64,000 nt of DNA from a virus. Shown here one piece after another: positions 1 to 64,000 of the stretch. The stretch lies in the IMG/VR virus record IMGVR_UViG_3300035524_000014; one strand, 5' to 3'. The stretch's first letter is position 1, and each line of letters opens with the position of its first letter. Made by a program: the position numbers and the translations under genes. The notes under the pieces are model-generated. The model ran no database searches, was not told the DNA's origin, and saw nothing but the letters and a program-made list of their open reading frames with translations.

Positions 1-1594
1 TATCCATGATTTCTTTGATGGTGTAGGTTTCCTTCAGTTCACCTTGTGCAGCCACGAATTGCTTTGTGCCGAGAGCACACGCCCCGGTGATCACGCGGTA
101 GGCTTCAATGGCTTGCTGAAAGGTGAACTCATGGTCAAGGGCAAGGCTTTCATAATCACTTTTGTCCCTGTCTGAGATTTTGTAGATCAAGTCCATGTGG
201 GCTTCCCGAATGGTCTTACCGTGTGCGTAGCGGCCTTCGCCGTCAGTCACCACATAAGATGTTTCGGTTTTTCCGATCTGCTTGACCTTTCGGACGTTAT
301 CACGCTTGTTGATAACTTCGGAAAAGATCCCATCTACCAGAATATACCTGCCTTCCTGCCAAGTCAGCATATCAGGAACTTTTCTGTTGACGTGGGCGGT
401 TTCCGTGACGCCTGTGCCTTCAAGGTCAAGAAGGCCCCCAACAGTCAGGTTATCGGGCAACTTCGCGATGGGTGTGTTTCTGAGGTCAAGCCACCCCCCA
501 ACAGTCAGGTTGTCGGGCAATTCCGTGATGCCTGTGTTTCGGAGGGCAATTCCCCTACCAACAGTTAGGTTATCGGGCAACGCTGTGATGCTCGAACCCT
601 GGAGGTCAAGAAAACCTCCGACAGTTAGATTGTCGGGCAGTGCCGTGATACCTGTGTTTCGGAGGGCAATTCCCCTACCAACAGTCAGATTATCAGGTAG
701 TTCCGTGATGCTTGTTCCTTCGAGGTCAAGAAAACCTCCGACAGTCAGATTGTCGGGCAGTGCCGTGATACCTGTGTTTCGGAGGTAGAGATTTTCTCCA
801 ACAGTCAGATTGTCGGGCAATTCCGTGATGTTTGTTCCTTCGAGGTCAAGCCTTCCTCCGACAGTCAAATTATCAGGCAATTCTGCGATGCCCGTGCTTT
901 GGAGGTAGAGAGACCCTCCGACGGTCAGATTATCAGGCAATTCCGCGATGCCTGTGTTTTGGAGGCAGAGATTTCCTCCAACAGTCAGGTTATCAGGCAA
1001 CGCTGTGATGCTTGAACCCCGGAGGTCAAGATCACCTCCAATAGTCAGGTTATCTAGTAACGCCACGATGTCTGTGTTTTGGAGGTTAAGAAAATCTCCA
1101 ACAGTCAGGTTATCGGGCAATTCCGTGATGCCTGTGTATCGGAGGTCGAGATATCCACCAACAGTCAGGTTATCGGGCAATTCCGTGATGCCTGTGTATC
1201 GGAGGTCGAAATCACCCCCAATAGTCAGATTATCGGGCAGTGCTGCGATGCTCGAACCCCGGAGGTCAAGATCGCCTCCTACAATCAGATTGTCGGGGAG
1301 TGCCGTGATGTCTGTATTTTGGAGGCAGAGATTTTCTCCAATAGTCAGATTGTCGGGCAATTCCGTGATACCTGAACCCCGGAGGTCGAGATATCCACTA
1401 ACAGTCAGGTTATCGGGCAGTGCCGTGATGCCTGTGCCTTCAAGGTCAAGAAAACCTCCGACGGTCAGATTATTGGGCAATTCCGTGATGCTCGTGTTTC
1501 TGAGGTCGATATCACCGTCCAAATTGTACTTAACATTCCTAACAACAAGGTAATTACCTTCTACATAAGCAACCGTTTCATTCTTCTTGGACAT
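1..1594 (-). CDS. LRR-like tandem-repeat protein, paralog A (C-terminal end runs off the left edge of the window)
   Basis: The reverse-strand frame is open from the window edge up to ATG 1594, with AAGGAG 8 nt upstream; another in-frame ATG lies at 1600. The N-terminus MSKKNETVAYVEG and the C-terminal domain are collinear with ORF 7379..8746. Bases 1-300 nearly match 7430-7730. It is absent from the ORF track because there is no stop inside the window. Confidence 0.8.
   Translation of the reverse strand, partial: MSKKNETVAYVEGNYLVVRNVKYNLDGDIDLRNTSITELPNNLTVGGFLDLEGTGITALPDNLTVSGYLDLRGSGITELPDNLTIGENLCLQNTDITALPDNLIVGGDLDLRGSSIAALPDNLTIGGDFDLRYTGITELPDNLTVGGYLDLRYTGITELPDNLTVGDFLNLQNTDIVALLDNLTIGGDLDLRGSSITALPDNLTVGGNLCLQNTGIAELPDNLTVGGSLYLQSTGIAELPDNLTVGGRLDLEGTNITELPDNLTVGENLYLRNTGITALPDNLTVGGFLDLEGTSITELPDNLTVGRGIALRNTGITALPDNLTVGGFLDLQGSSITALPDNLTVGRGIALRNTGITELPDNLTVGGWLDLRNTPIAKLPDNLTVGGLLDLEGTGVTETAHVNRKVPDMLTWQEGRYILVDGIFSEVINKRDNVRKVKQIGKTETSYVVTDGEGRYAHGKTIREAHMDLIYKISDRDKSDYESLALDHEFTFQQAIEAYRVITGACALGTKQFVAAQGELKETYTIKEIMD
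400..1515 (-). repeat. About 17 tandem 66-nt (22-aa) LRR-like coding repeats inside paralog A
   Basis: A periodic motif ..caacagtcag(g/a)ttatcgggca.. recurs every 66 nt. The antisense frames in the ORF track show the same period (PTVRLSGN.. every 22 aa). Confidence 0.85.
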
Positions 1595-1624
1595 TTTCAT
1601 TTCTCCTTTTTTGGATATTCCATG

Positions 1625-2227
1625 CTAGGCAAAGAGCCTAACAGAGATATCATGTCCATACTGACCTTTAGTGATATCCATGATCTCTTTGATGGTGTAG
1701 ATATCCTTCAATTCATCTTGTTCAGCCACGAATTGCTTGGTTCCGAGTGCACACGCCCCGGTGATCACGCGGTAGGCTTCAATCGCTTGCTGAAAGGTGA
1801 ATTCATGGTCAAGAGCAAGACCTCTGTAATCACTTTTGTCCCTGTCTGATATTTTGTAGATCGGGTCTTCACGGGTTTACCGAATGGTCGAACCGTGTGC
1901 ATAGCGGCCTTCGCCGTCAGCCACAATATACGAGGTTTCGGTTTTTCCGATCTGCTTGACCTTCCGGAAGTTATCACGCTTGTTGATAACTTCGGAAAAG
2001 ACCCCGCCTACCAGAATATACCCGCTTCCCCTCCACATCGGCATATCAGGCATTTTTCTGTTGACGTGGGGGGTTTCCGTGGTGTCTGTGTTTCTGAAGT
2101 TAAGAGAACCACCAACAATCAGCTTGTCGGACAACTCCGTGGTGTCTGTGTTTCTGAAGTTAAGAGAACCACCAACAATCAGCTTGTCGGACAATTCCGT
2201 GATGCCTGATTCATTCTTCTTGGACAT
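1625..2227 (-). pseudogene. LRR-like paralog B with only 2 repeats, interrupted by one in-frame TAA (1877..1879)
   Basis: ORF 1877..2251 (..YAHGSTIR*) continues in the same frame after the TAA as TREDPIYKISDRDKSDYRGLALDHEF...QYGHDISVRLFA* (TAG at 1625..1627). The homologous codon in paralog C is GAA. The first ATG of the family is ACG here, so ATG 2227 (AAGGAG 8 nt upstream) is the usable start. Confidence 0.75.
2079..2198 (-). repeat. Near-perfect 2 x 60-nt tandem duplication in paralog B
   Basis: ggtgtctgtgtttctgaagttaagagaaccaccaacaatcagcttgtcggacaa(c/t)tccgt occurs twice back to back, encoding TELSDKLIVGGSLNFRNTDT x2. Confidence 0.9.
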
Positions 2228-2260
2228 TTCCGTTTCTCCTTTTTGTTTCAAGATGATTAG

Positions 2261-2289
2261 GTTCTAGCAAAGAAATGATTAGTTGTCAA
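2261..2289 (-). promoter_or_regulatory. Sigma70-like promoter for LRR paralog B (and probably A)
   Basis: Reverse strand reads TTGACA (2284-2289), a 17-nt spacer, then TAGAAC (2261-2266). The same architecture and sequence sits upstream of paralog C at 8756..8784. Confidence 0.6.
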
Positions 2290-2291
2290 GT

Positions 2292-2332
2292 AAAAGGTAA
2301 AAGAAAAGCCTAAGAAATAAATCTCAGGCTTT
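2292..2332 (-). terminator. Intrinsic terminator downstream of the tRNA cluster
   Basis: Reverse strand has stem AAAGCCT / AGGCTTT (2326-2332 / 2305-2311) with a 14-nt loop, followed by TCTTTTACCTTTTA. Confidence 0.55.
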
Positions 2333-2412
2333 GGTGGTAGAAGCTCGAAACTACCCGCGTTTTAATTTGTTACACTAGGTGTTCGCCACACCCTCGATAG
2401 GCTTTTTGAATA

Positions 2413-2488
2413 TGGGGCCGGATGGGGGAGTTGAACCCACGGCAAAAGGTTTACAAAGCCCCCGCTCTACCCGCTGAGCTAATCCGGC
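2413..2488 (-). tRNA. tRNA-Thr (anticodon UGU)
   Basis: A 76-nt cloverleaf. Acceptor GCCGGAT/ATCCGGC, D arm GCTC-AGCGGGTA-GAGC, anticodon loop TTTGTAA, T arm GTGGG-TTCAACT-CCCCC, CCA encoded. The anticodon stem is weak (two G-T pairs and one C/A mismatch) and the T stem has one mismatch. Confidence 0.75.
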
Positions 2489-2874
2489 TGAAATTTTATG
2501 ATATAGAATCCCCGCCTATTCTACATCTAAGGACTCCCTATCAGGCCCACGTCCTTATCCCTTTATTACACCCATCAAGCCTTTGTAGTACAATCCGGCT
2601 GAAAATGTGGAGCCGCGTTGAGGACTTTAACCCCGCACACATTGCTCATTTATTCTCGTCCTTTTCTTTTTGAATAAAGGTTGAAATTAAAAATCGTTTA
2701 TTAAATAGTAAATCTATTATATTCTCTATAGGTTTTTATTACGGATTTATTAAATATTTTTCTTTTTTGTTCATGGGTTAACTTTCTATTTTCTTTAATA
2801 AAGAATTTTCCAATCCTTATTATATGGATATTCTAGTTCTATTCTCATAAAAACCTCCAATAAATTAAGTTGAT

Positions 2875-2967
2875 TGGGCCTACCGCACGGAATCGAACCG
2901 TGGCTAACCGCTGATCTGGCGTTCGAGCTTATAAGACTCGTCGTGCTTCCAATTACACTACGGTAGG
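2875..2967 (-). tRNA. Atypical 93-nt tRNA with a long extra arm and an apparent UAU anticodon
   Basis: Acceptor CCTACCG/CGGTAGG, D arm GTGT-AATTGGAA-GCAC, anticodon stem CGAGT/GCTCG with loop CTTATAA. A 21-nt extra arm AACGCCAGATCAGCGGTTAGC, T arm CACGG-TTCGATT-CCGTG, discriminator C, CCA encoded. Confidence 0.7.
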
Positions 2968-2987
2968 TAATTAATCATATCGGAGAT

Positions 2988-3016
2988 ATTCTACCACTTT
3001 TTACATAGTTTGTCAA
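2988..3016 (-). promoter_or_regulatory. Sigma70-like promoter in front of the 93-nt tRNA
   Basis: Reverse strand reads CTTGACAAA, with TTGACA (3011-3016), 17 nt, then TAGAAT (2988-2993). The tRNA 5' end lies 21 nt downstream. Confidence 0.7.
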
Positions 3017-3057
3017 GTAATATTATTTCAAACAGCATGTCAAGAAATTTGTTATTC

Positions 3058-3139
3058 TAGCGGCGGCGGGAGTCGAACCCGCATGGTATAAAACCGAGGG
3101 GGCTTAAACCTCTTGTGTTTGTCGTTTCACCACGCCGCT
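3058..3139 (-). tRNA. tRNA-Leu (anticodon UAA), type II, no encoded CCA
   Basis: Acceptor AGCGGCG/CGCCGCT, anticodon arm AGAGG-TTTAAGC-CCCCT (one A/C mismatch). Variable arm CGGTTTTATACCAT, T arm GCGGG-TTCGACT-CCCGC, discriminator A followed by GAA. It is collinear with my recollection of E. coli tRNA-Leu(UAA). Confidence 0.85.
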
Positions 3140-3247
3140 AGAAATTTAGGTTTAAGGAAATACACGGAATAGATCAAACCTAAAACCATCTATCCGGAAC
3201 GCTTCGTTTTCAGGCTATTGCCACGGTAACTAAGCCTAACCTTTTTT

Positions 3248-3276
3248 AGTATAACTCATTTATTATTCTTTGTCAA
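3248..3276 (-). promoter_or_regulatory. Sigma70-like promoter upstream of tRNA-Leu
   Basis: Reverse strand reads TTGACA (3271-3276), 17 nt, then TATACT (3248-3253). The -35 lies inside the last codons of the 55-aa ORF. A leader of roughly 100 nt contains an 8-bp hairpin (GGATAGAT..ATCTATTCC, about 3157-3186). Confidence 0.65.
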
Positions 3277-3430
3277 CCTTTTCTTTGAGGAAAAAAGACA
3301 TTTCTTCAACACTCCCATCTTGACAAACATTGACCACCAATCCTCGGTTTTTATATTTGTTGTTTACGTAATCTACCACAACATTAAAAACTTCATCTTC
3401 AGTTAGTGTAACCAGAATTTCCTCTTTCAT
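3263..3430 (-). CDS. Hypothetical 55-aa protein (below the ORF-track cutoff)
   Basis: AAAGGAGG lies 6 nt upstream of ATG 3430. Product: MKEEILVTLTEDEVFNVVVDYVNNKYKNRGLVVNVCQDGSVEEMSFFLKEKVDKE*. A promoter lies immediately upstream. Confidence 0.6.
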   Translation of the reverse strand: MKEEILVTLTEDEVFNVVVDYVNNKYKNRGLVVNVCQDGSVEEMSFFLKEKVDKE

Positions 3431-3459
3431 CCTCTTCCTCCTTTGTTTAAGTTGAACCT

Positions 3460-3488
3460 CTTATAGCAAATCTATTTATGTTTGTCAA
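3460..3488 (-). promoter_or_regulatory. Sigma70-like promoter for the 55-aa ORF
   Basis: Reverse strand reads TTGACA (3483-3488), 17 nt, then TATAAG (3460-3465). The leader ..TTCAACTTAAACAAAGGAGG is shared with the next promoter cassette. Confidence 0.65.
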
Positions 3489-3664
3489 GATGTTTTTTTA
3501 TTTTTCTTAGGAAGGTCATGTTTCCCGTTGAAAATATTGTCTCTAAGGAAATCTCCAGCATCGTAGAGACCCAGTCTATTTGCTACTTCCCACAGATATC
3601 TAAGTTGAACATCGAGGGATTCCTGACTTTGGCGCATTGGAGGAAGTATCTCAATGTCAATCAT
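3485..3664 (-). CDS. Hypothetical 59-aa protein (below the ORF-track cutoff)
   Basis: AAGGGG lies upstream of ATG 3664. Product: MIDIEILPPMRQSQESLDVQLRYLWEVANRLGLYDAGDFLRDNIFNGKHDLPKKNKKTS*. Its TGA stop is embedded in the next TTGACA box. Confidence 0.6.
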   Translation of the reverse strand: MIDIEILPPMRQSQESLDVQLRYLWEVANRLGLYDAGDFLRDNIFNGKHDLPKKNKKTS

Positions 3665-3694
3665 TTTTTAACCCCTTTTGTTTAAGTTGAATGT

Positions 3695-3723
3695 CGTATA
3701 CTAAAACTATGTACGTTTGTCAA
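3695..3723 (-). promoter_or_regulatory. Sigma70-like promoter for the 59-aa ORF
   Basis: Reverse strand reads TTGACA (3718-3723), 17 nt, then TATACG (3695-3700), followed by leader ..TTCAACTTAAACAAAAGGGG. Confidence 0.6.
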
Positions 3724-3730
3724 GGGATTT

Positions 3731-4066
3731 TTATATTTGTTGTAGTTGTTTTTTAAGTGTATCTATTTTTTTCTTTTTTTTACGTTTTTCATACTCTATT
3801 TCTTTTTCTATAGTACGTTTATATTCATCATAATTATTAATAAAATTAGGGTCTTTCTCTTCTGCTGTGTTATATATAAGTATTTCTTTAATAAAATAAT
3901 CCTTGTTTTTAGATTCAGACCACTTACATCGTCTACCCATAATACCGGGTCGATAATCCATATATTTAATTGCTTCTTTATATGTAGTAAATGCGCAAGT
4001 AAAATTGGACGAACCTCTTCCTTCTACCATGTCATCCTGTTCGTATACTGCGTAAATTGTGGTCAT
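3731..4066 (-). CDS. Hypothetical protein with a lysine-rich C-terminus
   Basis: A 111-aa ORF packed tightly after the primase gene. No motif recognised. Confidence 0.6.
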   Translation of the reverse strand: MTTIYAVYEQDDMVEGRGSSNFTCAFTTYKEAIKYMDYRPGIMGRRCKWSESKNKDYFIKEILIYNTAEEKDPNFINNYDEYKRTIEKEIEYEKRKKKKKIDTLKKQLQQI

Positions 4067-4079
4067 AGTTTTTCTCCTT

Positions 4080-4979
4080 CTATTTAAAAATTTCTTTTCG
4101 CAATTCTTCTATTTCAGTTAAAGAACGATCTCCGACATCCAATGTTTCTGAACCATGCCACAAAACCGTTCTGCTGTCAAGTCCAATCAGAGATATTTTT
4201 TGAGAAATCTTTGAAGCAGCTTCTTTTCCTGCTTTATCGGGGTCAAAAAGAACTGTCACTTTATTGACCCCCTGCTTCTTCAAAAAAGATATTTGTTTGT
4301 TTGTTACTTCTACGCCCATGGTAGATATTGCCCCACTTCCAAATCTCCATCTATCAATCAGTCCCTCAACAAGAACTGCATGGTTTCCTACTTCATCCAA
4401 TCCATATAAGCACTGTTTAACCGGAATGATTGAATGTTCTGTTAATGCGTTCTTATATCTAGGAAGCATATGATCAAAAATAGCTCTGCCTAAATATGAA
4501 ACACACTTGTTTTGCATATAAATGGGAACAATTATTCTATATTGCCACAACTTATTTAACATTCCAAAGGCTTTTAATCCAAATCTGAGTTCAAGAAAAT
4601 CAGGATCAAACCCCCTGTTCCTAAGATATTCTTTGTGTGGTCTTGGTAGATTTTCAACCATTCCATGAGGAAATTTCAAGGAACCACATATCTCTTCTTT
4701 TTGATAAACAGGAAACGCGGTTTTAGATTCTTTAAATCTTTTATATATTTCTTTGGACGAAGCCCCTGTAAAATGCTTTACAAAATCATAAACAGAACCT
4801 TTGTGCTGACATACCCAACAAGAACACGCGCCGGTAAATATATTCACACCGTAGTGGTTGCCTCCTTTCCCACAAGAGGGACAGACAGGCAAGCCTAGAT
4901 AGTTTTTACCTACGTTCTCCGTTCCCGGTTCAGCAAAGGGAACATTAAATTTAGTCAGAAAAGCCCTTACGTCGAGCAT
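4080..4979 (-). CDS. DNA primase (zinc ribbon plus TOPRIM, DnaG/T7 gp4-like)
   Basis: Zinc ribbon CPSCGKGG..CSCWVCQHKG. TOPRIM acidic motifs VLVEGLIDRW and VTVLFDPDKAGKEAA. Confidence 0.85.
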   Translation of the reverse strand: MLDVRAFLTKFNVPFAEPGTENVGKNYLGLPVCPSCGKGGNHYGVNIFTGACSCWVCQHKGSVYDFVKHFTGASSKEIYKRFKESKTAFPVYQKEEICGSLKFPHGMVENLPRPHKEYLRNRGFDPDFLELRFGLKAFGMLNKLWQYRIIVPIYMQNKCVSYLGRAIFDHMLPRYKNALTEHSIIPVKQCLYGLDEVGNHAVLVEGLIDRWRFGSGAISTMGVEVTNKQISFLKKQGVNKVTVLFDPDKAGKEAASKISQKISLIGLDSRTVLWHGSETLDVGDRSLTEIEELRKEIFK

Positions 4980-4981
4980 AT

Positions 4982-5203
4982 TTATTCTACCGTTCTATCT
5001 AAGAAAATAAGACTATGTTTATCAGCAAGAGTGTTCCCATATCTAACAGCATCAAGATAATCATCGAAGGTTATTGTTGAAAATAAATTAACATATTGCA
5101 GTGAACTTTTTGTATATGTATAGGATACTTTTATACTCTTTCGGTAAGTATTATCGTATTCAATAAAGTATATTTTACGGGAGTTAAATAACCAATCAAA
5201 CAT
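4982..5203 (-). CDS. Hypothetical protein
   Basis: A 73-aa ORF in an operon-like array between the methyltransferase and primase genes. Confidence 0.5.
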   Translation of the reverse strand: MFDWLFNSRKIYFIEYDNTYRKSIKVSYTYTKSSLQYVNLFSTITFDDYLDAVRYGNTLADKHSLIFLDRTVE

Positions 5204-5217
5204 ATGTTACCCTTACT

Positions 5218-5754
5218 TTATTTTACTAATTTTTTATTTATACGCTCAAAACATATTTGTGTGGGCAGTAATTTAGAACAAACGTAAACACTGCTGAAAG
5301 GAGGATTAAGTGAAGGCTTTTGATCCTCATAATTTTTAAAATATGCGACCCTTCTATTTAAATAAAGAATTTCAAATTCATTTTCCTTAAACATTGAAAA
5401 TCTTTTTTCGCTTTCAAAAAGACCGGCTACCCCTACTAACATAGCGAACGGAATTTCTAGTTTAAATAAGTAATCCAATACATCTCCTTTGATAGAGTAT
5501 GGAGGATTAGATACAATACAATCACAATCAGGAATAGATATATTAAAGAAATTCTGATTGTCACATATATGTGTATGAATAACAACGAACCCCTCTTCTT
5601 GTAATACCTTTACGAACCAACTTTCCTTAGTATCAAAAGGACACCAAATAGTAGTAAACTTTTTATTTTTTAAATAATTAATGATAGGAAGCACCGCATA
5701 TTTTGGTGTGTAAAATTCATCATTCTTACTATTAGCAACCAAATCTAGTTTCAT
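5218..5754 (-). CDS. DNA amino-methyltransferase (NPPY motif, probably N6-adenine)
   Basis: N-terminal DEFYTP motif and catalytic IVSNPPYS. Confidence 0.75.
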   Translation of the reverse strand: MKLDLVANSKNDEFYTPKYAVLPIINYLKNKKFTTIWCPFDTKESWFVKVLQEEGFVVIHTHICDNQNFFNISIPDCDCIVSNPPYSIKGDVLDYLFKLEIPFAMLVGVAGLFESEKRFSMFKENEFEILYLNRRVAYFKNYEDQKPSLNPPFSSVYVCSKLLPTQICFERINKKLVK

Positions 5755-5757
5755 AAT

Positions 5758-7413
5758 CTACCCCACAATTCGTTTTGCTGTTTTATTTTTATACCCAACC
5801 AAACCAATAATATATTCGTCTAGAGTATCCTCAATATAAGGATAGACAACCAAACATTCTTCCGTTTGCCCTACTCTATGGAATCTATCTTCAGCCTGAT
5901 TATGCACCACTGCTTTCCAATCCATTTCACTTTGTACCATATAGGAACTTTTTGTTAATGTCAAGCCTTCTGAGCAAGCATCTAGTGATAACACGATTAA
6001 TTTCTTCTCACCTGATTGAAATTGTTTGACAAATTTTGTTCTATCTTTACTATTTGTCCCTCCTGAAATATATAATGCTTTATTTTTATATATTTCCTTA
6101 TATTTATAAAACACTTCTTTATGATAACAAAATAGGATAACTGATTTATTTTCTTTCAACTTTTCGTTTACCATATCTACTACAAAAGGAACTTTCAACA
6201 AACCAATATCGATTCTGGCCCTTTGAATGGTTTTATTTCTCTTCAATTTAGCAGGAATTTCATCCATTTTAGAAAAATCAGAGAAACCTTCTTTTTTAAG
6301 AACATTCCTCATTTTGCTGATTGAAGAAAAACCAGGCATTGACTCATTTACATCTAAAGATAGAAACTCCCTTCTTTTTTCTGGAAGCTGATTTTCAATA
6401 TCCTCTTTTGTTCTCCTTATCAAATAGTGCATTTTTAAAATACGAGAAAGAAGCCGCTGATTGCTTGCCCCGGTATTTATCATTCCGTATTTACCTTTTT
6501 TAAGATCACAAAATGTTTTCTCAAATAGTCTTTTATTTCCCCATATGAAATCAGGATCAATTAATTGAAGAATATGCCTAATATCTCTAATGTAATTCTT
6601 TAAAGGAGTGCCTGACATTCCTAGAACAAACTCAGAAGTAGAGCAGATATCCCTTAAAACTTTACTTCTCTTGCTAGTGGAGTTACAGAAATAATGGATT
6701 TCATCAATAATTACATAGCTAAACTGTTGTTTGCGTAGAACAAATCTGTGTTTATGAAGAATATCGTTATTTATTACAAATATGTTATGATGATCAAATG
6801 CTGATTTTGGTGTATTGCTATCTACAATATATGCCTCTGTTTTATTACAAACACATTTTTCCCATTCTTTTTTCCAGTTTCCTTTTACAGAATTAGGGCA
6901 AACAATGAGAACTTTCGAATCTTTGTTGAATTTTTCATATTTTTTATAAGAAACAAAAGCATTATATAAGAGGATAGCTTGAAATGTTTTACCTAGCCCC
7001 GGAACGTCCCCTTGCAATGCTCCTTTATACCCTTTATCATATCTATCCAGAATCATTTCAACTCCACTTTCTTGATATGGAAGCGGAGTCAGCTTTGATT
7101 TGAAATTAAAATGGGAGTTTGGAATTGTTTTGTTTACATTTTTTATATTATCCTTTAGCCAAACAAAATGCTCTCTAACTTCCTTGTATCTAGGAGAGTT
7201 AAGAAGAATTTTTGCGTTTGTTGGGTAATATTTGAAAATTGTCTTGAAAACAAAATCAAATTGAAACACCGGGGCGGCGTATTGCTCATATTGAACTAGG
7301 AAAACCACTCCATAAAGAGAGGTTAATTCTTCGTGGAGTGGTTTGTTTTTTGGTAGGTTAAAGTAGAAATATTTCATATCACGCAAAGAACTCCACAAAA
7401 GCATCATGTCCAT
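5758..7413 (-). CDS. SNF2-family DEAD/H helicase
   Basis: Motif I GLGKT, motif II IIDEIHYF, motif III SGTPLKN, motif VI QAEDRFHRVGQ. The alternative start ATG 7377 (MKYFYF) would remove the 35-nt overlap with the LRR gene. Confidence 0.9.
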   Translation of the reverse strand: MDMMLLWSSLRDMKYFYFNLPKNKPLHEELTSLYGVVFLVQYEQYAAPVFQFDFVFKTIFKYYPTNAKILLNSPRYKEVREHFVWLKDNIKNVNKTIPNSHFNFKSKLTPLPYQESGVEMILDRYDKGYKGALQGDVPGLGKTFQAILLYNAFVSYKKYEKFNKDSKVLIVCPNSVKGNWKKEWEKCVCNKTEAYIVDSNTPKSAFDHHNIFVINNDILHKHRFVLRKQQFSYVIIDEIHYFCNSTSKRSKVLRDICSTSEFVLGMSGTPLKNYIRDIRHILQLIDPDFIWGNKRLFEKTFCDLKKGKYGMINTGASNQRLLSRILKMHYLIRRTKEDIENQLPEKRREFLSLDVNESMPGFSSISKMRNVLKKEGFSDFSKMDEIPAKLKRNKTIQRARIDIGLLKVPFVVDMVNEKLKENKSVILFCYHKEVFYKYKEIYKNKALYISGGTNSKDRTKFVKQFQSGEKKLIVLSLDACSEGLTLTKSSYMVQSEMDWKAVVHNQAEDRFHRVGQTEECLVVYPYIEDTLDEYIIGLVGYKNKTAKRIVG

Positions 7414-8722
7414 ACTGACCTTTAGTGATATCCATGATTTCTTTGATGGTGTAGGTTTCCTTCAGTTCACCTTGTGCAGCCACGAATTGCTTTGTGCCGA
7501 GAGCACACGCCCCGGTGATCACGCGGTAGGCTTCAATGGCTTGCTGAAAGGTGAATTCGTGGTCAAGAGCAAGACCTCTGTAATCACTTTTGTCTCTGTC
7601 TGAGATTTTGTAGATCAGGTCTTCGCGGGCTTCCCGAATGGTCGAACCGTGTGCATAGCGGCCTTCGCCGTCAGTCACAATATACGAGGTTTCGGGTTTT
7701 CCGATCTGCTTGACCTTCCAGACATTATCACGCTTGTTGATAACTTCGGAAAAGATCCCATCTACCAGAATATACCTGCCTTCCTGCCAAGTCAGCATAT
7801 CAGGAACTTTTCTGTTAATATGGTCGGTTTCCGTGATACATGTGTTTCGGAGGGCAATTCCCCTACCAACAGTCAGATTATCGGGTAGTTCCGTGATGTT
7901 TGTTCCTTCGAGGTCAAGAAAACCTCCGACAGTCAGATTGTCGGGCAGTGCCGTGATACCTGTGTTTTGGAGGTAGAGATTCCATCCGACGGTCATATTA
8001 TCAGGTAGTTCCGTGATGTTTGTTCCTTCGAGGTCAAGCCCACCACTAACAATCAGATTATCGGGCAATTCCGTGATGCCTGTGTTTCGGAGGTTAAGAT
8101 CTCCGCCAACAGTAAGATTATCGGGCAATTCTGCGATGTTCGTGCTTTGGAGGTCGAAATCACCCCCAATAGTCAGATTATCGGGCAACTTCTCGATGGG
8201 TGTGTTTCTGAGGTCAAGCCACCCCCCAACAGTCAGGTTATCAGGCAGTGCCGTGATGCCTGTGTTTCGGAGGGCAATTCCCCTACCAACAGTCAGATTA
8301 TCAGGCAATTCCGTGATGCCTGTGCCTTCAAGGTTAAGAAAACCTCCGATGGTCAGGTTATCGGGCAATTCTGCGATGTTCGTGCTTTGGAGGTCGAAAT
8401 CACCCCCAATAGTCAGATTATCGGGCAGTTCCGTAATGCCTGTGTCTTGGAGGCAGAGATTTTCTCCAATAGTCAGATTATCGGGCAACGCCATGATGTT
8501 CGAACCCCGGAGGTCAAGAAAATCTCCAATAGTCAGGTTATCGGGCAACTTCTCGATGGGTGTGTTTCTGAGGTCAAGCCAACCACCAATAGTCAAGTTG
8601 TCGGGCAGCGATGTGATGTCCAAACCCCAGAGGTCGATATCTCCGTCCAAATTGTACTTAGCATTTCCAACAATAAGGTAATTACCTTCTACATAAGCAA
8701 CCGTTTCATTCTTCTTGGACAT
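7379..8722 (-). CDS. LRR-like tandem-repeat protein, paralog C (full length)
   Basis: Thirteen repeats of ..LPDNLT(V/I)GGxLxLxxTxIT.. followed by a conserved C-terminal domain (..ETSYIVTDGEGRYAHGSTIREAREDLIYKISDRDKSDYRGL..). AAGGAG lies 8 nt before ATG 8722. In-frame alternatives are ATG 8728 and TTG 8746, the latter being the ORF-track start. Confidence 0.85.
   Translation of the reverse strand: MSKKNETVAYVEGNYLIVGNAKYNLDGDIDLWGLDITSLPDNLTIGGWLDLRNTPIEKLPDNLTIGDFLDLRGSNIMALPDNLTIGENLCLQDTGITELPDNLTIGGDFDLQSTNIAELPDNLTIGGFLNLEGTGITELPDNLTVGRGIALRNTGITALPDNLTVGGWLDLRNTPIEKLPDNLTIGGDFDLQSTNIAELPDNLTVGGDLNLRNTGITELPDNLIVSGGLDLEGTNITELPDNMTVGWNLYLQNTGITALPDNLTVGGFLDLEGTNITELPDNLTVGRGIALRNTCITETDHINRKVPDMLTWQEGRYILVDGIFSEVINKRDNVWKVKQIGKPETSYIVTDGEGRYAHGSTIREAREDLIYKISDRDKSDYRGLALDHEFTFQQAIEAYRVITGACALGTKQFVAAQGELKETYTIKEIMDITKGQYGHDAFVEFFA
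7835..8645 (-). repeat. Thirteen tandem 66-nt LRR-like coding repeats in paralog C, with embedded exact 70-nt and 41-nt duplications
   Basis: Thirteen LPDN units can be counted in the translation. 8118-8187 equals 8358-8427 exactly, and 8181-8221 equals 8541-8581. Confidence 0.9.
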
Positions 8723-8755
8723 TTTCATTTCTCCTTTTTGTTTCAAGATGATTAG

Positions 8756-8784
8756 GTTCTAGCAAAGAAGGAGAAGATTGTCAA
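8756..8784 (-). promoter_or_regulatory. Sigma70-like promoter for LRR paralog C
   Basis: Reverse strand reads TTGACA (8779-8784), 17 nt, then TAGAAC (8756-8761). The -10 overlaps the TAG stop of the upstream receiver-like gene. Confidence 0.6.
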
Positions 8785-9106
8785 GAAGTTTTTTATATTT
8801 AAGATAACTATTTAGTTTACTTTCAATGTTTAACTTACCTACCGGGTTAGCGGAATGTACATGATACATAAGGTTGGATATGTTAATATGTCCATCAAGA
8901 TCATATTCAATAAGCCAATCTACGAATTTAATAGCAGTATCCTCTCCTCCAAGGTCGTGGTCAAAGGATATATAGTTTGGTACTCCATGTTCCTTTACAT
9001 AAGAAATGGCTTCTCCAGATGTACGCACGATTTTCCGCTCTTCGCAGGGGGATACAGTTTTGGGAATACGAAGGTCATCAATAAACAGCGCATAAGACAT
9101 TTTCAT
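8759..9106 (-). CDS. Receiver-like domain protein (cREC-type, cyclic-phosphate-processing receiver family)
   Basis: Motifs FIDDLRIP, ISFDHDLGGE and HSANPVG occur in the order typical of that family. This rests on my recollection of the family, not a search. Confidence 0.5.
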   Translation of the reverse strand: MKMSYALFIDDLRIPKTVSPCEERKIVRTSGEAISYVKEHGVPNYISFDHDLGGEDTAIKFVDWLIEYDLDGHINISNLMYHVHSANPVGKLNIESKLNSYLKYKKLLDNLLLLC

Positions 9107-9178
9107 TTCTCCTTTTTTGTTTTAATGGGGGTAACCATTTTATATAGAAATGTCAAGAAAAATTTATTAAAGTTCTTC

Positions 9179-9207
9179 TTGACATTTAATTCAGTTTAGT
9201 ATAGGTT
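9179..9207 (+). promoter_or_regulatory. Possible early promoter for the plus-strand module
   Basis: CTTGACA (9179-9184), 17 nt, then TAGGTT. The -10 is only a partial match. Confidence 0.35.
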
Positions 9208-9230
9208 GCTCGAAAAATAAGGAGAAGTAG

Positions 9231-9467
9231 ATGATTAAAGGGCCAGTTAATTCACAAATAACTGCGCTTCGGATTCTAAAGTCAGATCGATCTTGTGATG
9301 TAGTGGTTATTGAATTTGAAAATATACGCAGTGGGGTATTCCCATATAATGGGCCTCTCCGTGCATATTTTGAGGTAGGCCAAGGTAACGGTGTGGATTA
9401 TGTTCAGCAGAATTTTCCTGATATTCCTATTTATACGGAAGATATTGGAAAGAGCTTACTCATTTGA
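9231..9467 (+). CDS. Hypothetical early protein
   Basis: A 78-aa ORF with AAGGAG 6 nt upstream of the ATG. Confidence 0.6.
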   Translation: MIKGPVNSQITALRILKSDRSCDVVVIEFENIRSGVFPYNGPLRAYFEVGQGNGVDYVQQNFPDIPIYTEDIGKSLLI

Positions 9468-9633
9468 TTAATAAAATAGGAGAGAACGCTATCAAGAATT
9501 TGATGGTATGGGTCGGATGTAAAAAGTCTCGCAAAGAAAAATATGCAGAAGAATCTAAGAAAAGTTATGATATTTTTGTTGACAAAGGTTTGATTTAGGA
9601 GTAGTGTGTAAAATAATAAAAATAGGAGTTAAA

Positions 9634-9882
9634 ATGAAAAATAAAATGGGCCACCTTATCTCAAAATGTATTAAGGTAATTCAGAGTTGTAACACAAAAG
9701 AGCAGTTAAATACTGCGGAGAGGTATATCTACTTAGCGAAAAAACGACTACGAAAAAGTGAGAATCCTATTGTGTTAGATTTGGTTTTTTATGAAATGAA
9801 TAGATATTTTTATACACAAGAATGGAAGATTGCTAATGACAATACCGTCGATTTTGCGCCATGTTCGGAAGGAAGCTCATAA
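9634..9882 (+). CDS. Hypothetical protein
   Basis: TAGGAG lies 6 nt before ATG 9634; the ORF-track start at 9604 is a GTG. A possible promoter sits upstream: TTGACA 9579-9584, 17 nt, TAGTGT. Confidence 0.5.
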   Translation: MKNKMGHLISKCIKVIQSCNTKEQLNTAERYIYLAKKRLRKSENPIVLDLVFYEMNRYFYTQEWKIANDNTVDFAPCSEGSS

Positions 9883-10201
9883 ATGTGAGATGCGACACCG
9901 ACTTGGCGCGGTTGTAATAAAAAATGGTAAGATTATTTCCACGGGCCATAATCAGAAAAGATATGTAAAATCATTGAAGAAAACATGGCGGTCTAGGGAA
10001 GACAGTGTATGTGCCGAACGCATGGCCCTGCTGAAATGTCTTGACAAAGCTAGGGGGGCTGTGTTATATGTAGGTCGCGTTAACAATGACGGCGATTTCC
10101 TCTTGGCTAAGCCTTGTGACGCCTGTATGCGAATGATTGAGGATTTGGGGGTTAAGAGAGTTTTTTATACGGACTATAGTGGTCAATTTATGGAGGCGTA
10201 A
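9836..10201 (+). CDS. dCMP (deoxycytidylate) deaminase
   Basis: Zinc motifs VCAERMA (C/HAE) and KPCDACMRM (PCxxC), with RLGAVVIKNGKIISTGHN upstream. Confidence 0.8.
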   Translation: MTIPSILRHVRKEAHKCEMRHRLGAVVIKNGKIISTGHNQKRYVKSLKKTWRSREDSVCAERMALLKCLDKARGAVLYVGRVNNDGDFLLAKPCDACMRMIEDLGVKRVFYTDYSGQFMEA

Positions 10202-10381
10202 GTGGTAAAAATAATTACTAAACCATGTGAAGAATGTGAATATTCAGAAATCAAAGAAAAACAGTGGTCAGATATTTTTCCTTGGATGGAGGAGGGTAAG
10301 ATCGCCACTGTCCTTATTTGTAGCAAAGCAGAATGTCCTTTTGAAGAGGATATTGAGGAAAGGGAAGATGATAAGGAATAA
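10202..10381 (+). CDS. Small Cys-containing acidic protein (59 aa, GTG start)
   Basis: GGAGG lies 5 nt before GTG 10202. Product VVKIITKPCEECEYSE...CSKAECPFEEDIEEREDDKE*, with CxxC and CxxxC pairs. Confidence 0.45.
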   Translation: MVKIITKPCEECEYSEIKEKQWSDIFPWMEEGKIATVLICSKAECPFEEDIEEREDDKE

Positions 10382-10398
10382 TATATAAGAGGTAATAT

Positions 10399-10605
10399 AT
10401 GAAAAACAATATTAAGATTTTTGAACATGCAGAGTTAGGGGATATTCGAGTTATTCAAGGGGAAGATAATGAGCCGTGGTTCGCAGCTAAGGATATTTGT
10501 GAAACTCTTGGATTTATTCGACCATCTGACGCTTTGCGGGGGTTAGATTCTGACGTCGATTTACTCAAATGGGAGGGAGTTTGTACTCAACCTTGTGGAG
10601 TGTGA
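10399..10605 (+). CDS. Bro-N (antirepressor N-terminal) domain protein, short or truncated
   Basis: IKIFEHAELGDIRVIQGEDNEPWFAAKDICETLGF matches the Bro-N pattern. Only 68 aa, so the usual C-terminal domain is missing. Confidence 0.55.
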   Translation: MKNNIKIFEHAELGDIRVIQGEDNEPWFAAKDICETLGFIRPSDALRGLDSDVDLLKWEGVCTQPCGV

Positions 10606-10620
10606 TTAAGGAGAATATAA

Positions 10621-11205
10621 ATGAAAACAAAAATTGAATATGAAGCCCAAAACGGAACAGCAACGAAAGAATATCTTGATAAACGCAATTGGGAGATATA
10701 TGAAAGACGCTTGAATGAGATTTCAAAAGGCAAATTTAATTCATTTAATGACGAGAAGGACTTTTATCTTGAAATTGGCCCCCCTTTGAAAAAATACACA
10801 AGGACCATTGCTATTAGACGACACTGTGTGGAATGCTCTGGACAAAGTAGTGAAAAGATTGATTGTGATTTGAAGTGGGGGAAGTATTATAGTGGAGTAT
10901 ATCCTGAAGGATGCCCATTGAATCCGTGGACAAGGGGAGTTCGGTATATTCCGGCTGGGTCACAAAAAATTACACAAAAGAAAGCAATTATGCTTCGTTG
11001 CCGAATGTGTCAAGGTGGTGGTACTCTTGAAAATGTTCGTCAATGTCCTAACTTCCTGTATGTAGACGAGAATGGAAATGAACAAGGGTGTTCGATTCAT
11101 CCATACAGGTACGGTGCAAACCCTTGGTATGGGACTAAGATGACTGAGGAAGAGAAGGAAGAGTTTCGTGAAAGGCTTGCTAAAATGAGAGATAAAAAGA
11201 AATAA
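10621..11205 (+). CDS. Cysteine-rich hypothetical protein (two similar Cys modules)
   Basis: RRHCVECSG..CDL..GCPLNPWTRG and LRCRMCQGG..QCPN..GCSIHPYRYGANPW. Confidence 0.55.
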   Translation: MKTKIEYEAQNGTATKEYLDKRNWEIYERRLNEISKGKFNSFNDEKDFYLEIGPPLKKYTRTIAIRRHCVECSGQSSEKIDCDLKWGKYYSGVYPEGCPLNPWTRGVRYIPAGSQKITQKKAIMLRCRMCQGGGTLENVRQCPNFLYVDENGNEQGCSIHPYRYGANPWYGTKMTEEEKEEFRERLAKMRDKKK

Positions 11206-11223
11206 AAAATAAAGGAGTTAAAA

Positions 11224-11670
11224 ATGAAAGACTCCCTTGGGAGAAAAAACAACAGGAAATTAATTGATAAGACGTGTCCTGTTTGTGGATGTGTTTTTCG
11301 TCCAAGAAGTAAAAAAAGCAAATATTGCTCCAGGCCGTGTATGTGGTCTAAAAACGGCGGTCACAACAAGAAAAAAGAGTCGTGGTGGACTAATAATAGA
11401 GGGTATGTTGAAGGGCGTGTGTGGGTTGATGACTGCACTCAGATAAGAGTAAAGCAACATAGATATATAATGAGTCAGTATCTAGGAAGGCAACTTGATG
11501 ACTGTGAGGACGTACACCATGTTGACGGTAACAGGTCTAATAACCATATTGACAACCTTGAGCTTGTTTTGCATGGTGAGCATACAAGGATCACTAATAG
11601 TCAAAGGGTGTACAGAAGTGGGTATAAAATAAAGCTGTCTAGTCAAGACAAAGAACGTAAAAAAAGGTGA
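11224..11670 (+). CDS. HNH homing-type endonuclease
   Basis: N-terminal CPVCG zinc ribbon; HNH core DVHHVDGNRSNNHIDNLELVLHGEH. Confidence 0.8.
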   Translation: MKDSLGRKNNRKLIDKTCPVCGCVFRPRSKKSKYCSRPCMWSKNGGHNKKKESWWTNNRGYVEGRVWVDDCTQIRVKQHRYIMSQYLGRQLDDCEDVHHVDGNRSNNHIDNLELVLHGEHTRITNSQRVYRSGYKIKLSSQDKERKKR

Positions 11671-11682
11671 AGGAGGGATTCG

Positions 11683-11823
11683 ATGAAAAATGTTGATTGG
11701 GGGGCCGTGTTAAGATTACTTAAAGCCACGCGAATAGCCGATACAGTATATTTGTCTACACATCATGCCGCTATGCTTTCTCCATATTGGGAAGATGTAT
11801 TAAAAAAGGAGAACAAAGATTGA
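11683..11823 (+). CDS. Hypothetical 46-aa protein
   Basis: AGGAGGG lies 5 nt before ATG 11683. Product MKNVDWGAVLRLLKATRIADTVYLSTHHAAMLSPYWEDVLKKENKD*. Confidence 0.45.
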   Translation: MKNVDWGAVLRLLKATRIADTVYLSTHHAAMLSPYWEDVLKKENKD

Positions 11824-13388
11824 GTGAAGACAAAAAGACAATCAAAATAAAAAAAGTTGACATGGAAACTGAAAAGAAAATTCTTATTGGACTGATAACC
11901 AATAAGCGTTTTTGTCTCAATGTTTACCCCATTCTAAACACTGAGTTTTTGTCAGCTTCCTATTCAAAGAGAATTGCCGATTGGTCAGTTGACTATTTTA
12001 AGCGATATAATGAACCGATTGGTGAGCATATTCAGGATGTATTTAACAGAGAAGAAACCAATCTTCCTGAAGAAGAAAGTTCTCTGATTAAAGAACTCCT
12101 TTTGCATATTTCCATGATGTTTGATGAAGAAGATAATTCTTTCAACGCAAACTACTGGACTGATAAAACTCTAAATTATCTAAAGAAAAAAGGGCTTGAA
12201 AAAACTATTGAAGGAGTAAATAATAACCTCTCTCTGAACCGAATTGAAGAAGCAGAGAGGTCTTTGTTTTCATATAACAAAACGTCTATGGAAACAAGTC
12301 GAATCAAATCAATGGAAAATATTGACGAAGTTGCTGAATCTGTTTTTGATAAAGAGTCAGTCGAACTTGCTACTTATCCCGGAGATATAGGAAAGATCAT
12401 GGGACCGCTTAGGCGAAGGGGTGTCCATGCTATCTTTTCTACAGGTAAGGGAGGTAAAACATTCTTTCTGGTTGAATTGGTACTTCTCGCCGCTCGGAAA
12501 GGACATAAAGTTTTGATTTCAAGTCACGAAATGAGTACGCAAGAGGTGTGGCAGAGAATCGTTATGCAGCTCACACAACGCCCATATGATCCGGCTAAAT
12601 CTATTGGTAAATATGGTGTTTTTGATTGTGTATCCAACAGGGTTAGCAAGTGTAGGCTTCCGCAGAGAATCAACCATCAAAAATATCTAACTGGAAGAAA
12701 AGGTGAAGAGGAAATTAACCCAAATTATCTTCCCTGTGATGTATGTAGAGGAAAAAGCGATTGGTATGTTCCTACGTTTTTTCTGAAAGAACAAGAGAAG
12801 CCACACCTCACTAAAGATTATACTAAGAAACGCCTTGAGAAATTCTTGAAATGGGAGGGCGGCAAGAACATTCGTATTGTTTCATTTCCACAGTTTACGG
12901 CAAACTTTAAAGATATTGAACAGGCGTTTACCTATCTTAGAGATGTTGAAAATTTTGATGTTTCTATGATTGCCGACGATTATATCAATGCACATAAATT
13001 GAATAATAAAGATCGTCGATTGGCTTTGATCGAGGAGTGGCATGAAGCTAAGAGAATGGCAGACGAAAACGATATTTGCATTGTTTCTCCCTTGCACAGT
13101 AACAGGGACGGCATGAGAAGTGATTCTTTAGATGCCTCTCATATTTCAGAGTGTCAGGATATTTATAACACAATCACATCTATGGTTGCAATGGACACTA
13201 CCCCCGAACTGGATGCCTACAATGTTGTTCGTATGAGGAAATTGGCAGATCGTTTTGGTGGATACAACAAACAAGAGTTCTGTTATATTACACAATGTCT
13301 TGATCACGGAATGTTTTGTAAAGACAGTTGGTTGTCTGAATTTAATGATAAGAGTTCCGCTTTTGATAAGGATAAAAAGAAAAAATAG
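11820..13388 (+). CDS. Replicative DNA helicase (DnaB/gp4-like RecA-fold)
   Basis: Walker A FSTGKGGKTFF, Walker B-like SMIADDY, a DnaB-like N-terminal region and an internal Cys cluster. AGGAG lies 8 nt before TTG 11820. Alternative starts are 11787 (ORF track) and ATG 11862. Confidence 0.75.
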   Translation: MSEDKKTIKIKKVDMETEKKILIGLITNKRFCLNVYPILNTEFLSASYSKRIADWSVDYFKRYNEPIGEHIQDVFNREETNLPEEESSLIKELLLHISMMFDEEDNSFNANYWTDKTLNYLKKKGLEKTIEGVNNNLSLNRIEEAERSLFSYNKTSMETSRIKSMENIDEVAESVFDKESVELATYPGDIGKIMGPLRRRGVHAIFSTGKGGKTFFLVELVLLAARKGHKVLISSHEMSTQEVWQRIVMQLTQRPYDPAKSIGKYGVFDCVSNRVSKCRLPQRINHQKYLTGRKGEEEINPNYLPCDVCRGKSDWYVPTFFLKEQEKPHLTKDYTKKRLEKFLKWEGGKNIRIVSFPQFTANFKDIEQAFTYLRDVENFDVSMIADDYINAHKLNNKDRRLALIEEWHEAKRMADENDICIVSPLHSNRDGMRSDSLDASHISECQDIYNTITSMVAMDTTPELDAYNVVRMRKLADRFGGYNKQEFCYITQCLDHGMFCKDSWLSEFNDKSSAFDKDKKKK

Positions 13389-13466
13389 AAAAAAAGTTCT
13401 TGACAAAATTCAATAAATATGTAAAGAAGGAGGATCAGCTTGGACTAACGAAGAATAAGGAGTAAT

Positions 13467-14033
13467 ATGCTTAACAGTTCACCAATCATAATCTTTCTCT
13501 TGTCACTTTCATTTCTACCCGCAACCGAACATTCAAAATATGACGGGCAAATCAACCGTGAATTTTTGAAAAGTCGAATAGAGTTGATGATGGGGCTGAC
13601 AGGAGAAGAAAAGTCTGATATGTTCACCTACCTTCTTTTAGGGACTGCTGCTGTAGAAAGTGACATGGGGAGTAATCTTGGAAACGGTAAATATGATTTT
13701 GGTGTATACCAAATAAACAAATCAACATATATTGATATAAAGAAAAGAATATTACCGAGACATAAGAATATTCAAAAGTTGATCTATAAATACATTGAGG
13801 CTTACGGTGAAGAACGCTGTGTACATCTCATTGAATATCAAATACTTTTGGCAATGGTTTATTATAAAGAGAGAACCAATAGGGAGTTTGATAGAGACGT
13901 AATTATAGGAAAAATAACCGAAGATCAGATTTGGTCCCTTGCGTGGTACTGGAAGACTGTGTATAATTCACGTTTAGGTAAAGGGAAAACAGAACATTTC
14001 TATAAAAAATTTAAAAAATATATTCTCGGATAA
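13467..14033 (+). CDS. Secreted lytic transglycosylase-like (SLT domain) protein
   Basis: N-terminal hydrophobic signal, then LLLGTAAVESDMG...FGVYQIN, which matches the SLT ES / (G)xxQ pattern. Confidence 0.5.
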   Translation: MLNSSPIIIFLLSLSFLPATEHSKYDGQINREFLKSRIELMMGLTGEEKSDMFTYLLLGTAAVESDMGSNLGNGKYDFGVYQINKSTYIDIKKRILPRHKNIQKLIYKYIEAYGEERCVHLIEYQILLAMVYYKERTNREFDRDVIIGKITEDQIWSLAWYWKTVYNSRLGKGKTEHFYKKFKKYILG

Positions 14034-14048
14034 GGAGGCATTATACTT

Positions 14049-14819
14049 ATGAATTTTTCTACCTCAGAAGACAAGAAAGGACTGTGGCCCCCAAAGGTCG
14101 GTCAGTGGGTTAAGGCATTAACCCCTGCCGGGAGTGACTACCTACTAGGAGTAGTGAAGAAATTGCATTATCACTCCAGATGGAGTAGCTTTTGGAATCA
14201 GTTGTTTGAGGACTTGAAGTATATAACTCTCATAGGCACGGATCAACGAAGCCATACTTATGCTGTTTCTAACGTCTTCTCTGTCAAGAGGTCTGAAATT
14301 CCTACCGTCAGACCTGTTATGACAAAGAGTGGCCGCGAGATAGACAAGTATAGCAACGTCGTTTATGAAAGACTCCGCTTGATACGGGACTTGCAAGCAT
14401 ATTTATATGCAACCAAATTATACTTTGACAGGGAATTTTTTGCAGTATGGAAAGGAAACGCAGATAGAGACGAATCTAATTTTGACCTTAAAGGGTGGGC
14501 TTTGTTTAAAGTAGTCAATGGAAGGGCTAAACGCATCACTTTGAAAGTGAATGTACCTTCCATTCACTGCGTTGATATGACTCTGAAAGATATTGTGATC
14601 GAATCATACCGGGATGTGGATAAGCTTTATGCGTTGGAATCTAAATGTGACTTGTATACGATGAGCAATGAAGTCCCTATGTTTTACATTAGAAAGGTAA
14701 AAGTGTACGCCGAACTCATAAAAATTCGACGAGCCTATATTCCTGCTATGCAAAAGCTCCCTTTGGAAACATATTATCCGCAAGACACCTATGAAACATT
14801 TGGGTTTAGGAGGAAGTAA
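14049..14819 (+). CDS. Hypothetical protein
   Basis: A 256-aa ORF with AAGGAGG upstream. Its stop overlaps the start of the radical SAM gene (TAATG). Confidence 0.6.
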   Translation: MNFSTSEDKKGLWPPKVGQWVKALTPAGSDYLLGVVKKLHYHSRWSSFWNQLFEDLKYITLIGTDQRSHTYAVSNVFSVKRSEIPTVRPVMTKSGREIDKYSNVVYERLRLIRDLQAYLYATKLYFDREFFAVWKGNADRDESNFDLKGWALFKVVNGRAKRITLKVNVPSIHCVDMTLKDIVIESYRDVDKLYALESKCDLYTMSNEVPMFYIRKVKVYAELIKIRRAYIPAMQKLPLETYYPQDTYETFGFRRK

Positions 14820-15523
14820 TGAAAGAACTTTTCCTAAACATCACCAACATATGTCCGAACTCATGTTCTTTTTGTTACAATTCAGGAATACACTATCAGG
14901 ATATGACCTCTCATTTCCTTGAGCAAATACTTTCTACAATTGAACCAGACATAAAAAAGGTGACTTTCATAGGAGGTGAGCCTACTATTCACCCTGAAAT
15001 ACTCACGCTATTGGGAATAGTTAAGGACTATGGAATGAAGACAATCCTATGGACCTCTGGTACTTTCGAGGTTGGGCACCTGCTAGCAAAGACCGATGAA
15101 CTTCGAGTGAGTCGTAATGGCTTCTCAGACGAGCACTGTTCAGTTATTCTAGGTAACCCATGCCTTTCAAGAGTTACGCTCCGACAGTATATGAAAGAGA
15201 CAAACCTAGTAATCACATGTATTCCGGGTCTTGGAGGTATTACTACAGAGAAATTTTTCTGGAAATGGTATAACTACTACTCCGAGTGTTCACCTGCAAA
15301 GTTTCTTATACTTCCAGTTAACTCTGAAGACCCTAGTCTAGTTTATTTTGGTAAATCACTTACAGATACTATTCGTCCGAACCTCCCTAATAATGTGTTT
15401 GAGGAGATAGACTACGAATCGGATATGCGCCCCGGTTGGAATGATTACTATGCCGTAGGAGATAAATTATTCAGGTCATATACTCAGGGAAACATAACAG
15501 AACTAAGAAAAGTTATACTATAA
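14819..15523 (+). CDS. Radical SAM domain protein (minimal, function unknown)
   Basis: CPNSCSFC (CxxxCxxC) at residues 12-19, followed by VTFIGGEPTIHPE. Confidence 0.7.
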   Translation: MKELFLNITNICPNSCSFCYNSGIHYQDMTSHFLEQILSTIEPDIKKVTFIGGEPTIHPEILTLLGIVKDYGMKTILWTSGTFEVGHLLAKTDELRVSRNGFSDEHCSVILGNPCLSRVTLRQYMKETNLVITCIPGLGGITTEKFFWKWYNYYSECSPAKFLILPVNSEDPSLVYFGKSLTDTIRPNLPNNVFEEIDYESDMRPGWNDYYAVGDKLFRSYTQGNITELRKVIL

Positions 15524-15684
15524 TTATTATAATTATTATAAGTATTATGATTACTATTAACCTCGTCATTAGTTCAACTACAAAACTCGCCTTTGGAAAT
15601 ATTTAGATCAGTGCGGCGAATATTTAACTGAAATTATATAAAAACTACTAAAGACTAACCTTAGTAAAAGAAGGAGAAATGTAG

Positions 15685-15921
15685 ATGACAATAAAGAGGT
15701 ATTATGTACCGTCGGACACAGAACCTACTTGGTTTGGTTGTAAAGATGGTAATATGGTTTATTATAAGGATTATGAACAATTAAAGGATGCTGTGGCGGA
15801 TGTTCTTAAGTTAATAAAAGATAAAAAATTGGTAGCATTAAATCAGTCAGACGATGTTTTCGTAGATATAAAAAATAAACTAATGAAAGTATATGATTTT
15901 ATTAACGAAGGAGATATTTAA
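15685..15921 (+). CDS. Hypothetical protein
   Basis: A 78-aa ORF with AAGGAG upstream. Confidence 0.55.
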   Translation: MTIKRYYVPSDTEPTWFGCKDGNMVYYKDYEQLKDAVADVLKLIKDKKLVALNQSDDVFVDIKNKLMKVYDFINEGDI

Positions 15922-16590
15922 ATGAAAATTGATGCTCAAGGACTGCTTTCGTTTCTTAATAAATTCTATTTCACCAATCGCATTATGACGGTTGTATTTG
16001 ATGAACGCGATGAGAATCTTTCTATCACAGCTATCGACAATGATCTTGTTGTGTTTGGTATCTACGATGAATACTGGACACAAGAAGGGCCGATTGGTGT
16101 GACTCTACGAGATATTATTAAGTATCTTAATAAGCAAGAAGAAATTGATGTGACGGTTTCTGACAGGCTTGTTCTGAAAGGGAAGGGAACTCTTAAATAT
16201 AAACTTATCTCTGTTAACTATATTGCAACTCGCCCAAGTGCTGACGTGGACCCGTTCTCTATTCTTCAACATTTCACCAAGCGATGTTACATTACCAAGG
16301 AAGATAAAGGGTATATTCAAGACCTGCTAAAAATTTGTGAATCCGATATTGTTACATTTGATGAGAAAGGAATCAAATCAGGTGACGAAACCGGAAATAT
16401 TATTCGTTATGACATCGAAACACGACTTAAGGAAGGTGAGAGTGTCTCTGTGAAGAAGGAAACCTTTTCTAACGTGATCAAGAAGCAACAGGAAATGTGT
16501 ATTAAGTTCTCTGATAACGTGGATTTTAAAGATATGCTTCTTGTTGTGGCTGAGGATGTGTATTTTGCAATTCAAGCTGATGTGAGGTAA
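15922..16590 (+). CDS. Hypothetical protein, possibly a sliding clamp (size and position only)
   Basis: It is 222 aa, similar in size to T4 gp45, and sits two genes upstream of the clamp loader. No diagnostic motif was seen. Confidence 0.3.
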   Translation: MKIDAQGLLSFLNKFYFTNRIMTVVFDERDENLSITAIDNDLVVFGIYDEYWTQEGPIGVTLRDIIKYLNKQEEIDVTVSDRLVLKGKGTLKYKLISVNYIATRPSADVDPFSILQHFTKRCYITKEDKGYIQDLLKICESDIVTFDEKGIKSGDETGNIIRYDIETRLKEGESVSVKKETFSNVIKKQQEMCIKFSDNVDFKDMLLVVAEDVYFAIQADVR

Positions 16591-16597
16591 TAAAATA

Positions 16598-16942
16598 ATG
16601 CAGATTCATAGAATTAAAAAGATGCCTGTTGATTCTGAATATTGGAATTCCTGTGAATTGAATGAATTAAATATTTGTTTCCTTGAAGATTATCAAATTG
16701 AGGAGGCTTGGTATTGGTATGGTTGTGGGGAGTACGAGGGCAGTGGAAAACTTCTCATGCGTATCGGTGATAAATACGACATCCACGACATGAATCACTG
16801 TTCTTGTTATGGTCCTACTGCCAATATTACTTTTACCCCCCATACCTTAACCGATCTTAAAGCGCTATGCTCGAATGAATTGATGCGAGAGGTTGGTGTT
16901 TTATTTGATGCGGCAGAAAGTGCCCCTAATAATAAAAGGTAA
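16598..16942 (+). CDS. Hypothetical protein
   Basis: A 114-aa ORF. Confidence 0.55.
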   Translation: MQIHRIKKMPVDSEYWNSCELNELNICFLEDYQIEEAWYWYGCGEYEGSGKLLMRIGDKYDIHDMNHCSCYGPTANITFTPHTLTDLKALCSNELMREVGVLFDAAESAPNNKR

Positions 16943-17050
16943 TTATGCGGATAGTTTTACTTGTTATCTGGATTACTTTCGCTACGTAGATACTCTGTTA
17001 CGGTGCGTATACTTTGTTTAATTGTATTTTTTAAATGATAGCGAGGTAAT

Positions 17051-17947
17051 ATGTGGTTTGATAAATATCGACCAACATCTCTTGATGAAATGTCTCTTAT
17101 TCCTGAATATAAGGAATATTTTGAATCTGTTATTGAGAAACAAGATATTCCTAATATGATTCTAACCGGACAGGCGGGATCGGGTAAAACAACTCTTGTT
17201 AAGATTTTGACATCTTCTATTCCTTGTACCGTTCTGGAACTTAATGGTAGTTCTAGGGACAGGGGAATTGATACCATGAGAGGTAGGGTTGCATCCTTTG
17301 CATCATCCCTGTCCAAAAACATGAATATTGTGTTTATTGATGAAGCAGACGGGCTTACTTCGGATGCACAAGATGCTTTGAAGAATACTATTGAGCAGTT
17401 TCATAAGACCTGTAGATTCATTTTTACAGGCAATAATATTCATAAATTCACAGAACCTATCAAAAGTCGGTGCACAAAGTTTCATTTTGAGCAATTTCCA
17501 AAAAGGAAACTACTGAAACTCTGTAAGGATATTCTGGATAAAGAAGAAGTTGAATACGAAAACAAAGAAATTCTTTCTGTGATTGAACATACTTATCCTG
17601 ATATCCGATCCTGTATTAACATGCTTGAATATTGTTCCCATACAGGGACGTTTGTTTTCTCAGATAAGAAAGAATTTCAGTCTGATTACAAAGAGGTTGT
17701 TGGATATATTGAATCCGGTGATTTGGTCTCTATTTTTAGGTTTGCTGAAAAGTGCAATGATTTTGAGAGTGTATATAGATATCTTATCACAGAATATGCA
17801 AAAGATAAAAATAAACCAGAAATTTCCTTGACAACTGCGGAATGGTATGGTAGTTCTGGATCTGTAGTTGATAAGGCAATTACATTTATTGGCATGTGTA
17901 CGGAACTTATGGGAGTGGTTGGCGTTGCTCCTAAATTCGTAAAATAA
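17051..17947 (+). CDS. Clamp loader ATPase (RFC small subunit / gp44-like)
   Basis: WFDKYRP, Walker A GQAGSGKTT, Walker B VFIDEADGLT, SRC motif PIKSRC. Confidence 0.9.
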   Translation: MWFDKYRPTSLDEMSLIPEYKEYFESVIEKQDIPNMILTGQAGSGKTTLVKILTSSIPCTVLELNGSSRDRGIDTMRGRVASFASSLSKNMNIVFIDEADGLTSDAQDALKNTIEQFHKTCRFIFTGNNIHKFTEPIKSRCTKFHFEQFPKRKLLKLCKDILDKEEVEYENKEILSVIEHTYPDIRSCINMLEYCSHTGTFVFSDKKEFQSDYKEVVGYIESGDLVSIFRFAEKCNDFESVYRYLITEYAKDKNKPEISLTTAEWYGSSGSVVDKAITFIGMCTELMGVVGVAPKFVK

Positions 17948-17970
17948 CAACACAAACGAAGGAGAATAAA

Positions 17971-18210
17971 ATGACTTTCAAGAATCCGGCAAATGACTAT
18001 GAGGTAGAGGTTAATAATCTGGCAATTCTGTGGGCAATTCTGTTTGGTCCCCTTTATTTTATTGTTCACAACGTTTGGTCCCATTTCTTTATCAGTCTTG
18101 TTTTGGCAGTGCTTACTATGGGACTTTCTGTGCCTTTCTACGCTCTTGCGGCCCCACAGATTGTTAGGAACAAGTACATGAGTAACGGTTGGGTAGCTGT
18201 CCAGGAATAA
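17971..18210 (+). CDS. Small membrane protein
   Basis: Two hydrophobic helices (LAILWAILFGPLYFIV; FFISLVLAVLTMGLSVPFYAL). Confidence 0.55.
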   Translation: MTFKNPANDYEVEVNNLAILWAILFGPLYFIVHNVWSHFFISLVLAVLTMGLSVPFYALAAPQIVRNKYMSNGWVAVQE

Positions 18211-18214
18211 GGGG

Positions 18215-18481
18215 ATGAATTTTTATCAACGAAGACTTGGTACCCTTTCTAAAAAACACTTTCAACTTGTGCAAAAATTGAATAGTGTACCAAGTCAATT
18301 TATTGACGCTGTGTCAGGACAATATACGCCGCCTGATTTCTTTGTGAAAAAACAAAAACAGGAGCTCGATAAAAAAGTTCTTGACAAAGTGATGGAAGTA
18401 TGTAAGTGTTCTGAGAAACATGCAAGGCAGATTGTGTTGGTTGGAGGTGAAGATAAACTTAAAAAAGAAATGGGAGTATGA
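18215..18481 (+). CDS. Hypothetical protein
   Basis: An 88-aa ORF. Confidence 0.5.
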   Translation: MNFYQRRLGTLSKKHFQLVQKLNSVPSQFIDAVSGQYTPPDFFVKKQKQELDKKVLDKVMEVCKCSEKHARQIVLVGGEDKLKKEMGV

Positions 18482-19366
18482 ATGAATACTAAAACGATTC
18501 AAAAAGTTATTCGGAAAAAGATTAACGAATGGACAGACTCTATTAAAGATAGTAAAGTTAAAAAACTTGTAAAACAAAATACTATTGTGACAGGTGGCGC
18601 AATTGCTTCTATGCTTAAAGGGGAGCCTGTAAAGGATTTTGATATATATTTTCGCAATAAAGAAACAGTAATCGCTCTTGCTGAATACTATGTGAGTATT
18701 TTTAATAAAAACACCGGACATAAAGCAGAAGTTAGGGCCGATGAGGATACTGGCCGTATTTTAATTTTTATTCCATCTAAAGGTGTAGCCTCTGAAGATG
18801 ATACTAACTATCTACAGTCATCCTTTGAAGATGTGTATGATGTTTTGGAAGAAGCAGATGAAAGTGGATTAGAGGAAGAAGAGGATATCAAATATAAACC
18901 CATCTTCCTATCCCCAAATGCAATCACTCTTTCCGGAAAAGTACAGTGTGTTATTCGATTTTATGGGGAACCTGAAGAAATCCATGAAACATATGACTTT
19001 ATTCACTGCACCAACTATTGGACTTCTTGGGAAGGAAAAGTCGTAACCAATAAAGCAGCTTTAGAATCTCTTTTAAGCGGTCATCTTTTTTATTCAGGAT
19101 CAGAATACCCGCTTTGTTCTATTATTCGTACTCGGAAATTTATTAAACGAGGTTGGCACATTAACGCAGGACAATATCTAAAGATGATTTTTCAGTTAAA
19201 TGAACTTGATCTTAATGATCTTGATATTCTTGAAGATCAGCTTATTGGCGTGGATTCTGCGTATTTTACGCAATTTATTGATAGTATGAAGGCTAAGAAA
19301 GAAAAAGAACCAGATTTTATTGTAACACAGGATTATATTACTTCTATTATTGATAGGATTTTCTAA
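18482..19366 (+). CDS. Pol-beta-superfamily nucleotidyltransferase-like protein
   Basis: VTGGAIASMLKGEPVKDFDIYF fits the pattern hG[GS]-x(9-13)-Dh[DE]h. Confidence 0.45.
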   Translation: MNTKTIQKVIRKKINEWTDSIKDSKVKKLVKQNTIVTGGAIASMLKGEPVKDFDIYFRNKETVIALAEYYVSIFNKNTGHKAEVRADEDTGRILIFIPSKGVASEDDTNYLQSSFEDVYDVLEEADESGLEEEEDIKYKPIFLSPNAITLSGKVQCVIRFYGEPEEIHETYDFIHCTNYWTSWEGKVVTNKAALESLLSGHLFYSGSEYPLCSIIRTRKFIKRGWHINAGQYLKMIFQLNELDLNDLDILEDQLIGVDSAYFTQFIDSMKAKKEKEPDFIVTQDYITSIIDRIF

Positions 19367-19593
19367 TGACTCTTAAAGAATATTACAAACTTCTCGATAC
19401 CATGGATTGGTTTTATATGATGAGTGATGATCATTCTGTATATAAGAAAGGTAGAGATGAAATATATCGTCTACATGAAATGACAGACTGCCTTCCTTGT
19501 TGTTATGAGGATTTGTTTAATAGATTTCAAAAATGGGCACACTCGGTAATTAACGGCGATAAGGCCGAAAAACCGGAAAAGCCACAGAATTAG
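19366..19593 (+). CDS. Hypothetical protein
   Basis: A 75-aa ORF whose start overlaps the preceding stop (TAATG). Confidence 0.55.
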   Translation: MTLKEYYKLLDTMDWFYMMSDDHSVYKKGRDEIYRLHEMTDCLPCCYEDLFNRFQKWAHSVINGDKAEKPEKPQN

Positions 19594-19713
19594 ACTATTT
19601 ACAGGGAGTTGACCAATGGAATACAACGGAAAGTATTATTACAAAATAGAATGGGAGTACGACTCCATGCCGGACGAAGTTGACTAACGCATTACATGAG
19701 AGGAGTAGTGGAA

Positions 19714-19872
19714 ATGGGAAGTATCGAAATAAAGTGCCCATATTGCGGCTACCAGGGCGCTCTATGTAGCCCGTCCAAGGGAGTCTGGTGTCCACACTGC
19801 ATGAGTGGCAAATCGCCGCCAATTCAAGAGTACAGGAGATTTTGCTATGTCCGTATCCCATCCCATACCTGA
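19714..19872 (+). CDS. Small zinc-ribbon protein (52 aa) in a GC-rich island
   Basis: GAGGAG lies upstream of ATG 19714. Product MGSIEIKCPYCGYQGALCSPSKGVWCPHCMSG... Confidence 0.4.
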   Translation: MGSIEIKCPYCGYQGALCSPSKGVWCPHCMSGKSPPIQEYRRFCYVRIPSHT

Positions 19873-20092
19873 CGATTACTACGACTTGAAGCCGTGCGCC
19901 TGTGACGAGAGGTGGAACCTTCCAATGCTCACGGATGATGGTCACGGCGAATCGTGGATTGCGTGCGATTTTTGTGGCAACGCAACTCGCTTTCTCAAGT
20001 CCGACGAGGACGCTGTTTTTCAGTGGAATTTGTTTGCACACAGGCGCGGCGAAAGAATGTCGCAGAATACAACCAAAGAATATCAAGAATAG
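19847..20092 (+). CDS. Lar-like (restriction alleviation family) zinc-ribbon protein
   Basis: LKPCAC...WIACDFCGNATRFLKSDEDAVFQWN..RR resembles the Lar family pattern (CxC/CxxC ... CxxCG ... A..WN.R). AGGAG lies 9 nt before ATG 19847. Confidence 0.5.
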   Translation: MSVSHPIPDDYYDLKPCACDERWNLPMLTDDGHGESWIACDFCGNATRFLKSDEDAVFQWNLFAHRRGERMSQNTTKEYQE

Positions 20093-20095
20093 AAC

Positions 20096-22687
20096 ATGGG
20101 ATTTTTCACACAAATAAAAAATAATAACCCCGATTGTGGAAATTGTGGGCTTTATAAAGAGTCAAAAAATCCTCAGATCGGGGTTTTCGGCAAAGGCAAA
20201 AAAAAGATTCTTGTTCTTACCAAGGCTCCTACTAAAGAACAGGACGAAAACAATAACCTATTTCTTGGAGGAGCCACTAAACTTTTTGAGCAAGAGTTAA
20301 AAAAAGCAGGAATTGATCTTTATGAAGATTGTTTTGTAACAAGTGCTTTGGGGTGTAGGACTTCTAGAAACGTGGAGGCATCCAAAAAGAACTCTAAACA
20401 ATGCCTACCAAGAATAAAAAAGCATATAGATAAATATAAACCTAATCTCATCATTACTCTTGGAACAGTATCACTTCATCAAATTGCAGGATTTAGAATG
20501 AGTGATATTAACACAGAGGCGTATCAGGGGAAATGTTATCCAGACTATAAATATGATTGTTGGGTAGGACATCTTCCACACCCTGTATCACTTGTTCAAG
20601 AAGATTCACATGGTAATACACTATATGATGATAAGTATTATATGAATTTCTATCGAAGAATGTTGACAAATGTTGCCGGGTATGTTAATAAAAATATTCC
20701 CACTTACCATGATATTGAAAACAAAGTGGAGATTCTTACTTCTTCTAGGGAAATCATAACAGTTCTTAATGATATTATTAAAATATCGCCGTTTAGATAT
20801 AGTTATGACTATGAAACAAATACTGCTAGTTCTTTTCTTCCAGATATTAGAATTGAAACTGTTGCTGTAGCGTATGAAAATGATAGAGTTTTTGCTTTTC
20901 CGTTTGCCCGCAATGGAATGTTCACCAAGTCCCAATACAATGCTGTTAAAAATACATGGGTTGAACTTGTAAGTAATCCTTATATATTGAAGATGTGTCA
21001 TAATATTGGCCTTGAGTATAATTATGACGCCCAGTTTCTAGGCGTAGATCAGGATAATTATTTTGATACGATGGTAGCGTGTCACCAGTTAGACACTACG
21101 CCGGGAACAAAAGGATTGAAATATCAACTTTCTATGCGATATGGAATTGAATCTTACGACGATGATATTTCTATGTATTTGAAACCCCCTTCTATTAACG
21201 AATACAACAATATACATGAAGCTCCGCTGAATAAACTTCTTATATACAATGGAATAGATACGCTTGGTGGCCTGTGGTTGGGAGATGACCTTAGGAAAGA
21301 ATTGAAATACGATTCAAAAAGAAAATATAAACCGAGAAATTGTTGTAATCTATATCAAGACGGATATAAGGCTCTTTGCCGTTCTCATAGAAAGGGAGTT
21401 GATCTAGATATTGATTTCCTTAAAAAAGAAGAACAGGAACTTATTGAACTTAGAGACTCATTAATTGCTAAGGTTCATGGGTCTAAAGAAGGTAGATTAT
21501 ATAAAGAAAAAACTGGACATAATCTGGAAATTACCAATAACAATGAAATTGGTAAACTTGTGTATGAGTATCTAGGAATTGAACCTACACGAAGAACTCC
21601 TACAGGAAAAGGACAAGCAACAAAAGAAGCTCTTGAGGAACTTAACCTCCCATTCATTAACGATCTTCTGGAAGCAAAGAAGATTGAAAAGCACCGAAAT
21701 GATTTTGTACATAAATTGATTAATGTAAATGTGAATGGTAGAATTTACCCAGAGATTGGTGTTTCTCATGCTAGAAGCGGCAGGTCTAACGCGTTTGGCT
21801 CCGTGAACATTCAACAAATTCCAAAGAGAGATAAACGCGGAAAAAGGGTAAGAAAAGGAATTGTCGCCCCCGAAGGATATAGAATTGTTTGTCGAGATTA
21901 TGGGAGTGTTGAGGTGTCCACTAACGCTTGTTGTTCTAATGATCCTGTTCTAAAACAATATATTAGAGATGGAGCAGACCCTCACCACGACAATGCTAAA
22001 TTGGCCTATTTAATGTCAGACGATCAGGTGTCAAAAGAAATTAGGCAATTTACGAAACAGGCATGGACATTTCTCTTGTTCTATAAGGGGTATCCCACTT
22101 CTAGTGCAAAGAGAATAATTGATAATTGGGAGCATTTGAAGACTAACGAGGGCTTTACATTAAGAGAACACTTTGCTATTAACGGAATTAAGGATTTCTT
22201 TGCACTTCGGGACCATTGTATTGAAAAAGCAGATGAAATGTGGGAACGTTTTAGTGTCTTCCACGAATATCAAGGAAACAAAGAAAAGGAGTATTTTGAA
22301 AAAGGATACGTTGAAAACCCAATGGGATTTCGCAGGGGAAATTGGATTACACCCAACATGTCTGTGAACTCACCGGCTCAAGGACTCGGCTTCCAGTGGG
22401 TATTAGATTCTTATGTTGCTATTGATGATTGGTTTAGAAAAGAGAACATGAAGTCTTACTTGCCGTTCCAAATCCATGATGATATTGTGCATATAGTAGC
22501 AGAGGATGAATTACAGGAAGTTTTGGAGCATGTTCATTACCTTATGACAAAAAGGCTTGAAAATAAATATGATCACATTGACATTCCATTAACAGTAGAC
22601 ACAGAAGTAAGTGAAGTTGGTGGAAGTTGGTACGATGTTAAGCCGTGGGTTCGTGGAGAAGACGGTGTTTGGAAACCGGAAGTTTAA
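20096..22687 (+). CDS. Family A DNA polymerase with 3'-5' exonuclease and an N-terminal family-4-UDG-like Fe-S domain
   Basis: UDG-like region: CGNCG, GCRT, QCLP, HPVS. Exo motifs: YDYETN, HNIGLEYNYD, YNGID. Pol motifs: A CRDYGSVEVS, B RQFTKQAWTFLLFYKG, C FQIHDDIV. Confidence 0.9.
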   Translation: MGFFTQIKNNNPDCGNCGLYKESKNPQIGVFGKGKKKILVLTKAPTKEQDENNNLFLGGATKLFEQELKKAGIDLYEDCFVTSALGCRTSRNVEASKKNSKQCLPRIKKHIDKYKPNLIITLGTVSLHQIAGFRMSDINTEAYQGKCYPDYKYDCWVGHLPHPVSLVQEDSHGNTLYDDKYYMNFYRRMLTNVAGYVNKNIPTYHDIENKVEILTSSREIITVLNDIIKISPFRYSYDYETNTASSFLPDIRIETVAVAYENDRVFAFPFARNGMFTKSQYNAVKNTWVELVSNPYILKMCHNIGLEYNYDAQFLGVDQDNYFDTMVACHQLDTTPGTKGLKYQLSMRYGIESYDDDISMYLKPPSINEYNNIHEAPLNKLLIYNGIDTLGGLWLGDDLRKELKYDSKRKYKPRNCCNLYQDGYKALCRSHRKGVDLDIDFLKKEEQELIELRDSLIAKVHGSKEGRLYKEKTGHNLEITNNNEIGKLVYEYLGIEPTRRTPTGKGQATKEALEELNLPFINDLLEAKKIEKHRNDFVHKLINVNVNGRIYPEIGVSHARSGRSNAFGSVNIQQIPKRDKRGKRVRKGIVAPEGYRIVCRDYGSVEVSTNACCSNDPVLKQYIRDGADPHHDNAKLAYLMSDDQVSKEIRQFTKQAWTFLLFYKGYPTSSAKRIIDNWEHLKTNEGFTLREHFAINGIKDFFALRDHCIEKADEMWERFSVFHEYQGNKEKEYFEKGYVENPMGFRRGNWITPNMSVNSPAQGLGFQWVLDSYVAIDDWFRKENMKSYLPFQIHDDIVHIVAEDELQEVLEHVHYLMTKRLENKYDHIDIPLTVDTEVSEVGGSWYDVKPWVRGEDGVWKPEV

Positions 22688-22707
22688 CTAATAAAAGGAG
22701 AAAAGAA

Positions 22708-23052
22708 ATGAAAACAATTTATTTGGCGTGTCCTTACACACATGACGAACAGGAAGTCATGCTTGAGAGGACTAAAGAAGCAACTAGGGTAGCAGCAGAA
22801 CTTATGATGGACGGTTATAATGTATTTAGTCCTCTTACACATAGTCATCCTATTTCTGAGTGGATGCCATATGAATACCAAACGGGTGCTGATTTTTGGC
22901 TTGAACGTGATCTAGAGTTCATGGAAGTAGCTGATGAACTTTTTGTTCTCTGTCTCGATGGGTGGAAGGAATCCACAGGGGTTGTACGAGAAATTACGGA
23001 AGCAACACAGAAAGGAATCCCTATTATTTATCTTGAAAAGGATGTGAAGTAA
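22708..23052 (+). CDS. DUF1937-like / nucleoside 2-deoxyribosyltransferase-fold protein
   Basis: MKTIYLACPYTHDEQ...GYNVFSPLTHSHPI. AAGGAG lies upstream of ATG 22708; the ORF-track start at 22645 overlaps the polymerase gene. Confidence 0.5.
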   Translation: MKTIYLACPYTHDEQEVMLERTKEATRVAAELMMDGYNVFSPLTHSHPISEWMPYEYQTGADFWLERDLEFMEVADELFVLCLDGWKESTGVVREITEATQKGIPIIYLEKDVK

Positions 23053-23508
23053 ATGAGTCTTAAAGAAAAACTAAAAATCAACAAACTCGCGTTGGACAAG
23101 GAACTTCAGGAAATCCCCGCCGATCTTCAGGAGTATGGTGAACTCCACTCTCAGATGGCTTCCAAGAAGGATAAAACCAAACTTCAAATTGAGACTCTTC
23201 AGGCACGTTTGACCAATAAAATTTCAAAGGATTGGAAAGAACTTGGTTTTGCCAAATCTCCTACCGTTGCTCAGATTGATGCTTTCATTAAAACAGATGA
23301 AGAATATCAAAAATTATCCGAAAAGTTGCTTGACATTCAGGAAGAATTGAGTTACTATAATGCCACGCTTAATTCACTTCAGGCCAAAAGGAGCGCACTT
23401 GGTAACTTAGTATCTCTATTTATGACACAATATTGGTCGGATGTGCCTTTGGAAACACAACAAAATAAACTCGGTGACACGATGCGCCGAAGAAAAAGGA
23501 AGGAGTAA
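23053..23508 (+). CDS. Hypothetical coiled-coil protein
   Basis: A 151-aa ORF, heptad-rich. Confidence 0.55.
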   Translation: MSLKEKLKINKLALDKELQEIPADLQEYGELHSQMASKKDKTKLQIETLQARLTNKISKDWKELGFAKSPTVAQIDAFIKTDEEYQKLSEKLLDIQEELSYYNATLNSLQAKRSALGNLVSLFMTQYWSDVPLETQQNKLGDTMRRRKRKE

Positions 23509-23510
23509 TA

Positions 23511-23792
23511 GTGAACGACACAGAAAAACTAAAATTCTACCAACAGTTTCTTGAGGACATTGCGACAGAAGATGACCCTCATAATTATGGTGCAGTTCTA
23601 CCTGTACTAGCTGCAAAGGCGCTTTCGCTTGATACAGGATGTGATGGATGTATTCACAATCGAAAACATGAAGATTTGAAGGAGTATATCAAACCATGTG
23701 AAAAGTGTACGACTGCTGATTTCTGGATGCCCACCATAGATTACGTTAATGAATATTACGATCTTCTTGATAGTGCAGCGGATGAAGAGTAA
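23511..23792 (+). CDS. Hypothetical protein (GTG start)
   Basis: AAGGAG lies 5 nt before GTG 23511. Cys-containing, 93 aa. Confidence 0.5.
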   Translation: MNDTEKLKFYQQFLEDIATEDDPHNYGAVLPVLAAKALSLDTGCDGCIHNRKHEDLKEYIKPCEKCTTADFWMPTIDYVNEYYDLLDSAADEE

Positions 23793-23873
23793 AATCACAC
23801 TTTAGAATCAATAATTTAAAATCAATAATATAACATAAATTCATAAAAGAATAGAAGAAAAGGAGAATTATTT

Positions 23874-25016
23874 ATGGCTCGTAAGCGTGGAATGTTCAAG
23901 AACTTTGACCCCGAACAAGACAAAGCAGCAGTGGCGGCAGCAACCTCCGATGAACCAAACCCTAAACGCAGTAAGTGGAGTGAAGAGTTCATCAATTCCT
24001 GCATCATGTATCAGCATAATAATGGTGATAATTTCATTGATATAATTCCTTTTGAAGCAGAAGAAGATTTTGCCAACCTCAAAGAAGGAACCCCGAACTG
24101 GCGGCTTGTGTATAAGCAGCATGTGAATATCGGACCTAACAAGGAAACCGTTGTTTGTCCTCGCACTTATGGTGAGAAGTGCCCTATTTGCGATGAATAT
24201 GATAAAGTTCGCTTCAATTTCCCCGGAGAAAAGGGGAGTCAGGAGAATAAGGAATATTACAATAATGTTGTAAAACCTCTTCAGCCAAAGTCTCGTGCTA
24301 TCTATGGTATCGTGGATCGGCGTAACGAAGAGGAATCTAATAAAGGCGTCCAGTATATGGATATGTCTACCTTCTATATTGAAGATAATATTGATGCGTA
24401 TGCTAAAGATCGTCGCGGTGAACCTATTTTTTATCAAGACCCGGACGATGGTAAGATCATCCACTATACTTGGGAAGTAGATGAAGAGGCACGTAAGAAG
24501 GGACAGCAGTCCGCGCCCGACTTCAAGATTGTTGGGCTTGTTGACCGAGAGCTTCCGCTTGAAAATGGTGAAATGAAGCCTTATGAAGTTTCTGATGAAG
24601 AACTTGATGAAATGAAGCCTCTCGGAAAATGGATTTTCAATCTTGCATCGGATGAAGAAATCAAGGAAATGATGGAAGGCACTGCTTCTGTCTCGGTTAC
24701 TAAGAAGAATTCGGAGTATGACGCTCAAGAACAACTTGATAGGGCGTTTGGTAAGCGTGAAGAAAGGGTAGCTAGGAATACTGAAGAAGAACCTCCCTTC
24801 GAACCGGACAAAGAAGAGGAAAAGCCTTCTCGCTCTCGCGGGCGTTCCCGTAATAAGGAAGAGGACAGTTCCAACCCTCTTGTTGCAAAACTCATGAAGA
24901 TGGAAACGGTTGATGAAATTGATACGTTTTGTGAAGAAAATGTAATTGATGTGTTTGCGGAAGACTTCGGTAGTGTAGAAGAATTCCGTGAAGCAGTTCT
25001 TGAATTTGTGAAGTAA
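23874..25016 (+). CDS. Single-stranded DNA-binding protein, T4 gp32-like
   Basis: Zinc-finger-like VVCPRTYGEKCPICDEY, an acidic and Ser/Arg-rich C-terminal tail, and a position next to recombination genes. Confidence 0.55.
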   Translation: MARKRGMFKNFDPEQDKAAVAAATSDEPNPKRSKWSEEFINSCIMYQHNNGDNFIDIIPFEAEEDFANLKEGTPNWRLVYKQHVNIGPNKETVVCPRTYGEKCPICDEYDKVRFNFPGEKGSQENKEYYNNVVKPLQPKSRAIYGIVDRRNEEESNKGVQYMDMSTFYIEDNIDAYAKDRRGEPIFYQDPDDGKIIHYTWEVDEEARKKGQQSAPDFKIVGLVDRELPLENGEMKPYEVSDEELDEMKPLGKWIFNLASDEEIKEMMEGTASVSVTKKNSEYDAQEQLDRAFGKREERVARNTEEEPPFEPDKEEEKPSRSRGRSRNKEEDSSNPLVAKLMKMETVDEIDTFCEENVIDVFAEDFGSVEEFREAVLEFVK

Positions 25017-25025
25017 GGGGAGTTT

Positions 25026-25310
25026 ATGTATTGTTATAGAATTACATACGTTGGTCGGCATCGGGTAAAAGATGATGTATGTGTACTTGGAGATTCTATT
25101 AATTCCGCTGTTACTACTTTCATGGAATCTATTGAAAACTGCGGAGGGATTGTTGATAGAATTATTTCAGTAAAAGAAATAGGTAATAGTATTGGAAGTG
25201 GAACTTCTAGTTGTAAAGAAAACTACACACACAAAGAGGATATATTGTCTGTTATAGTAAACGCTTATCTAAACAATATTAATGGTTTTAGAGATTTACT
25301 TAAAAAATAA
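25026..25310 (+). CDS. Hypothetical protein
   Basis: A 94-aa ORF. Confidence 0.5.
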   Translation: MYCYRITYVGRHRVKDDVCVLGDSINSAVTTFMESIENCGGIVDRIISVKEIGNSIGSGTSSCKENYTHKEDILSVIVNAYLNNINGFRDLLKK

Positions 25311-25321
25311 GGAGAGTTTTA

Positions 25322-25525
25322 ATGGGCGGAAAGAGAAAGGGACATGTAGGCGAAGGAAGGCATACCATTTGTAGTATTCTTCAAGGTATGCGAGATCAGA
25401 ACACGAACACTATGACTATTAGTTTTATCTCTAATATTCCGAAAAAAGAAAATATTACTACAGGAGAAATTACTGAATCGGGGTCTGAAGAAGTAGAAGT
25501 TATTGTAAATCGTAAGAAGATTTAA
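25322..25525 (+). CDS. Hypothetical protein
   Basis: A 67-aa ORF with AAGGAG upstream. Confidence 0.5.
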   Translation: MGGKRKGHVGEGRHTICSILQGMRDQNTNTMTISFISNIPKKENITTGEITESGSEEVEVIVNRKKI

Positions 25526-25533
25526 ATAAAATA

Positions 25534-25562
25534 AGAGAGGGGAGAATGAAACTCCCCTCTCT
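25534..25562 (+). terminator. Perfect 11-bp GC-core hairpin (terminator-like, weak U-tract)
   Basis: AGAGAGGGGAG-aatgaaa-CTCCCCTCTCT. Confidence 0.45.
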
Positions 25563-25576
25563 GTATTGGAGAATAT

Positions 25577-25792
25577 ATGTTCAATTATTCTAAGATTGAA
25601 TGTCAAGAACACGGTGTTATGTTTTATAATGTGATGTTTAATGAAGACATAGGTCCGTATAAAGGGGGTGATATTATCCCTTACACCTACCTGTCTTTTG
25701 ACAAGGGAACTATTGTGTTTGGCGAAGACGTGGAAGAAGGTAAAGAAACTGTTTATGAGTATGAATTTCATATTCTAGTAGGAGAGGAATAG
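25577..25792 (+). CDS. Hypothetical protein
   Basis: A 71-aa ORF with GGAG upstream. Confidence 0.5.
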   Translation: MFNYSKIECQEHGVMFYNVMFNEDIGPYKGGDIIPYTYLSFDKGTIVFGEDVEEGKETVYEYEFHILVGEE

Positions 25793-25796
25793 ATAT

Positions 25797-26840
25797 ATGG
25801 GGAAAAATATACTTATAAATGATGAGGGAAGAACATGTACGAAATGTGAAATTTTTCGTACATGGGATTTCTTCTATAAGCAAAAGGGAGGAGCAAGGGG
25901 TAAACGAGCCAAGTGTAAATTATGTAGTGGATTCACTGGATCACATAGTCCTATTTATGATGATTTAGGAAGAGTGTGTAGAAAGTGTAATAAATATAAA
26001 GAATGGGGTAAGTATCCCTCACATAAAAACGGATTCATGGGGAAGAATGAGGTATGCTCTGAATGTTGTAGTAAACAGCACAAACAATATTATAGTAATA
26101 ATAGTGAGAAACTAAAAGAACGGGCAAGGATATATTTAAGTGATCCGGTTATAAAAGAAAGAACCCGAAAAAGAAAGAAAAAAACATACTTACGAGATAA
26201 GGAAATAATATCTGCTAAAGGAAAAATATATAGAAACAGTCTGGCTCCGTTTTCTACCTATGCAAATAAATTACTTGAGGACATAGAAAACCCATCTGAT
26301 GATGGATACGGCAACTTAGAGGTTTCTTGCTATTTATGTGGACAACGATTTACCCCTACAACTCAAGATGTTAAAAATAGAGTTAGTGCTATAAATGGCA
26401 ATGTTTCAGGGGAATACCATTTATATTGTTCAGATGTATGTAAAAACTCATGTACTACCTACGGGAATAATGTTAACAGACGAAACGATCCAACCCTTCC
26501 TGCTATAAATACAAATAGTATTCCTAGAGAATTTGTACATGAATTTACAGAAATGATATTACAGGAAGATAATTATGAATGTCAAATATGTGGTAGTAAA
26601 AAAGATTTAAAAGTACACCATATAATATCTGTAAAACAGTCATTCATGGAGTCTTGTGACATACATAACGCAATAACAGTATGTAACACTTGTCATGAGA
26701 AATTACATTCATATGATAACTGTAGTAAGTATTATTTATCAACTCTTAACTGCGAATATTTAGAAAATATACGATACCAAGCTAAAAATTTTATAAAAAT
26801 AGTAAATTATTGGTTAGAAACGTATAAAGGAGAAAAATAA
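25797..26840 (+). CDS. HNH endonuclease, family copy 1 (putative homing endonuclease)
   Basis: N-terminal INDEGRTCTKCEIF zinc ribbon; C-terminal CQICGSKKDLKVHHIISV...NAITVCNTCHEKLH. Paralog of 59460..60482. Confidence 0.8.
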   Translation: MGKNILINDEGRTCTKCEIFRTWDFFYKQKGGARGKRAKCKLCSGFTGSHSPIYDDLGRVCRKCNKYKEWGKYPSHKNGFMGKNEVCSECCSKQHKQYYSNNSEKLKERARIYLSDPVIKERTRKRKKKTYLRDKEIISAKGKIYRNSLAPFSTYANKLLEDIENPSDDGYGNLEVSCYLCGQRFTPTTQDVKNRVSAINGNVSGEYHLYCSDVCKNSCTTYGNNVNRRNDPTLPAINTNSIPREFVHEFTEMILQEDNYECQICGSKKDLKVHHIISVKQSFMESCDIHNAITVCNTCHEKLHSYDNCSKYYLSTLNCEYLENIRYQAKNFIKIVNYWLETYKGEK

Positions 26841-27911
26841 GTGTCTAAGAAGAAAACAATCAAAGATGATCTTGAAAACTACGTTAACGAAACGGATGTA
26901 GTAGAAGACAGGAAATACCTTTCAACAGGGTGTACTTTACTGAATGTGCTTCTTTCTGGTAAAGCTAATGGAGGCATACCTACGGGAACTGTTATTAATC
27001 CAGCAGGAGGAACTCACTCAGGAAAGACATTACTTGCATTAACTATGCTTGCTACTGCCGCAAATGATCCTCAATTTGATGATTATGAGTTGCATATGCA
27101 GGATACCGAAAATGGTGCTCTGTTTAATGATATTGAATATTTTGGGGAGAAGTTCTGTAATCGTATTAATAAAACGATTGATAACTCTATGGAAGGATTT
27201 TTTACTCGTCTTACAGAAATGACAGATAAGGGGAAAAAGTTTATCTATGTTATTGATTCTTATGATGGATTAATGTGTGCCGAAGACCGTAGGAGAAAAT
27301 CGGAAATCCAAAAATCTTATAATGACGGAAAAGAATTTAAATATCAGGATTTTCCTCGTAGAGCGGCTTTTGGGCATGAACTTTGTAGAAATATGGTGTC
27401 TGCTATTGCAGAAACGGGGTCCATTATAATTAATATTTCTCAAGCAAAAGAAAAACTAAATAAAAACCCTTATGAAGATGGTAGGCGTAGGGCAGGAGGA
27501 ACCGCTCTAGAATTTTATACACATGCTGTGTTCTGGCTTTCTCTTGGATCAAAAGACAAGGAGAAAGAAGGTACTATCACAATCAATAAAGGTCATTGGG
27601 TTAATTTTGATATTACGAAAAATCGAATCAATGGACAAAACGCTAAAATGAAACTTTATATTCGTCCCCACTATGGTATTGATGATATTGTTTCTAGTAT
27701 TGAATTTCTTGATTCAATTAATGCACTGAAGAAAGAAAAACGCTCTTTTGTAATAGAAGAATGGGATTTCAAGGGGACAAGTGATTCTCTTATTCAGTTT
27801 ATTGAGAATGAGAATAAAGAGGAAGAACTTGGTAAAATGGTGGAAAAAGAATGGAATAAATTGATTAACAAACATATGAATAAGATTCCTCGTAAAAAAA
27901 GGTTTAACTAA
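26841..27911 (+). CDS. RecA/UvsX-like recombinase (GTG start)
   Basis: LSTGCTLLNVLLSG..GGIPTGTVINPAGGTHSGKTLLAL (Walker A) and VIDSYD (Walker B-like). Confidence 0.7.
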   Translation: MSKKKTIKDDLENYVNETDVVEDRKYLSTGCTLLNVLLSGKANGGIPTGTVINPAGGTHSGKTLLALTMLATAANDPQFDDYELHMQDTENGALFNDIEYFGEKFCNRINKTIDNSMEGFFTRLTEMTDKGKKFIYVIDSYDGLMCAEDRRRKSEIQKSYNDGKEFKYQDFPRRAAFGHELCRNMVSAIAETGSIIINISQAKEKLNKNPYEDGRRRAGGTALEFYTHAVFWLSLGSKDKEKEGTITINKGHWVNFDITKNRINGQNAKMKLYIRPHYGIDDIVSSIEFLDSINALKKEKRSFVIEEWDFKGTSDSLIQFIENENKEEELGKMVEKEWNKLINKHMNKIPRKKRFN

Positions 27912-28525
27912 TGTCCTACCTCTTATCCCTAGACCTCTCCATATCATGCACAGGTCTTTGTATTTTTGATGCAGGTAAAGAAGAACTCATAGAACATCAT
28001 ATTATTCCTGTTAAGAAGACACAAAAGAAAAAATATAAAGGGATGTTCGATATTGGTGTGGAAGAACCAAACTACGTCAATTTTGAAAACGATTACGCGA
28101 AGTTTGAATACATTTCCAATAGGGTTCTTGAAATATGTGACCCATATAAGGATAGTTTGAAATGGGTTGCCAAAGAGGGTTATTCTTTTGGTGGAAGTGC
28201 CCTTTCTCGTCTTGCAGAACAATCTGGGGTTTGTCTTTTTCAACTCTATATGAAAGAGATAAACAATCTTAATAACCTCATTACAATAGCACCTGTTAGT
28301 GTTAAGAAGGTGGGATGTGGTAAAGGTAAGGCAACTAAGAAAGAGGTTATGGAAGGCGTTAAACAAAGATGGGGAATTAATACTGAATATTGGTATTCCT
28401 CTGATGATTGTGATGCTTTTGTTATTGGCCGCATTGCGCTAATGACAATCAACAACACACCTTCTGATTCTTATGAAAAAGAACTTAGAAAAAAGATAAT
28501 TAAAAACAATAAACTTAATTTGTAG
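27911..28525 (+). CDS. RuvC-like Holliday junction resolvase
   Basis: LSLDLSISCTGLCIF (first catalytic Asp), AKEGYSFG, and SSDDCDAFVIGR near the C-terminus. Confidence 0.7.
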   Translation: MSYLLSLDLSISCTGLCIFDAGKEELIEHHIIPVKKTQKKKYKGMFDIGVEEPNYVNFENDYAKFEYISNRVLEICDPYKDSLKWVAKEGYSFGGSALSRLAEQSGVCLFQLYMKEINNLNNLITIAPVSVKKVGCGKGKATKKEVMEGVKQRWGINTEYWYSSDDCDAFVIGRIALMTINNTPSDSYEKELRKKIIKNNKLNL

Positions 28526-28529
28526 TAAT

Positions 28530-29831
28530 ATGCCGCTTACTGACGTACATAATATTATAATGAAAATTCGTCATACTAAAGAGACGAATAAAAAAGAGAA
28601 GATTCTTGAGAGGGGGTTGACTAAAATAGGTCGCCCCCTATACATGACTCTACGATATGCCTATGATCCTTATCTAACTTTCGGTGTTAAGAAAATCTCC
28701 TATAAAAAAAGTATCTCCGCGAGTAGAGATGATGTTGAGATATTTGACTACTTGGAATACCTTTCTAGAAATGTGAAAAACCGGGCCAATAAGAAACAAG
28801 TTGATACTCTTGCTATTCTATCTTCGACCAATGAGCAAACAACAAAAGTAGTTAACCTTATTCTGCAAAAGAATCTGAAGATGGGACTGAATATAAAAAG
28901 CATTAGGAAGATATTGAACATCGAAGCCCACGAAACAACAATGGAACCATACTATATTGTTCCGGTTTGCTTAGAAGAGGAGTACATTTCCCCCAGATTG
29001 GATGCCTATCTAAAGGTTGTGAAATATAGGTCTAAAATATATGGGCAGTACGAAGTAGGTGGGATTAGAACAAAATTCACTAATGGCAAATTTTTAAATA
29101 AATACTGTGTAGGCTCAGAAGTTCTTGAAGTAATTAGGACACAGATGGAAGCCTTTGCTGCTGAAATGAAAAACTTACCTTTATTTCGATATTTGGACTT
29201 GCAATTTGAATATGATTGTGTTATTTCCTACAAAGGTTATGATTTAGAAGATTGGTTTTTAGAGGAGGGTGAATTTCTAGAAGTATGTGTCCCAGACGAT
29301 TTCAAAGTTCATATTATTGATGTGGCTAATGCTGGAATGGTATATAAGGATAAAATAAAAATTCTAAAAAGAATTTCAGAACAACCGAACATTGAGATTC
29401 TCTATCCATTTAAATTAAAATCATATAGTGACATAATTACACAATATATAAATGCTATTGAAAAAGGATATAAAGGAATATTCCTTAAACATAGGAATTA
29501 TGTATATGAGCCAATAAAGACGCCGCTATGGTTGAAATTTAGAAATATTCCTTACGCAACCTTGGAGGTGTATGATCAAAAGTTTACTTTATTAAACGCA
29601 AAGAGAAAGAATTATATCCATTGGTATCTTTGTGGAACGCCATACAATGAGCAATGGGTAAGTACTGGCAACACATATAAAGAAAAAGATATAAAAGCGG
29701 TTGAGAGGAAACCACTTCCATCTGAAGTAGGAGTTATGTTTGATGAAATAGATGAAAACCACATGCTTAAACATGCTATTGTGTATAGTGAAGAGAATGT
29801 AAAGAAGTTCATTAAAAATACTAAAAGGTAG
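28530..29831 (+). CDS. T4-type ATP-dependent DNA ligase homolog lacking canonical catalytic residues
   Basis: The N-terminus is collinear with my recollection of T4 gp30. Motif I reads QYEVGGIR where KxDGxR is expected, motif III FEYDCVI, motif IV KGIFLK, motif V LWLKFR. Confidence 0.55.
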   Translation: MPLTDVHNIIMKIRHTKETNKKEKILERGLTKIGRPLYMTLRYAYDPYLTFGVKKISYKKSISASRDDVEIFDYLEYLSRNVKNRANKKQVDTLAILSSTNEQTTKVVNLILQKNLKMGLNIKSIRKILNIEAHETTMEPYYIVPVCLEEEYISPRLDAYLKVVKYRSKIYGQYEVGGIRTKFTNGKFLNKYCVGSEVLEVIRTQMEAFAAEMKNLPLFRYLDLQFEYDCVISYKGYDLEDWFLEEGEFLEVCVPDDFKVHIIDVANAGMVYKDKIKILKRISEQPNIEILYPFKLKSYSDIITQYINAIEKGYKGIFLKHRNYVYEPIKTPLWLKFRNIPYATLEVYDQKFTLLNAKRKNYIHWYLCGTPYNEQWVSTGNTYKEKDIKAVERKPLPSEVGVMFDEIDENHMLKHAIVYSEENVKKFIKNTKR

Positions 29832-29931
29832 GAAAATCTCAATGTCAGGATCGTGGAAATCTATGGAGTCCGCACCTAAAGATGGAACTTTAATTATCAG
29901 ACTGTGTTGTCACTAATAAAAGGAGAATATT

Positions 29932-30258
29932 TTGAGTAACAACGAACCAAAAGCAACCGAACCAACCATCAAACTTTCAACCAAACAAGAGGTATTTCTT
30001 TGTTGGGCAACCACAGAGTTTCATGATCTTGGTGTGCAATCTGTTCCCAATGACCAGAATCCAGAAGAGCCTAGAGTATTTGTGGTCTTCAATAAAGACT
30101 TGGTTCTTGGGTTCTTTCCTTGTGGGAGTATCAATGTAGTTATTGTTGGAGATGACAATTTCAAACGAACCACTTTTGAGAAGAATGATTATGAAGTAAA
30201 AGATGTTATTTCTTTTGTTGAGGATTATATTAACAAAGAATCTGAAGAGGGGGAGTAA
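29932..30258 (+). CDS. Hypothetical protein (TTG start)
   Basis: AAGGAG lies 7 nt before TTG 29932. Confidence 0.5.
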   Translation: MSNNEPKATEPTIKLSTKQEVFLCWATTEFHDLGVQSVPNDQNPEEPRVFVVFNKDLVLGFFPCGSINVVIVGDDNFKRTTFEKNDYEVKDVISFVEDYINKESEEGE

Positions 30259-30261
30259 TAC

Positions 30262-30456
30262 ATGAATTTTACGGAGTTTGGTTGGGACGGCGCGGACGAG
30301 TATAACGAGTACAGCGAACAACTAGTTAATAAACTGAATATTATTCTCAAAGAAGACACAGATAAGGGCATGTCGCTTATTCAGAAAGCGGATGAACTTC
30401 TTCCGACAAAGGAAAATGTTGTTGGTCTTATTGAAGAAATCAATTCTAACTATTAA
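30262..30456 (+). CDS. Hypothetical acidic protein
   Basis: A 64-aa ORF. Confidence 0.5.
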   Translation: MNFTEFGWDGADEYNEYSEQLVNKLNIILKEDTDKGMSLIQKADELLPTKENVVGLIEEINSNY

Positions 30457-30464
30457 TTACCTCT

Positions 30465-31670
30465 ATGATCAAATCAGTATTCATTCAAAATTTTGAAGCC
30501 CACGCAAAAACTCATCTTGATTTTACAGAAGGGGTTAATGTAATCAGTGGGTCTTCAAACAACGGCAAAAGTTCTATTATCAAGGCACTCATGTGGTGCC
30601 TTTTTAATCAACCTAATGGGTTTTCTTTCAAGAAAAACAATTGCCGTGGAGCAACTATTGTAAAGGTTGTTTTTGATAACGGGCAGTATATCGAAAGAAA
30701 GAGAGATTCAAAAACAAACCAATATGATTGTAACGGTGAAGTTCTGAAAGCTCTTGGTACAGGAGTTCCAGAGGTTGTCACAGATATTACTAACGTTTCT
30801 GGTATCAATATTCAATCTCAATTTGATCAGTTCTACCTTCTCCAAGAATCTTCTGGTGAGGTCGCAAGGACTTTGAATGATATTGTAGGATTATCTATCA
30901 TTGATTCTGCTCTCAGTAAGGCCAGTAAGTTTGTCAACTTTTACAGGAAAGACAGGGTTACACAAGAGGAATTGTCTAAAACAAAAAAAGAGGAACTTGA
31001 GCAATATTCTTGGGTGGATAGAGCAGAAATCACTTGTCAAACTTTAAAAGATATGGTAGAAGATGTTTCTGTTTATGAAGAAGATGAAAAGTCTCTTTCT
31101 AAGATAATTGAACGACATAGTGTGCTTGAGGAAACCCTTTCTAAAATTCCTAATATTCCTTATGAAAAAGTGGAGCACGTTAAATCAATTATAAAGGATT
31201 TCTTAATAGTTGATAAGGATTTAGAATCTCTATCGAAATGTATAGATAAACTCGATAGCATACGACAGTCCCTTAATGAATTAGATACGTATGATGAATG
31301 TGGTAATGCACTTGAGCACGCTAAGAAACTGGTAAAGGAATATAAAATGGCAAGCGAATCTGAGTTCAATCTAAATAAACTTATCTCAGACTATGATCGT
31401 ATAAATGATGCTTATAATGACACTGCAAACTTCCTTTCTTGCAAGCCCATTTATGATTCCTTGCGGGAAGACGTAGGGGAATATGAAGAAGTTTCTAAAG
31501 CCTATGCAGATATTGATAAAAAGATTAGACAGGATAAAGAGATTCAAGAAGCCACGATGAAGGTAATGAAGATTATTGAGCGGGCAAGGGAAGAGAAAAG
31601 GAAAATTGAAGCAGAAGCCGGAGTATGCCCTCTTTGTGGAAAAACTTTTGAAAATGGAGAATGTTGTTAA
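30465..31670 (+). CDS. Rad50/SbcC-like ATPase, N-terminal half (Walker A head, coiled coil, terminal Cys hook)
   Basis: IQNFEAH...ISGSSNNGKSSI (Walker A), about 230 aa of coiled coil, ending in GVCPLCGKTFENGECC. Confidence 0.75.
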   Translation: MIKSVFIQNFEAHAKTHLDFTEGVNVISGSSNNGKSSIIKALMWCLFNQPNGFSFKKNNCRGATIVKVVFDNGQYIERKRDSKTNQYDCNGEVLKALGTGVPEVVTDITNVSGINIQSQFDQFYLLQESSGEVARTLNDIVGLSIIDSALSKASKFVNFYRKDRVTQEELSKTKKEELEQYSWVDRAEITCQTLKDMVEDVSVYEEDEKSLSKIIERHSVLEETLSKIPNIPYEKVEHVKSIIKDFLIVDKDLESLSKCIDKLDSIRQSLNELDTYDECGNALEHAKKLVKEYKMASESEFNLNKLISDYDRINDAYNDTANFLSCKPIYDSLREDVGEYEEVSKAYADIDKKIRQDKEIQEATMKVMKIIERAREEKRKIEAEAGVCPLCGKTFENGECC

Positions 31671-32920
31671 TGTTGGATAAGAACAAAGAATCTATTATTA
31701 AAGAAGTATATACTAAATTTCTAGAGCTTGGAAACAAGTCTGAGGTAGCGAGAGTCCTTAATCTTCCTAGAACCACTGTGCGCCGCTATATTGACCAGTT
31801 CCATGGCAAACAAACAGTGAATGAAACCATTCCTGATACGGGTGGAGATACTATTTCTATTGACGTTCCCGAAGGTATGACTGAAGAGGATATTTATAAA
31901 GAACATGGTCTAGATCCTTCTCAATGGCAAATCACAAATATCACAAAGAATGAGTGGACTACTCCGTTTAAGACCGAAGATGGAGAAGTTGAATACGCTA
32001 CCAATAAACAGAATAAAGTGGTATTCAAAAAACTGATACCTGACCTCACAAAAGATGTTATCAAGGAGCAATATGCTCTTATGGCCCAATACTCTCCGAA
32101 AGTGGGAAAGATTAAATATGATTCTTATAGTGGCGGGGTGCTTCTAGAGATTGCTATTGTTGATGCCCACATTGGTAAACTATGTTGGGCGGCAGAAACC
32201 GGAGAATCTTATGACATTAAGATTGCCAAGGAACGATATATTTCTGCTGTATATGATCTACTGAATAAGACGTGTTATTTTAACATAGATAAAATCCTAA
32301 TGCCTATTGGTAATGATCTATTTAACATTGATAGCAGTAACAACACTACTACTTCTGGAACCCCACAGGATGTTGATTCTAGGTTTACTAAAATTTTTAG
32401 GGTAGTGTCTGAAACCCTTGTAGAAGTAATTGATATGTGTGCCAAAGTTGCTCCTGTTGACGTAATTGTGGTGCCCGGTAATCATGATCGGGCATCGTGT
32501 TTCTATGCAGGGGAGTTTCTAAATGCTTGGTATAGAAATAATGAAAATGTAGATATTGATAATAGTCCTAAACTTCGTAAGTATTACCAATATGGCAATT
32601 CTTTGATCGGTTTTACGCATGGATCAGAAGAACGACATGATATTCTTCCGTTGCTTATGGCTAGAGAAGCAAAAGATGAATGGGGGAAGTGTTCTTTTTA
32701 CGAATTTCAAGTGGGACATTTTCATAAAAAGAAACAGGTAAAATATACTTCAGGGGATACCCATAATGGCGTTCTTGTTCGTACTCTTGACTCTCTTTCT
32801 GGAACAGACTTCTGGCACCACTCTAAAGGGTATACAGAAGGTATTAGGGCAGCGACTGCACTAATTTACCACCCCGAAGATGGCTACATGGCAGAATTTA
32901 GTTCTAAAATTGTAAAATAG
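31661..32920 (+). CDS. HTH plus calcineurin-like metallophosphoesterase
   Basis: N-terminal EVARVLNLPRTTVRRYI. Phosphoesterase motifs VDAH, GND, VVPGNHD, FTHG, VGHFH. Confidence 0.6.
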   Translation: MLLMLDKNKESIIKEVYTKFLELGNKSEVARVLNLPRTTVRRYIDQFHGKQTVNETIPDTGGDTISIDVPEGMTEEDIYKEHGLDPSQWQITNITKNEWTTPFKTEDGEVEYATNKQNKVVFKKLIPDLTKDVIKEQYALMAQYSPKVGKIKYDSYSGGVLLEIAIVDAHIGKLCWAAETGESYDIKIAKERYISAVYDLLNKTCYFNIDKILMPIGNDLFNIDSSNNTTTSGTPQDVDSRFTKIFRVVSETLVEVIDMCAKVAPVDVIVVPGNHDRASCFYAGEFLNAWYRNNENVDIDNSPKLRKYYQYGNSLIGFTHGSEERHDILPLLMAREAKDEWGKCSFYEFQVGHFHKKKQVKYTSGDTHNGVLVRTLDSLSGTDFWHHSKGYTEGIRAATALIYHPEDGYMAEFSSKIVK

Positions 32921-32930
32921 GAGATAAAAG

Positions 32931-33842
32931 ATGAAGTATTGTATCATAGGGGATTTTCATCTAACAAATCATACTCCGGTGTGTAGAACAGATGATTACC
33001 CCGAAACACAGAAGAATAAATTGAAATGGATTTTTGATTATTGCGTTGATAATCATGTTAATAAAATTGTAACCGTTGGTGATTTTTTCGATAAAGCACA
33101 ATATCCATTACATTTTATTTCAAGTTGTTTTAGTCTGTTTAAGCCTCTTAATACATATATGGTAAATATTCCTTTTCATTCTGTAGCAGGAAATCATGAC
33201 CTTACTTTTAAGTCACTATTATCAAACAATTCAGCGTTTGGCGTATTAAGTGAGTCGGGTATTATTAAAAAAGAACCACCAGAAGATGATAAAGAATGTG
33301 TATTTCATTTTTGCCATTATGGAGAGGACATTCCTGAACCCGAAAAGGATAAATTCAATGTTCTAATTATCCATGTAGGTATCAGTGAAGAGGCACTCAA
33401 TTTTGAAATAAAAGAGCCTTGGTACACTGCAAAGGATTTTCTGAAAGAACATAAATTTGATTTGGTTTTTTCTGGACACAACCACACTCGTTTCAAATAT
33501 AGTGTAAGGGCGGGAAAGCGAAGGCTATATAACTGTGGTTCTATCTGCCGTAGTTCTGTTAAGCAGAAAGATCACGAACCATATATTTACATTTTTGATT
33601 CTGTGACAAAAGAGGTTGAAGAAATTCCCATTCCTATTCCGGATTCTAGAATTGTGATTGATGCGGAAAGGCATGAGAACAGAAAAGAGATTGATATGAA
33701 GATCAGTTCTTTTGTGAATGGGTTTGAAGATTCAGAAAAGATTTCCCTTGACTTTTTCTCTAACTTATGGAATAGTAAAAACGTCAATGAGGCAGAGGAG
33801 AGAGTAAAAAAAATTATAACTGAATGTGTTAATGGAGAATAA
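32931..33842 (+). CDS. Mre11/SbcD-like nuclease (metallophosphoesterase)
   Basis: IIGDFHL, VGDFFD, AGNHD, IIHVG, SGHNH. Confidence 0.75.
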   Translation: MKYCIIGDFHLTNHTPVCRTDDYPETQKNKLKWIFDYCVDNHVNKIVTVGDFFDKAQYPLHFISSCFSLFKPLNTYMVNIPFHSVAGNHDLTFKSLLSNNSAFGVLSESGIIKKEPPEDDKECVFHFCHYGEDIPEPEKDKFNVLIIHVGISEEALNFEIKEPWYTAKDFLKEHKFDLVFSGHNHTRFKYSVRAGKRRLYNCGSICRSSVKQKDHEPYIYIFDSVTKEVEEIPIPIPDSRIVIDAERHENRKEIDMKISSFVNGFEDSEKISLDFFSNLWNSKNVNEAEERVKKIITECVNGE

Positions 33843-33844
33843 AT

Positions 33845-34090
33845 ATGAATGAAATTATCAAAGAACTTGAACGGGTTTCTAATCTTATTCGTGAAAACGA
33901 GAATAAGAAGGCGCGATTGGAAGGTGAAAGGGAAAGTCTTATGAACTCTCTTAAAGAAGGGTTTGGTGTGTCTTCCATTCGCGAAGCAAAGAAGAAACAA
34001 CGAGAAATCAGTGAAAAAAAAGAAACTCTTGAGTCCGAAATTGAACAGAAGATGGAAGAACTCCGAAAAATGATTCCTGAAGATATGTAG
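33845..34090 (+). CDS. Coiled-coil protein, in frame with the following Rad50 C-terminal-half ORF (one TAG between them)
   Basis: An 81-aa heptad-rich ORF with GGAG 7 nt upstream. 34097 minus 33845 is 252, i.e. 84 codons. Confidence 0.55.
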   Translation: MNEIIKELERVSNLIRENENKKARLEGERESLMNSLKEGFGVSSIREAKKKQREISEKKETLESEIEQKMEELRKMIPEDM

Positions 34091-34096
34091 GTTCTC

Positions 34097-34702
34097 ATGC
34101 AAAAATACAAACAAGAACTAAACAAACTCTCCGAATATATTGTCAGTCAAAAGGCGGAGAGAAATATGCTTCAAAAACAATTGTTAAAAATTGAGCAACA
34201 ACTCATTGAACTGAAAGAGAATTATGAAGCATCTCTCAAAGCAAGGGCACTTATTCAAGATGTAGGCAAGCAAACTCAGCAACAGCTTGAGTATCACATT
34301 TCTTCCATTGTGACTACTGCAATCATGTCTGTGTTTGAAGAAGAGATTGAATTTAAGGTTGAGTTTGTTGAGCGGAGAGGTAAAACGGAGTGTGATTTCT
34401 GGTTTGTCAAAGATAGTGAAAAAATGAATCCGGTGTTTTCCAGTGGAGGGGGATTGCTAGACATTACTTCTTTTGCACTCAGGATTAGTTTTTGGCATCT
34501 TAATCAAAATAGAAACGTGATGATCTTTGACGAGCCTATGCGTTTCCTGTCAAAGGAGCTTGTTCCAAAAGCTGTTGAGATGGTAAGGATGCTTTCCGAA
34601 AAACTCGGTATCCAATTCATTATTGTGTCGCATATTGAGTATTTTGTGGAAGGTGCAGATAAAAACTTTAGAATTGAAAAGGGGGTGTTGGTTAATGTCT
34701 AA
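34097..34702 (+). CDS. Rad50/SbcC-like ATPase, C-terminal half (signature motif, Walker B, H-loop)
   Basis: FSSGGGLLD (ABC signature), VMIFDEP (Walker B), FIIVSH (H-loop), preceded by coiled coil. Confidence 0.75.
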   Translation: MQKYKQELNKLSEYIVSQKAERNMLQKQLLKIEQQLIELKENYEASLKARALIQDVGKQTQQQLEYHISSIVTTAIMSVFEEEIEFKVEFVERRGKTECDFWFVKDSEKMNPVFSSGGGLLDITSFALRISFWHLNQNRNVMIFDEPMRFLSKELVPKAVEMVRMLSEKLGIQFIIVSHIEYFVEGADKNFRIEKGVLVNV

Positions 34703-35096
34703 AAAACAAAAACTTGTTATTGTACGAGGACTCCCGGGAGCAGGAAAATCTACATATTGTAATAAAACATTTACTCAGGATAATTACCATGTACTTGAAC
34801 CCGACCATCTTATGTGCGACGTACATGGAAAATATACTTACATCGAACAATTATGGGGAATGGCTTTAGATTTTACTTTCAAACAAGCGGATTTTCTTTT
34901 AAGTATTGGGTATAATGTGGTGGTGTGCGATGTTTTTCTCAGAGAAGAAGATTTGGTTCCTTATCGAGAATTAGCTAATTACTACGATGTTGATATGGAA
35001 GTAAAAACAATTGTAGGTAAGTATAAAAACATACACAATGTTCCATTTTTTGTTTATCGTACTATGAAAGATGCGTTTGACGAAATTCCGGGGTAA
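34695..35096 (+). CDS. P-loop kinase (AAA_33 / polynucleotide- or nucleotide-kinase-like)
   Basis: KLVIVRGLPGAGKST Walker A at the N-terminus, 133 aa. ATG 34695 overlaps the previous stop. Confidence 0.6.
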   Translation: MSKKQKLVIVRGLPGAGKSTYCNKTFTQDNYHVLEPDHLMCDVHGKYTYIEQLWGMALDFTFKQADFLLSIGYNVVVCDVFLREEDLVPYRELANYYDVDMEVKTIVGKYKNIHNVPFFVYRTMKDAFDEIPG

Positions 35097-35104
35097 ATAG
35101 TTTA

Positions 35105-35311
35105 ATGATTAAATTGTTATATAATACAATTCGTTGCATTTTTAATATACACGATCTTATTTTCATGAGCGGCCCATATTACTTTGTACAGGATAACGTG
35201 GTACATCGATACAATATGTATACATGTTATAATTGTCATAAAGAATTTCGTGTTATTGAAAATTTGCAATCTCGTAAAACCAGTACATATCAGAAAGTAG
35301 ATGGGGAATAA
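35105..35311 (+). CDS. Hypothetical protein
   Basis: A 68-aa ORF containing CYNCH. Confidence 0.45.
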   Translation: MIKLLYNTIRCIFNIHDLIFMSGPYYFVQDNVVHRYNMYTCYNCHKEFRVIENLQSRKTSTYQKVDGE

Positions 35312-35312
35312 A

Positions 35313-36218
35313 ATGTTTGGAAAGAAGAGCGGAGTAACAAAATTTAAGTTTACTGTGGGAGATAACTTTATCTCTTTCAAGCCTTTCTTCGATATGGAAG
35401 GCTCCCCAATTAGTTGTGGTTTTGTTAAATATAACAAAGAACGATCTACAGAAGTTATTCCTGAAGTATCTTATGTAAACGGTAAAGAGATAATGGCAAC
35501 TAAACTTCGTGTAGATAAGCGAACTGTTCCGTCCAAGCTTCTCAATAAGGAATATGAAAAGGCATTGAAAGACCTCATTGAACGTAGGACAACTACAGAT
35601 GAATATGGTGAAGTAGAGGAATATGTTCCGTTAAAAGAAACTAAAAGGGAACTGAAGAAAGCAATCAAAAATCGTCTTCTTAGGAATACCGCGCCCGTTC
35701 CGAACTATTACGATGTTATTCTTTGTGGCGAACTCGGTCGAGGGTATATTTCTACCACTTCTAAGAAAGACCTAGCGTGCCTTGAACAAAGTCTTGATGG
35801 GCTTGAGGATGTTCTTGAATATTGCATCACAGATGAAGAAGTCTATGAAGATGATTTTTCTTTCTTTATTGAATCTGTTTATAAGCAGGATAAGAATTAT
35901 TCTCTTCATATTCCAAACAGTGCCAAACTAAAAGATTCTTCAGATTCGGGTAATGTGAGTTTTGTTGACGCTCTTGAGAAAGAACAGGTTGACAAACTTC
36001 TTGAAATGGGCTATGAGTTTGTTGAAGCGGAATTGGAAATGATTGACGTTGATGTGACTTTCAAAATGAAGAATTGGGAAAATGTGTTTGCTTTTGAAGA
36101 CGAGGTTATGGAGGTAGAAGAGGAAGAGAAACAGGAAGAAATTTCTCAACGGTGGCTTGCTCTCGAAGGACTATATGAAGTTCTGAATAAAAATATTAAA
36201 ACTTTTCTGGAGAATTAA
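35313..36218 (+). CDS. Hypothetical acidic protein
   Basis: GGGGA lies 6 nt before ATG 35313. The alternative in-frame ATG 35301 overlaps the previous ORF. Confidence 0.6.
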   Translation: MFGKKSGVTKFKFTVGDNFISFKPFFDMEGSPISCGFVKYNKERSTEVIPEVSYVNGKEIMATKLRVDKRTVPSKLLNKEYEKALKDLIERRTTTDEYGEVEEYVPLKETKRELKKAIKNRLLRNTAPVPNYYDVILCGELGRGYISTTSKKDLACLEQSLDGLEDVLEYCITDEEVYEDDFSFFIESVYKQDKNYSLHIPNSAKLKDSSDSGNVSFVDALEKEQVDKLLEMGYEFVEAELEMIDVDVTFKMKNWENVFAFEDEVMEVEEEEKQEEISQRWLALEGLYEVLNKNIKTFLEN

Positions 36219-36220
36219 GA

Positions 36221-36826
36221 ATGGAAAAAAATAATCTTTTTTGTTGTGATTACTGTGGATGTAATGAATTTGTAAAAAAACAAAGTGTGTGGGTTTGTTG
36301 GAACTGCGGACGTCGTTTTAGGTATAAAACAAACAATAATAATACAAATCGAGAAGAGATTAATCTGGGGGAAAAAGTAGAGGCGGCGGAATTCGTTGAT
36401 AAAGAAAGGGTAAGTGCTTTTAAAGAATATATGAATGAAGAAATCCCTAATCCATACCTCAACAAGGAAGAACACGATCCCTTCCGAAAGTTGAAGTGCG
36501 TTCTTGAACTTGCTTATGACCAGTGTGCAAATGGCAAGGGCAAAGAACGACATAATCCGGAAGGGACCATTCCATTTGAAGATCAGCCTATCATGGAGAC
36601 CACCCGAGCACACGGGCTTGGGCACTCCACAGGACAAGCTGAAAAGAAACTGAGGGAAGCACATAACCTCATTGGACTTCGTGGATATGACGCCGCAATC
36701 AACGAAATTCTCGGTGCAATTGTTTATAGTGCTGCGGCGGTCCTTTATCTTCAGGAAGAGAGGGATAAAAACAAATCGACGAAAACTCTCTCCGGACTTC
36801 TCAAGGAAGGATCTACTAATGAATAA
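36221..36826 (+). CDS. Zinc ribbon plus putative nucleotide pyrophosphohydrolase-like domain
   Basis: N-terminal CCDYCGC..CWNCG. GKGKERHNPEGTIPFEDQP...TGQAEKKLREA resembles a phage dATP/dGTP diphosphohydrolase N-terminal family. This is from recollection only. Confidence 0.35.
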   Translation: MEKNNLFCCDYCGCNEFVKKQSVWVCWNCGRRFRYKTNNNNTNREEINLGEKVEAAEFVDKERVSAFKEYMNEEIPNPYLNKEEHDPFRKLKCVLELAYDQCANGKGKERHNPEGTIPFEDQPIMETTRAHGLGHSTGQAEKKLREAHNLIGLRGYDAAINEILGAIVYSAAAVLYLQEERDKNKSTKTLSGLLKEGSTNE

Positions 36827-37301
36827 AATTGAAATATATTATCACGATAAAGACCTCCCCAGGATTGAGCAGATTGAAGTGGGTAATTGGATTGATCTTA
36901 GGGCATCGAGCCTTAAAGTAATCAGTTCAATTCTAAACAACAAATATGAAGTGTCATTATCTAGTCCGTTTAATTATATTGCTGGAATGACGATTATGGT
37001 CAACCTCGGCATCTCTATGAACATTGGAAACATGGAGGCACACCTAGTTCCTCGTTCTTCCACTTTCAAGAAATACGGGTTGATTCAGACTAACCACATG
37101 GGAGTTATCGATTCTTCTTATTGCGGACAAGATGATGTCTGGTGGATGCCGTGTTATGCCCTCAAACCTGGAACTATCCACTACGGGGACCGGATTTGTC
37201 AATTCCGTCTTGTAGAACCTATGGGAAAGGTTGAAATTAAAGAGGTAGAGAGCCTTTCTTCTCCTAGTCGTGGAGGATTCGGTTCAACAGGAAGTTCTTG
37301 A
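36819..37301 (+). CDS. dut: dUTPase (trimeric type)
   Basis: GVIDSSYCGQDD (motif III) and C-terminal SRGGFGSTG (motif V). ATG 36819 overlaps the previous gene. Confidence 0.85.
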   Translation: MNKIEIYYHDKDLPRIEQIEVGNWIDLRASSLKVISSILNNKYEVSLSSPFNYIAGMTIMVNLGISMNIGNMEAHLVPRSSTFKKYGLIQTNHMGVIDSSYCGQDDVWWMPCYALKPGTIHYGDRICQFRLVEPMGKVEIKEVESLSSPSRGGFGSTGSS

Positions 37302-37321
37302 TAAAATTTAACAAAAATAAC

Positions 37322-37350
37322 TTGACTTATCGGTTGATTTTTGATATAAT
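37322..37350 (+). promoter_or_regulatory. Consensus extended -10 sigma70-type promoter for the nrd operon
   Basis: TTGACT (37322-37327), 17 nt ending TTTTGA, then TATAAT (37345-37350). Confidence 0.75.
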
Positions 37351-37369
37351 GTGAAATGTAATTACTTAG

Positions 37370-37413
37370 GGAGTAGTGTTTTGGAATGGGCTTTTACCGT
37401 TCAACACTACTCC
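37370..37413 (+). promoter_or_regulatory. 5' leader hairpin of the nrdD transcript (11-bp perfect stem)
   Basis: GGAGTAGTGTT, a 22-nt loop, then AACACTACTCC, followed by TTAATTGTCTTTATTT. It starts roughly 13 nt after the predicted transcription start. Confidence 0.5.
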
Positions 37414-37459
37414 TTAATTGTCTTTATTTAACCTACTAATTATCTATAAAGGAATTTCT

Positions 37460-39292
37460 ATGACTAATCGGACTGAAGTTAGAATTGATGCTCGTAAAAT
37501 TATAAATGAATACATGGAGGACGGAGATGTAGCGAAAGAAAATGCTAACCAGAATAAAGGTCCGTCTGGACTTCTTATGGCCGTAGGTAGTGAAGGACTT
37601 AGGCGCAATACTCTGAAGGAAATGGTAGAAGAAGGATTTGGGGAGTTGGTAGAAATGCACAATAAAGGAAAGGTGCATCTCCACGATCTAGGGATGGGCA
37701 CCCATACCCCCTACTGCTGTGGTAACTCTCTTCCTGATCTTTTGAATAATGGTATAGAAGTTGGTATTAAAGCTGCTCCTGCAAAACATTTTAATTCTGC
37801 TATTAATCATATGGTTAATTTCATTGGGAGCATGTCTAATGATTATTCAGGCGCACAAGCATTTAACGGGGTTGATACCTATCTAGCTCCATATGCTTAT
37901 AAACGATATCTTGATTTTAAAAAAAGCGGATGTGCTCCTGCAACTGCTTTCAAGCTCACAAGAGAAGAAGTTTATCAAGCGATTCAGAATTTTGTATTTC
38001 ATTTGAATTTTAATACCAGATATGGCTCACAACCCCCCTTCGGGAATATTACTCTTGATATTACCGTACCGCCAGATATGAAAGATCAAGTTGCTATGGT
38101 CGCAGGAAAGCCTATCAAAGAATTTTATGACTACACAGTTGACGGGGTTCGTGTAAATAATCACACCCACGCTGATCTTTGGGAATGGCAACGTCTTGTT
38201 GCTGAAGCCTTTATTGATACTTTTAATGAGGGAGATGCTAATGGGGTTGGTTTTACTTTCCCTGTTTTGACTCTTAATGTTGAAGATACTTTCTTTGATC
38301 ACCCTCTTACAGATAAGATTTGTGAGTTTACCGCGAAGTATGGTATTCCTTTTTTCCAGAACTTTGTAAATGGTGTAGGCGGCGGGGAAAAACTTAGTCC
38401 ACAGGATACTCGCGCTCTTTGCTGTAGGCTGAGTTTGTCTCTTAAAGATATTGCAAAATCTACAGGCGGTCTTTTTGGTAATAGTGATGGAACGGGCAGT
38501 CTTGTTGTTGTGACCGTAAACCTTCCCTATCTGGCATGTGAATCTAGGGGAGATATTAAGCGTTTCTATAAAGACTTGTATGCAACCATGGAAAAGATCA
38601 AAGAATACCATATTTGGAAACGTGGAAAAGTAGTAGACGCCTATAATAAGGGTTTTCTCGCTCTTTCTAAAAAAGCTCTTCCTAAAGGTTACGACACTTT
38701 CTTTACTACGGTTGGATTTATTGGTACGTGGGAATGTGTAGAAATGCTCACTAAGGATGAGCAATCTCTTCTCACAAAGGAGGGTCTTGCCCTAGGAAAA
38801 GATATTCTTCAAGGAATGGTTGATAAAACTAAGTCTTGGATGGAAGAATATAAAATGCTTTGGAACGTGGAAGAGACTCCTGCGGAAAGTGCTTCTTATA
38901 AACTTGCTAAGAAGTCTCTGAAACAATTCCCTAACATTGTTCATCGTGGTCTTAAAAAAGCACCATATTTTACTAATGGATGTAATATTCCGGTTGAGTT
39001 TCAAGATGATCTCTCTCAAGTTCTTAAAGTTCGCACAGTGCTACAGCCTATTCCAACTGGTGGAACGGCAACTCACTTCTATATTGGTGAAGAGTGGTCC
39101 GTGGAACAAACAAAGGAATTTATCAGGATGATTTGTAATACACCTATTCCTTATTTTTCTATCTCTACAGTGTATTCTATTTGTCCTATTTGTGGGTATC
39201 ACGTAGGAGCACACTCTGTATGTCCAAATAATCATACAGAAGAAGAAATTAATGAATTGAGAAAAACAAACCCCGAACTTATTATTGAGTAG
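37460..39292 (+). CDS. nrdD: Anaerobic ribonucleoside-triphosphate reductase large fragment (NrdD without the glycyl-radical segment)
   Basis: Thiyl-radical loop ALCCRLSLSL and C-terminal zinc site CPICG...CPNNH. No RxxGY motif follows. AAGGA lies 6 nt before ATG 37460; the ORF-track start at 37418 is a TTG. Confidence 0.85.
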   Translation: MTNRTEVRIDARKIINEYMEDGDVAKENANQNKGPSGLLMAVGSEGLRRNTLKEMVEEGFGELVEMHNKGKVHLHDLGMGTHTPYCCGNSLPDLLNNGIEVGIKAAPAKHFNSAINHMVNFIGSMSNDYSGAQAFNGVDTYLAPYAYKRYLDFKKSGCAPATAFKLTREEVYQAIQNFVFHLNFNTRYGSQPPFGNITLDITVPPDMKDQVAMVAGKPIKEFYDYTVDGVRVNNHTHADLWEWQRLVAEAFIDTFNEGDANGVGFTFPVLTLNVEDTFFDHPLTDKICEFTAKYGIPFFQNFVNGVGGGEKLSPQDTRALCCRLSLSLKDIAKSTGGLFGNSDGTGSLVVVTVNLPYLACESRGDIKRFYKDLYATMEKIKEYHIWKRGKVVDAYNKGFLALSKKALPKGYDTFFTTVGFIGTWECVEMLTKDEQSLLTKEGLALGKDILQGMVDKTKSWMEEYKMLWNVEETPAESASYKLAKKSLKQFPNIVHRGLKKAPYFTNGCNIPVEFQDDLSQVLKVRTVLQPIPTGGTATHFYIGEEWSVEQTKEFIRMICNTPIPYFSISTVYSICPICGYHVGAHSVCPNNHTEEEINELRKTNPELIIE

Positions 39293-39295
39293 GCT

Positions 39296-39847
39296 ATGTC
39301 AGATAAGACCATTTATTCATATTGCACCGGGATGGTGGACTTTCCTAATAAATATGCGTTTACGATTTATTTTAGTGGGTGTAATATGGATTGTTCGTTC
39401 TGCCACAATAAACACATTCTAACCTCTGATGCTAATTATTCATTTGAAGAAATATATGAGGAGATAAAGGCGTTAAATAAAATTGTTCCTGATATTGGGG
39501 TTGTTCTTTCAGGAGGGGAACCTACCTGTAATCGTGATTTTGAAAAAGCTCTTAATGCTTTTGAGGACTACCCGCTTTCCTTGCATACAAACGGAATGAA
39601 CATTGTGCCGGAATATGAAGGCAATATTGTTCTTGGATTGAAACCGTTTAACACGCGAACATATATAAAAACAATATCTAACTTTCTAATATATCATGCA
39701 GATTTTTCCGATACTTACTATAGGGAGGTTCGATATGTAACAGGAGTTGATGATGTTGAGTATGGTAAAGTTATCACTGAATTGCAACCTATTATTGAAA
39801 AAACAAATTGGAATCTTTGTAGTGTAGAAGATTCTCGAAAGGAGTAA
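39296..39847 (+). CDS. nrdG: Anaerobic RNR activating enzyme (radical SAM)
   Basis: FSGCNMDCSFCHN (CxxxCxxC) and VVLSGGEPT. Confidence 0.8.
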   Translation: MSDKTIYSYCTGMVDFPNKYAFTIYFSGCNMDCSFCHNKHILTSDANYSFEEIYEEIKALNKIVPDIGVVLSGGEPTCNRDFEKALNAFEDYPLSLHTNGMNIVPEYEGNIVLGLKPFNTRTYIKTISNFLIYHADFSDTYYREVRYVTGVDDVEYGKVITELQPIIEKTNWNLCSVEDSRKE

Positions 39848-39851
39848 TGCT

Positions 39852-39980
39852 ATGAAAGTTAAATGCAAGACCTATACTAAGATTGTTGGGTACTGCCGTC
39901 CTGTTGATAACTGGAATGTGGGTAAGAAGCAAGAGTTCAAGGATCGTAAGTTCCTTTCTATGAAGGGAAGCTCTATGTAA
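39852..39980 (+). CDS. Stand-alone 42-aa glycyl-radical peptide corresponding to the NrdD C-terminus
   Basis: AAGGAG lies 8 nt before ATG 39852. MKVKCKTYTKIVGYCRPVDNWNVGKKQEFKDRKFLSMKGSSM* matches the NrdD C-terminal consensus R(I/V)xGY..P...(F/W)N.GK..E...R. Confidence 0.75.
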   Translation: MKVKCKTYTKIVGYCRPVDNWNVGKKQEFKDRKFLSMKGSSM

Positions 39981-39989
39981 AGTAAACAA

Positions 39990-40020
39990 AGAGGGGAGAA
40001 GTAAAACTCCCCTCTTTTTA
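39990..40020 (+). terminator. Intrinsic terminator after the nrd operon
   Basis: AGAGGGGAG-aagtaaaa-CTCCCCTCT followed by TTTTAAAT. Confidence 0.75.
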
Positions 40021-40035
40021 AATAGGGATTAGTGT

Positions 40036-40242
40036 ATGGGAAAGACGTATAGAAATAAAGATTACACGCTGTTTGGTGGAATTGGGGATGGTAAAGACGG
40101 AAGCACCCTTTCCTCAAAAAAGGCATATAGAGAATATAAGGAAATGCGCCGAAGAAAAGAACGAAGAAAGGAAAAACAACTCATGCGTGAAGGAAAGGAT
40201 ATTCCTGTTTCTAAAAAAGATGATAAATATTGGTGGTGGTGA
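40036..40242 (+). CDS. Small highly basic protein
   Basis: A 68-aa ORF containing KEMRRRKERRKEKQLMREGK and ending WWW. Confidence 0.5.
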   Translation: MGKTYRNKDYTLFGGIGDGKDGSTLSSKKAYREYKEMRRRKERRKEKQLMREGKDIPVSKKDDKYWWW

Positions 40243-40862
40243 TGAGTAAAACTTTCAGAGTAGAAGTAGAGAAAGTAACAAGCAGGGAATTGGCACAAAG
40301 AGCATGTGGGGCAACAATAGATGCACATTCAAATATCACACTGGATAGACTTTATCAATGTATGCACTCACCAATGCGTACACAGATTTTCTATGTTTCT
40401 CTATATGACATTCCTTCTTATGTGGCAATGCATCTTGTTCGTCATGTTACTATCGTTCCTTTTGTCAAATCCAATAGGTCAGATCGTAGAAAAAAGAATG
40501 AAGATAAACTTCCGGTAGTAATTGACACCTATGATGATCTTATTGATACTGCGCGAAATATTCCCGTAAGAATGGATTTTATATGCAACGCCGAAGCTAT
40601 GCTCAATATGTCCTATAAAAGGCTTTGTTATAAATCCTCACGCGATACCAGGTGGGTTATGAACGCAATTAGAACTGAGGTACAAAGGGTTGATTATGAC
40701 TTGGCCTATCGAATGGTCCCTCAGTGCATCAAAAAACGAAATTGTGAAGAATTAAAAACTTGTGGGTATTTTGGAAAGTTTCTTAACAAACGCCCTGAAT
40801 TATGTTCTAAGGAGTCATTATTGGATGTAAATAGTTTTTTCAAAGCATATAATCAAGGGTAA
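40242..40862 (+). CDS. ThyX-like (flavin-dependent thymidylate synthase fold) protein with a divergent signature
   Basis: HSPMRTQIFYVSLYDIPSYVAMHLVRHVTIVPFVKSNRSDR parallels the ThyX core (..H.S..E....F.i..iSr....qlvRHR..S...S.R), but RHRxxS is replaced here by RHVTIV. Confidence 0.45.
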   Translation: MSKTFRVEVEKVTSRELAQRACGATIDAHSNITLDRLYQCMHSPMRTQIFYVSLYDIPSYVAMHLVRHVTIVPFVKSNRSDRRKKNEDKLPVVIDTYDDLIDTARNIPVRMDFICNAEAMLNMSYKRLCYKSSRDTRWVMNAIRTEVQRVDYDLAYRMVPQCIKKRNCEELKTCGYFGKFLNKRPELCSKESLLDVNSFFKAYNQG

Positions 40863-40867
40863 TAAAG

Positions 40868-40897
40868 AAACCCCCTTTCGTTAAAGAGAGGGGGTTT
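40868..40897. terminator. Bidirectional hairpin terminator between convergent modules
   Basis: AAACCCCCT-ttcgttaaagag-AGGGGGTTT, flanked by A/T runs. It sits between the plus-strand stop at 40862 and the minus-strand stop at 40924. Confidence 0.7.
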
Positions 40898-40923
40898 ATA
40901 ATAAGGTAGGTAGTCGGTTTAAT

Positions 40924-41259
40924 TTAGGTAGCAGGAATCTGACTTCTAACAGTCAACCTACCTTCAATAGGAATAGTAATATTAGATAAATTATCAGTCA
41001 AGTTAATTTGATATAGATATGAGCTTGCGGTAAGACTATCCCACACAGGATCGCCGTTTGCAATAGTCACGGAAACGTTATAGTCCCCCGTGCCGTCTAA
41101 ACCTGTTCCATCAATACTTGCTACATTTTCATAAGCAGTAGTACCAATCACCATTTTCACAGAGGAATATCCGGTTAAATCAATCAAAGACCCCGCATCA
41201 TTTCTAACTCCAAAAGTCAACTCAGCATCGGTATTTCTATATACACTTTTAAGAGACAT
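40924..41259 (-). CDS. Hypothetical beta-rich (Ig-like?) virion-associated protein
   Basis: A 111-aa ORF, Thr/Ser/Gly-rich, at the end of the late operon. Confidence 0.5.
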   Translation of the reverse strand: MSLKSVYRNTDAELTFGVRNDAGSLIDLTGYSSVKMVIGTTAYENVASIDGTGLDGTGDYNVSVTIANGDPVWDSLTASSYLYQINLTDNLSNITIPIEGRLTVRSQIPAT

Positions 41260-41438
41260 ATGTACACCCCATTTCTATGTGTTACTTTTTCTAACAAGAA
41301 TTGTATCAAACCCCGCACTTGTAGGAACAGCAGTTGAAATTTCTTTGGCCCCAATCTCAATATCTGTTTTTTCATCAAACACAAATGAAACTGCGTTAGG
41401 AAAATAAAAACTGTTCTGAAAACTCTGTACTCGTCTTT

Positions 41439-42140
41439 TTACGTTAAATGTATAATAGGTAGTTTACACTCATGCTCATCTTTAACCCAATAAACGTACT
41501 TATCTAACCTCTCAACAGTGCCTTCTTTCAACCCCTTATCCAATTCTTCCATAAGACCCGTGCAGAGAGCGAAAATATCCCAACCAAAATTAACAACACC
41601 GTCATCATTTCCGTTATCATCATAAATAGGTGTTTTTATCATCTTTAACACAACAGGTTCTCCATCTATATTACCAAATTCAACATAGAGACAACGTTTG
41701 CCAATTTTCTTACAGTGTTCATCTGAGGATCGACATATATCCCCAAAACTATGTTGTTTACCCGTCCCCTCTCGATAGTCATTAATAATATCCATATCTG
41801 TCATACCGATTATATCTGGCATACAGGTTTTTGGCATACGAAAAAAATGAACACATTGGTACTCATTAACAAAGAGGAATCTCCCTTCACTATCTTTTCT
41901 ACAGATCAATCCTCCTGCTGCATGTGCCATATCCGACATAAGTTTATTGTTCTGATATAATTGAGCGTTTGCTTTATGTAGAGCGTCATTTGCTTCTTCA
42001 AGTTGGTGCTTGGTTCGAATAAGTTCTTCTCTCTGCTCTTTTGCCATTTGAAAAGCAGTATCAAAATTTCTCTTTGCCTCAGTTATCTCGTAAGCCGTTT
42101 TTTTAAGTCTATTTTTATGCTCTACCAATAAACCAAACAT
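41439..42140 (-). CDS. Coiled-coil plus PAS-domain protein
   Basis: About 70 aa of N-terminal coiled coil, then GGLICRKDSEGRFLFVNEYQCVHFF....DIIGMTDMDII...GEPVVLKMIKTPIYDDNGNDDGVVNFGWDI, which follows the PAS fold pattern. Confidence 0.6.
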   Translation of the reverse strand: MFGLLVEHKNRLKKTAYEITEAKRNFDTAFQMAKEQREELIRTKHQLEEANDALHKANAQLYQNNKLMSDMAHAAGGLICRKDSEGRFLFVNEYQCVHFFRMPKTCMPDIIGMTDMDIINDYREGTGKQHSFGDICRSSDEHCKKIGKRCLYVEFGNIDGEPVVLKMIKTPIYDDNGNDDGVVNFGWDIFALCTGLMEELDKGLKEGTVERLDKYVYWVKDEHECKLPIIHLT

Positions 42141-42154
42141 ATCTTTCTATCCCC

Positions 42155-42352
42155 CTAACCCATATGTGTTTTAATCAATGCGTGAATTATATAAAAGAAC
42201 GTTCCAACAGTTCCAGACACGAACAACATTAGAACAGCCCATATAATTTTTTGTTGTGCTTTTATATTTGCAACTTCTTCTATCAATGTGTAAACTTTCT
42301 CGGACAGTTTATCATAACTGTCCTTGAGCATATCTAATGGGTCCATGATCAT
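42155..42352 (-). CDS. Small single-pass membrane protein (lysis-associated?)
   Basis: C-terminal TM KIIWAVLMLFVSGTVGTFFYIIHALI. It sits directly after the endolysin gene. Confidence 0.5.
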   Translation of the reverse strand: MIMDPLDMLKDSYDKLSEKVYTLIEEVANIKAQQKIIWAVLMLFVSGTVGTFFYIIHALIKTHMG

Positions 42353-42373
42353 ATCCTACCCCACCACGTTTCG

Positions 42374-42823
42374 CTAAACATTAAATACGTGGATTTTTCC
42401 GTTCAGATGAGTATTAGCGCAATCTATGTGCAACCAAGTAGGTGTATGTTTGATATTTTCCAAACGTCTGACACCAGTATTATACCAATATTCTTCATTA
42501 TCAAGAATGTAATCGTAAACTACATCAACAGAAGAATCAGGAAATTTTAAATCCATTGCACAACCAAACTTGTGCATAGAATATAATGCTCCTATGGAAG
42601 AGTCTACTTCTCGCATACCACTATCTTGATAATTGCCGCCCCATTGCCAATCATTGACAATAATCGGAGAACCAATACCTTCCCTAAGTGTGTCAATAAC
42701 ATTCAAAATAAGAGGATTGAGGAATTTCCAAGAGGAGTCTCCATATCTTTTATAAATATTCGGATTAACTAATTCTTTTATATTGAAGTGCTTAGTCTTC
42801 ATTCTTATCTTCCTTAAGTTCAT
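42374..42823 (-). CDS. Endolysin, M15-family (LAS-type) zinc peptidase
   Basis: SMHKFGCAMD (H-x6-D) and WLHIDC (second His). Confidence 0.8.
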   Translation of the reverse strand: MNLRKIRMKTKHFNIKELVNPNIYKRYGDSSWKFLNPLILNVIDTLREGIGSPIIVNDWQWGGNYQDSGMREVDSSIGALYSMHKFGCAMDLKFPDSSVDVVYDYILDNEEYWYNTGVRRLENIKHTPTWLHIDCANTHLNGKIHVFNV

Positions 42824-43112
42824 TTACCTGAGAGTCATAGGCTTCATATGCGGCTTTTGCTTCTTTTCTTGCCCTCTCCGCTTCAAGAAAATTCTTCCAA
42901 ATAATCATTGCCGATTTCTTTGAGCCTAAATGAACTCCTTCTGGAATCTTTTTATAAACCGGATCAGCGGGAGGCTCAATTCTTTCTGGGACTCTAGTTA
43001 CGGTAATAGTGTGTTCTACTATTTTAGGACCACATCCATTAATAAAGAGTAGGCTAGTTAAAACCAAGAACAGAATTGATTGCTTTAATGTATTCTTCAT
43101 TTGACTTCTCAT
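42792..43112 (-). CDS. o-spanin (outer-membrane lipoprotein)
   Basis: Signal peptide plus lipobox LLFINGC, Pro-rich mature part. The gene overlaps the 3' end of the i-spanin gene. Confidence 0.65.
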   Translation of the reverse strand: MRSQMKNTLKQSILFLVLTSLLFINGCGPKIVEHTITVTRVPERIEPPADPVYKKIPEGVHLGSKKSAMIIWKNFLEAERARKEAKAAYEAYDSQVNELKEDKNED

Positions 43113-43473
43113 CTAATACTCTCAGTTTAGAATCTTCTTTATCTATCTCTCTTGTGTTCTCGCAAATCTCAAGCATTTTATCATATTGCTTTCTATATTC
43201 TTCAAAGTCTTTTTTATATGAAACAATTTGGTTTTGTAGCCCATCAATAACAAGTTGTTTTGTTTCCTGGTCTTGTTCTAGTTGTTTATTTATATTTTTT
43301 ATAGTAGATAGCTCTGATAATTTGTTAGCAAGTTCTACTTTCGTATTACTATGAGAAGTCTTTTCCCACATATAGAGAAAGCCTAGGGAAGCAATAACAA
43401 TCCCCAGCAGGATAACAATTACACCTTGCTTCTTGCCTCCAAAAAATGAAAGGAACGCTGAAAAAATAAACAT
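43054..43473 (-). CDS. i-spanin (N-terminal TM plus coiled coil)
   Basis: TM VIVILLGIVIASLGFLYMW followed by coiled coil. Overlapped architecture with the lipoprotein gene. Confidence 0.65.
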   Translation of the reverse strand: MFIFSAFLSFFGGKKQGVIVILLGIVIASLGFLYMWEKTSHSNTKVELANKLSELSTIKNINKQLEQDQETKQLVIDGLQNQIVSYKKDFEEYRKQYDKMLEICENTREIDKEDSKLRVLDEKSNEEYIKAINSVLGFN

Positions 43474-43478
43474 AAATA

Positions 43479-43787
43479 TTATTCCTTTTTATCAGATGAG
43501 ACATTAAATTCAGGAGGAACTTCTTTATTAGTAGAGTTAGATTTCGTACTACCATTCTTGCTTTCTGCCCATTTTTGTGCGGCCTTACTACCTAAAGCAC
43601 CTAAAATAAGTAATGCAAAGGATTCGTTAAAATCTTGCCACTCATTTACGAATACATAAACGGTCCAGACTAAAATAGGAACTACTATCGCAAACGCGCT
43701 TAAAATACGCATGCTCGATAGGCGGCCTCCGTTATCTGAAAAGACAGAAAATAAAAAATCTGTAATTTTTTTAATTATTTTTTGCAC
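43479..43787 (-). CDS. Holin candidate (two TM helices, charged C-terminus)
   Basis: ILSAFAIVVPILVWTVYVFV and FALLILGALGSKAA. First gene of the lysis cassette. Confidence 0.6.
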   Translation of the reverse strand: MQKIIKKITDFLFSVFSDNGGRLSSMRILSAFAIVVPILVWTVYVFVNEWQDFNESFALLILGALGSKAAQKWAESKNGSTKSNSTNKEVPPEFNVSSDKKE

Positions 43788-43796
43788 ACTACCTCC

Positions 43797-44162
43797 CTAT
43801 GTAGTAATCCCGGCCAGTTCGTCCCGCAGGGCCATCTTCTTTGCCCAGCGATCCTGGTTTTCCTGGGACAGGTCAGCAAGCTTGACAACACCCGCGTCCA
43901 ACAGGTCTTCCACGCTACGCGGCAGAAAGCGGTCCAGCGATTCCAACTCGGCCAGAATTGCTTTCCGCCGGGCCAAGGCTGCTTCAGCGGGAGTCGGCTC
44001 CTGGTACTGCCCTTGCGGTTCGTTGACCCACTCCGCACCAGTCCAGAACCATGCGCCGCTCTGCTCCGGCGGTGTGGTTGTTGTGGCATTGGATGGGCAG
44101 CGTTCGCCTTTGAATGTGCCTAGATATTGGCCAGTTGTTCTATCAAAATAATGGTAGTGCAT
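43797..44162 (-). CDS. Tail fibre assembly chaperone (Tfa-like), GC-rich
   Basis: ATG 44162 overlaps the fibre stop (TAATG). MHYHYFDRTTGQYLG...WFWTGAEWV...AEAALARRKAILAELE.. resembles the Tfa pattern. Position immediately after the fibre gene. Confidence 0.6.
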   Translation of the reverse strand: MHYHYFDRTTGQYLGTFKGERCPSNATTTTPPEQSGAWFWTGAEWVNEPQGQYQEPTPAEAALARRKAILAELESLDRFLPRSVEDLLDAGVVKLADLSQENQDRWAKKMALRDELAGITT

Positions 44163-45475
44163 TATATCTTCCTCACCCACACGGGGGTACGAATTAATTC
44201 AATTTCTGACACGCACACGTAGGTTGAATTATTACTGTCATCGACATAAAACCGAATCTTTGCTGTGTGTACTGTCTGCGGCATGCTGAAGTGACGCGTT
44301 TCGGATGCGGTCCAGCCAGTTTCCTCAGTCACTGTGTGCGCTGTTTGCCAACTTTCACCGTCCCAATATTGCATGCGCCAGCTTTTTGCGGTGCGCTCCG
44401 CGTAGTTAATAGGTGATGTCACTGTATAACTATTAAATGTAAAAGGATATGCGCATTCTAGAACACCGTAAATGCCCGATGTTTGATTGTAAGACCATTC
44501 GTTATAGCTCCCGAGTATACCATCAAACACCCTCCAAAAAGCGCCATAGAACGGTGACGAGCTCTCCGTTGTCGTCCAGTCGCCGGTTGTTGGGCCCGTC
44601 ATGGTCGGGGAGACCACTTCACTAGATAATTCCACATCGAGCGGACTGTCCACCTGCTCCCATCCGGGGGGCACGCTCCCATCGGAGCTAAGCATAATCA
44701 GTCCGGACGGTACTCCGCTTGTCGGCAGAACGCCCGCGACCAGCTTGCCCTCCGCATCCAGCACAGGCACGTTTCCCGGATCCGTCCCCACGTCCCGCAG
44801 AGCAGCAGTGCCAAAACCAGATAACCCAGATCCGTCTCCATCAGGCGCTAAAATTTTTACACCAATATCAGATTCTTTCAAACTAGCAGGGGCATTTAAG
44901 GGAGGTTGCCCATACTCCACACCAATAAGCCCACTATCTATTACTGGTTGCGTTAACGTTACAGTAGTAACATCACTGCCACCATCATATGTGGAGGATG
45001 CGATGTACCCAAAAGCATCACTTGTTTGATACAAGTGAACGGCTCTGTCTGGAACATACAATGTAGTTTTATTTCCACTAACTGTAAAAGTAGAAGAATC
45101 GGAATAGGATACCGCATCCGGCTCAGTCATCCACCACGTCCCAGCAGGAGCATCCCCCTTTAATGTGCCATCATCATTTATAGACACGCTGAGCCTATCA
45201 TTTAATGAATCAGTTACTCCACGAGCGGTAACTATTTCGTTCATAAGAGTAAGAACGGTAATAGATGCCTCTGCCAGATCCTGCCAAGTAGAACCGTTCC
45301 AAATTGTTATTGTATTATTTGTTATATTATAAAAAGGCTGACCTATAGCAGGACTTCCGGGGGCAGACGTACCACTCCATTGTGAACGAATTGCATCAAT
45401 ATTATTATTGATTATTCCATATAAATCACCGAATACAGTAACCCCTGATTGTAATGGTGAAAAGTTTTGTGACAT
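44162..45475 (-). CDS. Tail fibre / receptor-binding protein with a compositionally mosaic C-terminus
   Basis: A 437-aa ORF directly downstream of the J-like gene. The N-terminus is AT-rich like the backbone; from about 45050 leftwards it is GC-rich. Confidence 0.7.
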   Translation of the reverse strand: MSQNFSPLQSGVTVFGDLYGIINNNIDAIRSQWSGTSAPGSPAIGQPFYNITNNTITIWNGSTWQDLAEASITVLTLMNEIVTARGVTDSLNDRLSVSINDDGTLKGDAPAGTWWMTEPDAVSYSDSSTFTVSGNKTTLYVPDRAVHLYQTSDAFGYIASSTYDGGSDVTTVTLTQPVIDSGLIGVEYGQPPLNAPASLKESDIGVKILAPDGDGSGLSGFGTAALRDVGTDPGNVPVLDAEGKLVAGVLPTSGVPSGLIMLSSDGSVPPGWEQVDSPLDVELSSEVVSPTMTGPTTGDWTTTESSSPFYGAFWRVFDGILGSYNEWSYNQTSGIYGVLECAYPFTFNSYTVTSPINYAERTAKSWRMQYWDGESWQTAHTVTEETGWTASETRHFSMPQTVHTAKIRFYVDDSNNSTYVCVSEIELIRTPVWVRKI

Positions 45476-45488
45476 TTATATCTCCTAT

Positions 45489-48400
45489 TTAATACCCAGA
45501 TATTTCCAAGTTAACGTCTCTAGAAATTCCATTTCCATTAGCATCATATACATACACCGTAAATCTATCGCTTTGAATATCTACACTATACGTGGCAAAC
45601 CCTGCTCCTAATACTGTTACACCTACATTATAAGTTACATATATTGTAATCGGAACACTGCTAAGTAGGAACTCTGTTCCTGTATCAGCAATTGTTTGAT
45701 TATACAATTTTTTTACCTTATCGTCAACATCCAGTGCGGTGTAAATAGAAGTAAAATTATAATTAGTGGTAGAAACTCGGATATCTGTTTCTGCCCTAAC
45801 TTGCAGATATCTACTACTGACCGCTGATATATTCGTATAGTCCCCCCAGTCGGAGTATGAAACCCCATCGTCCGAATATCTATATTTTAATTTATATTTA
45901 GCAAGAGATGTTATATTTGTATCTGTGTCTAATGGGAATGTTATGTCTGTTCTACCGTATATAAAAGAAGTATCTGTGGGGTTTGTCAATATTGCATCTT
46001 TTTCCGCGTACTGTCTTAATGTATATGTGGTTTTTGTTCCTAAATCAATAATATCAGAAGTGTATACTCCGTTATCAAAATTTCCATTATATGTAGTGAG
46101 TGTGGGAGTTACATCAGTTTCTGTACTAACATCCGTATCCACCATTCCAGGAATCCATGACACAACATTATTTAAACTGTCATTATACAAGTTATATAAA
46201 GTCGCATCTGGTACATAAACAGGAATCTCTTCTCTATCCACCACAATATTAAGTACATCTGATATATCTATGGACGCTTGAGCAGATGCGGCGTTTACAC
46301 TTTCATTAAAAGTCCTATCTACTGCCTTTATCCAAAAAGTATATGTACCCGATACAGCTGGTTCCCAAGAAAACTCATTTTCAGTAATCCCCGTTGCAAT
46401 ACGTCTACCTCTATTATAATCAACTCCCTCTACAATATTATAACCAAGCCGGTCCACATCAGGAATGTGGTCCCATGTAAGAGTTACGTTTCTCTTAGTG
46501 CCAGTGGCTGAGAAACCAAGAACGTCAGAGGGAGGCGCTTGTTTACCTTTTATATATATGGTTTCAACAAAACGTAAATCGGGAGTATTATAAGGAGACA
46601 CAGATACTTGATATGTTTTACCGACTGTGAATGATTTCTCTATTCTAAATGAATTCTTATTGGCCTGTCCTACCACCTCCCACGGCTTACCTTCTGACTT
46701 CAAGAATACATTCCAAGATAATGCCTTTCCGTTCCATTCCACACTAATTACGGATTTTCCAGTACCATCATTAGCAAATACCCACACTTCTTTGGCAGAC
46801 AGATCAGAAACAAACTTGGATTCCCCGACTTCTACTTCAGGTAATTGTCCAGATAAATCTCCATATATTTCAGGTACATATTCAATCGCAGATATCCTTC
46901 TGGTCATTTCATCACCAGAACGAGTAATAGAAGTCACCCTAAATTTTTTTGTTACATTATTAACTTTACCAAAAGCATATAAATCATTCTTTTCAGGAGT
47001 GGTTTCCCATGTTCCATTTAATGTTAGTTCATCTGTAGTCGTATCTACCGTAGGAGTAACTATATTAACTGTCTCAATAGAATCGTCTATTGATTTTCTT
47101 ACCTGAATTGCATACTGTTCCCCACCCAGCAACTCAACTTTCTCCGGTAATTTAACCCCGTTTGAGGTGGCCGATAATATCCTACCAGAAGAAAGTCCCC
47201 ACTGAGGAACATCATGAGAAACGTCGATAACTTGACCGGGGAAGCACGTGATAGAATCTATTCCCGCCTCAAAAGAAATAGTCTGTGTTAAGTATCTATT
47301 TTGAAGCAGTAATCTTTTACCGTATTTAATAGCCTGTTCTCTATCTACACACCCAACAAGAGTAACACTATTCTTATTAATTACTGTCTGCTCTCTATCA
47401 TAACCACTCTGGTATACTTCAATAATTTGTCTGGAATAATCAAGGGTTTGGTCAAAATACGTAACTTCAACTGCATTAGCTCTATCGGTGGTATCAAGAA
47501 GGGCATTAGAATAAGTACCCTCAATCATATTCCCTTTAGTGTACATGAAATGCTGAACACCTATCTCTTCTTTTTTATCTATAACCACCCCATATTGAGA
47601 GCCTTTATGCACAATAGAACCATGCCCAATAACAGATATAGCATCTAAAATACTACGTAGATCAGAAGAAGCGGATATATAGATATTTACAAATAGTTTA
47701 TTCTCTTCACAATAATCTGCCCATTCTTCAAAATCTTCAAGAAGGAATCTATTTACAGGCTGACTCCCTCCGTAAATGTCGTTGTGAAGAATATCATAAC
47801 ACGCCCACGCCGGATTGTTAGCAGGTTTATCTTCGTATTGCTCTCCCGTCCAAACACGAACATTTTCACGTTCCACCTCCACAGAAACCGTAGGAGCAGA
47901 GCCGCTTAATTGATCAGTAGCGAGTGCTTCCAATCCTAGAAGAGCTGTTCCAGGATAAGTGAAATCATCATAAATAATTTCCTGGAGTGCAGAGAAATAG
48001 GTATCATTGCCGTATCTAGTTCCTGTTGGAGGAGCATTTTTTAACCTAGCACGAACTTCATATTTTCCAGGTTCAACGTCATACACATAATAATCCCTAC
48101 GAATTGGGTCTTGCGTAGCCTCACGTATAATAATATCAGGGTATGCTATCTCAACCTCTTTATAAATAATAGGATCAATTTTATACTGAACAATTTTTTT
48201 TATGTTATGACCCATTGACGTAGGAACATAAGTCCATTTTCTAGTATATCCATAATCTATCCACTTCCAATAGCACTTTTCTTGATCAGAAGCATACCGC
48301 TCCCCCTCCGTGTGTTCATCTCTTACACTTGATCCAGCTTCTACCTCTACCCAACCACCATTACCTGGGTACCCGGCAGACCAATATGGTTCTCCCAAAA

Positions 48401-49502
48401 ATGAAATTTGTTCTAATTCTACCTTATTTTCAACAAAATCATTCCAATCTTCAGTTCCCTTTTTTCTATACTGTATGTTTAATGTGATAGTTTGCTTTGA
48501 TAAACCACCCATATCATTCGCGTAATATAATGCTGGAATAAATATATTAACGCCAATGCCATTTACTGCATTTCCATCTGTTTCTGTTTGCGACCAATCA
48601 GTAGATAACTTAACATCAACCGACTTATTATAAATAACATCTGAAAAAGCCGGAATAATACCTTGATTTATTTCTCCGTATCGTTCACTAAGCGTAATCT
48701 CTTTATAATTAGAAGCCGGGTTATCATTAATATACACATTTTCAATAGCATCAATTTTGTGATCTGCTATACAATATAGAGCATTATAAATCTGATTATC
48801 ATCTTTAGTGGTGATAAAGGAATTGATAATAGGTGGGGTTACTCGATGTCTACCATATAAAACAGGAACAACCACTCCTTGTTCTTGCTGGTTTGGATCA
48901 CGTTCCCACCCGTAAGTAGGGGTAGATGTTACATTCTCTATATTAGGTGCGCCTACATCTGGCATAGAACTACCAAATACAGAAGAGACTAACATCCCCC
49001 CCGCTACTGTTAGTGCCGCCTGAGTTAAAGACACTGCTGTAGCCGCAATACTAGAAGCCACAAGTGATCCTGCTCCGCCCCAAATACCATAACCAACTCC
49101 TGCAACTAATGCAGGAGCCGCCCAAGCCGCAACCACCGTTACCGCCAACATTGCGACCATGGATAAGGGGTTCTTCCCGCCGCCTCCCCCGCCTTGCGGA
49201 ACCGTAGCATATACAACATTACTACCTTTGGCAGGAATAATATTCTTAAATTCAGACGAATCTTCCTCTACAACCATGCCATCGATGGAAACAACGACTT
49301 CCATATTATTAGCCATGATTGGATTAAACTTACTAATTAACTGGGCAAGGGTTTCCCCGTGCTCATATAGCTCCACTTTCTGGCTGTTATGAGGATCGAA
49401 AATATTTTCAATGCATATTACGCTTACGAAATTTCCTCTACCTTCTTTAGAAGTCTTATGTGTGCTGCTATTATATATATCTAGAGACTTATTAGTCATC
49501 AC
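45489..49502 (-). CDS. Tail tip / host specificity protein: lambda gpI-like N-terminus fused to a gpJ-like central fibre with FN3-like repeats
   Basis: N-terminal roughly 230 aa contain GGGGGGKNPLSMVAMLAVTVVAAWAAPAL (gpI-like). Then PVLYGRHRVTPPIINSF...YCIADHKIDAIENVYIND (gpJ-like). Confidence 0.85.
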   Translation of the reverse strand: MMTNKSLDIYNSSTHKTSKEGRGNFVSVICIENIFDPHNSQKVELYEHGETLAQLISKFNPIMANNMEVVVSIDGMVVEEDSSEFKNIIPAKGSNVVYATVPQGGGGGGKNPLSMVAMLAVTVVAAWAAPALVAGVGYGIWGGAGSLVASSIAATAVSLTQAALTVAGGMLVSSVFGSSMPDVGAPNIENVTSTPTYGWERDPNQQEQGVVVPVLYGRHRVTPPIINSFITTKDDNQIYNALYCIADHKIDAIENVYINDNPASNYKEITLSERYGEINQGIIPAFSDVIYNKSVDVKLSTDWSQTETDGNAVNGIGVNIFIPALYYANDMGGLSKQTITLNIQYRKKGTEDWNDFVENKVELEQISFLGEPYWSAGYPGNGGWVEVEAGSSVRDEHTEGERYASDQEKCYWKWIDYGYTRKWTYVPTSMGHNIKKIVQYKIDPIIYKEVEIAYPDIIIREATQDPIRRDYYVYDVEPGKYEVRARLKNAPPTGTRYGNDTYFSALQEIIYDDFTYPGTALLGLEALATDQLSGSAPTVSVEVERENVRVWTGEQYEDKPANNPAWACYDILHNDIYGGSQPVNRFLLEDFEEWADYCEENKLFVNIYISASSDLRSILDAISVIGHGSIVHKGSQYGVVIDKKEEIGVQHFMYTKGNMIEGTYSNALLDTTDRANAVEVTYFDQTLDYSRQIIEVYQSGYDREQTVINKNSVTLVGCVDREQAIKYGKRLLLQNRYLTQTISFEAGIDSITCFPGQVIDVSHDVPQWGLSSGRILSATSNGVKLPEKVELLGGEQYAIQVRKSIDDSIETVNIVTPTVDTTTDELTLNGTWETTPEKNDLYAFGKVNNVTKKFRVTSITRSGDEMTRRISAIEYVPEIYGDLSGQLPEVEVGESKFVSDLSAKEVWVFANDGTGKSVISVEWNGKALSWNVFLKSEGKPWEVVGQANKNSFRIEKSFTVGKTYQVSVSPYNTPDLRFVETIYIKGKQAPPSDVLGFSATGTKRNVTLTWDHIPDVDRLGYNIVEGVDYNRGRRIATGITENEFSWEPAVSGTYTFWIKAVDRTFNESVNAASAQASIDISDVLNIVVDREEIPVYVPDATLYNLYNDSLNNVVSWIPGMVDTDVSTETDVTPTLTTYNGNFDNGVYTSDIIDLGTKTTYTLRQYAEKDAILTNPTDTSFIYGRTDITFPLDTDTNITSLAKYKLKYRYSDDGVSYSDWGDYTNISAVSSRYLQVRAETDIRVSTTNYNFTSIYTALDVDDKVKKLYNQTIADTGTEFLLSSVPITIYVTYNVGVTVLGAGFATYSVDIQSDRFTVYVYDANGNGISRDVNLEISGY

Positions 49503-49971
49503 TATTCTTTCCTTTCCATCTATAAAATCCGCGTATTCTGTTTTTATACCTAATATCAGTAAGTTTGGTTAAGTGTGGACCAGATTTCTGTAAGGTATGT
49601 ACAAATTTTTTATCGTCTATCATTATACCGAAATGTTGCACTAAATCCGGTTGAGATATTACCATATTAAGAGCAACCACGTCTCCCGGCTGTACATCTT
49701 TTCTATCTACTTCGTAATATTCTTCTTCTATCGCCTGTAGAAACTGAAAAAATATTTTATTCTTATCAAGTGCATCTACCCTAAAATCCGGGACATCCAT
49801 ACCAAAAGATTCTTTAGATATGTGATGTACAAGCCCCCAACAATCCAACCCCTTCCCAATTTCCCTGCCCAAACTAACGAAAGGGGTTCTCATTGCTTCA
49901 TTTACAACTTTTGCAATAGATTTTTTAGACAAGGGAAAGTCCTCCTCTACCAACACCGGGGAACCCGCCAT
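49492..49971 (-). CDS. Tail assembly protein K-like, NlpC/P60 peptidase domain
   Basis: GLDCWGLVHHI (Cys nucleophile), HFGIMID and VHT (His residues). Position between the L-like and I/J-like genes. Confidence 0.7.
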   Translation of the reverse strand: MAGSPVLVEEDFPLSKKSIAKVVNEAMRTPFVSLGREIGKGLDCWGLVHHISKESFGMDVPDFRVDALDKNKIFFQFLQAIEEEYYEVDRKDVQPGDVVALNMVISQPDLVQHFGIMIDDKKFVHTLQKSGPHLTKLTDIRYKNRIRGFYRWKGKNSDD

Positions 49972-50560
49972 AACGAATAGAATTATTAAGTTCCCGGCAT
50001 CTAGTTAAGGATTTATTACATGATGTTTCTATTCCTGTATAGCCACAACGCTCCCCTTTGAATTTGAATCGGCAACTATTTTTCAGTATTCTGTTCAAAG
50101 GGAACCTACGTCTATATGGATTTGGCGCACCTAGCGTAAACGTAACATATTCAGAATCCGAAACTGGATGGATAAGAATAAACTCGTGGTATGCTACATA
50201 GTCAGGACTATCTAAGGTCGCCGTTGATACTACATATATTCCTACCGTAATATCTGCTGGACCATTTTCCTTTACATATTTATCATACTCTTGAATATAT
50301 CCTTCGATAATTCTATCCACATTGGGCACGCGTAGTTCAACTCTAGGAATTTCCCCTTCTGTCTGTTCAGATATTTCTTCTAATATAAAAGCAAAGGCAA
50401 CCCACTCATGTCCTCTCCAATTAATATTTTCTGTGTTGGAGACGATACGAATAGGCTCTGTCACTTCAGGAATAATTATTTCTAAACACACTAAAAATGC
50501 CTCATCCGAACCGAGAGCATTCTTTTGTGCAATAACTTCAGACGATAAAATAGTTGCCAT
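49925..50560 (-). CDS. Minor tail protein L-like
   Basis: C-terminal Cys cluster CRFKFKGERCGYTG..SCNKSLTRC...RYGGFPGV, typical of gpL. Confidence 0.8.
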   Translation of the reverse strand: MATILSSEVIAQKNALGSDEAFLVCLEIIIPEVTEPIRIVSNTENINWRGHEWVAFAFILEEISEQTEGEIPRVELRVPNVDRIIEGYIQEYDKYVKENGPADITVGIYVVSTATLDSPDYVAYHEFILIHPVSDSEYVTFTLGAPNPYRRRFPLNRILKNSCRFKFKGERCGYTGIETSCNKSLTRCRELNNSIRYGGFPGVGRGGLSLV

Positions 50561-50562
50561 TA

Positions 50563-50898
50563 TTAAGACTCTTCTATCTGTAAGGTTAATGAACAGTTTG
50601 TAGGAGACATGATATCAGCAGTAAACTCATCCTTAGAGAATCTTGCCTCATATCGGGTGCCTGTTACGGGGTGTGTCCAATAAAACAATGCCCCCTGATT
50701 TGCATAAAAGAAATCTCTCAGAATATATACCTCAGGAACGCTTAATACCTCATAACTCAAGTCCCATTTTCCACGTCCTCTGGTATGTGCCGTGCGAGAC
50801 TGCACACTACCATCCTCAAACGGGGTTCTGTGTTGTTTCTTATTAAACGATTCTGTTATAGAAACAGGCTTAGGGATATTTGTTGGAAAAGTATTCAT
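50563..50898 (-). CDS. Minor tail protein M-like
   Basis: It is 111 aa and sits directly upstream of the L-like gene. Size and order match lambda M. Confidence 0.55.
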   Translation of the reverse strand: MNTFPTNIPKPVSITESFNKKQHRTPFEDGSVQSRTAHTRGRGKWDLSYEVLSVPEVYILRDFFYANQGALFYWTHPVTGTRYEARFSKDEFTADIMSPTNCSLTLQIEES

Positions 50899-50913
50899 AT
50901 CTATTTTTATCCT

Positions 50914-51465
50914 CTATTGAAATCCGTTCATATACATAATACCTAAATTATGGTTTTCCCACGGAGAAGCATATACCGGGAGGGAATACATATATAATGA
51001 TTGTGCGACCTCTGCATCCCCTGTTAATACTAAATTTAAACCGCTCCGTATTCTAACTTTAGGAAAAACAAACTGAAGTTGTTTTTGTCTATCTACATAA
51101 TTATAATTTATTTCAACCCTGAAATCAACATCTGTAACTTTATTTAATGCAATACTTGTATCTGATACAGACGGCATAATGCTTGACAGTAGAAGTAAAA
51201 CATCCCTACTTAACTCAACTGTATTCATTTCCATTGTACAGGAAGCTCTGTCCGATACCATATCTTCCATTAAGTTATTACTATCAACCGCCATTCTTTC
51301 ATTATAAGTGGTCGTATATACAATATTGGTGGACTCGCTGTATGCAAAGTAATTGTCCTGTGTTAGTACAGGTGACATGTCGTTAATATATGTAGCACTG
51401 TCAGCAATTAATACTTCTGCTGGACCCAATGTTATGTTTGTTGCGTCTTTAAGTCTATATGACAT
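50914..51465 (-). CDS. Hypothetical tail protein
   Basis: A 183-aa ORF between the tape measure and M-like genes. Confidence 0.5.
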   Translation of the reverse strand: MSYRLKDATNITLGPAEVLIADSATYINDMSPVLTQDNYFAYSESTNIVYTTTYNERMAVDSNNLMEDMVSDRASCTMEMNTVELSRDVLLLLSSIMPSVSDTSIALNKVTDVDFRVEINYNYVDRQKQLQFVFPKVRIRSGLNLVLTGDAEVAQSLYMYSLPVYASPWENHNLGIMYMNGFQ

Positions 51466-51477
51466 ATATGTTCCTTT

Positions 51478-54400
51478 TTATCTAACGGTAGCAATTTTCT
51501 TTCTGAGTCCGCTTCTATTTCTATCAATGCCATCAAGAACAATACGAATTACCTCCTCGCCCATATTTATTTGGGTGGTGGCTCTTGCTGAACCAATTGG
51601 GTTTCCTGTCTTATTCTCAATAATAACATTGGTTTGCTTAGGCTCCCTATCCTGTGCAGCCTGTTCACGAGTTTTCACTTCTTCACCTCTTTCAAGAATA
51701 GCTGGAACCTCTCCACCATTATGAAACTTAGGGGCGTTTATAAAAGAAGAGGGATCTATCTGCTTTTTAATAGAAGACGCTTTACCGGCCATGCCCCCAC
51801 TGTGGTTCATTCCCATAGCCTTTGTGAAGAACGAGCCGACAGTACCAAGGAATCCTCCAGAATTGCCCATAGCTTTCATTCCAGACATAACCGCGTTCAT
51901 AATTTGTTGCTTAATAATCATCTTAGTTAAATCTCTAAGAATGGAATACGCCATATCACTAAAAGCATCGGCGGCAGACTTAGTACCTTCTACAAAATCA
52001 AGAAAAGCATCTGCCGAAGAATCAGCGAACTCATCCACAGCGTCCACCATCCAATCCCTAACCTTGGAAAAAGAACTTTCCGTGGAACTTTCTAACTTCC
52101 GCATCGCACTTTCCCACGCATCCGCAAAATTTTCAGGATTACGCATCCTCTCCTTAAAAATATCGTTCTCTAAATTAAGAATTTGTATATTATACTCAGA
52201 TTCTTTTTTTTCTCGTTCTGCTAAATACTTTTCCACGACCGCATTCTCAGCATCCCCCCGTGCTTGAGCAGTTTCTTCCGCTAATTGAATAATTTGATCA
52301 TAATACTCTACGTATATTAAATATTCTTTATCTAAATATTGACGCTTAGAACGAAGTATATTTAATTCAGTTGCCTCCCCTCGCCGCATAAGATGCTCTT
52401 TTTCAGATTCTATTTTTTCTACTTGGGAGAGTTGTGCCTTTAATGTTGCACCGTACGCGGCGGCGATCCTTTGAAAAGATTTTTCTGCCGACCGTCTCTG
52501 ATCCTCGTATATACTTTCCCAAAAAGAATCTAACTCCTCTTTTGTTTTAGCAAGAGCCGCCCTATCCATCTCAGTAGGTCCGCCCCCCATACTAGCAATA
52601 GTTTCACGAGCGGATTCCGCAGACACTATGGCCTGCTTGGCGGCGTCAAAAAACTTTTCCAATTGGGTAATATTTCCTTTTTTCCACAAAGAATCAAATG
52701 CGGACTGCCACGCCTCCCCTAACTGACTTAGCGTAGTTTCCCACGGAGTTAACACCTCCCGATCAACATCCTCAGAAAACTTAGAGAGGCGACGATCTAC
52801 CACGCCCTCCCCCGCACGTGCAATTTCAGAAATAAAAATATCTTTCTGTAACAATAAATCTTTTAATCTTTTTTCTACAACAGGAACACGCTCTTCTAGC
52901 AATTCTAACTCATGTTGCATATACCCCAAAAGCCGGGGATTTTGTTCATGTTGAACGCTATATTTTAAACTTTTTATATCCGAAACTAATCCCGACAATT
53001 CTTCCCTAGTTTTTATAATATCTTCTCTATTTTGAGATAACCCCTCTACAAAAGTGCGAGTTGCTTTAACTTCTGACTCATTTTTTAGTTGAATTAACCT
53101 AGGAATCAATTCCGATAAATTATTTCCATACTTTTCTACAACGTCGGCGGCATCCTCAAACGAATCACTCAAATTCTCATTCAAATGCTGAATCTCTTTT
53201 TGAGCCTCCCACGTATCTACTCCCTCCTGCTGTAGATTTTTATACGCCTTAATATACTTTTCTAATCCAACTGCTAAGTTACGAAGTTCCTCCCCATTCT
53301 CCGCTATAGCCTGTGTTTGAGTTTCAACATTCCCCTTAGCAATATCTATCCAATCAACTAACTTAATTATAGACCTAATAAACGTTTGAACTTTTTTTAC
53401 AGCGTCAGATAATACGTCAATCGTACCACGAATAACTGCTGTTAATCCCAAATCGCCCAACGCAACACCAACGTTCTTAATTCTGTCCCAAAGGTTTTTT
53501 AAACTTACACCTAACCCTTCCTGCTGTTTAAGTTGCATCCTAAAAGCTGCACCAACATTATTAATATTCTCAAGCATTTGTTCATACTGTCCAGAAGTAA
53601 ACGTACGCACAAATACGTTCGCTGCTTGCTGTCCACGTAACCCGAATAGTTTATATGCTTTCCCGGCATCTGCTAAACCCGTCTTCTGATCTACAATAAT
53701 TTTGGATAAATTCTGCATCGCTTTCTGGAAACCTACAATCCTAGGGTTCACATCGTCCGCAGTTAATCCGATGTATGCTAATTCGGTTCGCATCTTATTG
53801 GAAGGTGCAATCATTCTAGAAAGCACATTACGCATAGATGTGCCAACTGTACTAAAACGCATACCGTTATTGGCAAGCAACCCAGCCGCCGCAGCGGCCT
53901 CATCTAGAGCAACCCCCGCTTGACTGGCAGACGCACCTACATAGTTGAAAATAGTACGCATACCCTGAATAGTTAACTTAGAACGGTTAACTGCGGATGC
54001 AAAAATATCTGCCACTCTAGCGGATTCGGACGTATCTAACTGAAAAGCACGAATAGCAGAGGTAAATAAATCAGCAGTTAATGCAAAATCTGTAAGAGTA
54101 CCTGTGGCAACAGAAGCAACCGCATCAATCGTCTCAAGAGTTTCAGTTGCTGTAAAACCCGCCTGACCAAGATATACCATTGCAGCAGCCACTTCGTTAG
54201 CAGAAAACTTGGTCATGTTAGATACCTCAACCATTTTTCTGCCAAAAGCATCAACTTCTTGATTAGACGCCTGAGTGATTGCCTGGAGATTTTTTAGAGA
54301 TTGGTCAAATTCAACAATAGAATTAAATGCACCAACAATTCCACCAGTGATTCCCGCAAAAACACCTCCCGCAACAGAAAACCTAGCAATAGTAGAAAAA

Positions 54401-54627
54401 GCCCCTGCAACAGATTTAGTAGCACCGCTAAGGAAACCCATATTTCTTCCGGCAGATTTAGCTTGCTTGCTAATACCGCCTAAAGCGGCTTCGGGAGATG
54501 CTCCGCCTCCACCGCCTTTTCCGGCAATGCCACGCAAAGAAGTGGAAACTTCATTGACGGCCTTTTTGAAAGAGCCGTCAACCTTTCCACCAAACTTCAC
54601 AAACAATTCATTCTTATATTGACTCAT
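51478..54627 (-). CDS. Tail tape measure protein
   Basis: About 1050 aa, helical, with the conserved core FSANEVAAAMVYLGQAGF...DLFTSAIRAFQL. Start moved to ATG 54627 (MSQYKNELF) because the ORF-track start lies inside an upstream hairpin. Confidence 0.9.
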   Translation of the reverse strand: MSQYKNELFVKFGGKVDGSFKKAVNEVSTSLRGIAGKGGGGGASPEAALGGISKQAKSAGRNMGFLSGATKSVAGAFSTIARFSVAGGVFAGITGGIVGAFNSIVEFDQSLKNLQAITQASNQEVDAFGRKMVEVSNMTKFSANEVAAAMVYLGQAGFTATETLETIDAVASVATGTLTDFALTADLFTSAIRAFQLDTSESARVADIFASAVNRSKLTIQGMRTIFNYVGASASQAGVALDEAAAAAGLLANNGMRFSTVGTSMRNVLSRMIAPSNKMRTELAYIGLTADDVNPRIVGFQKAMQNLSKIIVDQKTGLADAGKAYKLFGLRGQQAANVFVRTFTSGQYEQMLENINNVGAAFRMQLKQQEGLGVSLKNLWDRIKNVGVALGDLGLTAVIRGTIDVLSDAVKKVQTFIRSIIKLVDWIDIAKGNVETQTQAIAENGEELRNLAVGLEKYIKAYKNLQQEGVDTWEAQKEIQHLNENLSDSFEDAADVVEKYGNNLSELIPRLIQLKNESEVKATRTFVEGLSQNREDIIKTREELSGLVSDIKSLKYSVQHEQNPRLLGYMQHELELLEERVPVVEKRLKDLLLQKDIFISEIARAGEGVVDRRLSKFSEDVDREVLTPWETTLSQLGEAWQSAFDSLWKKGNITQLEKFFDAAKQAIVSAESARETIASMGGGPTEMDRAALAKTKEELDSFWESIYEDQRRSAEKSFQRIAAAYGATLKAQLSQVEKIESEKEHLMRRGEATELNILRSKRQYLDKEYLIYVEYYDQIIQLAEETAQARGDAENAVVEKYLAEREKKESEYNIQILNLENDIFKERMRNPENFADAWESAMRKLESSTESSFSKVRDWMVDAVDEFADSSADAFLDFVEGTKSAADAFSDMAYSILRDLTKMIIKQQIMNAVMSGMKAMGNSGGFLGTVGSFFTKAMGMNHSGGMAGKASSIKKQIDPSSFINAPKFHNGGEVPAILERGEEVKTREQAAQDREPKQTNVIIENKTGNPIGSARATTQINMGEEVIRIVLDGIDRNRSGLRKKIATVR

Positions 54628-54647
54628 GTTAAATCTCGCTCTAATAA

Positions 54648-54685
54648 TAAAAGATACCAATCCCGTAAATATGAAATTGGTATCT
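54648..54685 (-). promoter_or_regulatory. Perfect 12-bp hairpin between the GT chaperone and tape measure genes
   Basis: AAAGATACCAAT, a 14-nt loop, then ATTGGTATCTTT. Confidence 0.5.
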
Positions 54686-54738
54686 TTTATCTTTTATTTA
54701 TATAAAGGTCGTATCTCCGTAAAGGGTGTTCGATACGT

Positions 54739-55436
54739 TTAAGTTGGTTTCATTTCTTCTAAAGAACTTCCGCCGAACGCCTTCACAAACTGTTTCATCT
54801 GCCGTTCCGTTTCCAACTGTTTTTCTTCTTCAGTCATGTCCTTATATCTATCTTCAGGTCTTTCCATTTCCCTGATAGATGGAACTTTAACGCCGTGGAA
54901 ACTTCCTAAAATTCTATATTTATTATGCTCTCTTATTACAAACTTCTCAAATAACGTGTTTATCTGTTTTAATGTCAACCCGCTTTTATAACAAGGATCG
55001 TGCACCAGATTGTTTATTGTTATCTGTGGGTATGCCTCAAGAATTGCAGTCAGGACTTCATCTATGTCCAGAGACTTACGACCTTTTTCTTGAGGCTCAT
55101 CATGTTTTTTAGAGAGCCTTCATAATTCATCTCATAAATATGGTTGGCAATGTCAACTACCTGATCGTTAGTGATGTTATCAAGGTCAATTTCATAATCA
55201 GCAACCATTTTGACAATCTCAACGATATTATCTTCAATTAGTTGCATGATCATATTTACCATATCTACAGTGGAGATTTCTGCATCTTCGGATTTTTCCG
55301 CAAACTCAGAAATCATTTCCCCAATCTTTGCGGCAAACTTTCGTTGCTGCCCAAAAGAAAGAGGATAAATTTCAAACTCTTCTACCTTCTTAATCCCTAC
55401 TTTAACTTTCCTAGTTTCGACAATCAGTTCAGACAT
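54739..55436 (-). CDS. Tail assembly chaperone GT-like fusion made by a -1 programmed frameshift
   Basis: The -1 frame entered at G_AAA_AAG stays open (KGRKSLDIDEVLTAILEAYPQITINNLVHDPCYKSG...) and is the same frame as ORF 54739..55005. Confidence 0.65.
55062..55436 (-). CDS. Tail assembly chaperone G-like
   Basis: A 124-aa acidic ORF between the major tail and tape measure genes, ending ..SLKKKVVSLWT*. Confidence 0.75.
   Translation of the reverse strand: MSELIVETRKVKVGIKKVEEFEIYPLSFGQQRKFAAKIGEMISEFAEKSEDAEISTVDMVNMIMQLIEDNIVEIVKMVADYEIDLDNITNDQVVDIANHIYEMNYEGSLKNMMSLKKKVVSLWT
55083..55089 (-). promoter_or_regulatory. Candidate -1 slippery heptamer GAAAAAG
   Basis: Reverse strand reads CTC AAG AAA AAG GTC, 7 codons before the G stop. 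Confidence 0.55.
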
Positions 55437-55459
55437 TAGTTTAATTTCTCCTTCTAAAT

Positions 55460-55483
55460 AGGAGGGGAATTACTTCCCCTCCT
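55460..55483 (-). terminator. GC-core hairpin after the major tail gene
   Basis: AGGAGGGGAA-ttac-TTCCCCTCCT, 19 nt after the stop of 55502..56398. Confidence 0.55.
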
Positions 55484-55501
55484 TTATACATAGTTTTATT
55501 A

Positions 55502-56398
55502 TTACGCAAACACAACTCGACCAAGAGGCATAGAATCCCACGCCGCGTTACCGCCGGACATAATGGAATCGGCAGGAGTTGCTTCGAAAGTAATACTGAC
55601 CGCAGCATTAGTGTCCGCAGCAAAGGCAATTTCACCGTTATTAGTACGGGCCTGAGCGCGAGGGAAGATTACTGTCATCGTATTCGTAGCGTTTGGAAAT
55701 ACATAATGACCCTCAACACGAAGATAATCCGGTGCTTTAAGATCGCCGATCTTGATTTCACCAGAAGTAACAGAATCATAACCTTCTTTTACCATATAGA
55801 AAGTAAAAACGTCATCCGCAGCCCAGGTTCCGGTAAAGAAACCAGATGGGATGCTCAGAAGTTCGGCAGCGCCATCGGTAAACACAGAAGTTGCAGCAGT
55901 ATCACCTTCTCCTATCTGGTCACCTGTCAACTTACCGCGTTTATCGGAATAAACCGAATAGGTAGTGGGAGTAAGGAAGATAACACGATAGGTATCTGCT
56001 TCTGCATCTGCACCGCCGTCGATTTCGTCAGAAGTGTTGTATGTGCCGGAATCAGAAGAAACAACGGTATAACCCTCGCCTGTCCAAGAAGAACCTGCGG
56101 AAGAGGGGTCGATGCCCTGAAGGATAGCTAGATTTCGCGGAGTCATCTCTTTAAACTCACAGGTAATCTGTTGGGTTTCCTGAGTAGGGATAACATAGTC
56201 CTTAATCATCGGGAAATCGGACCAGTGTTCATAATATTCGCGGTTAAAAGTATAAGATGCACTAGAAAGCGCACCAAGAGACTGAGAGGTGGTCAGTACG
56301 GGAGTAGTAGTGCTAATATTGGCAGCACTGGGTCCGACCCTAACCTCCATCAAGCCGATAGCAAGAGACTGTGGATTTTGGGTTCTTGGTCCGGGCAT
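55502..56398 (-). CDS. Major tail tube protein
   Basis: A 298-aa ORF with AAGGAGG 6 nt upstream, GC-rich codon usage, a position upstream of G/GT and a terminator hairpin downstream. Confidence 0.7.
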   Translation of the reverse strand: MPGPRTQNPQSLAIGLMEVRVGPSAANISTTTPVLTTSQSLGALSSASYTFNREYYEHWSDFPMIKDYVIPTQETQQITCEFKEMTPRNLAILQGIDPSSAGSSWTGEGYTVVSSDSGTYNTSDEIDGGADAEADTYRVIFLTPTTYSVYSDKRGKLTGDQIGEGDTAATSVFTDGAAELLSIPSGFFTGTWAADDVFTFYMVKEGYDSVTSGEIKIGDLKAPDYLRVEGHYVFPNATNTMTVIFPRAQARTNNGEIAFAADTNAAVSITFEATPADSIMSGGNAAWDSMPLGRVVFA

Positions 56399-56422
56399 AA
56401 AAGCCTCCTTATTTAGTGCGGC

Positions 56423-56896
56423 CTAATATTGACCGCCCCACTTTAAATTGATCGTTACAAGTTTATACTTAGTTCCATCAGTTGCCTTCATATACGGACT
56501 TTGGTACGCAATGTCGGCAATCATCCATCCAATAACTTCTTCTTCACTTGTATTTAGGTTTACATAAAAAGGAATACGTCTTGTGGAATCGGGTTGAGTT
56601 GAATCTGTAAAATTCCCAACAACAATATCCCTAAGTTCTGTAACTACATCTGAGCCAACGTCCTTTCTCGCACAACAATAAATATCCACTAAGGCCTCAT
56701 TTATTGCCCCCGTAATAAACGTCCCAAATTCAACAGTTAGCCATTTTGGGGCTTCAGACTCCGAATCTACTGGAACCTGAAGCCCCGTGTCGAATAGAAG
56801 GGGAAGGGAAGGAGAGAAAGAATTGGCTATTTCGTAAAAAAACTTACGAACAGATAACTTAAAATTTATTTCTTTACTTATATCTGGTAAAGGCAT
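56423..56896 (-). CDS. Tail terminator / tail-completion protein (gpU-like position)
   Basis: A 157-aa ORF immediately upstream of the major tail gene. Confidence 0.4.
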   Translation of the reverse strand: MPLPDISKEINFKLSVRKFFYEIANSFSPSLPLLFDTGLQVPVDSESEAPKWLTVEFGTFITGAINEALVDIYCCARKDVGSDVVTELRDIVVGNFTDSTQPDSTRRIPFYVNLNTSEEEVIGWMIADIAYQSPYMKATDGTKYKLVTINLKWGGQY

Positions 56897-57090
56897 CAGT
56901 TTTCTTCACTTTCTTTAGTAAGACTTTCTATTAATTCTAAAAAATTTTCATATACTCTAACTGTTTCTTCCTCGTACATATCCTTGCAAATTATAGCACC
57001 ATTGAGAATCATTTTCAAGTGCTGTAGTTCGGAAAGAGTAAAAATAGTTGTAATTTCTACATCTAAAGGTCTAATATCAAATACACGCAT
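56896..57090 (-). CDS. Hypothetical protein
   Basis: A 64-aa ORF with start/stop overlaps on both sides. Confidence 0.45.
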   Translation of the reverse strand: MRVFDIRPLDVEITTIFTLSELQHLKMILNGAIICKDMYEEETVRVYENFLELIESLTKESEEN

Positions 57091-57654
57091 TTATCTAATT
57101 TCCCATCTCTTAAACATTCTTTGTGAAGATTTTTTCAAAATGTCATCTACTTCAGTCCTCACAAAATCAGCAAGGGTTGGTGTGAAAACGGGTCTAGCGG
57201 GTATCTTTCCACTTGGAGAACCATATTCATTCAAGTAAGCATAGTATGAAATGTCTCTGGCATTGTATCCTTTAGATTGATCACCTTTTTCATATAACCA
57301 GCTCTTTCCCCCAACTTTCTTCCCTTTTGGAATACCTACCGCCCTTCCACCATCTTTTTCATATATCTGGATGTTTCTAAATAAATCTCCGGCAAGAAAC
57401 CACGGCTCCGCATGCCCATAGTTGCGTATCTTCCAATTAAGATAGTCTTTGTTATATGACTTTGTACTCTTAGGGTATTTACCAGATAGAAGATTATCGC
57501 GTACCATCGTAAAATATCCGTGTGAAAGAGCGCGAATTATATCCCCCCTAGCCCCTACTTTGGACTCCGCTTCTTTTCTAAGACGTTGCGTTCTATTTGC
57601 AATGTCTCTGACTTCTCTATAAAAAGAGGGATTTATCTTAATAGATATTGTCAT
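57091..57654 (-). CDS. HK97 gp10-like head-tail joining / tail completion protein
   Basis: The ..GKIPARPVFTPT.. motif is characteristic of the gp10 family. Confidence 0.6.
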   Translation of the reverse strand: MTISIKINPSFYREVRDIANRTQRLRKEAESKVGARGDIIRALSHGYFTMVRDNLLSGKYPKSTKSYNKDYLNWKIRNYGHAEPWFLAGDLFRNIQIYEKDGGRAVGIPKGKKVGGKSWLYEKGDQSKGYNARDISYYAYLNEYGSPSGKIPARPVFTPTLADFVRTEVDDILKKSSQRMFKRWEIR

Positions 57655-58078
57655 GGTGTTCTATGTAACCATCCAAAATATCAATTCCGATGTATTCAGA
57701 ACTAGGTTCACCGTGTCGATTTAGAATTACTTCTTTCCTGAACAAGCGGGGGTTAACAAAATATCTGGACTTCTCACCATTATCCATAATACGATAAAAT
57801 CTAAAATAATCGTATCCAGACTGCATAAACTCAGGAATAGCTTTAACAAGAATATCCTGAAGGTGCTCGTCGGTAAAAATAATCATGTACCAATCAGTAT
57901 CACAATTATTCAATCCAGATACAGAAACATTGGAAGGCTTTTCAATTACTGTTGCACCAAGCCCTTCAATGCTCTTAAATGTTTTTTCCTTATCCCCGCC
58001 ACGATCAATTACATAAATTGTGAGACTCATTTCTATTCTGTTACCTATTATCCTCGGCCATTTTAAGTTCATAAGCAT
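57638..58078 (-). CDS. Hypothetical protein with faint glycosyltransferase-A-like features
   Basis: SLTIYVIDRGGDKEKT...DWYMIIFTDEHL. The alternative start ATG 58030 avoids the overlap with the upstream gene. Confidence 0.4.
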   Translation of the reverse strand: MLMNLKWPRIIGNRIEMSLTIYVIDRGGDKEKTFKSIEGLGATVIEKPSNVSVSGLNNCDTDWYMIIFTDEHLQDILVKAIPEFMQSGYDYFRFYRIMDNGEKSRYFVNPRLFRKEVILNRHGEPSSEYIGIDILDGYIEHHDNIY

Positions 58079-58667
58079 ATCCGAAATTATACTTATCTAC
58101 GTTATCTACCATCAAAGTTTCACCTGAACCAAAAGTAATTCTATCAAATTCTCTTATGTCATAGTGTCTAGAAATATAAACAAGGAGGGCATCAAGAAGA
58201 ACTTCACCAATGTTGTTATAATCAGAAACCTCAGAACCAAACCTAGTATTAGTGACAGTACACGGAATATCTATCTGATAAATATCATTCCACACCAACT
58301 CTTCAAGGTAGGTACTTGGGTTTAGAACTTTCTGCGACCTATATATTCTAGCAGTTGTATTGTTTTTATAAAGAGTTCCCTGTTGCTGGATTACTTTATT
58401 TCTGAAAACCTCATTATTAAGGTTCATAACAAGATAAGTATCGTTGTTGTAATTCGTCCTAAGATAATCCCCATCTTTAAGAACAGAATCATAAGGAACA
58501 AAGGCTTTCAGGTAATACTCCTGAATGAATACTTTTGTTGCTTGGTTACTAAGTTCTGTAAGTATATATTCGGTTGGGTATTCAGTAAGAGAAGCACCCT
58601 TAATAGGGGTAATAGCGGTCCCGTTATCTTGATACGCTTTCTTTACTTTTTCACCAATATGAGACAT
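58041..58667 (-). CDS. Hypothetical head-tail module protein
   Basis: A 208-aa ORF. Confidence 0.5.
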   Translation of the reverse strand: MSHIGEKVKKAYQDNGTAITPIKGASLTEYPTEYILTELSNQATKVFIQEYYLKAFVPYDSVLKDGDYLRTNYNNDTYLVMNLNNEVFRNKVIQQQGTLYKNNTTARIYRSQKVLNPSTYLEELVWNDIYQIDIPCTVTNTRFGSEVSDYNNIGEVLLDALLVYISRHYDIREFDRITFGSGETLMVDNVDKYNFGYAYELKMAEDNR

Positions 58668-58669
58668 TT

Positions 58670-59113
58670 TTAATTATCCTCTTCCAGATATGTAATATCC
58701 TTTCCAGTAGGAGAATATACAAATCCATTTCCTATATATACACCAAACATATCTGCGGGGTTGGGAAGATCGGCAGTGAGGTTAGGAAAGAGTTCCGGCT
58801 GAGCTTCCTGTGCCTGTAAGAACTCCTTATCGTAATAAGTAATAAGTGATTTAAGGTGTTCAAAGGCTTGTTGAAGATGTAATTTATTAAACTGAAAATT
58901 CTCCGATTCCCCTAAAAGAAGAATCTCGACACAATGCCTTTTAGACCGATTGATAAGCCAATACTCTTTTAGTCCCGCAACAGGGAAGGAATATCCTAAT
59001 TCTATAATAGCCTTGTTTATAGCTCTAGTTATTTCTTCCTGAGTTAAGCTATCTTTAATTTCACCTAATTCAATTTGAACATTTGTGGATATATCTGCAA
59101 TAGTCGATGCCAT
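58670..59113 (-). CDS. Head-tail connector (gp6-like) candidate
   Basis: A 147-aa ORF, first of the connector block after the capsid genes. Confidence 0.4.
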   Translation of the reverse strand: MASTIADISTNVQIELGEIKDSLTQEEITRAINKAIIELGYSFPVAGLKEYWLINRSKRHCVEILLLGESENFQFNKLHLQQAFEHLKSLITYYDKEFLQAQEAQPELFPNLTADLPNPADMFGVYIGNGFVYSPTGKDITYLEEDN

Positions 59114-59132
59114 TTTCCTTCCCCATATCTAT

Positions 59133-59441
59133 TTATTTCTTAGAAGCGACCTTTTTCTTCGGACGACCTTTCTTTACAGTCTTAGGCTCAGGTTTCTTTT
59201 CTTCTTTAGGTTCTTCTTTAGGTTCTTCTTTAGGTTCTTCTTTAGGTTCTTCTTTAGGTTCTTCTTTAGGTTCTTCAACTACTTTTTCATCTTCGTCTTC
59301 AAGAACTTCTACGTTATTAGAACCAAGTTCAATTTCTTTTAGAAGATACTTATCAAATTCTTTCTTTTCCTTCTCAACAACAGAACCTTTAAGAAACACC
59401 CCAGAAGGAACAGACAGAGTTACATTCATACGGACTTTCAT
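59133..59441 (-). CDS. Hypothetical protein with a (KEEP)n tandem repeat and a basic tail
   Basis: ..VVEEPKEEPKEEPKEEPKEEPKEEPKEEKKPEPKTVKKGRPKKKVASKK*. Confidence 0.55.
   Translation of the reverse strand: MKVRMNVTLSVPSGVFLKGSVVEKEKKEFDKYLLKEIELGSNNVEVLEDEDEKVVEEPKEEPKEEPKEEPKEEPKEEPKEEKKPEPKTVKKGRPKKKVASKK
59209..59268 (-). repeat. Five perfect 12-nt tandem repeats (ggttcttcttta) with degenerate flanking copies
   Basis: Read directly at 59209-59268. Degenerate units extend to about 59191 and 59280. Confidence 0.9.
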
Positions 59442-59459
59442 TTATTCTCCTTCTTTAAT

Positions 59460-60482
59460 TTATAATATTTTAGCCAAATCACTAAACCGACATCCATCTT
59501 GATCGTGCAGTTTATTATGACACTCTTTACAAACACAAATTCCGTTTTCAATATCTACTTGTTCCATTGGGGAACAAATAACAGGGTTGATGTGGTGCGC
59601 TTGCAATTCTTTAGAATCAAACCTCTCACCACAAACTTGACAAGTATATTCATCTCTTTCAAGAATCATTTCACGAAATTCTTTAGAATATTCTCTTTTA
59701 ATAGGTTTAGTCAAGTCTTTTGGATATTTCTTTTGATTATATACAGAGCAAGAGGTTTTACAAGAATCTGAGCAATAAAGTCGATGCTCACCCGATAAAA
59801 TTCCATTTAATGCTTTTATTCTATTTTGCACTTGTTGATTAGTAGGTATAAAATATTCTCTGCAAGTAGCACATTTTACTTCTAAATACCCATCTTTAGA
59901 TTCGCGAGGAGACTCAGTAGGAGTGAAGTTATCTTTATATGTTTCATAGTTAGCAGAGGAATTACTGTATTCTTTTTTCTTTTTTAATAAAACATCATGA
60001 TTCTCTTCTCTCCAATGTTTATTTCTTTCTGCTATAATATCACGATTTTCTTCACGATACTGTTTTTGGTAGTCGGCTATAATATCACGATTTTCTTCTC
60101 TCCAATGTTTATTTCTTTCTGCTATAATAGCTTTATTTTCTTCTCTATATTCTTTTTTAGTTTCTAATATAATATCTCTATTTTCTTTATAATAATCTTT
60201 TTTCTGTGCTAGTATAGCATCACGATTTTCTTCATAATATTGTCTTTTTGATTCTAGTATACTATCGCGATTATCCTCACGATATTGTTTATTGTATTCT
60301 AATAAAACATCTCTGTTTTCTTCGTAATATTTCTTATTAATATTTTTCTTACACTCAGAACACCTACTCGCCTTTCCGTTTATACCCTTTTTATCTCTAT
60401 TAAATTCTCCCCATGCCTTAAACTCACCACACTTAGTACAAGTGCGCCCCGCTTCATTTATTATACCTTTACGTTTGGGCAT
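59460..60482 (-). CDS. HNH endonuclease, family copy 2, inserted between the capsid and connector genes
   Basis: INEAGRTCTKCGEF zinc ribbon, about 8 tandem (Y/W)(Y/R)EENRD(I/A)I(L/A).. repeats, and CQVCGERFDSKELQAHHINPV...NGICVCKECHNKLH. AT-rich, unlike the flanking capsid gene. Confidence 0.8.
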   Translation of the reverse strand: MPKRKGIINEAGRTCTKCGEFKAWGEFNRDKKGINGKASRCSECKKNINKKYYEENRDVLLEYNKQYREDNRDSILESKRQYYEENRDAILAQKKDYYKENRDIILETKKEYREENKAIIAERNKHWREENRDIIADYQKQYREENRDIIAERNKHWREENHDVLLKKKKEYSNSSANYETYKDNFTPTESPRESKDGYLEVKCATCREYFIPTNQQVQNRIKALNGILSGEHRLYCSDSCKTSCSVYNQKKYPKDLTKPIKREYSKEFREMILERDEYTCQVCGERFDSKELQAHHINPVICSPMEQVDIENGICVCKECHNKLHDQDGCRFSDLAKIL

Positions 60483-60500
60483 TTCTACTACTTATCTTCA

Positions 60501-60528
60501 AAGGAGGGGTATGTTTCAACCCCTCCTT
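60501..60528 (-). terminator. GC-core hairpin after the major capsid gene
   Basis: AAGGAGGGGT-atgtttca-ACCCCTCCTT, 17 nt after the capsid stop. Confidence 0.5.
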
Positions 60529-60544
60529 ATTATTTAATTATTTA

Positions 60545-61795
60545 CTAACCTACCACAAGCTGGTACGTGGCTGAGGGTACATATAAGCAAGGAAGACAAA
60601 GGTCTTCGGCAATGAGGCGCACACCATCGGGGTACTCTTCCATCTTAGAACGCATACGCATACCGTAAATACCGCCATTACCATGAGGAGCTTGCATCAT
60701 TTCAGCAATAGGCTGGCCGTCTACGTTCGGAACAATGCCCACAATCTTATTAGTATCAAGCATGAACTTACGCATGGAAAGTTGTGCCTTAAATGCAGCG
60801 GCGGTGACGCCAGTAAGTTCAGCATCAATAGTAAGTGCGCCAGTAGTCTGGTTGACCGCAGTGATAGTAGCGCGAGGACCGGCGGCACCGTCCACGGCGT
60901 TCTTCACCCAGACTTCGCCACCAACAACGAAATCAGAAGGATCGGCAACATAGATAGTAGTGCCGCCGCTGTACGCCTGAGAAAGGAAGCTCTGAACAGT
61001 GTAAGCACCATCATAAAGGTTAACCGAACCCACACCAAGAATCTGAGCAATAGCACCGGGTGCATTAGCAACAAGCTGTGCATCGGAAATGTTCTGAGTC
61101 TTCGCAAGATCACGAATACCTTTGTCCTGAACAAGCGACTGAAGAAGTCGGCTGTTCATATAAAGTTCGAGGCCCATGAGTTCCATTTCAAGGGAATCCT
61201 GAAGGGTATTCTTCATATCGAACACGTCGCCAAACACATTGCGTTCAGCAACAGCATTAGAATCACCATACCACTTCGCAGTAGAACCAAGAGTAACCTG
61301 ATGGGAAGTGGGGATCCCCCAAGACACAGACGCGAACTCGGGTGCCTGAGAAGTGGACTTAATATTGTACGTCATGGTTCCATCAAACAGCATCTTTGCA
61401 AACATCCATTCACGCCTGCGCTGAATAGAGTAGAGCATACGCTGAGAACCATAGGCAATCTCAGCCTGACCTTGACGCTTCATCTGCGCGGTACCGGGTT
61501 CACGGAGGTTGTTAAGGAACTCTTCGCCGTAGAACTTATCGGTGGCAAAGTAAGCGGCCTTCATGGAGTGCTTCCCAACACCGTCATCTCCGAAGCTAGG
61601 CCCACGGGAACCACGGGCAACAAAAGGAATCAACCCAGCAGAACCGTAACGGCTTTCCCATTCAATAGTATCAGAAAGAGCATTGTTTGTAGGGAACTTA
61701 TTACTCAGCACCATAGAAGGCGGGGTTTGTGCCTTCTTAATCAGCTTATTAAGAGTGCTAAGATGAAGTTCAGGAATTACATTACCTTTTGGCAT
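60545..61795 (-). CDS. Major capsid protein (lambda gpE-like family)
   Basis: A 416-aa ORF. N-terminus ..LSTLNKLIKKAQTPPSMVLSNKFP..IEWESRYGSAGLIPFVARGSRGPS. AAGGAG upstream, GC-rich, and a position after the decoration and protease-scaffold genes. Confidence 0.8.
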   Translation of the reverse strand: MPKGNVIPELHLSTLNKLIKKAQTPPSMVLSNKFPTNNALSDTIEWESRYGSAGLIPFVARGSRGPSFGDDGVGKHSMKAAYFATDKFYGEEFLNNLREPGTAQMKRQGQAEIAYGSQRMLYSIQRRREWMFAKMLFDGTMTYNIKSTSQAPEFASVSWGIPTSHQVTLGSTAKWYGDSNAVAERNVFGDVFDMKNTLQDSLEMELMGLELYMNSRLLQSLVQDKGIRDLAKTQNISDAQLVANAPGAIAQILGVGSVNLYDGAYTVQSFLSQAYSGGTTIYVADPSDFVVGGEVWVKNAVDGAAGPRATITAVNQTTGALTIDAELTGVTAAAFKAQLSMRKFMLDTNKIVGIVPNVDGQPIAEMMQAPHGNGGIYGMRMRSKMEEYPDGVRLIAEDLCLPCLYVPSATYQLVVG

Positions 61796-61814
61796 ATCTT
61801 TTCTCCTTTAGTAT

Positions 61815-62501
61815 TTACTTGATATAAACACGATTGCTGAACTTCTTAGCACCAAGGGCGGTGAGAGCAGCAGAATCGAGGTTGAACATGGGGGCAGAAT
61901 ACATAATGGCGTTAGCAATGACTGCGGAAACCTGTGCACCCTTTGCATCAGAACCAACACCAGTATCCACCGGGCGATCAGTAATAGCAACAGCAGTTGA
62001 AAACTTACCAGAAGTACCAGTCTTCACATAGATGTGTGCACTCTTAGCAACGGTAAAATCAGCACCTACACCAGAAGCATTAGTGAAAGTAATAGTAGCA
62101 ATGCCGTTAGCAACAGAAATGTCAGTAATTGCGCCACCATCAAGATAATCAGGATCGTCATTAGCAAGAACAATCACATCGCCAACAGAATACTTACCAG
62201 ATTCAAGTTCGGAAACCTGAACGGTATCAGATTCGGCAACGTGGTCTGCAACAAGCGGGGAAACCGCAACATTGTCAGAATACGTGGTGGGAACATAGGG
62301 AACAAACTCACCATTAACGTCTTCAGCAACAACGGTTCCTGCTTCAACCCAACCATACCCCGCTTTCATTTTCAGAGAAGCGAACATAGTAGAATCAGTG
62401 GGAAAACCATCAGTATAAAGATGCGGGTAGTCATATTGAACACCACGGTTGATCTGTGGAGTATCACCGTGAGTAACTACATCTGCGCGAGTAATAGCCA
62501 T
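61815..62501 (-). CDS. Head decoration protein candidate
   Basis: A 228-aa ORF between the protease-scaffold and capsid genes, with AAGGAG upstream and GC-rich codon usage. Confidence 0.4.
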   Translation of the reverse strand: MAITRADVVTHGDTPQINRGVQYDYPHLYTDGFPTDSTMFASLKMKAGYGWVEAGTVVAEDVNGEFVPYVPTTYSDNVAVSPLVADHVAESDTVQVSELESGKYSVGDVIVLANDDPDYLDGGAITDISVANGIATITFTNASGVGADFTVAKSAHIYVKTGTSGKFSTAVAITDRPVDTGVGSDAKGAQVSAVIANAIMYSAPMFNLDSAALTALGAKKFSNRVYIK

Positions 62502-62512
62502 AATTTTTCTCC

Positions 62513-63688
62513 TTATTTGTTATGACCGATAAGACCAAGCATCTCATTGGCGAGAGCTTCAGCAGCATCGTCATTAAATTCATTTTCAGAAACGGGCTTC
62601 TTGGAGAAAGAACCAGAACCCTGAATCTTTTCCTCTTCCTTGGTTTCGGCCCAAAATTCGATTTCCTTGTCAACAGCGGCAACAAAGGAATCCTTGTCAA
62701 AACCGTCTTCACCAACGAACTTTTCAGCAGAAACAAAAGCCTTGACCTTTTCATGGAGGCGTTCGGGAATTTCAGCTTCCTTCAGCTTTTCTCCCCAAAC
62801 CTTCTCAGCAAATTCCTTACGGGAATTTTCTTCAAAAATCAGTTTTTCTTTTTCGTACTCTTTCACCTTTGCTTCAAGTTCTTCAACCTTTTCAGCAAAT
62901 TCCTTTTCCTTTTCGTCGTATTCCTTAATAAGTTCCTTCTTCTCAGATTCAAACTTATTCTGCGCATCTTCAAGAACAAGCTCAGTAAATTTCTTTGCTT
63001 CTTCTGGATGCTCCTTGCGGAAAGTGAGATAATCCATAGTTTTCTCCGTATTGTGATTTTGATTTTCATTTTTATTCGGGGATGAAATAAAAATAGAAGC
63101 ATCTAGCTCCACCATTTCCCCTTTATCCTCTGTAAATACAAGTGAAGAAGTATTTCCATCTGCACCGAACAGGCACACAGAACACTCTATCAGTTCTGTT
63201 TCGCGCCAAATATGCCCGGGGCCGACAAATTCATATCCATTGACTTCAGTGGTAGCCCCTTCTTCAATATACTCGATACGAGTAGGATTACCACGAATAG
63301 AAGCCTGAAAAGGAACGCCCTTACGAGAGTATTCCTTAAATTGAGTTACGCGTTCGTTATCTACAAAAGTAACTTCGTCTTGTGTAAATACAAGTCCCTC
63401 ATCTGTAATCTTAGGTGTAGTGGAATAACCAAGAAGATTATCCATATCTCTATCATCATGTGCCCAAAGAATCGGAAACTTCTCTTTATTGAACTTGAAA
63501 CCATCTAAATCAAATGCAAGGTTTCCCCAAAGCCAATGTTGAGGAATAATCTTACCGCTATACCCTACCATCTTGAAGTTATCTGTCGTGGACTCTTCGC
63601 CTTCATTAACAGAGAAAGAGCAGTGTGCATCTTTCTCTGTAATCAGGTTTAGTGCCCCTTTAGGGACTTCCTTAAATTTATCTGGCAT
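62513..63688 (-). CDS. Prohead protease (HK97/U35-like) fused to a KE-rich scaffold-like C-terminus
   Basis: KFPILWAHDDRDMDNLLGYS and CLFGADGNTS motifs, then about 150 aa of Lys/Glu coiled coil. AAGGAA lies before ATG 63688; the ORF-track GTG 63721 is too close to the promoter. Confidence 0.65.
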   Translation of the reverse strand: MPDKFKEVPKGALNLITEKDAHCSFSVNEGEESTTDNFKMVGYSGKIIPQHWLWGNLAFDLDGFKFNKEKFPILWAHDDRDMDNLLGYSTTPKITDEGLVFTQDEVTFVDNERVTQFKEYSRKGVPFQASIRGNPTRIEYIEEGATTEVNGYEFVGPGHIWRETELIECSVCLFGADGNTSSLVFTEDKGEMVELDASIFISSPNKNENQNHNTEKTMDYLTFRKEHPEEAKKFTELVLEDAQNKFESEKKELIKEYDEKEKEFAEKVEELEAKVKEYEKEKLIFEENSRKEFAEKVWGEKLKEAEIPERLHEKVKAFVSAEKFVGEDGFDKDSFVAAVDKEIEFWAETKEEEKIQGSGSFSKKPVSENEFNDDAAEALANEMLGLIGHNK

Positions 63689-63739
63689 ATTGTTTTCCTT
63701 ATTAAATTGGGAATTTTTCACGAATAAATGATATAGCGT

Positions 63740-63768
63740 ATTATATCAAAATATTATGTGTTTGTCAA
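63740..63768 (-). promoter_or_regulatory. Consensus extended -10 promoter for the head operon
   Basis: Reverse strand reads CTTGACAAA (TTGACA 63763-63768), 17 nt ending TTTTGA, then TATAAT (63740-63745). Confidence 0.75.
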
Positions 63769-63800
63769 GTCTTTTTATAACTTTTTTTATTTTTTATCTA

Positions 63801-63923
63801 TTATTTTTTTTCCTTACCTCTAGTGCCTCTTTTATAATCATAAAACTCATCCCACGTCTTAAATTCACCGCACACGGTGCAAGTTCGTCCTTCGTCGTTT
63901 ACTATACCTTTAATTTTTCCCAC
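63801..63923 (-). pseudogene. 40-codon remnant of the HNH endonuclease family (N-terminal zinc ribbon only)
   Basis: VGKIKGIVNDEGRTCTVCGEFKTWDEFYDYKRGTRGKEKK* aligns with the first roughly 40 aa of 25797..26840 and 59460..60482. GTG start, no RBS. Confidence 0.6.
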
Positions 63924-63925
63924 GG

Positions 63926-64000
63926 TTACTGCTCGTTCTCTTGCGTCGTAACTGAGTTCTCGACTTCCTCTTGCTCCTGAACAGATTCTTCGTCTACGCC
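63926..64000 (-). CDS. C-terminal 24 codons of an upstream late gene (possibly portal), truncated by the window edge
   Basis: The reverse frame reads GVDEESVQEQEEVENSVTTQENEQ* with TAA at 63926-63928. The portal identity is inferred from gene order only. Confidence 0.4.
   Translation of the reverse strand, partial: GVDEESVQEQEEVENSVTTQENEQ

Follow-up and report, generated by a model that had tools for sequence, protein, structure and literature searches.

A phage class III ribonucleotide reductase with its predicted radical glycine on a separately encoded 42-residue peptide

Glycyl-radical enzymes (GREs), class III ribonucleotide reductases (RNRs) included, appear in the literature we searched as single chains carrying their own radical glycine, with one known exception, the GrcA/YfiD protein of pyruvate formate-lyase (PFL). 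The described class III enzymes are treated as α2 assemblies in which the radical glycine lies within α (RNRdb paper; PMC9669993). The glycyl-radical domain of NrdD is highly mobile and able to exit the barrel (PMC11226230), while YfiD is a separate small protein that gives a radical glycine to cleaved PFL, i.e., to a truncated GRE (PMC8683613). Our full-text search of the openly accessible literature found no mention of a split class III RNR.

The window, that is, the whole 64,000-nucleotide stretch of viral DNA analysed here, encodes the putative parts of such an enzyme in the order nrdD core, nrdG and a 42-codon glycyl-radical tail ORF, with a promoter-like site on the 5' side and a hairpin on the 3' side. 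Core, tail and nrdG are each present in a single copy in the 64-kb window. The features of the locus are as follows:

37322..37350, + strand: promoter-like site (TTGACT, 17-nt spacer, TATAAT; TG precedes the -10 hexamer)
37366..37417, + strand: strong predicted hairpin in the nrdD 5' leader, from folding energy
37460..39292, + strand: nrdD core, 610 aa, complete class III RNR barrel and predicted zinc ribbon without a glycyl-radical loop (Pfam NRDD, TIGR02487)
38420..38431, + strand: predicted thiyl-radical finger loop C321-C322-R323-L324, double-Cys type, from the sequence; columns invariant in alignments A1 and A2
39182..39235, + strand: predicted zinc ribbon C575-P-I-C578 ... C588-P-N-N-H592, a Cys3-His variant, from the sequence
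39236..39292, + strand: C-terminal extension of the core, TEEEINELRKTNPELIIE, and stop codon (clade consensus HTEExIxxLxxxxPxL)
39296..39847, + strand: nrdG, putative radical-SAM activase, 183 aa (Pfam Radical_SAM and Fer4_12 matches)
39380..39403, + strand: CxxxCxxC motif of NrdG (C29-x3-C33-x2-C36), from the sequence
39840..39844, + strand: Shine-Dalgarno (SD) sequence AGGAG, 7 nt ahead of the tail ATG and adjoining the nrdG stop codon (39845..39847)
39852..39980, + strand: predicted glycyl-radical tail subunit, 42 aa (Pfam NRDD, TIGR02487)
39888..39890, + strand: codon of Gly13, the predicted radical glycine (K-I-V-G13-Y motif)
39988..40018, + strand: terminator-like hairpin at the operon end (-18.5 kcal/mol, z = -3.8)

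The promoter-like site scored highest in the region, with 11 of 12 consensus matches; it is a consensus match only, and shuffled sequence yields a similar number of promoter-like hits overall. The leader hairpin has a minimum free energy of -30.1 kcal/mol, the mean of shuffled sequences being -15.8 (z = -5.2), and matched no Rfam family. At the other end of the operon, the terminator prediction for the 3' hairpin was placed on the - strand, A and T runs flanking the stem on both sides. Rfam at gathering thresholds found three tRNAs in the 64-kb window and nothing else, and the locus had no megablast match among GenBank phages.

The large ORF matched Pfam NRDD (PF13597) with 415 bits (cut-off 26.2) over model positions 1-537 of 562, and TIGR02487 with 335.9 bits (cut-off 326.35). 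The AlphaFold2 model of the core alone reached a pLDDT of 89.8 and a pTM of 0.89, and the best 36 Foldseek matches to this model were all solved NrdD structures (TM 0.66-0.76), so that, as modelled, the core by itself is confidently predicted to adopt the NrdD fold. C575, G579, C588 and P589 of the predicted zinc ribbon are invariant or near-invariant in alignment A1; the second knuckle, C-x3-H-[ST]-E-E, is also present in the fused relatives L031 and L095.

The core chain ends 18 residues past H592. In the junction alignment with L031 and L095, this extension takes the place of the initial stretch of the linker leading from the zinc ribbon to the Gly loop in single-chain relatives; it is conserved as protein right to the stop codon, and residues 594-603 are predicted to form a helix (block-mean pLDDT about 88-93). 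A search with the tail profile detected no radical-glycine motif in 37460..39292, and a Pfam search found no intein or HNH domain in this ORF. The sole G-Y near the C-terminus, within CPICGYH, was considered as a hidden radical motif and rejected: it belongs to the first zinc knuckle and is matched by CPKHGYL in fused relatives, which have this equivalent knuckle plus the true motif further downstream.

The missing segment is found in the small ORF. Its product reads, from the N-terminus, MKVKCKTYT, the motif KIVG13Y, CRPVDNWNVGK, KQEFKDR and KFLSMKGSSM. It aligned to positions 532-560 of the 562 of Pfam NRDD (E = 2.3e-7, 30.3 bits, above the cut-off) and to positions 550-579 of the 581 of TIGR02487; since the core covers NRDD positions 1-537 and the tail 532-560, the two are complementary parts of one NrdD model. 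NRDD was the sole Pfam family matched by the tail at E <= 1, PF01228 (Gly_radical) not being among the matches. The domain assignment, made from sequence comparison, rests on these Pfam and TIGRFAM matches: phmmer with the single 42-aa tail found no chain among PDB sequences, and a profile of 22 stand-alone tails aligned to residues 613-645 of Thermotoga maritima NrdD, which contain the radical-glycine motif RIVGY, with a weak E value of 0.08. Three residues ahead of the glycine, where R is near-invariant, the window tail has K.

These results bear out the preliminary description of this DNA, which had reported a large ORF with a CCRL loop and a C-terminal zinc site, ending about 20 residues past that site without an R-x-x-G-Y motif, and an SD-preceded 42-codon ORF corresponding to the NrdD C-terminus. 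The coordinates likewise agree with the gene order it gave, truncated nrdD, nrdG, glycyl peptide and then a terminator, and the comparison with NrdD models that it proposed places the C-terminal radical-glycine region on the small ORF, the core ending at NRDD position 537.

The putative activase gene between the two pieces gave TIGR02495 (NrdG2) as its top NCBIfam match, with 76.7 bits, which is below the 131-bit cut-off. It occupies the same place, between core and tail, in all relatives examined of the phage clade. The layout core-nrdG-tail was kept in L002, at 80% identity and with an intein in the core, in L005-L008 and L061 at 50-51%, and in L009-L011 at 44-45%; a survey of homologous phages for the split had been suggested in the preliminary description. 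In L005 the interval between core and tail holds nrdG plus an HU gene and another ORF. In L036 the tail is found 5 kb upstream of the point where the core ends, and in L039 2 kb downstream of it. Tail and nrdG stand in different relative frames in the window, L002 and L005. An SD and an ATG belonging to the tail itself are present in each relative checked, and purine-rich sites similar to the window SD precede the tail ATG in L002, L005, L011 and L067.

The tail gene was called as a gene and is present on 7 contigs. Between the window and L002, the tail showed a dN/dS of 0.055, an approximate value because dS is saturated in this comparison; dS was saturated for the N-terminal half of nrdD, too. 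The split is maintained by strong purifying selection throughout this deep clade of phages.

The split is not peculiar to phages: most of the nearest relatives of the enzyme show it, and it is common in cellular genomes. All 46 of the closest large-subunit clusters (P0002-P0047) lacked the motif at their end, and 113 of the 120 nearest large-subunit homologues had no tail. A search with the tail at E <= 1e-3 returned 1856 matching representatives (among 1.84 billion); among the best 150 of these, 148 were stand-alone proteins of 39-120 aa and 144 started with Met, the median position of the glycine being near 21. Two long proteins among the top tail matches (P0220 and P0271) were discarded as unrelated low-complexity repeats, and P0221 and P0222 contained short internal duplications, probably assembly artefacts. 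The small tail ORFs occur on tens to hundreds of independent contigs and under RefSeq WP_ accessions.

Among the 80 nearest GTDB species-level genomes, 42 carried the tail as a separate ORF, and the split genomes of this set include cultured Pseudomonas (several species) and a complete Microbulbifer genome. At 44 cellular split loci the tail directly follows a truncated core; the gene order is D-tail-G in cells and mostly D-G-tail in phages. We found no fused NrdD accompanied by an extra stand-alone tail among the loci surveyed. The preliminary description was aware of no account of the arrangement for NrdD, and we found no publication on it, yet pipelines already annotate the small ORFs as 'anaerobic ribonucleoside-triphosphate reductase'. 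In Pseudomonas and Microbulbifer, RefSeq lists the ORF of roughly 50 aa. At E <= 0.01, Pseudomonas and CPR tails matched only NRDD in Pfam, and two spirochaete tails gave a Glutaredoxin match besides NRDD.

The break point lies in every case after the zinc ribbon and before the strand preceding the Gly loop, in a linker whose length ranges from a few residues to about 40 in fused relatives. A rough tree (neighbour-joining, BLOSUM distances, midpoint rooting) gave about 12 changes between the split and fused states, a number that is indicative only. A possible tie of the split to aerobic life was rejected, there being no simple correlation: strictly anaerobic CPR bacteria have split enzymes and aerobic Actinobacteria fused ones. 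The nearest deposited phages by protein search, MT835493 and Oceanotoga phage UFV02 (about 35% identity), are uninformative about the split, because their NrdD is fused.

Domain complementarity, gene structure, conservation and selection, wide distribution and the lack of detectable joining signals lead us to conclude that the locus very probably encodes an obligate two-subunit class III RNR and its activase, in which the radical-bearing loop would be supplied in trans. The core would provide the full NrdD barrel, the thiyl Cys loop and the zinc ribbon, and would end in a surface linker that, in single-chain enzymes, leads to the buried glycyl-radical loop. The tail, presumably translated from its own SD directly after nrdG, would supply a short strand, the K-I-V-G13-Y radical loop and a conserved, surface-running RPVxNWNxGKxxEFxDR segment. 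NrdG, with its [4Fe-4S] cluster and SAM, would take a hydrogen from Gly13, on either the free or the core-docked peptide. Within the barrel, the Gly loop would then face Cys321/Cys322, and the radical would be swapped with the Cys loop at each turnover, like in single-chain NrdD. Assembly in trans and activation by NrdG are what we infer from the sequences, and a possible advantage would be that oxygen damage costs only a cheap, replaceable peptide.

We weighed three other explanations of the locus. In phages, nrdD is frequently broken up by group I introns, inteins and homing endonucleases (PMC3653736; PMC12880540), and inteins are present in relatives of the window nrdD, so that the pieces might in principle be joined into an ordinary single-chain NrdD through an nrdG-containing intron, trans-splicing, programmed frameshifting or readthrough, or a split intein. 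However, Rfam detected no intron family, either in the window with gathering thresholds or in 37250..40100 with E <= 1, where the sole match was a sub-threshold sRNA (15 bits against a 60-bit cut-off); for RNA processing, which had been named as a possible refutation of the split, these searches showed no intron-like RNA. Conservation of the core extension as protein reaches as far as the stop codon, the relatives checked all provide the tail with an SD and ATG of its own, and the intervening DNA is a conserved nrdG, joined in L005 by the HU gene and the other ORF. Frameshifting or readthrough could not join the pieces, because nrdG intervenes and the relative frames differ among relatives; by the same token, the different tail-versus-nrdG frames in the window, L002 and L005 leave no room for a shared recoding signal. 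The displaced tails of L036 and L039 also argue against joining. As to a split intein, the core contains no intein domain, and with 18 residues in the extension and 4 in the tail leader, the available sequence falls far short of split-intein halves. We consider joining extremely unlikely. Even less credit can be given to a decaying nrdD (a truncated pseudogene with a chance or relic ORF) or to a sequencing or assembly artefact, despite the fact that fragmented phage nrdD genes of unclear status have been reported, e.g., in phiAS4 (PMC3653736). The identical protein occurs in independent JGI and Logan assemblies, which, along with the conservation of the split, speaks against the sequencing errors that had been raised as a possible cause, and an artefact could not insert a whole nrdG gene between the halves. 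Decay is at odds with the persistence of the split to about 45% identity, with the strong purifying selection on the tail and with the intact catalytic residues and predicted fold, and a chance ORF with the many stand-alone tails found elsewhere (148 of the 150 best of the 1856 matches). This explanation is close to refuted.

The remaining alternative concerns the role of the peptide rather than its reality. Phage T4 Y06I is a spare part for the PFL of its host, and spare parts for other GREs have been speculated upon (PMC8683613), so that the small ORF could serve mainly as a GrcA-like replacement for oxygen-cleaved, full-length host NrdD, not as the partner of the phage core. This is very unlikely: lacking a radical glycine, the phage core would be inactive on its own without the tail; core, nrdG and tail stay in one operon throughout the clade; and both the position of the tail behind the truncated core at the 44 cellular split loci and the absence of fused NrdD with an extra tail from the surveyed loci speak against it. 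A secondary role of the tail on the host enzyme may nevertheless exist. The preliminary description had proposed a genuine split with the radical segment acting in trans, like GrcA/YfiD. The split is well supported and action in trans is the probable consequence, and the analogy holds for the mechanism; the 'spare part' element does not, because the partner of the tail is truncated by design and not cleaved by oxygen, which would make the tail an obligate subunit.

Returning to the reading of core and tail as obligate partners, a broader and more tentative proposal, which we regard as possible though less likely than its converse, is that class III RNR repeatedly became a two-component GRE, made of a stable core and a dissociable, replaceable radical peptide of about 40-70 aa, and that this in-trans design was itself selected in phages, CPR bacteria, DPANN archaea, spirochaetes and Pseudomonas. 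If so, the peptide would be a consumable protein cofactor charged by NrdG; oxygen would destroy the peptide only and the core would be re-armed, amounting to a built-in repair of the GrcA type. Class I RNRs, in which a separate subunit harbours the radical, would offer a loose analogy to such a design.

Some side observations on the split enzymes point toward this design. What appear to be many independent splits fall at one linker. There are also signs of lineage-specific tethering, namely paired helices at the cut ends, a fourth zinc ligand relocated onto the tail, and fusion of the tail with a glutaredoxin-like domain.

The existence of a natural and widespread NrdD whose radical loop sits on a separate polypeptide of 40-70 aa would change the accepted subunit picture of class III RNRs, and the organisms concerned include experimentally tractable fluorescent Pseudomonas. 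The tail would offer a minimal natural substrate for the activase, and a direct way to study how the buried Gly loop reaches NrdG and goes back into the barrel. Whether a replaceable radical peptide makes oxygen damage less costly would become testable, too. As for annotation and surveys, split NrdDs would be misjudged as truncated or inactive by length filters or by the requirement of a Gly motif, and it is easy to overlook their small ORFs.

Compared with the single-chain NrdD and NrdG systems of phage T4, T. maritima, P. copri and S. thermophilus, the phage enzyme shares the barrel fold, the thiyl finger loop and a predicted zinc ribbon, as well as the Gly-loop and RPVxNWNxGK tail sequence and a putative activase of the radical-SAM type. 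It differs in that its chain is interrupted after the zinc ribbon and before the Gly loop, the radical part being the product of its own gene. GrcA/YfiD of E. coli and Y06I of phage T4 are small stand-alone radical-glycine proteins that complete a GRE barrel without a Gly loop of its own (PMC8683613), as the phage tail is proposed to do, and, like the phage tail, they are presumably activated by the cognate radical-SAM activase. However, GrcA is homologous to the C-terminus of PFL and restores a full-length enzyme only once oxygen has cleaved it, whereas the phage tail is homologous to the C-terminus of NrdD and would be a constitutive, obligatory partner of a genetically truncated core. The two also differ in size (42 aa for the phage tail, about 127 aa for GrcA).

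Other RNRs, too, are encoded in more than one piece. The class II NrdJa/NrdJb enzyme of Pseudomonas aeruginosa likewise has a C-terminal module encoded by an adjacent gene as a second polypeptide (PMC5704485; PMC9669993), but NrdJb is a Cys-rich re-reduction domain of 150-220 aa that bears no radical, and the enzyme belongs to another RNR class with another chemistry. The nrdA-a/nrdA-b genes of Aeromonas phage Aeh1, split by mobE, and the intron- or intein-split nrdD genes of phages are likewise RNR genes in coding pieces, and those of Aeh1 nrdA work without splicing (PMC3653736). Unlike these mobile-element splits, the locus in the window has the enzyme's own activase gene as the spacer, with no homing endonuclease, intron or intein, and its split point falls in the same structural linker across many unrelated lineages, including cellular genomes.

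The preliminary description placed a truncated nrdD, nrdG and a small glycyl-peptide gene ahead of a terminator, and the raw sequence bore this order out: the ORF listing gave three ORFs in the same orientation, followed by a hairpin found by folding. The features of the locus are as follows.

37322..37350, + strand: best sigma-70-like match in the region (TTGACT, 17 nt, TATAAT, TG extension)
37366..37417, + strand: very stable hairpin in the leader of nrdD, 3′ of the promoter-like site and 5′ of the Shine-Dalgarno sequence (−30.1 kcal/mol, z = −5.2)
37460..39292, + strand: NrdD large-subunit (core) ORF, 610 codons
39296..39847, + strand: radical-SAM ORF (nrdG, putative activase), 183 codons
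39840..39844, + strand: Shine-Dalgarno sequence AGGAG, 7 nt 5′ of the tail ATG and abutting the nrdG stop codon
39852..39980, + strand: tail ORF, 42 codons
39988..40018, + strand: GC-rich hairpin at the operon end

The gap of only 4 nt between nrdG and the tail ORF, with a Shine-Dalgarno sequence abutting the stop codon, suggests that the activase and its substrate are co-produced. A dUTPase gene lies directly 5′ of the operon, and the G+C content of the window is 38%. The leader hairpin, which matched no Rfam family, might serve as an attenuator or affect processing or stability. Directly 3′ of the operon terminator (40036-40242) we observed a 68-aa, highly basic ORF (MGKTYRNKDYTLFGG...) with no Pfam match, which is kept in the related locus L002 (7588-7791). 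Elsewhere, the minus strand carries a cluster of three tRNA genes (2413-3140; Thr-TGT, Ile-TAT and Leu-TAA), the one for Ile-TAT being unusually long (93 nt).

Tests against NrdD profiles attested to the complementarity of core and tail. The core scored 415 bits against Pfam NRDD and exceeded the TIGR02487 NrdD cut-off, but its Pfam match covers model positions 1-537 of 562 and the chain ends 18 residues past the zinc ribbon, confirming that the glycyl-radical tail is missing. Positions 532-560 are supplied by the small ORF (E = 2.3e-7, 30.3 bits, cut-off 26.2), which also aligns with positions 550-579 of 581 in TIGR02487, as expected if this Shine-Dalgarno-preceded ORF encodes the NrdD C-terminus. 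The tail reads MKVKCKTYTKIVG13YCRPVDNWNVGKKQEFKDRKF..., and a profile of 22 stand-alone tails aligned, weakly (E = 0.08), with residues 613-645 of T. maritima NrdD, around its RIVGY radical-glycine motif. The core has the thiyl loop (C321-C322-R-L) and, by sequence, a zinc ribbon (C575-x2-C578 ... C588-x3-H592). Its AlphaFold2 model (pLDDT 89.8, pTM 0.89) was least confident around the finger-loop region and predicted a helix at residues 594-603 of the C-terminal extension; the best 36 Foldseek matches of the model were all solved class III RNR structures (TM 0.66-0.76). The nrdG ORF encodes a radical-SAM protein with CxxxCxxC, whose best match, NrdG2, fell below the curated cut-off. No further NrdD core, tail or NrdG was found within the window; a second radical-SAM ORF far from the operon (14819-15523; 234 aa, Radical_SAM and Fer4_12 domains) is unrelated to NrdG outside the cluster-binding region. 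Family profiles and the predicted barrel with its thiyl loop place the core among class III RNRs, with a putative zinc ribbon and a candidate NrdG encoded beside it; it departs from them in their defining trait, a radical glycine carried on the barrel's own chain.

Could the missing glycine lie in the core after all, or the split be an artefact? No glycyl-radical motif was found within 37460..39292. The G-Y of 'CPICGYH', considered as a radical site, was rejected: it belongs to the first zinc knuckle, and fused (single-chain) relatives have the same knuckle plus the true motif downstream. The core's nearest metagenomic relatives, 46 clusters at 37-80% identity, all end soon after the zinc ribbon without the motif, which is likewise absent from 113 of the top 120 core relatives. 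Wherever flanking DNA was available, the tail was an ORF of its own 3′ of nrdG:

L002, core identity to the window 80%: 38-aa tail; intein in the core
L005, L006 and L061, about 50%: HU gene and a further ORF between core and nrdG
L007 and L008, about 51%: tail ORF after nrdG
L009-L011, 44-45%: tail ORF after nrdG

The tails of the window and L002 share 79% identity as protein and 77% as DNA (dN = 0.125, dS = 2.26, ratio 0.055, with dS saturated), and the proteins of the window turn up unchanged in independent JGI and Logan assemblies. The split is therefore neither an artefact of sequencing nor a pseudogene in decay.

Nor did anything point to a joining of the two pieces. Rfam searches detected no intron, either at gathering thresholds across the window or at E ≤ 1 across the locus, and the core ORF contains no intein or endonuclease domain. 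At the protein level, conservation of the core's C-terminal extension continues to the stop codon (HTEExIxxLxxxxPxL), every relative checked has a separate Shine-Dalgarno sequence and ATG for the tail, and relative to nrdG the tail stands in different frames in the window, L002 and L005. In two other split lineages the tail lies well away from the core: about 5 kb 5′ of the core's end in L036 (motif from about 752; core end 5686) and about 2 kb 3′ of it in L039 (tail ORF 7655-7861; core end 5686); no nrdG was detected in the examined stretch of either phage contig. These findings, with the conservation of the split across relatives, support the proposal that the radical-bearing segment acts in trans. 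As for mobile elements among the relatives, in L002 (4001-6829 and 3301-4008) an intein (Pfam Intein_splicing on P0002, its core protein cluster) interrupts the Cys-Cys finger loop of the thiyl radical (RAMC | ... HN | CRL), a LAGLIDADG-like ORF lies just 5′ of nrdD, and inteins or HNH domains also occur in several other relatives.

A survey of 78 related viral loci showed that the split recurs beyond the window's clade, in several unrelated phage lineages (L013, L027, L032, L036, L037, L039, L044, L064 and L067). Among the 80 nearest species-representative cellular genomes, 42 had a separate tail, 36 a fused enzyme, and 2 were unresolved. Split genomes include Pseudomonas brassicacearum, P. 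petroselini, P. silensiensis and other Pseudomonas, the complete genome of Microbulbifer harenosus, and members of the CPR/Patescibacteria, DPANN archaea, Alphaproteobacteria and spirochaetes. The cellular order is core-tail-nrdG (38 loci) or core-tail with no nrdG found (6 more), while phages mostly show core-nrdG-tail (12 loci). When 1.84 billion representatives were searched by phmmer with the 42-aa tail as query, 1856 matched at E ≤ 1e-3. Among the best 150, 148 were 39-120 aa long (median 61 over all 150), 144 started with Met and the Gly lay at a median position near 21, implying stand-alone genes rather than contig-end fragments; the other two were set aside as spurious repeats. On a rough neighbour-joining tree built from 141 large subunits, about 12 switches between the split and the fused state are required; evidently the split, or re-fusion, happened many times. 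A two-gene form of class III RNR is widespread, and the window holds one example of it rather than a lone oddity of phages.

When split and fused ends were aligned, the cut was consistently placed after the zinc ribbon and ahead of the short strand leading into the Gly loop, where fused enzymes have a linker of a few to about 40 residues. The clade that includes the window is of a subtype whose second knuckle reads 'C-x3-H-[ST]-E-E' and is followed by a linker of ~20-25 residues, which in fused L031 and L095 runs intact into '...PCE[IV][FY][AS]RV[IV]GYY'; the window core ends inside this linker, and the tail begins four residues before the conserved Cys. In L124 (5721-5858), L101 (1804-1947) and L145 (5818-5961) the second zinc knuckle itself is cut and the last zinc-ligand Cys stays with the tail ('KCGKETEVY', e.g. 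MKCGKETEVY...), so both polypeptides together may complete the metal site. In L145, 'CD' is duplicated at both cut ends.

Heptad-like amphipathic helices on both cut ends (e.g. ...EKLTELENKKKAILEE on the core, IEKIDEQIQQITAKLN on the tail) in the phage clade L032, L037, L044 and L064 and in the spirochaetes L119, L149, L152 and L156 suggest a coiled-coil tether between the two chains. The spirochaete/Treponema tails have 184-210 aa:

L119, 3313-3867
L152, 5604-6236
L156, 5796-6395

They consist of an N-terminal helix, the Gly-radical motif and a C-terminal CPxC domain, which in the two tested (L119 and L156) matches Pfam Glutaredoxin, with L119 alone exceeding the cut-off; it seems, then, that the radical carrier is fused to a possible reductant. 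Many cellular tails (L124, L135, L145, L160, L162, L092 and others) end in Cys pairs (CAC, CDC, CGC or CSC) reminiscent of the redox-shuttle cysteines at the C-termini of class I and class II RNRs.

Very probably, the tail ORF yields a protein that serves the core in trans. The glycyl-radical domain of NrdD is highly mobile and can go fully disordered (PMC11226230), and for PFL the activase can charge a small separate protein, YfiD or Y06I, which can then complete a barrel without its Gly loop (PMC8683613). By inference, NrdG would activate the 42-aa tail at Gly13, the tail would then occupy the barrel opposite Cys321/322, and the resulting enzyme would be alpha plus peptide.

The arrangement had been thought undescribed. 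As far as we searched, split NrdD is indeed undescribed, and uncharacterised, in the literature searchable without subscription, yet it is abundant and auto-annotated in databases, well beyond phages: exact look-ups found tail ORFs of 49-70 aa already in RefSeq/UniRef (e.g. WP_087090474, WP_008091449 and WP_138237134), on tens to hundreds of contigs, under the names 'anaerobic ribonucleoside-triphosphate reductase', 'oxidoreductase' or 'hypothetical protein'. Papers on Pseudomonas aeruginosa use the term 'nrdDG' and describe class II alone as 'exceptionally' split, and a 2021 paper names the two PFL spare parts as the only ones validated (PMC8683613).

The suggested likeness to GrcA/YfiD holds for the proposed way of working but not for homology, the tail not being a member of that family, nor for the role, which would be obligate here and is repair there. 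Split class II NrdJa/b offers a parallel in which the re-reduction domain, rather than the radical site, is set apart. Another is nrdA of phage Aeh1, a case of spliceless 'genes-in-pieces', although the gap in the window holds no mobile element.

What the first reader, a model, noticed from the sequence alone, without database searches (positions are those of the whole stretch)
41439..42140. Stand-alone coiled-coil plus PAS-domain protein encoded directly after the lysis cassette
Residues from about 75 to 200 follow the PAS pattern (..GLICRKDSEGRFLFVNEYQ..DIIGMTDMDII.....GEPVVLKMIKTPIYDDNGNDDGVVNFGWDI) with several Cys. There is no kinase, GGDEF or DNA-binding output, only an N-terminal coiled coil. 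It is co-oriented with, and immediately downstream of, holin - spanins - endolysin - small TM protein. A sensory domain in this position suggests signal-dependent control of lysis timing or of a host process (redox, oxygen or a small ligand), which fits a phage that also carries anaerobic RNR.
Basis: partly seen in the sequence, partly recalled or inferred. Interest (0 to 1): 0.65.

Follow-up and report, generated by a model that had tools for sequence, protein, structure and literature searches.

The report
Stand-alone PAS sensor in phage lysis cassettes
A small phage protein made of a coiled coil and a ligand-sensing (PAS) domain sits, together with a tiny membrane protein, inside the cell-bursting gene cluster of many unrelated uncultured phages, which suggests that these viruses time host lysis according to an intracellular chemical signal.

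Summary
Window 41439..42140 (-) encodes a 233-aa protein with an N-terminal heptad coiled coil (about residues 9-72), a confident PAS fold (78-189) and a conserved 40-residue cap. It has no kinase, GGDEF or DNA-binding domain. It is the penultimate gene of the late transcription unit, directly after holin candidate, spanins, endolysin and a 65-aa membrane protein.

It belongs to a large, unnamed family (433 representatives at E<=1e-10) with a fixed-spacing signature, H-x-[FY]-x3-C-x2-[ST]-D-x13-E-x-G-x12-K-x-P. These residues map onto the ligand pocket of VqmA, its closest solved relative. In cells this PAS type feeds kinases, GGDEF-EAL and LuxR outputs. In viral contigs it is almost always a stand-alone protein of about 220 aa.

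Across 28 independent viral clusters it lies beside non-homologous endolysins, holins and spanins. In 18 of the 28 it is directly adjacent to a small "cytoplasmic helix plus one TM" protein (Fisher p about 7e-15).

Best reading (confidence 0.4): a ligand- or redox-gated regulator of lysis timing that acts through that membrane partner. The signal is unknown, and heme, flavin or oxygen sensing is not supported. No cultured phage or paper covers it.

The parts
41439..42140 (-). Gene for the 233-aa coiled-coil + PAS + C-terminal cap protein (stop codon 41439-41441)
   Evidence: ORF and translation; nine homologs; AF2 model; Foldseek; family profile search
41916..42137 (-). Residues 2-75: long N-terminal helix with a continuous heptad pattern (coiled coil, probable dimerisation or docking helix)
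   Evidence: AF2 gives a single helix 2-75. Heptad a/d hydrophobic occupancy is 0.78 against 0.24, with a period-3.5 peak. Pfam and PDB matches here are coiled-coil proteins only.
41574..41909 (-). Residues 78-189: PAS core carrying the family signature H130-x-F-x3-C136-x2-S-D140-x13-E154-x-G156-x12-K169-x-P171
   Evidence: pLDDT 85-93 and PAS element order; Foldseek PAS hits; signature present in 91 of 159 sequences with fixed spacing; conservation values; mapping onto VqmA pocket residues D71, D85, F99, K101 and F67
41442..41573 (-). Residues 190-233: conserved C-terminal cap (helix 196-206, strands 209-213 and 216-219). In the family it marks the forms in which the module ends the protein.
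   Evidence: AF2. Profile matches that run to position 205-228 are nearly always at the protein C-terminus, about 100 of the 150 best representatives.
42155..42352 (-). 65-aa partner candidate: hydrophilic N-terminal helix (about 39 residues) plus one C-terminal TM segment (residues 40-56). Its stop lies 14 nt upstream of the PAS gene start.
   Evidence: Only weak hits: phrog_689 holin E=0.03, phrog_1193 hemolysin E=0.06. A protein of the same architecture is directly adjacent to the PAS gene in 18 of 28 viral clusters, against 3 of 360 other genes.
42374..42823 (-). Endolysin (149 aa)
   Evidence: phrog_894 endolysin E=1.5e-21; Peptidase_M15_4 E=0.0059
42792..43112 (-). o-spanin candidate (106 aa lipoprotein). 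It overlaps the 3' end of the i-spanin gene.
   Evidence: Signal-like TM at residues 12-28 and a lipobox-like INGC at residue 24. The L009 homolog has a canonical LISC. No family hit.
43054..43473 (-). i-spanin candidate (139 aa; N-terminal TM plus coiled coil)
   Evidence: phrog_739 Rz-like spanin E=3.5e-4; TM at residues 17-33
43479..43787 (-). Holin candidate (102 aa membrane protein), assigned by position and hydropathy only
   Evidence: TM at residues 28-44 plus a second weaker hydrophobic stretch. No Pfam or PHROG family.
40924..41259 (-). 111-aa last gene of the unit (phrog_1084, unknown function)
   Evidence: E=6.6e-6. Syntenic 110-aa gene in L001 and L005.
40871..40894 (.). Bidirectional terminator-like hairpin that ends the late (-) unit and the convergent (+) unit
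   Evidence: No terminator-like site between 41260 and 43800 on the minus strand.

Best explanation
The gene encodes a soluble, probably dimeric cytoplasmic sensor. It has a VqmA-like PAS ligand-binding domain held on a long N-terminal coiled coil and closed by a small C-terminal cap.

It is made late, from the same transcript as the lysis genes. It works as a pair with the adjacent small membrane protein, which has a cytoplasmic N-terminal helix and one C-terminal TM segment (an XhlA-like architecture).

Proposed mechanism: occupancy or chemical state of the PAS pocket (H130, C136, D140, E154, K169, perhaps C96) changes the coiled coil. This changes how the sensor holds the cytoplasmic helix of the membrane partner, which advances or delays holin triggering. 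Lysis timing would then depend on an intracellular small molecule, metal or thiol-redox state.

Shown here: the fold, the domain layout, the conserved pocket signature, co-transcription signals, and the conserved neighbourhood with lysis genes and the membrane partner.

Inferred: ligand binding, physical contact with the partner, and any effect on lysis timing.
For: (1) PAS fold with high confidence; the best structural and sequence relatives are VqmA ligand-binding domains, including the phage VP882 receptor.

(2) The fixed-spacing signature is conserved across 159 family members: K82 96%, D140 93%, E154 93%, K169 94%, C136 81%, H130 74%. In the profile alignment D140, E154, position 167 and K169 fall on VqmA D71, D85, F99 and K101, and C136 falls on F67. 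These are the residues that form the DPO site.

(3) In cells the same PAS type sits upstream of histidine kinase, GGDEF-EAL and LuxR-HTH outputs, so it is a genuine input domain.

(4) A signature scan of viral contigs returned 42 loci, all of them true family members, forming 28 clusters at 70% identity together with the loci fetched earlier. Nearly all are stand-alone proteins of 205-240 aa.

(5) Their neighbours are lysis genes of unrelated families: Phage_lysozyme, Peptidase_M15_3, Peptidase_M15_4, Peptidase_M23 (sub-threshold), GH108+PG_binding_3, phrog_894, GTA_holin_3TM, holin phrog_3427 and Rz-like spanins.

(6) A co-directional small 'hydrophilic helix + single TM' protein is directly adjacent in 18 of 28 clusters against 3 of 360 other genes (p=7e-15). 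The order of the pair flips between subgroups, but the adjacency is kept.

(7) Fused forms exist with 2-3 N-terminal TM segments, a coiled coil and this module (P0013, P0016, P0026, P0043, P0060 and viral L014), which places the module at the membrane.

(8) In the window there is no terminator between the lysis genes and this gene, intergenic gaps are 14-21 nt, and the unit ends at 40871-40894.

(9) No integrase was seen among the ORFs scanned and the phage has a full replication set, so control of timing is more plausible than a lysis-lysogeny switch.
Against: There is no experimental or structural evidence of contact between the PAS protein and the membrane partner.

The partners share an architecture but no detectable sequence homology beyond close relatives, so they may not be one family.

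The end of a late operon next to lysis genes is a common landing place for accessory 'moron' genes, so position alone does not prove function.

Ten of 28 clusters lack the adjacent partner under my criteria. Some of these are cut contigs or cases missed by my criteria, such as L001 and L044.

ORF calling in the loci was crude (greedy longest ORFs), so the background rate is approximate.

The residue mapping to VqmA rests on weak alignments (E=0.025 and 0.25). With the narrow A1 profile only the KTP...G...D stretch aligns.

In canonical PAS signalling the signal leaves through a C-terminal helix. Here the C-terminus is capped and the only long helix is N-terminal.
Confidence: 0.4

Rival explanations
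1. Host-signalling decoy. The phage protein is a captured input module of host sensor proteins. It forms mixed dimers with host PAS-containing kinases or c-di-GMP enzymes, through its coiled coil and PAS domain, and jams or hijacks host signalling late in infection. Its place near the lysis genes would be incidental.
For: The closest cellular relatives are PAS domains inside histidine kinases, GGDEF-EAL proteins and LuxR regulators from plausible host phyla. The roughly 30 residues of helix before the PAS core are also matched in those sensors, with profile matches starting at position 45-60. The protein has no output domain of its own.
Against: This does not explain the tight, order-flipping adjacency to a small membrane protein, or the recurrence next to unrelated endolysins and holins. 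The C-terminal cap is specific to the terminal forms and absent from the embedded sensor domains. Late expression leaves little time to reprogram the host.
Confidence: 0.2
2. Ligand-independent accessory factor. The PAS fold serves only as a protein-protein interaction scaffold or chaperone for the small membrane protein or the holin (for assembly, stabilisation or fixed-delay antiholin action). No signal is sensed.
For: PAS domains often act as dimerisation modules. No cofactor motif was found. The neighbourhood evidence fits this reading as well as it fits a sensor. Soluble accessory proteins of unknown mechanism are known in lysis cassettes, for example XepA next to xhlA-xhlB-xlyA in PBSX.
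Against: The most conserved residues are polar and lie at pocket positions (H130, C136, D140, E154, K169) rather than on a surface patch. They coincide with the ligand-contacting positions of VqmA. The same PAS type is used as an input domain in cellular sensors.
Confidence: 0.17
3. Two-gene accessory module unrelated to lysis of the producing cell. The PAS protein and membrane protein would form a superinfection-exclusion, abortive-infection or defence/counter-defence pair carried as cargo beside the lysis genes.
For: Small membrane protein plus cytoplasmic partner is a common layout for exclusion systems, and cargo genes cluster at operon ends. One long-form locus has a caspase-domain protein directly upstream (L050).
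Against: I did not scan PADLOC, so there is no similarity evidence either way. The pair lies inside the cassette, between holin-like genes and endolysin genes, in several loci rather than at its edge (L021, L023, L040, L043). It is transcribed with the late genes.
Confidence: 0.08
4. Oxygen or redox sensor using heme, flavin or an Fe-S cluster. Under this reading, lysis would respond to oxic versus anoxic conditions.
For: The window clade has eight Cys and several His, including H142-C143 on the Falpha helix, where FixL and DosP hold heme. DosP and LOV domains are among the fold matches. The phage carries NrdD/NrdG, and cellular relatives come from anoxic habitats.
Against: H142 is conserved in only 36% of the family and C143 in 25%. 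C80 is Trp in 79%. There is no CXXCH, no LOV NCRFLQ and no NreB-type C-x2-C...C-x2-C motif in the sequence. Related phages with the same PAS gene carry a different RNR. The best structural relatives bind a small organic ligand, not a prosthetic group.
Confidence: 0.1

Closest known systems
VqmA quorum-sensing receptors (Vibrio cholerae VqmA; vibriophage VP882 VqmA_Phage; PDB 6ide, 6ugl, 6kju, 7dwm)
   Same: Closest solved structures by fold (Foldseek E about 3e-6 to 6e-5, 15-22% identity) and by sequence profile (7dwm E=0.025). They share a PAS ligand-binding domain with the 'K-T-P' lysine (VqmA K101, which hydrogen-bonds DPO) and acidic pocket residues (D71 and D85 against D140 and E154). VqmA_Phage is also phage-encoded and also couples a sensed small molecule to host killing.
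   Different: VqmA has a C-terminal LuxR-type HTH and acts as a transcription factor (VqmA_Phage activates the antirepressor gene qtip). This protein has no DNA-binding domain, has a long N-terminal coiled coil, and lies in the lysis cassette of a probably virulent phage. The two aromatic residues that stack on DPO (F67, F99) are Cys and Met/Val here, so the ligand is probably different.
Short stand-alone PAS/LOV proteins (PpSB1-LOV, PpSB2-LOV, SBW25-LOV, MrLOVe) and the bipartite CetB (soluble PAS) / CetA (membrane transducer) energy-taxis pair of Campylobacter (CetA/CetB from my own knowledge)
   Same: A PAS core with flanking helices and no fused effector. Short LOV proteins are among the fold matches. 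CetB/CetA is a precedent for a soluble PAS protein that signals through a separate membrane-anchored partner encoded next to it.
   Different: No flavin-binding LOV motif. The partner here is a 60-130 aa single-pass protein without HAMP or MCP domains. The context is a phage lysis cassette, not chemotaxis.
Antiholins and lysis-timing regulators (T4 RI/RIII lysis inhibition, lambda S107, P1 LydB; from my own knowledge)
   Same: Proposed role: accessory proteins encoded with or near holins that set or delay the moment of holin triggering. In T4 they respond to a signal (superinfection).
   Different: No sequence or fold relationship. None of the known ones contains a PAS or any small-molecule sensor domain. 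T4 RI senses in the periplasm, whereas this protein is cytoplasmic. Any function here is inferred.
XhlA / XepA accessory proteins of the PBSX-type lysis cassette (xepA-xhlA-xhlB-xlyA)
   Same: The gene order resembles the commonest viral arrangement found here: soluble accessory protein, small membrane protein, holin, endolysin, all just after the tail genes. My recollection, not checked here, is that XhlA also has the hydrophilic N-terminus plus C-terminal TM layout of the partners. Three of 20 partners hit the 'hemolysin' PHROG phrog_1193, which I take to be XhlA-like, weakly (best E=0.0046).
   Different: The hits are far below significance for family membership. describes XepA as a pentameric dumbbell-shaped assembly, which is unrelated to PAS. 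PBSX is a Gram-positive element, whereas the window phage has spanins and therefore a diderm host.
Pfam PAS_4 (PF08448) input domains of bacterial and archaeal sensor kinases, GGDEF-EAL proteins and LuxR regulators
   Same: Homologous domain. The family profile hits them at E down to about 1e-19, and those domains pass the PAS_4 gathering score. They share the H..F...C...D / E.G / K.P signature.
   Different: In cells the domain is embedded and followed by an output domain, and the match stops at about profile position 190. The phage form is terminal, with a C-terminal cap and only a coiled coil in front.

Membership tests
PAS fold superfamily | Five-stranded antiparallel beta-sheet (A, B, G, H, I) flanked by helices C-alpha to F-alpha, in the order beta-beta-alpha-alpha-alpha-alpha-beta-beta-beta | tested here: met
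   AF2: E78-82, E88-91, H93-99, H107-110, H115-126, H132-146, E150-158, E161-173, E179-189, with pLDDT 85-93. All 45 PDB Foldseek matches with E<=1e-3 are PAS domains.
Pfam PAS_4 (PF08448) | Score at or above the curated gathering threshold (23.1 bits) | tested here: not met
   The window protein scores 17.3 bits, E=0.0057, although it covers profile positions 7-105 of 110. Homolog P0007 carries a precomputed PF08448 hit. Cellular relatives reached by the family profile score 36-41 bits. Membership therefore holds only by transitive homology.
VqmA family (DPO receptor-transcription factors) | C-terminal LuxR-type helix-turn-helix DNA-binding domain after the PAS domain | tested here: not met
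   No HTH or GerE hit. After the PAS core the model has only one helix and two short strands.
VqmA family (DPO receptor-transcription factors) | DPO-binding triad F67, F99, K101 | tested here: not met
   The Lys is kept (K169, 94% in the family). The F67 position is C136 and the F99 position is M167 (Val in 71% of the family). The alignment is weak (E=0.025 and 0.25).
LOV (flavin) PAS domains | Flavin-binding motif GXNCRFLQ with the adduct-forming Cys on E-alpha | tested here: not met
   The motif is absent from the sequence. LOV domains match by fold only, at 13-19% identity.
Heme-b PAS sensors (FixL / DosP type) | Proximal His on the F-alpha helix, conserved in the family, and bound heme | tested here: inconclusive
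   H142 lies on the predicted F-alpha helix (132-146) and is invariant in the 10-member clade, but it is kept in only 36% of the wider family. Heme binding cannot be tested with these tools.
c-type heme PAS or NreB-type Fe-S PAS | CXXCH motif, or four clustered Cys (C-x2-C ... C-x2-C) | tested here: not met
   Neither motif is in the sequence. Of the eight Cys, only C136 and C96 are widely conserved.
Antiholins / holin regulators (functional class) | Binds the holin or its partner and changes the time of lysis | not testable with these tools
   Only context evidence is available: co-transcription with the lysis genes and conserved neighbourhood. There is no PHROG lysis-category hit for the PAS protein itself.
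XhlA-like lysis proteins (for the 65-aa neighbour) | Significant match to the XhlA / 'hemolysin' family; small protein with a hydrophilic N-terminus and a C-terminal TM | tested here: inconclusive
   The architecture is met: TM at residues 40-56 of 65. The family match is not: phrog_1193 E=0.06 for the window protein, best E=0.0046 among 20 partners, and no Pfam hit.

The most novel reading that the evidence does not exclude
The PAS protein and its small membrane partner form a previously unrecognised, widespread two-protein checkpoint in phage lysis cassettes: a cytoplasmic, ligand-gated antiholin or holin activator. Through it, phages of anaerobic and microaerophilic sediment bacteria would read an intracellular metabolite, autoinducer-like molecule or thiol/metal state and set the moment of lysis post-translationally. 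This would be a chemosensory counterpart of T4 lysis inhibition, and a non-transcriptional counterpart of the VP882 VqmA circuit.
Probability: 0.3. Interest if true: 0.85.

Novelty: new variant of a known kind. Interest (0 to 1): 0.68.

Why it matters
Lysis timing sets burst size and phage fitness. Known controls are the holin's intrinsic clock, a few antiholins, and T4's response to superinfection.

A small-molecule sensor domain built into lysis cassettes across many unrelated phages would mean that lysis can be gated by the chemical state of the infected cell. It would also give a concrete, testable pair of proteins to study.

The work also defines a large uncharacterised PAS subfamily with a sharp pocket signature (H-C-D-E-K). 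The same subfamily serves as an input domain for kinases, c-di-GMP enzymes and LuxR regulators in sulfate reducers, Campylobacterota, Bacteroidales and methanogens. Finding its ligand in the small phage protein could therefore clarify hundreds of cellular sensors.

The stand-alone module, at about 230 aa, could also be useful as a ligand-controlled lysis switch.

Tried and rejected
- DNA similarity of window 39000-46000 to 50,697 GenBank phages: no match.
- tblastn of the window protein and of two other family members (from L040 and L015) against the same collection: no match. The family is therefore absent from cultured, annotated phages at this sensitivity.
- Sequence search of the protein and of the narrow profile A1 against PDB: only coiled-coil noise. 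Only the broader profile A2 reached VqmA.
- The search for related loci with the 50-sequence alignment failed in both collections because no stretch was conserved enough. I replaced it with a hand-made degenerate DNA pattern.
- Iterative HMM search for homologs of the 65-aa partner among ORFs of all loci found only the close relatives. Pfam and PHROG scans of 20 partners gave nothing significant. A single partner family is therefore not claimed.
- hhalign of the narrow profile against the VqmA_Phage PAS segment aligned only the H-beta/I-beta stretch, with probability 5%. The fuller residue mapping is marked tentative.
- Two literature searches for PAS proteins in lysis cassettes or phage-encoded PAS sensors found nothing relevant beyond VqmA.
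- Considered and rejected: a hidden DNA-binding domain in the C-terminal 45 residues (the model shows alpha-beta-beta, not an HTH); a transmembrane or secreted protein (no TM or signal segment); a lysis-lysogeny regulator (no integrase among the ORFs scanned and a full replication set; this check was not exhaustive).
- The model coordinates cannot be read, so Cys/His distances and pocket geometry could not be measured.
Full report
**1. The observation**

Window 41439..42140 on the minus strand is an ATG-initiated ORF of 233 aa with a purine-rich ribosome-binding sequence (AGGGGGA) just upstream. It is a real, conserved gene. Nine proteins from metagenomes share 44-95% identity over the full length, and 50 alignment columns are invariant.

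Direct Pfam evidence for PAS is below threshold: PAS_4 at E=0.0057 and 17.3 bits against a gathering score of 23.1, and PAS_9 at E=0.035. Both matches cover almost the whole profile, over residues 78-189.

The AlphaFold2 model built on the ten-sequence alignment has mean pLDDT 73. The low values are confined to the N-terminal helix, and residues 78-220 score 85-93. The element order is beta-beta-alpha-alpha-alpha-alpha-beta-beta-beta, the canonical PAS topology.

Foldseek against the PDB gives 45 matches with E<=1e-3, all of them PAS domains. The list is led by the ligand-binding domains of Vibrio cholerae VqmA and phage VP882 VqmA (E 3e-6 to 6e-5), followed by BvgS, LOV, CitA, MmoS and DosP. 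Among predicted viral structures, the best matches are uncultured-phage proteins labelled 'PAS domain'.

Residues 2-75 are modelled as one helix. Across the alignment, the best heptad register has 78% hydrophobic residues at a/d positions against 24% elsewhere. The periodicity peak is at 3.5 residues and there is no proline. This supports a coiled coil.

No kinase, GGDEF, EAL or DNA-binding domain is detectable.

**2. The surroundings in the window**

Upstream on the same strand lie:
- a 102-aa membrane protein (holin candidate, with no family match);
- an N-terminal-TM coiled-coil protein with a weak Rz-like spanin match (phrog_739, E=3.5e-4);
- an overlapping lipoprotein (o-spanin candidate);
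- an endolysin (phrog_894, E=1.5e-21);
- a 65-aa protein with a hydrophilic N-terminal helix and one C-terminal TM segment.

Gaps between the last genes are 14-21 nt. There is no terminator-like site until a bidirectional hairpin at 40871-40894, beyond one more small gene (111 aa, phrog_1084). The PAS gene is therefore the penultimate gene of the late tail-and-lysis transcription unit.

The spanins imply a diderm host. The phage has NrdD (E=6.7e-124) with a radical-SAM activase, Pol A, primase, clamp loader, UvsX-like recombinase, ligase and SbcCD-like nucleases. No integrase was found among the ORFs scanned. A 98%-identical locus lies on an 83.9-kb IMG/VR contig. No cultured phage is similar at the DNA level.

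**3. The family**

An exhaustive profile search of 1.84 billion representative proteins found 1823 matches at E<=1e-3 and 433 at E<=1e-10. They fall into two classes.

In about 100 of the best 150, the match extends through the C-terminal cap, and the module ends the protein. What precedes it varies:
- a coiled coil only (the majority, 200-260 aa);
- two or three TM segments plus a coiled coil (P0013, P0016, P0026, P0043, P0060);
- GAF and/or PAS domains plus a coiled coil, with no recognised output domain.

In the rest, the match stops at the end of the PAS core, and the domain is embedded in large multi-domain sensors.

The family has a sharp signature with fixed spacing, H-x-[FY]-x3-C-x2-[ST]-D-x13-E-x-G-x12-K-x-P, present in 91 of 159 sequences. 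Conservation mapped onto the window protein is: K82 96%, D83 83%, G112 96%, D115 89%, H130 74%, C136 81%, D140 93%, E154 93%, K169 94%, P171 98%, C96 72%. By contrast, C80 is Trp in 79% of members, and H142, C143, C193 and C225 are specific to the window clade.

**4. The pocket**

With the broader 50-sequence profile, the best PDB sequence match is again VqmA_Phage (7dwm, E=0.025, over the whole PAS domain), followed by V. cholerae VqmA.

In these alignments VqmA D71, D85, F99 and K101 fall on family positions D140, E154, 167 and K169. F67 falls on C136. According to Huang et al. (bioRxiv 10.1101/2019.12.19.881847), DPO is held by stacking on F67 and F99 and by a hydrogen bond to K101, and D71 and D85 are among the binding-site residues they mutated.

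The family's signature therefore coincides with a known PAS ligand pocket. The lysine and the acidic residues are kept, while both aromatic residues are replaced (Cys and Val/Met).

I infer a pocket that binds something, but probably not DPO. This mapping is tentative, because the alignments are weak and the narrow profile supports only the KTP...G...D stretch. No heme, flavin or Fe-S motif is present.

**5. Distribution**

A back-translated DNA pattern of the signature (about 39 bits) found 42 viral contig loci. All were confirmed by the family HMM. Together with the loci fetched earlier they form 28 clusters at 70% identity, and nearly all encode stand-alone proteins of 205-240 aa.

These came from Desulfobacterota, Campylobacterota (Sulfurimonas, Aliarcobacter, Sulfuricurvum), Bacteroidales, methanogens and Betaproteobacteria. 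Nearly all were embedded domains in large proteins. In a Pfam sample of ten, the outputs were HisKA/HATPase (five), GGDEF-EAL (one) and LuxR-type HTH (two); the remaining two were short proteins of 233 and 261 aa with no output domain. Their PAS_4 scores were above threshold.

The domain is thus a genuine input module in cells, and phages carry a capped, stand-alone derivative.

tblastn of three family members against 50,697 GenBank phage records found nothing. Source databases give no names beyond 'PAS domain S-box protein'. Literature searches found nothing on PAS proteins in lysis cassettes.

**6. Conserved neighbourhood: the key new evidence**

In the close relatives the gene order is the same as in the window, but that could be shared ancestry. 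The divergent viral clusters are the real test.

Among 37 co-directional genes at +1 to +3, PHROGs find seven endolysin families, holins and Rz-like spanins. Per-protein checks confirm:
- Phage_lysozyme (L021);
- Peptidase_M15_3 (L024);
- Peptidase_M15_4 (L032, L040);
- Peptidase_M23, sub-threshold (L022);
- GH108+PG_binding_3 (L023);
- GTA_holin_3TM (L023);
- a holin-related protein (L051) and a spanin (L025).

By my per-locus reading, about 10 of 28 clusters have a recognisable endolysin within three genes, drawn from five or six unrelated enzyme families. Several more have holin- or spanin-like membrane proteins.

More specific still is the adjacent small protein. A co-directional protein of 55-135 aa, with at least 25 hydrophilic residues followed by a single TM segment, is directly adjacent in 18 of 28 clusters, against 3 of 360 for all other called genes (Fisher p=7e-15). 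L001 is a false negative, since its gene list shows the 63-aa gene. L044 and L050 have longer versions of the same layout. L039 and L046 are cut right after the PAS gene.

The order of the two genes flips between subgroups. The partner comes first in the window-like group and the PAS gene comes first in the other, but they stay together. In several loci the pair lies between a holin-like gene and the holin and endolysin genes, and the partner is distinct from the recognisable holin (L020, L023, L035, L040, L043).

The partners share an architecture but no detectable homology. The closest analogue is XhlA, a small putative holin reported as essential for lysis, in the PBSX cassette xepA-xhlA-xhlB-xlyA. 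Only weak hits to the 'hemolysin' PHROG support this.

Forms in which TM segments are fused to the coiled coil and PAS module, including one on a 286-kb viral contig, independently place the module at the membrane.

**7. Interpretation**

The best-supported reading is a cytoplasmic sensor paired with a small membrane protein, modulating holin triggering and therefore lysis timing (confidence 0.4).

Shown: the fold, the architecture, the pocket signature, the transcription-unit signals and the conserved neighbourhood. Inferred: ligand binding, contact with the partner and any effect on timing.

Rivals:
- a decoy of host PAS sensors (0.2);
- a ligand-independent scaffold for the membrane protein or the holin (0.17);
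- an exclusion or defence cargo pair (0.08).

Phages whose PAS protein is 73% identical carry, at the syntenic position, an intein-containing RNR of another class.

**8. Comparison and novelty**

The protein works most like a VqmA ligand-binding domain without its DNA-binding half. It is not a VqmA family member, because the HTH is absent and two of the three DPO-contact residues are replaced. It belongs to the PAS superfamily and, by transitive homology, to PAS_4. It has no relationship to known antiholins.

A PAS sensor inside lysis cassettes, coupled to a small membrane protein, is not described in the literature I could search and has no cultured representative. I rate it a new variant of a known kind (a phage-encoded sensor, or a lysis accessory protein) and give it interest 0.68.

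The most novel reading not excluded is a widespread ligand-gated post-translational lysis checkpoint. I give it probability 0.3; it would deserve about 0.85.

Noticed in passing
window 43500-45000: GC-rich island (46-54% GC against a window mean of 38%). It covers the C-terminal part of the tail-fibre gene 44162..45475 (-) and the 127-aa ORF 43797..44180 (-), which corresponds to the Phage_tail_APC-type gene in L001. It looks like a host-recognition module imported from a higher-GC source.
   Followed up: partly
window 37418-39847 versus L001 13307-16360, L002 11674-14727, L005 9271-12324: The window carries NrdD plus a radical-SAM activase. Related phages whose PAS protein is 73% identical carry, at the syntenic place, a 1017-aa RNR_Alpha/Ribonuc_red_lgC protein with an intein (LAGLIDADG/Hom_end). 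So the RNR class has been swapped between close relatives.
   Followed up: partly
window 20096-22687 (+): 863-aa DNA polymerase A with an N-terminal uracil-DNA-glycosylase-superfamily domain (PF03167, E=2.4e-12) fused to the polymerase domain.
   Followed up: no
window 2413-3140 (-): Three clustered tRNA genes: Thr(TGT), Ile(TAT) and Leu(TAA). The Ile gene is unusually long (93 nt) and has the rare TAT anticodon.
   Followed up: no
L045 (IMGVR_UViG_3300009502_000048), genes +1 and +2 after the family member at 13153-13653: A second, ordinary PAS protein (147 aa, PF00989 E=3.7e-9) lies two genes downstream of the family member, with a small coiled-coil/TM gene between them. That makes two PAS proteins flanking one membrane protein.
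   Followed up: partly
L050 2571-4151 (+), directly upstream of the 417-aa long form at 4350-5603: A 526-aa caspase-domain protein (Peptidase_C14, E=9e-32) sits next to a long form of the PAS family on a viral contig. A 173-aa coiled-coil/TM protein follows the PAS gene.
   Followed up: no
Viral loci L018, L020, L021, L023-L025, L032, L035, L040, L043, L049, L051 (group B of the family): A second viral subgroup (motif PDMxWAKD ... NHTFGExCxNSD ... FLExG) replaces the window-type C-terminal cap with a short Cys-rich tail ending in a 'KYEF'-like motif. This is possibly a small metal-binding or docking element.
   Followed up: no
window 40924-41259 (-); L035 gene +3: The 111-aa last gene of the late unit belongs to phrog_1084 (unknown function). 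By my reading, the one phrog_1084 match in the aggregated neighbour scan is the 113-aa gene three positions after the PAS gene in the unrelated locus L035.
   Followed up: no
L018 -2, L020 -1, L025 -1; L035 -1, L043 -1, L046 -1, L051 -1: Two recurrent unannotated neighbour types. One is a 127-152 aa protein with a 'GDCESYC ... GHCIL' Cys/His motif, possibly a papain-like amidase. The other is a 131-200 aa membrane protein with 3-4 TM segments ('NRLRGTG ... GWENQE'). Neither has a significant Pfam or PHROG match.
   Followed up: partly
window 40230-40862 (+): 210-aa ORF convergent with the late unit. It has only a faint ThyX (PF02511) hit (E=0.17) and no PHROG match.
   Followed up: no
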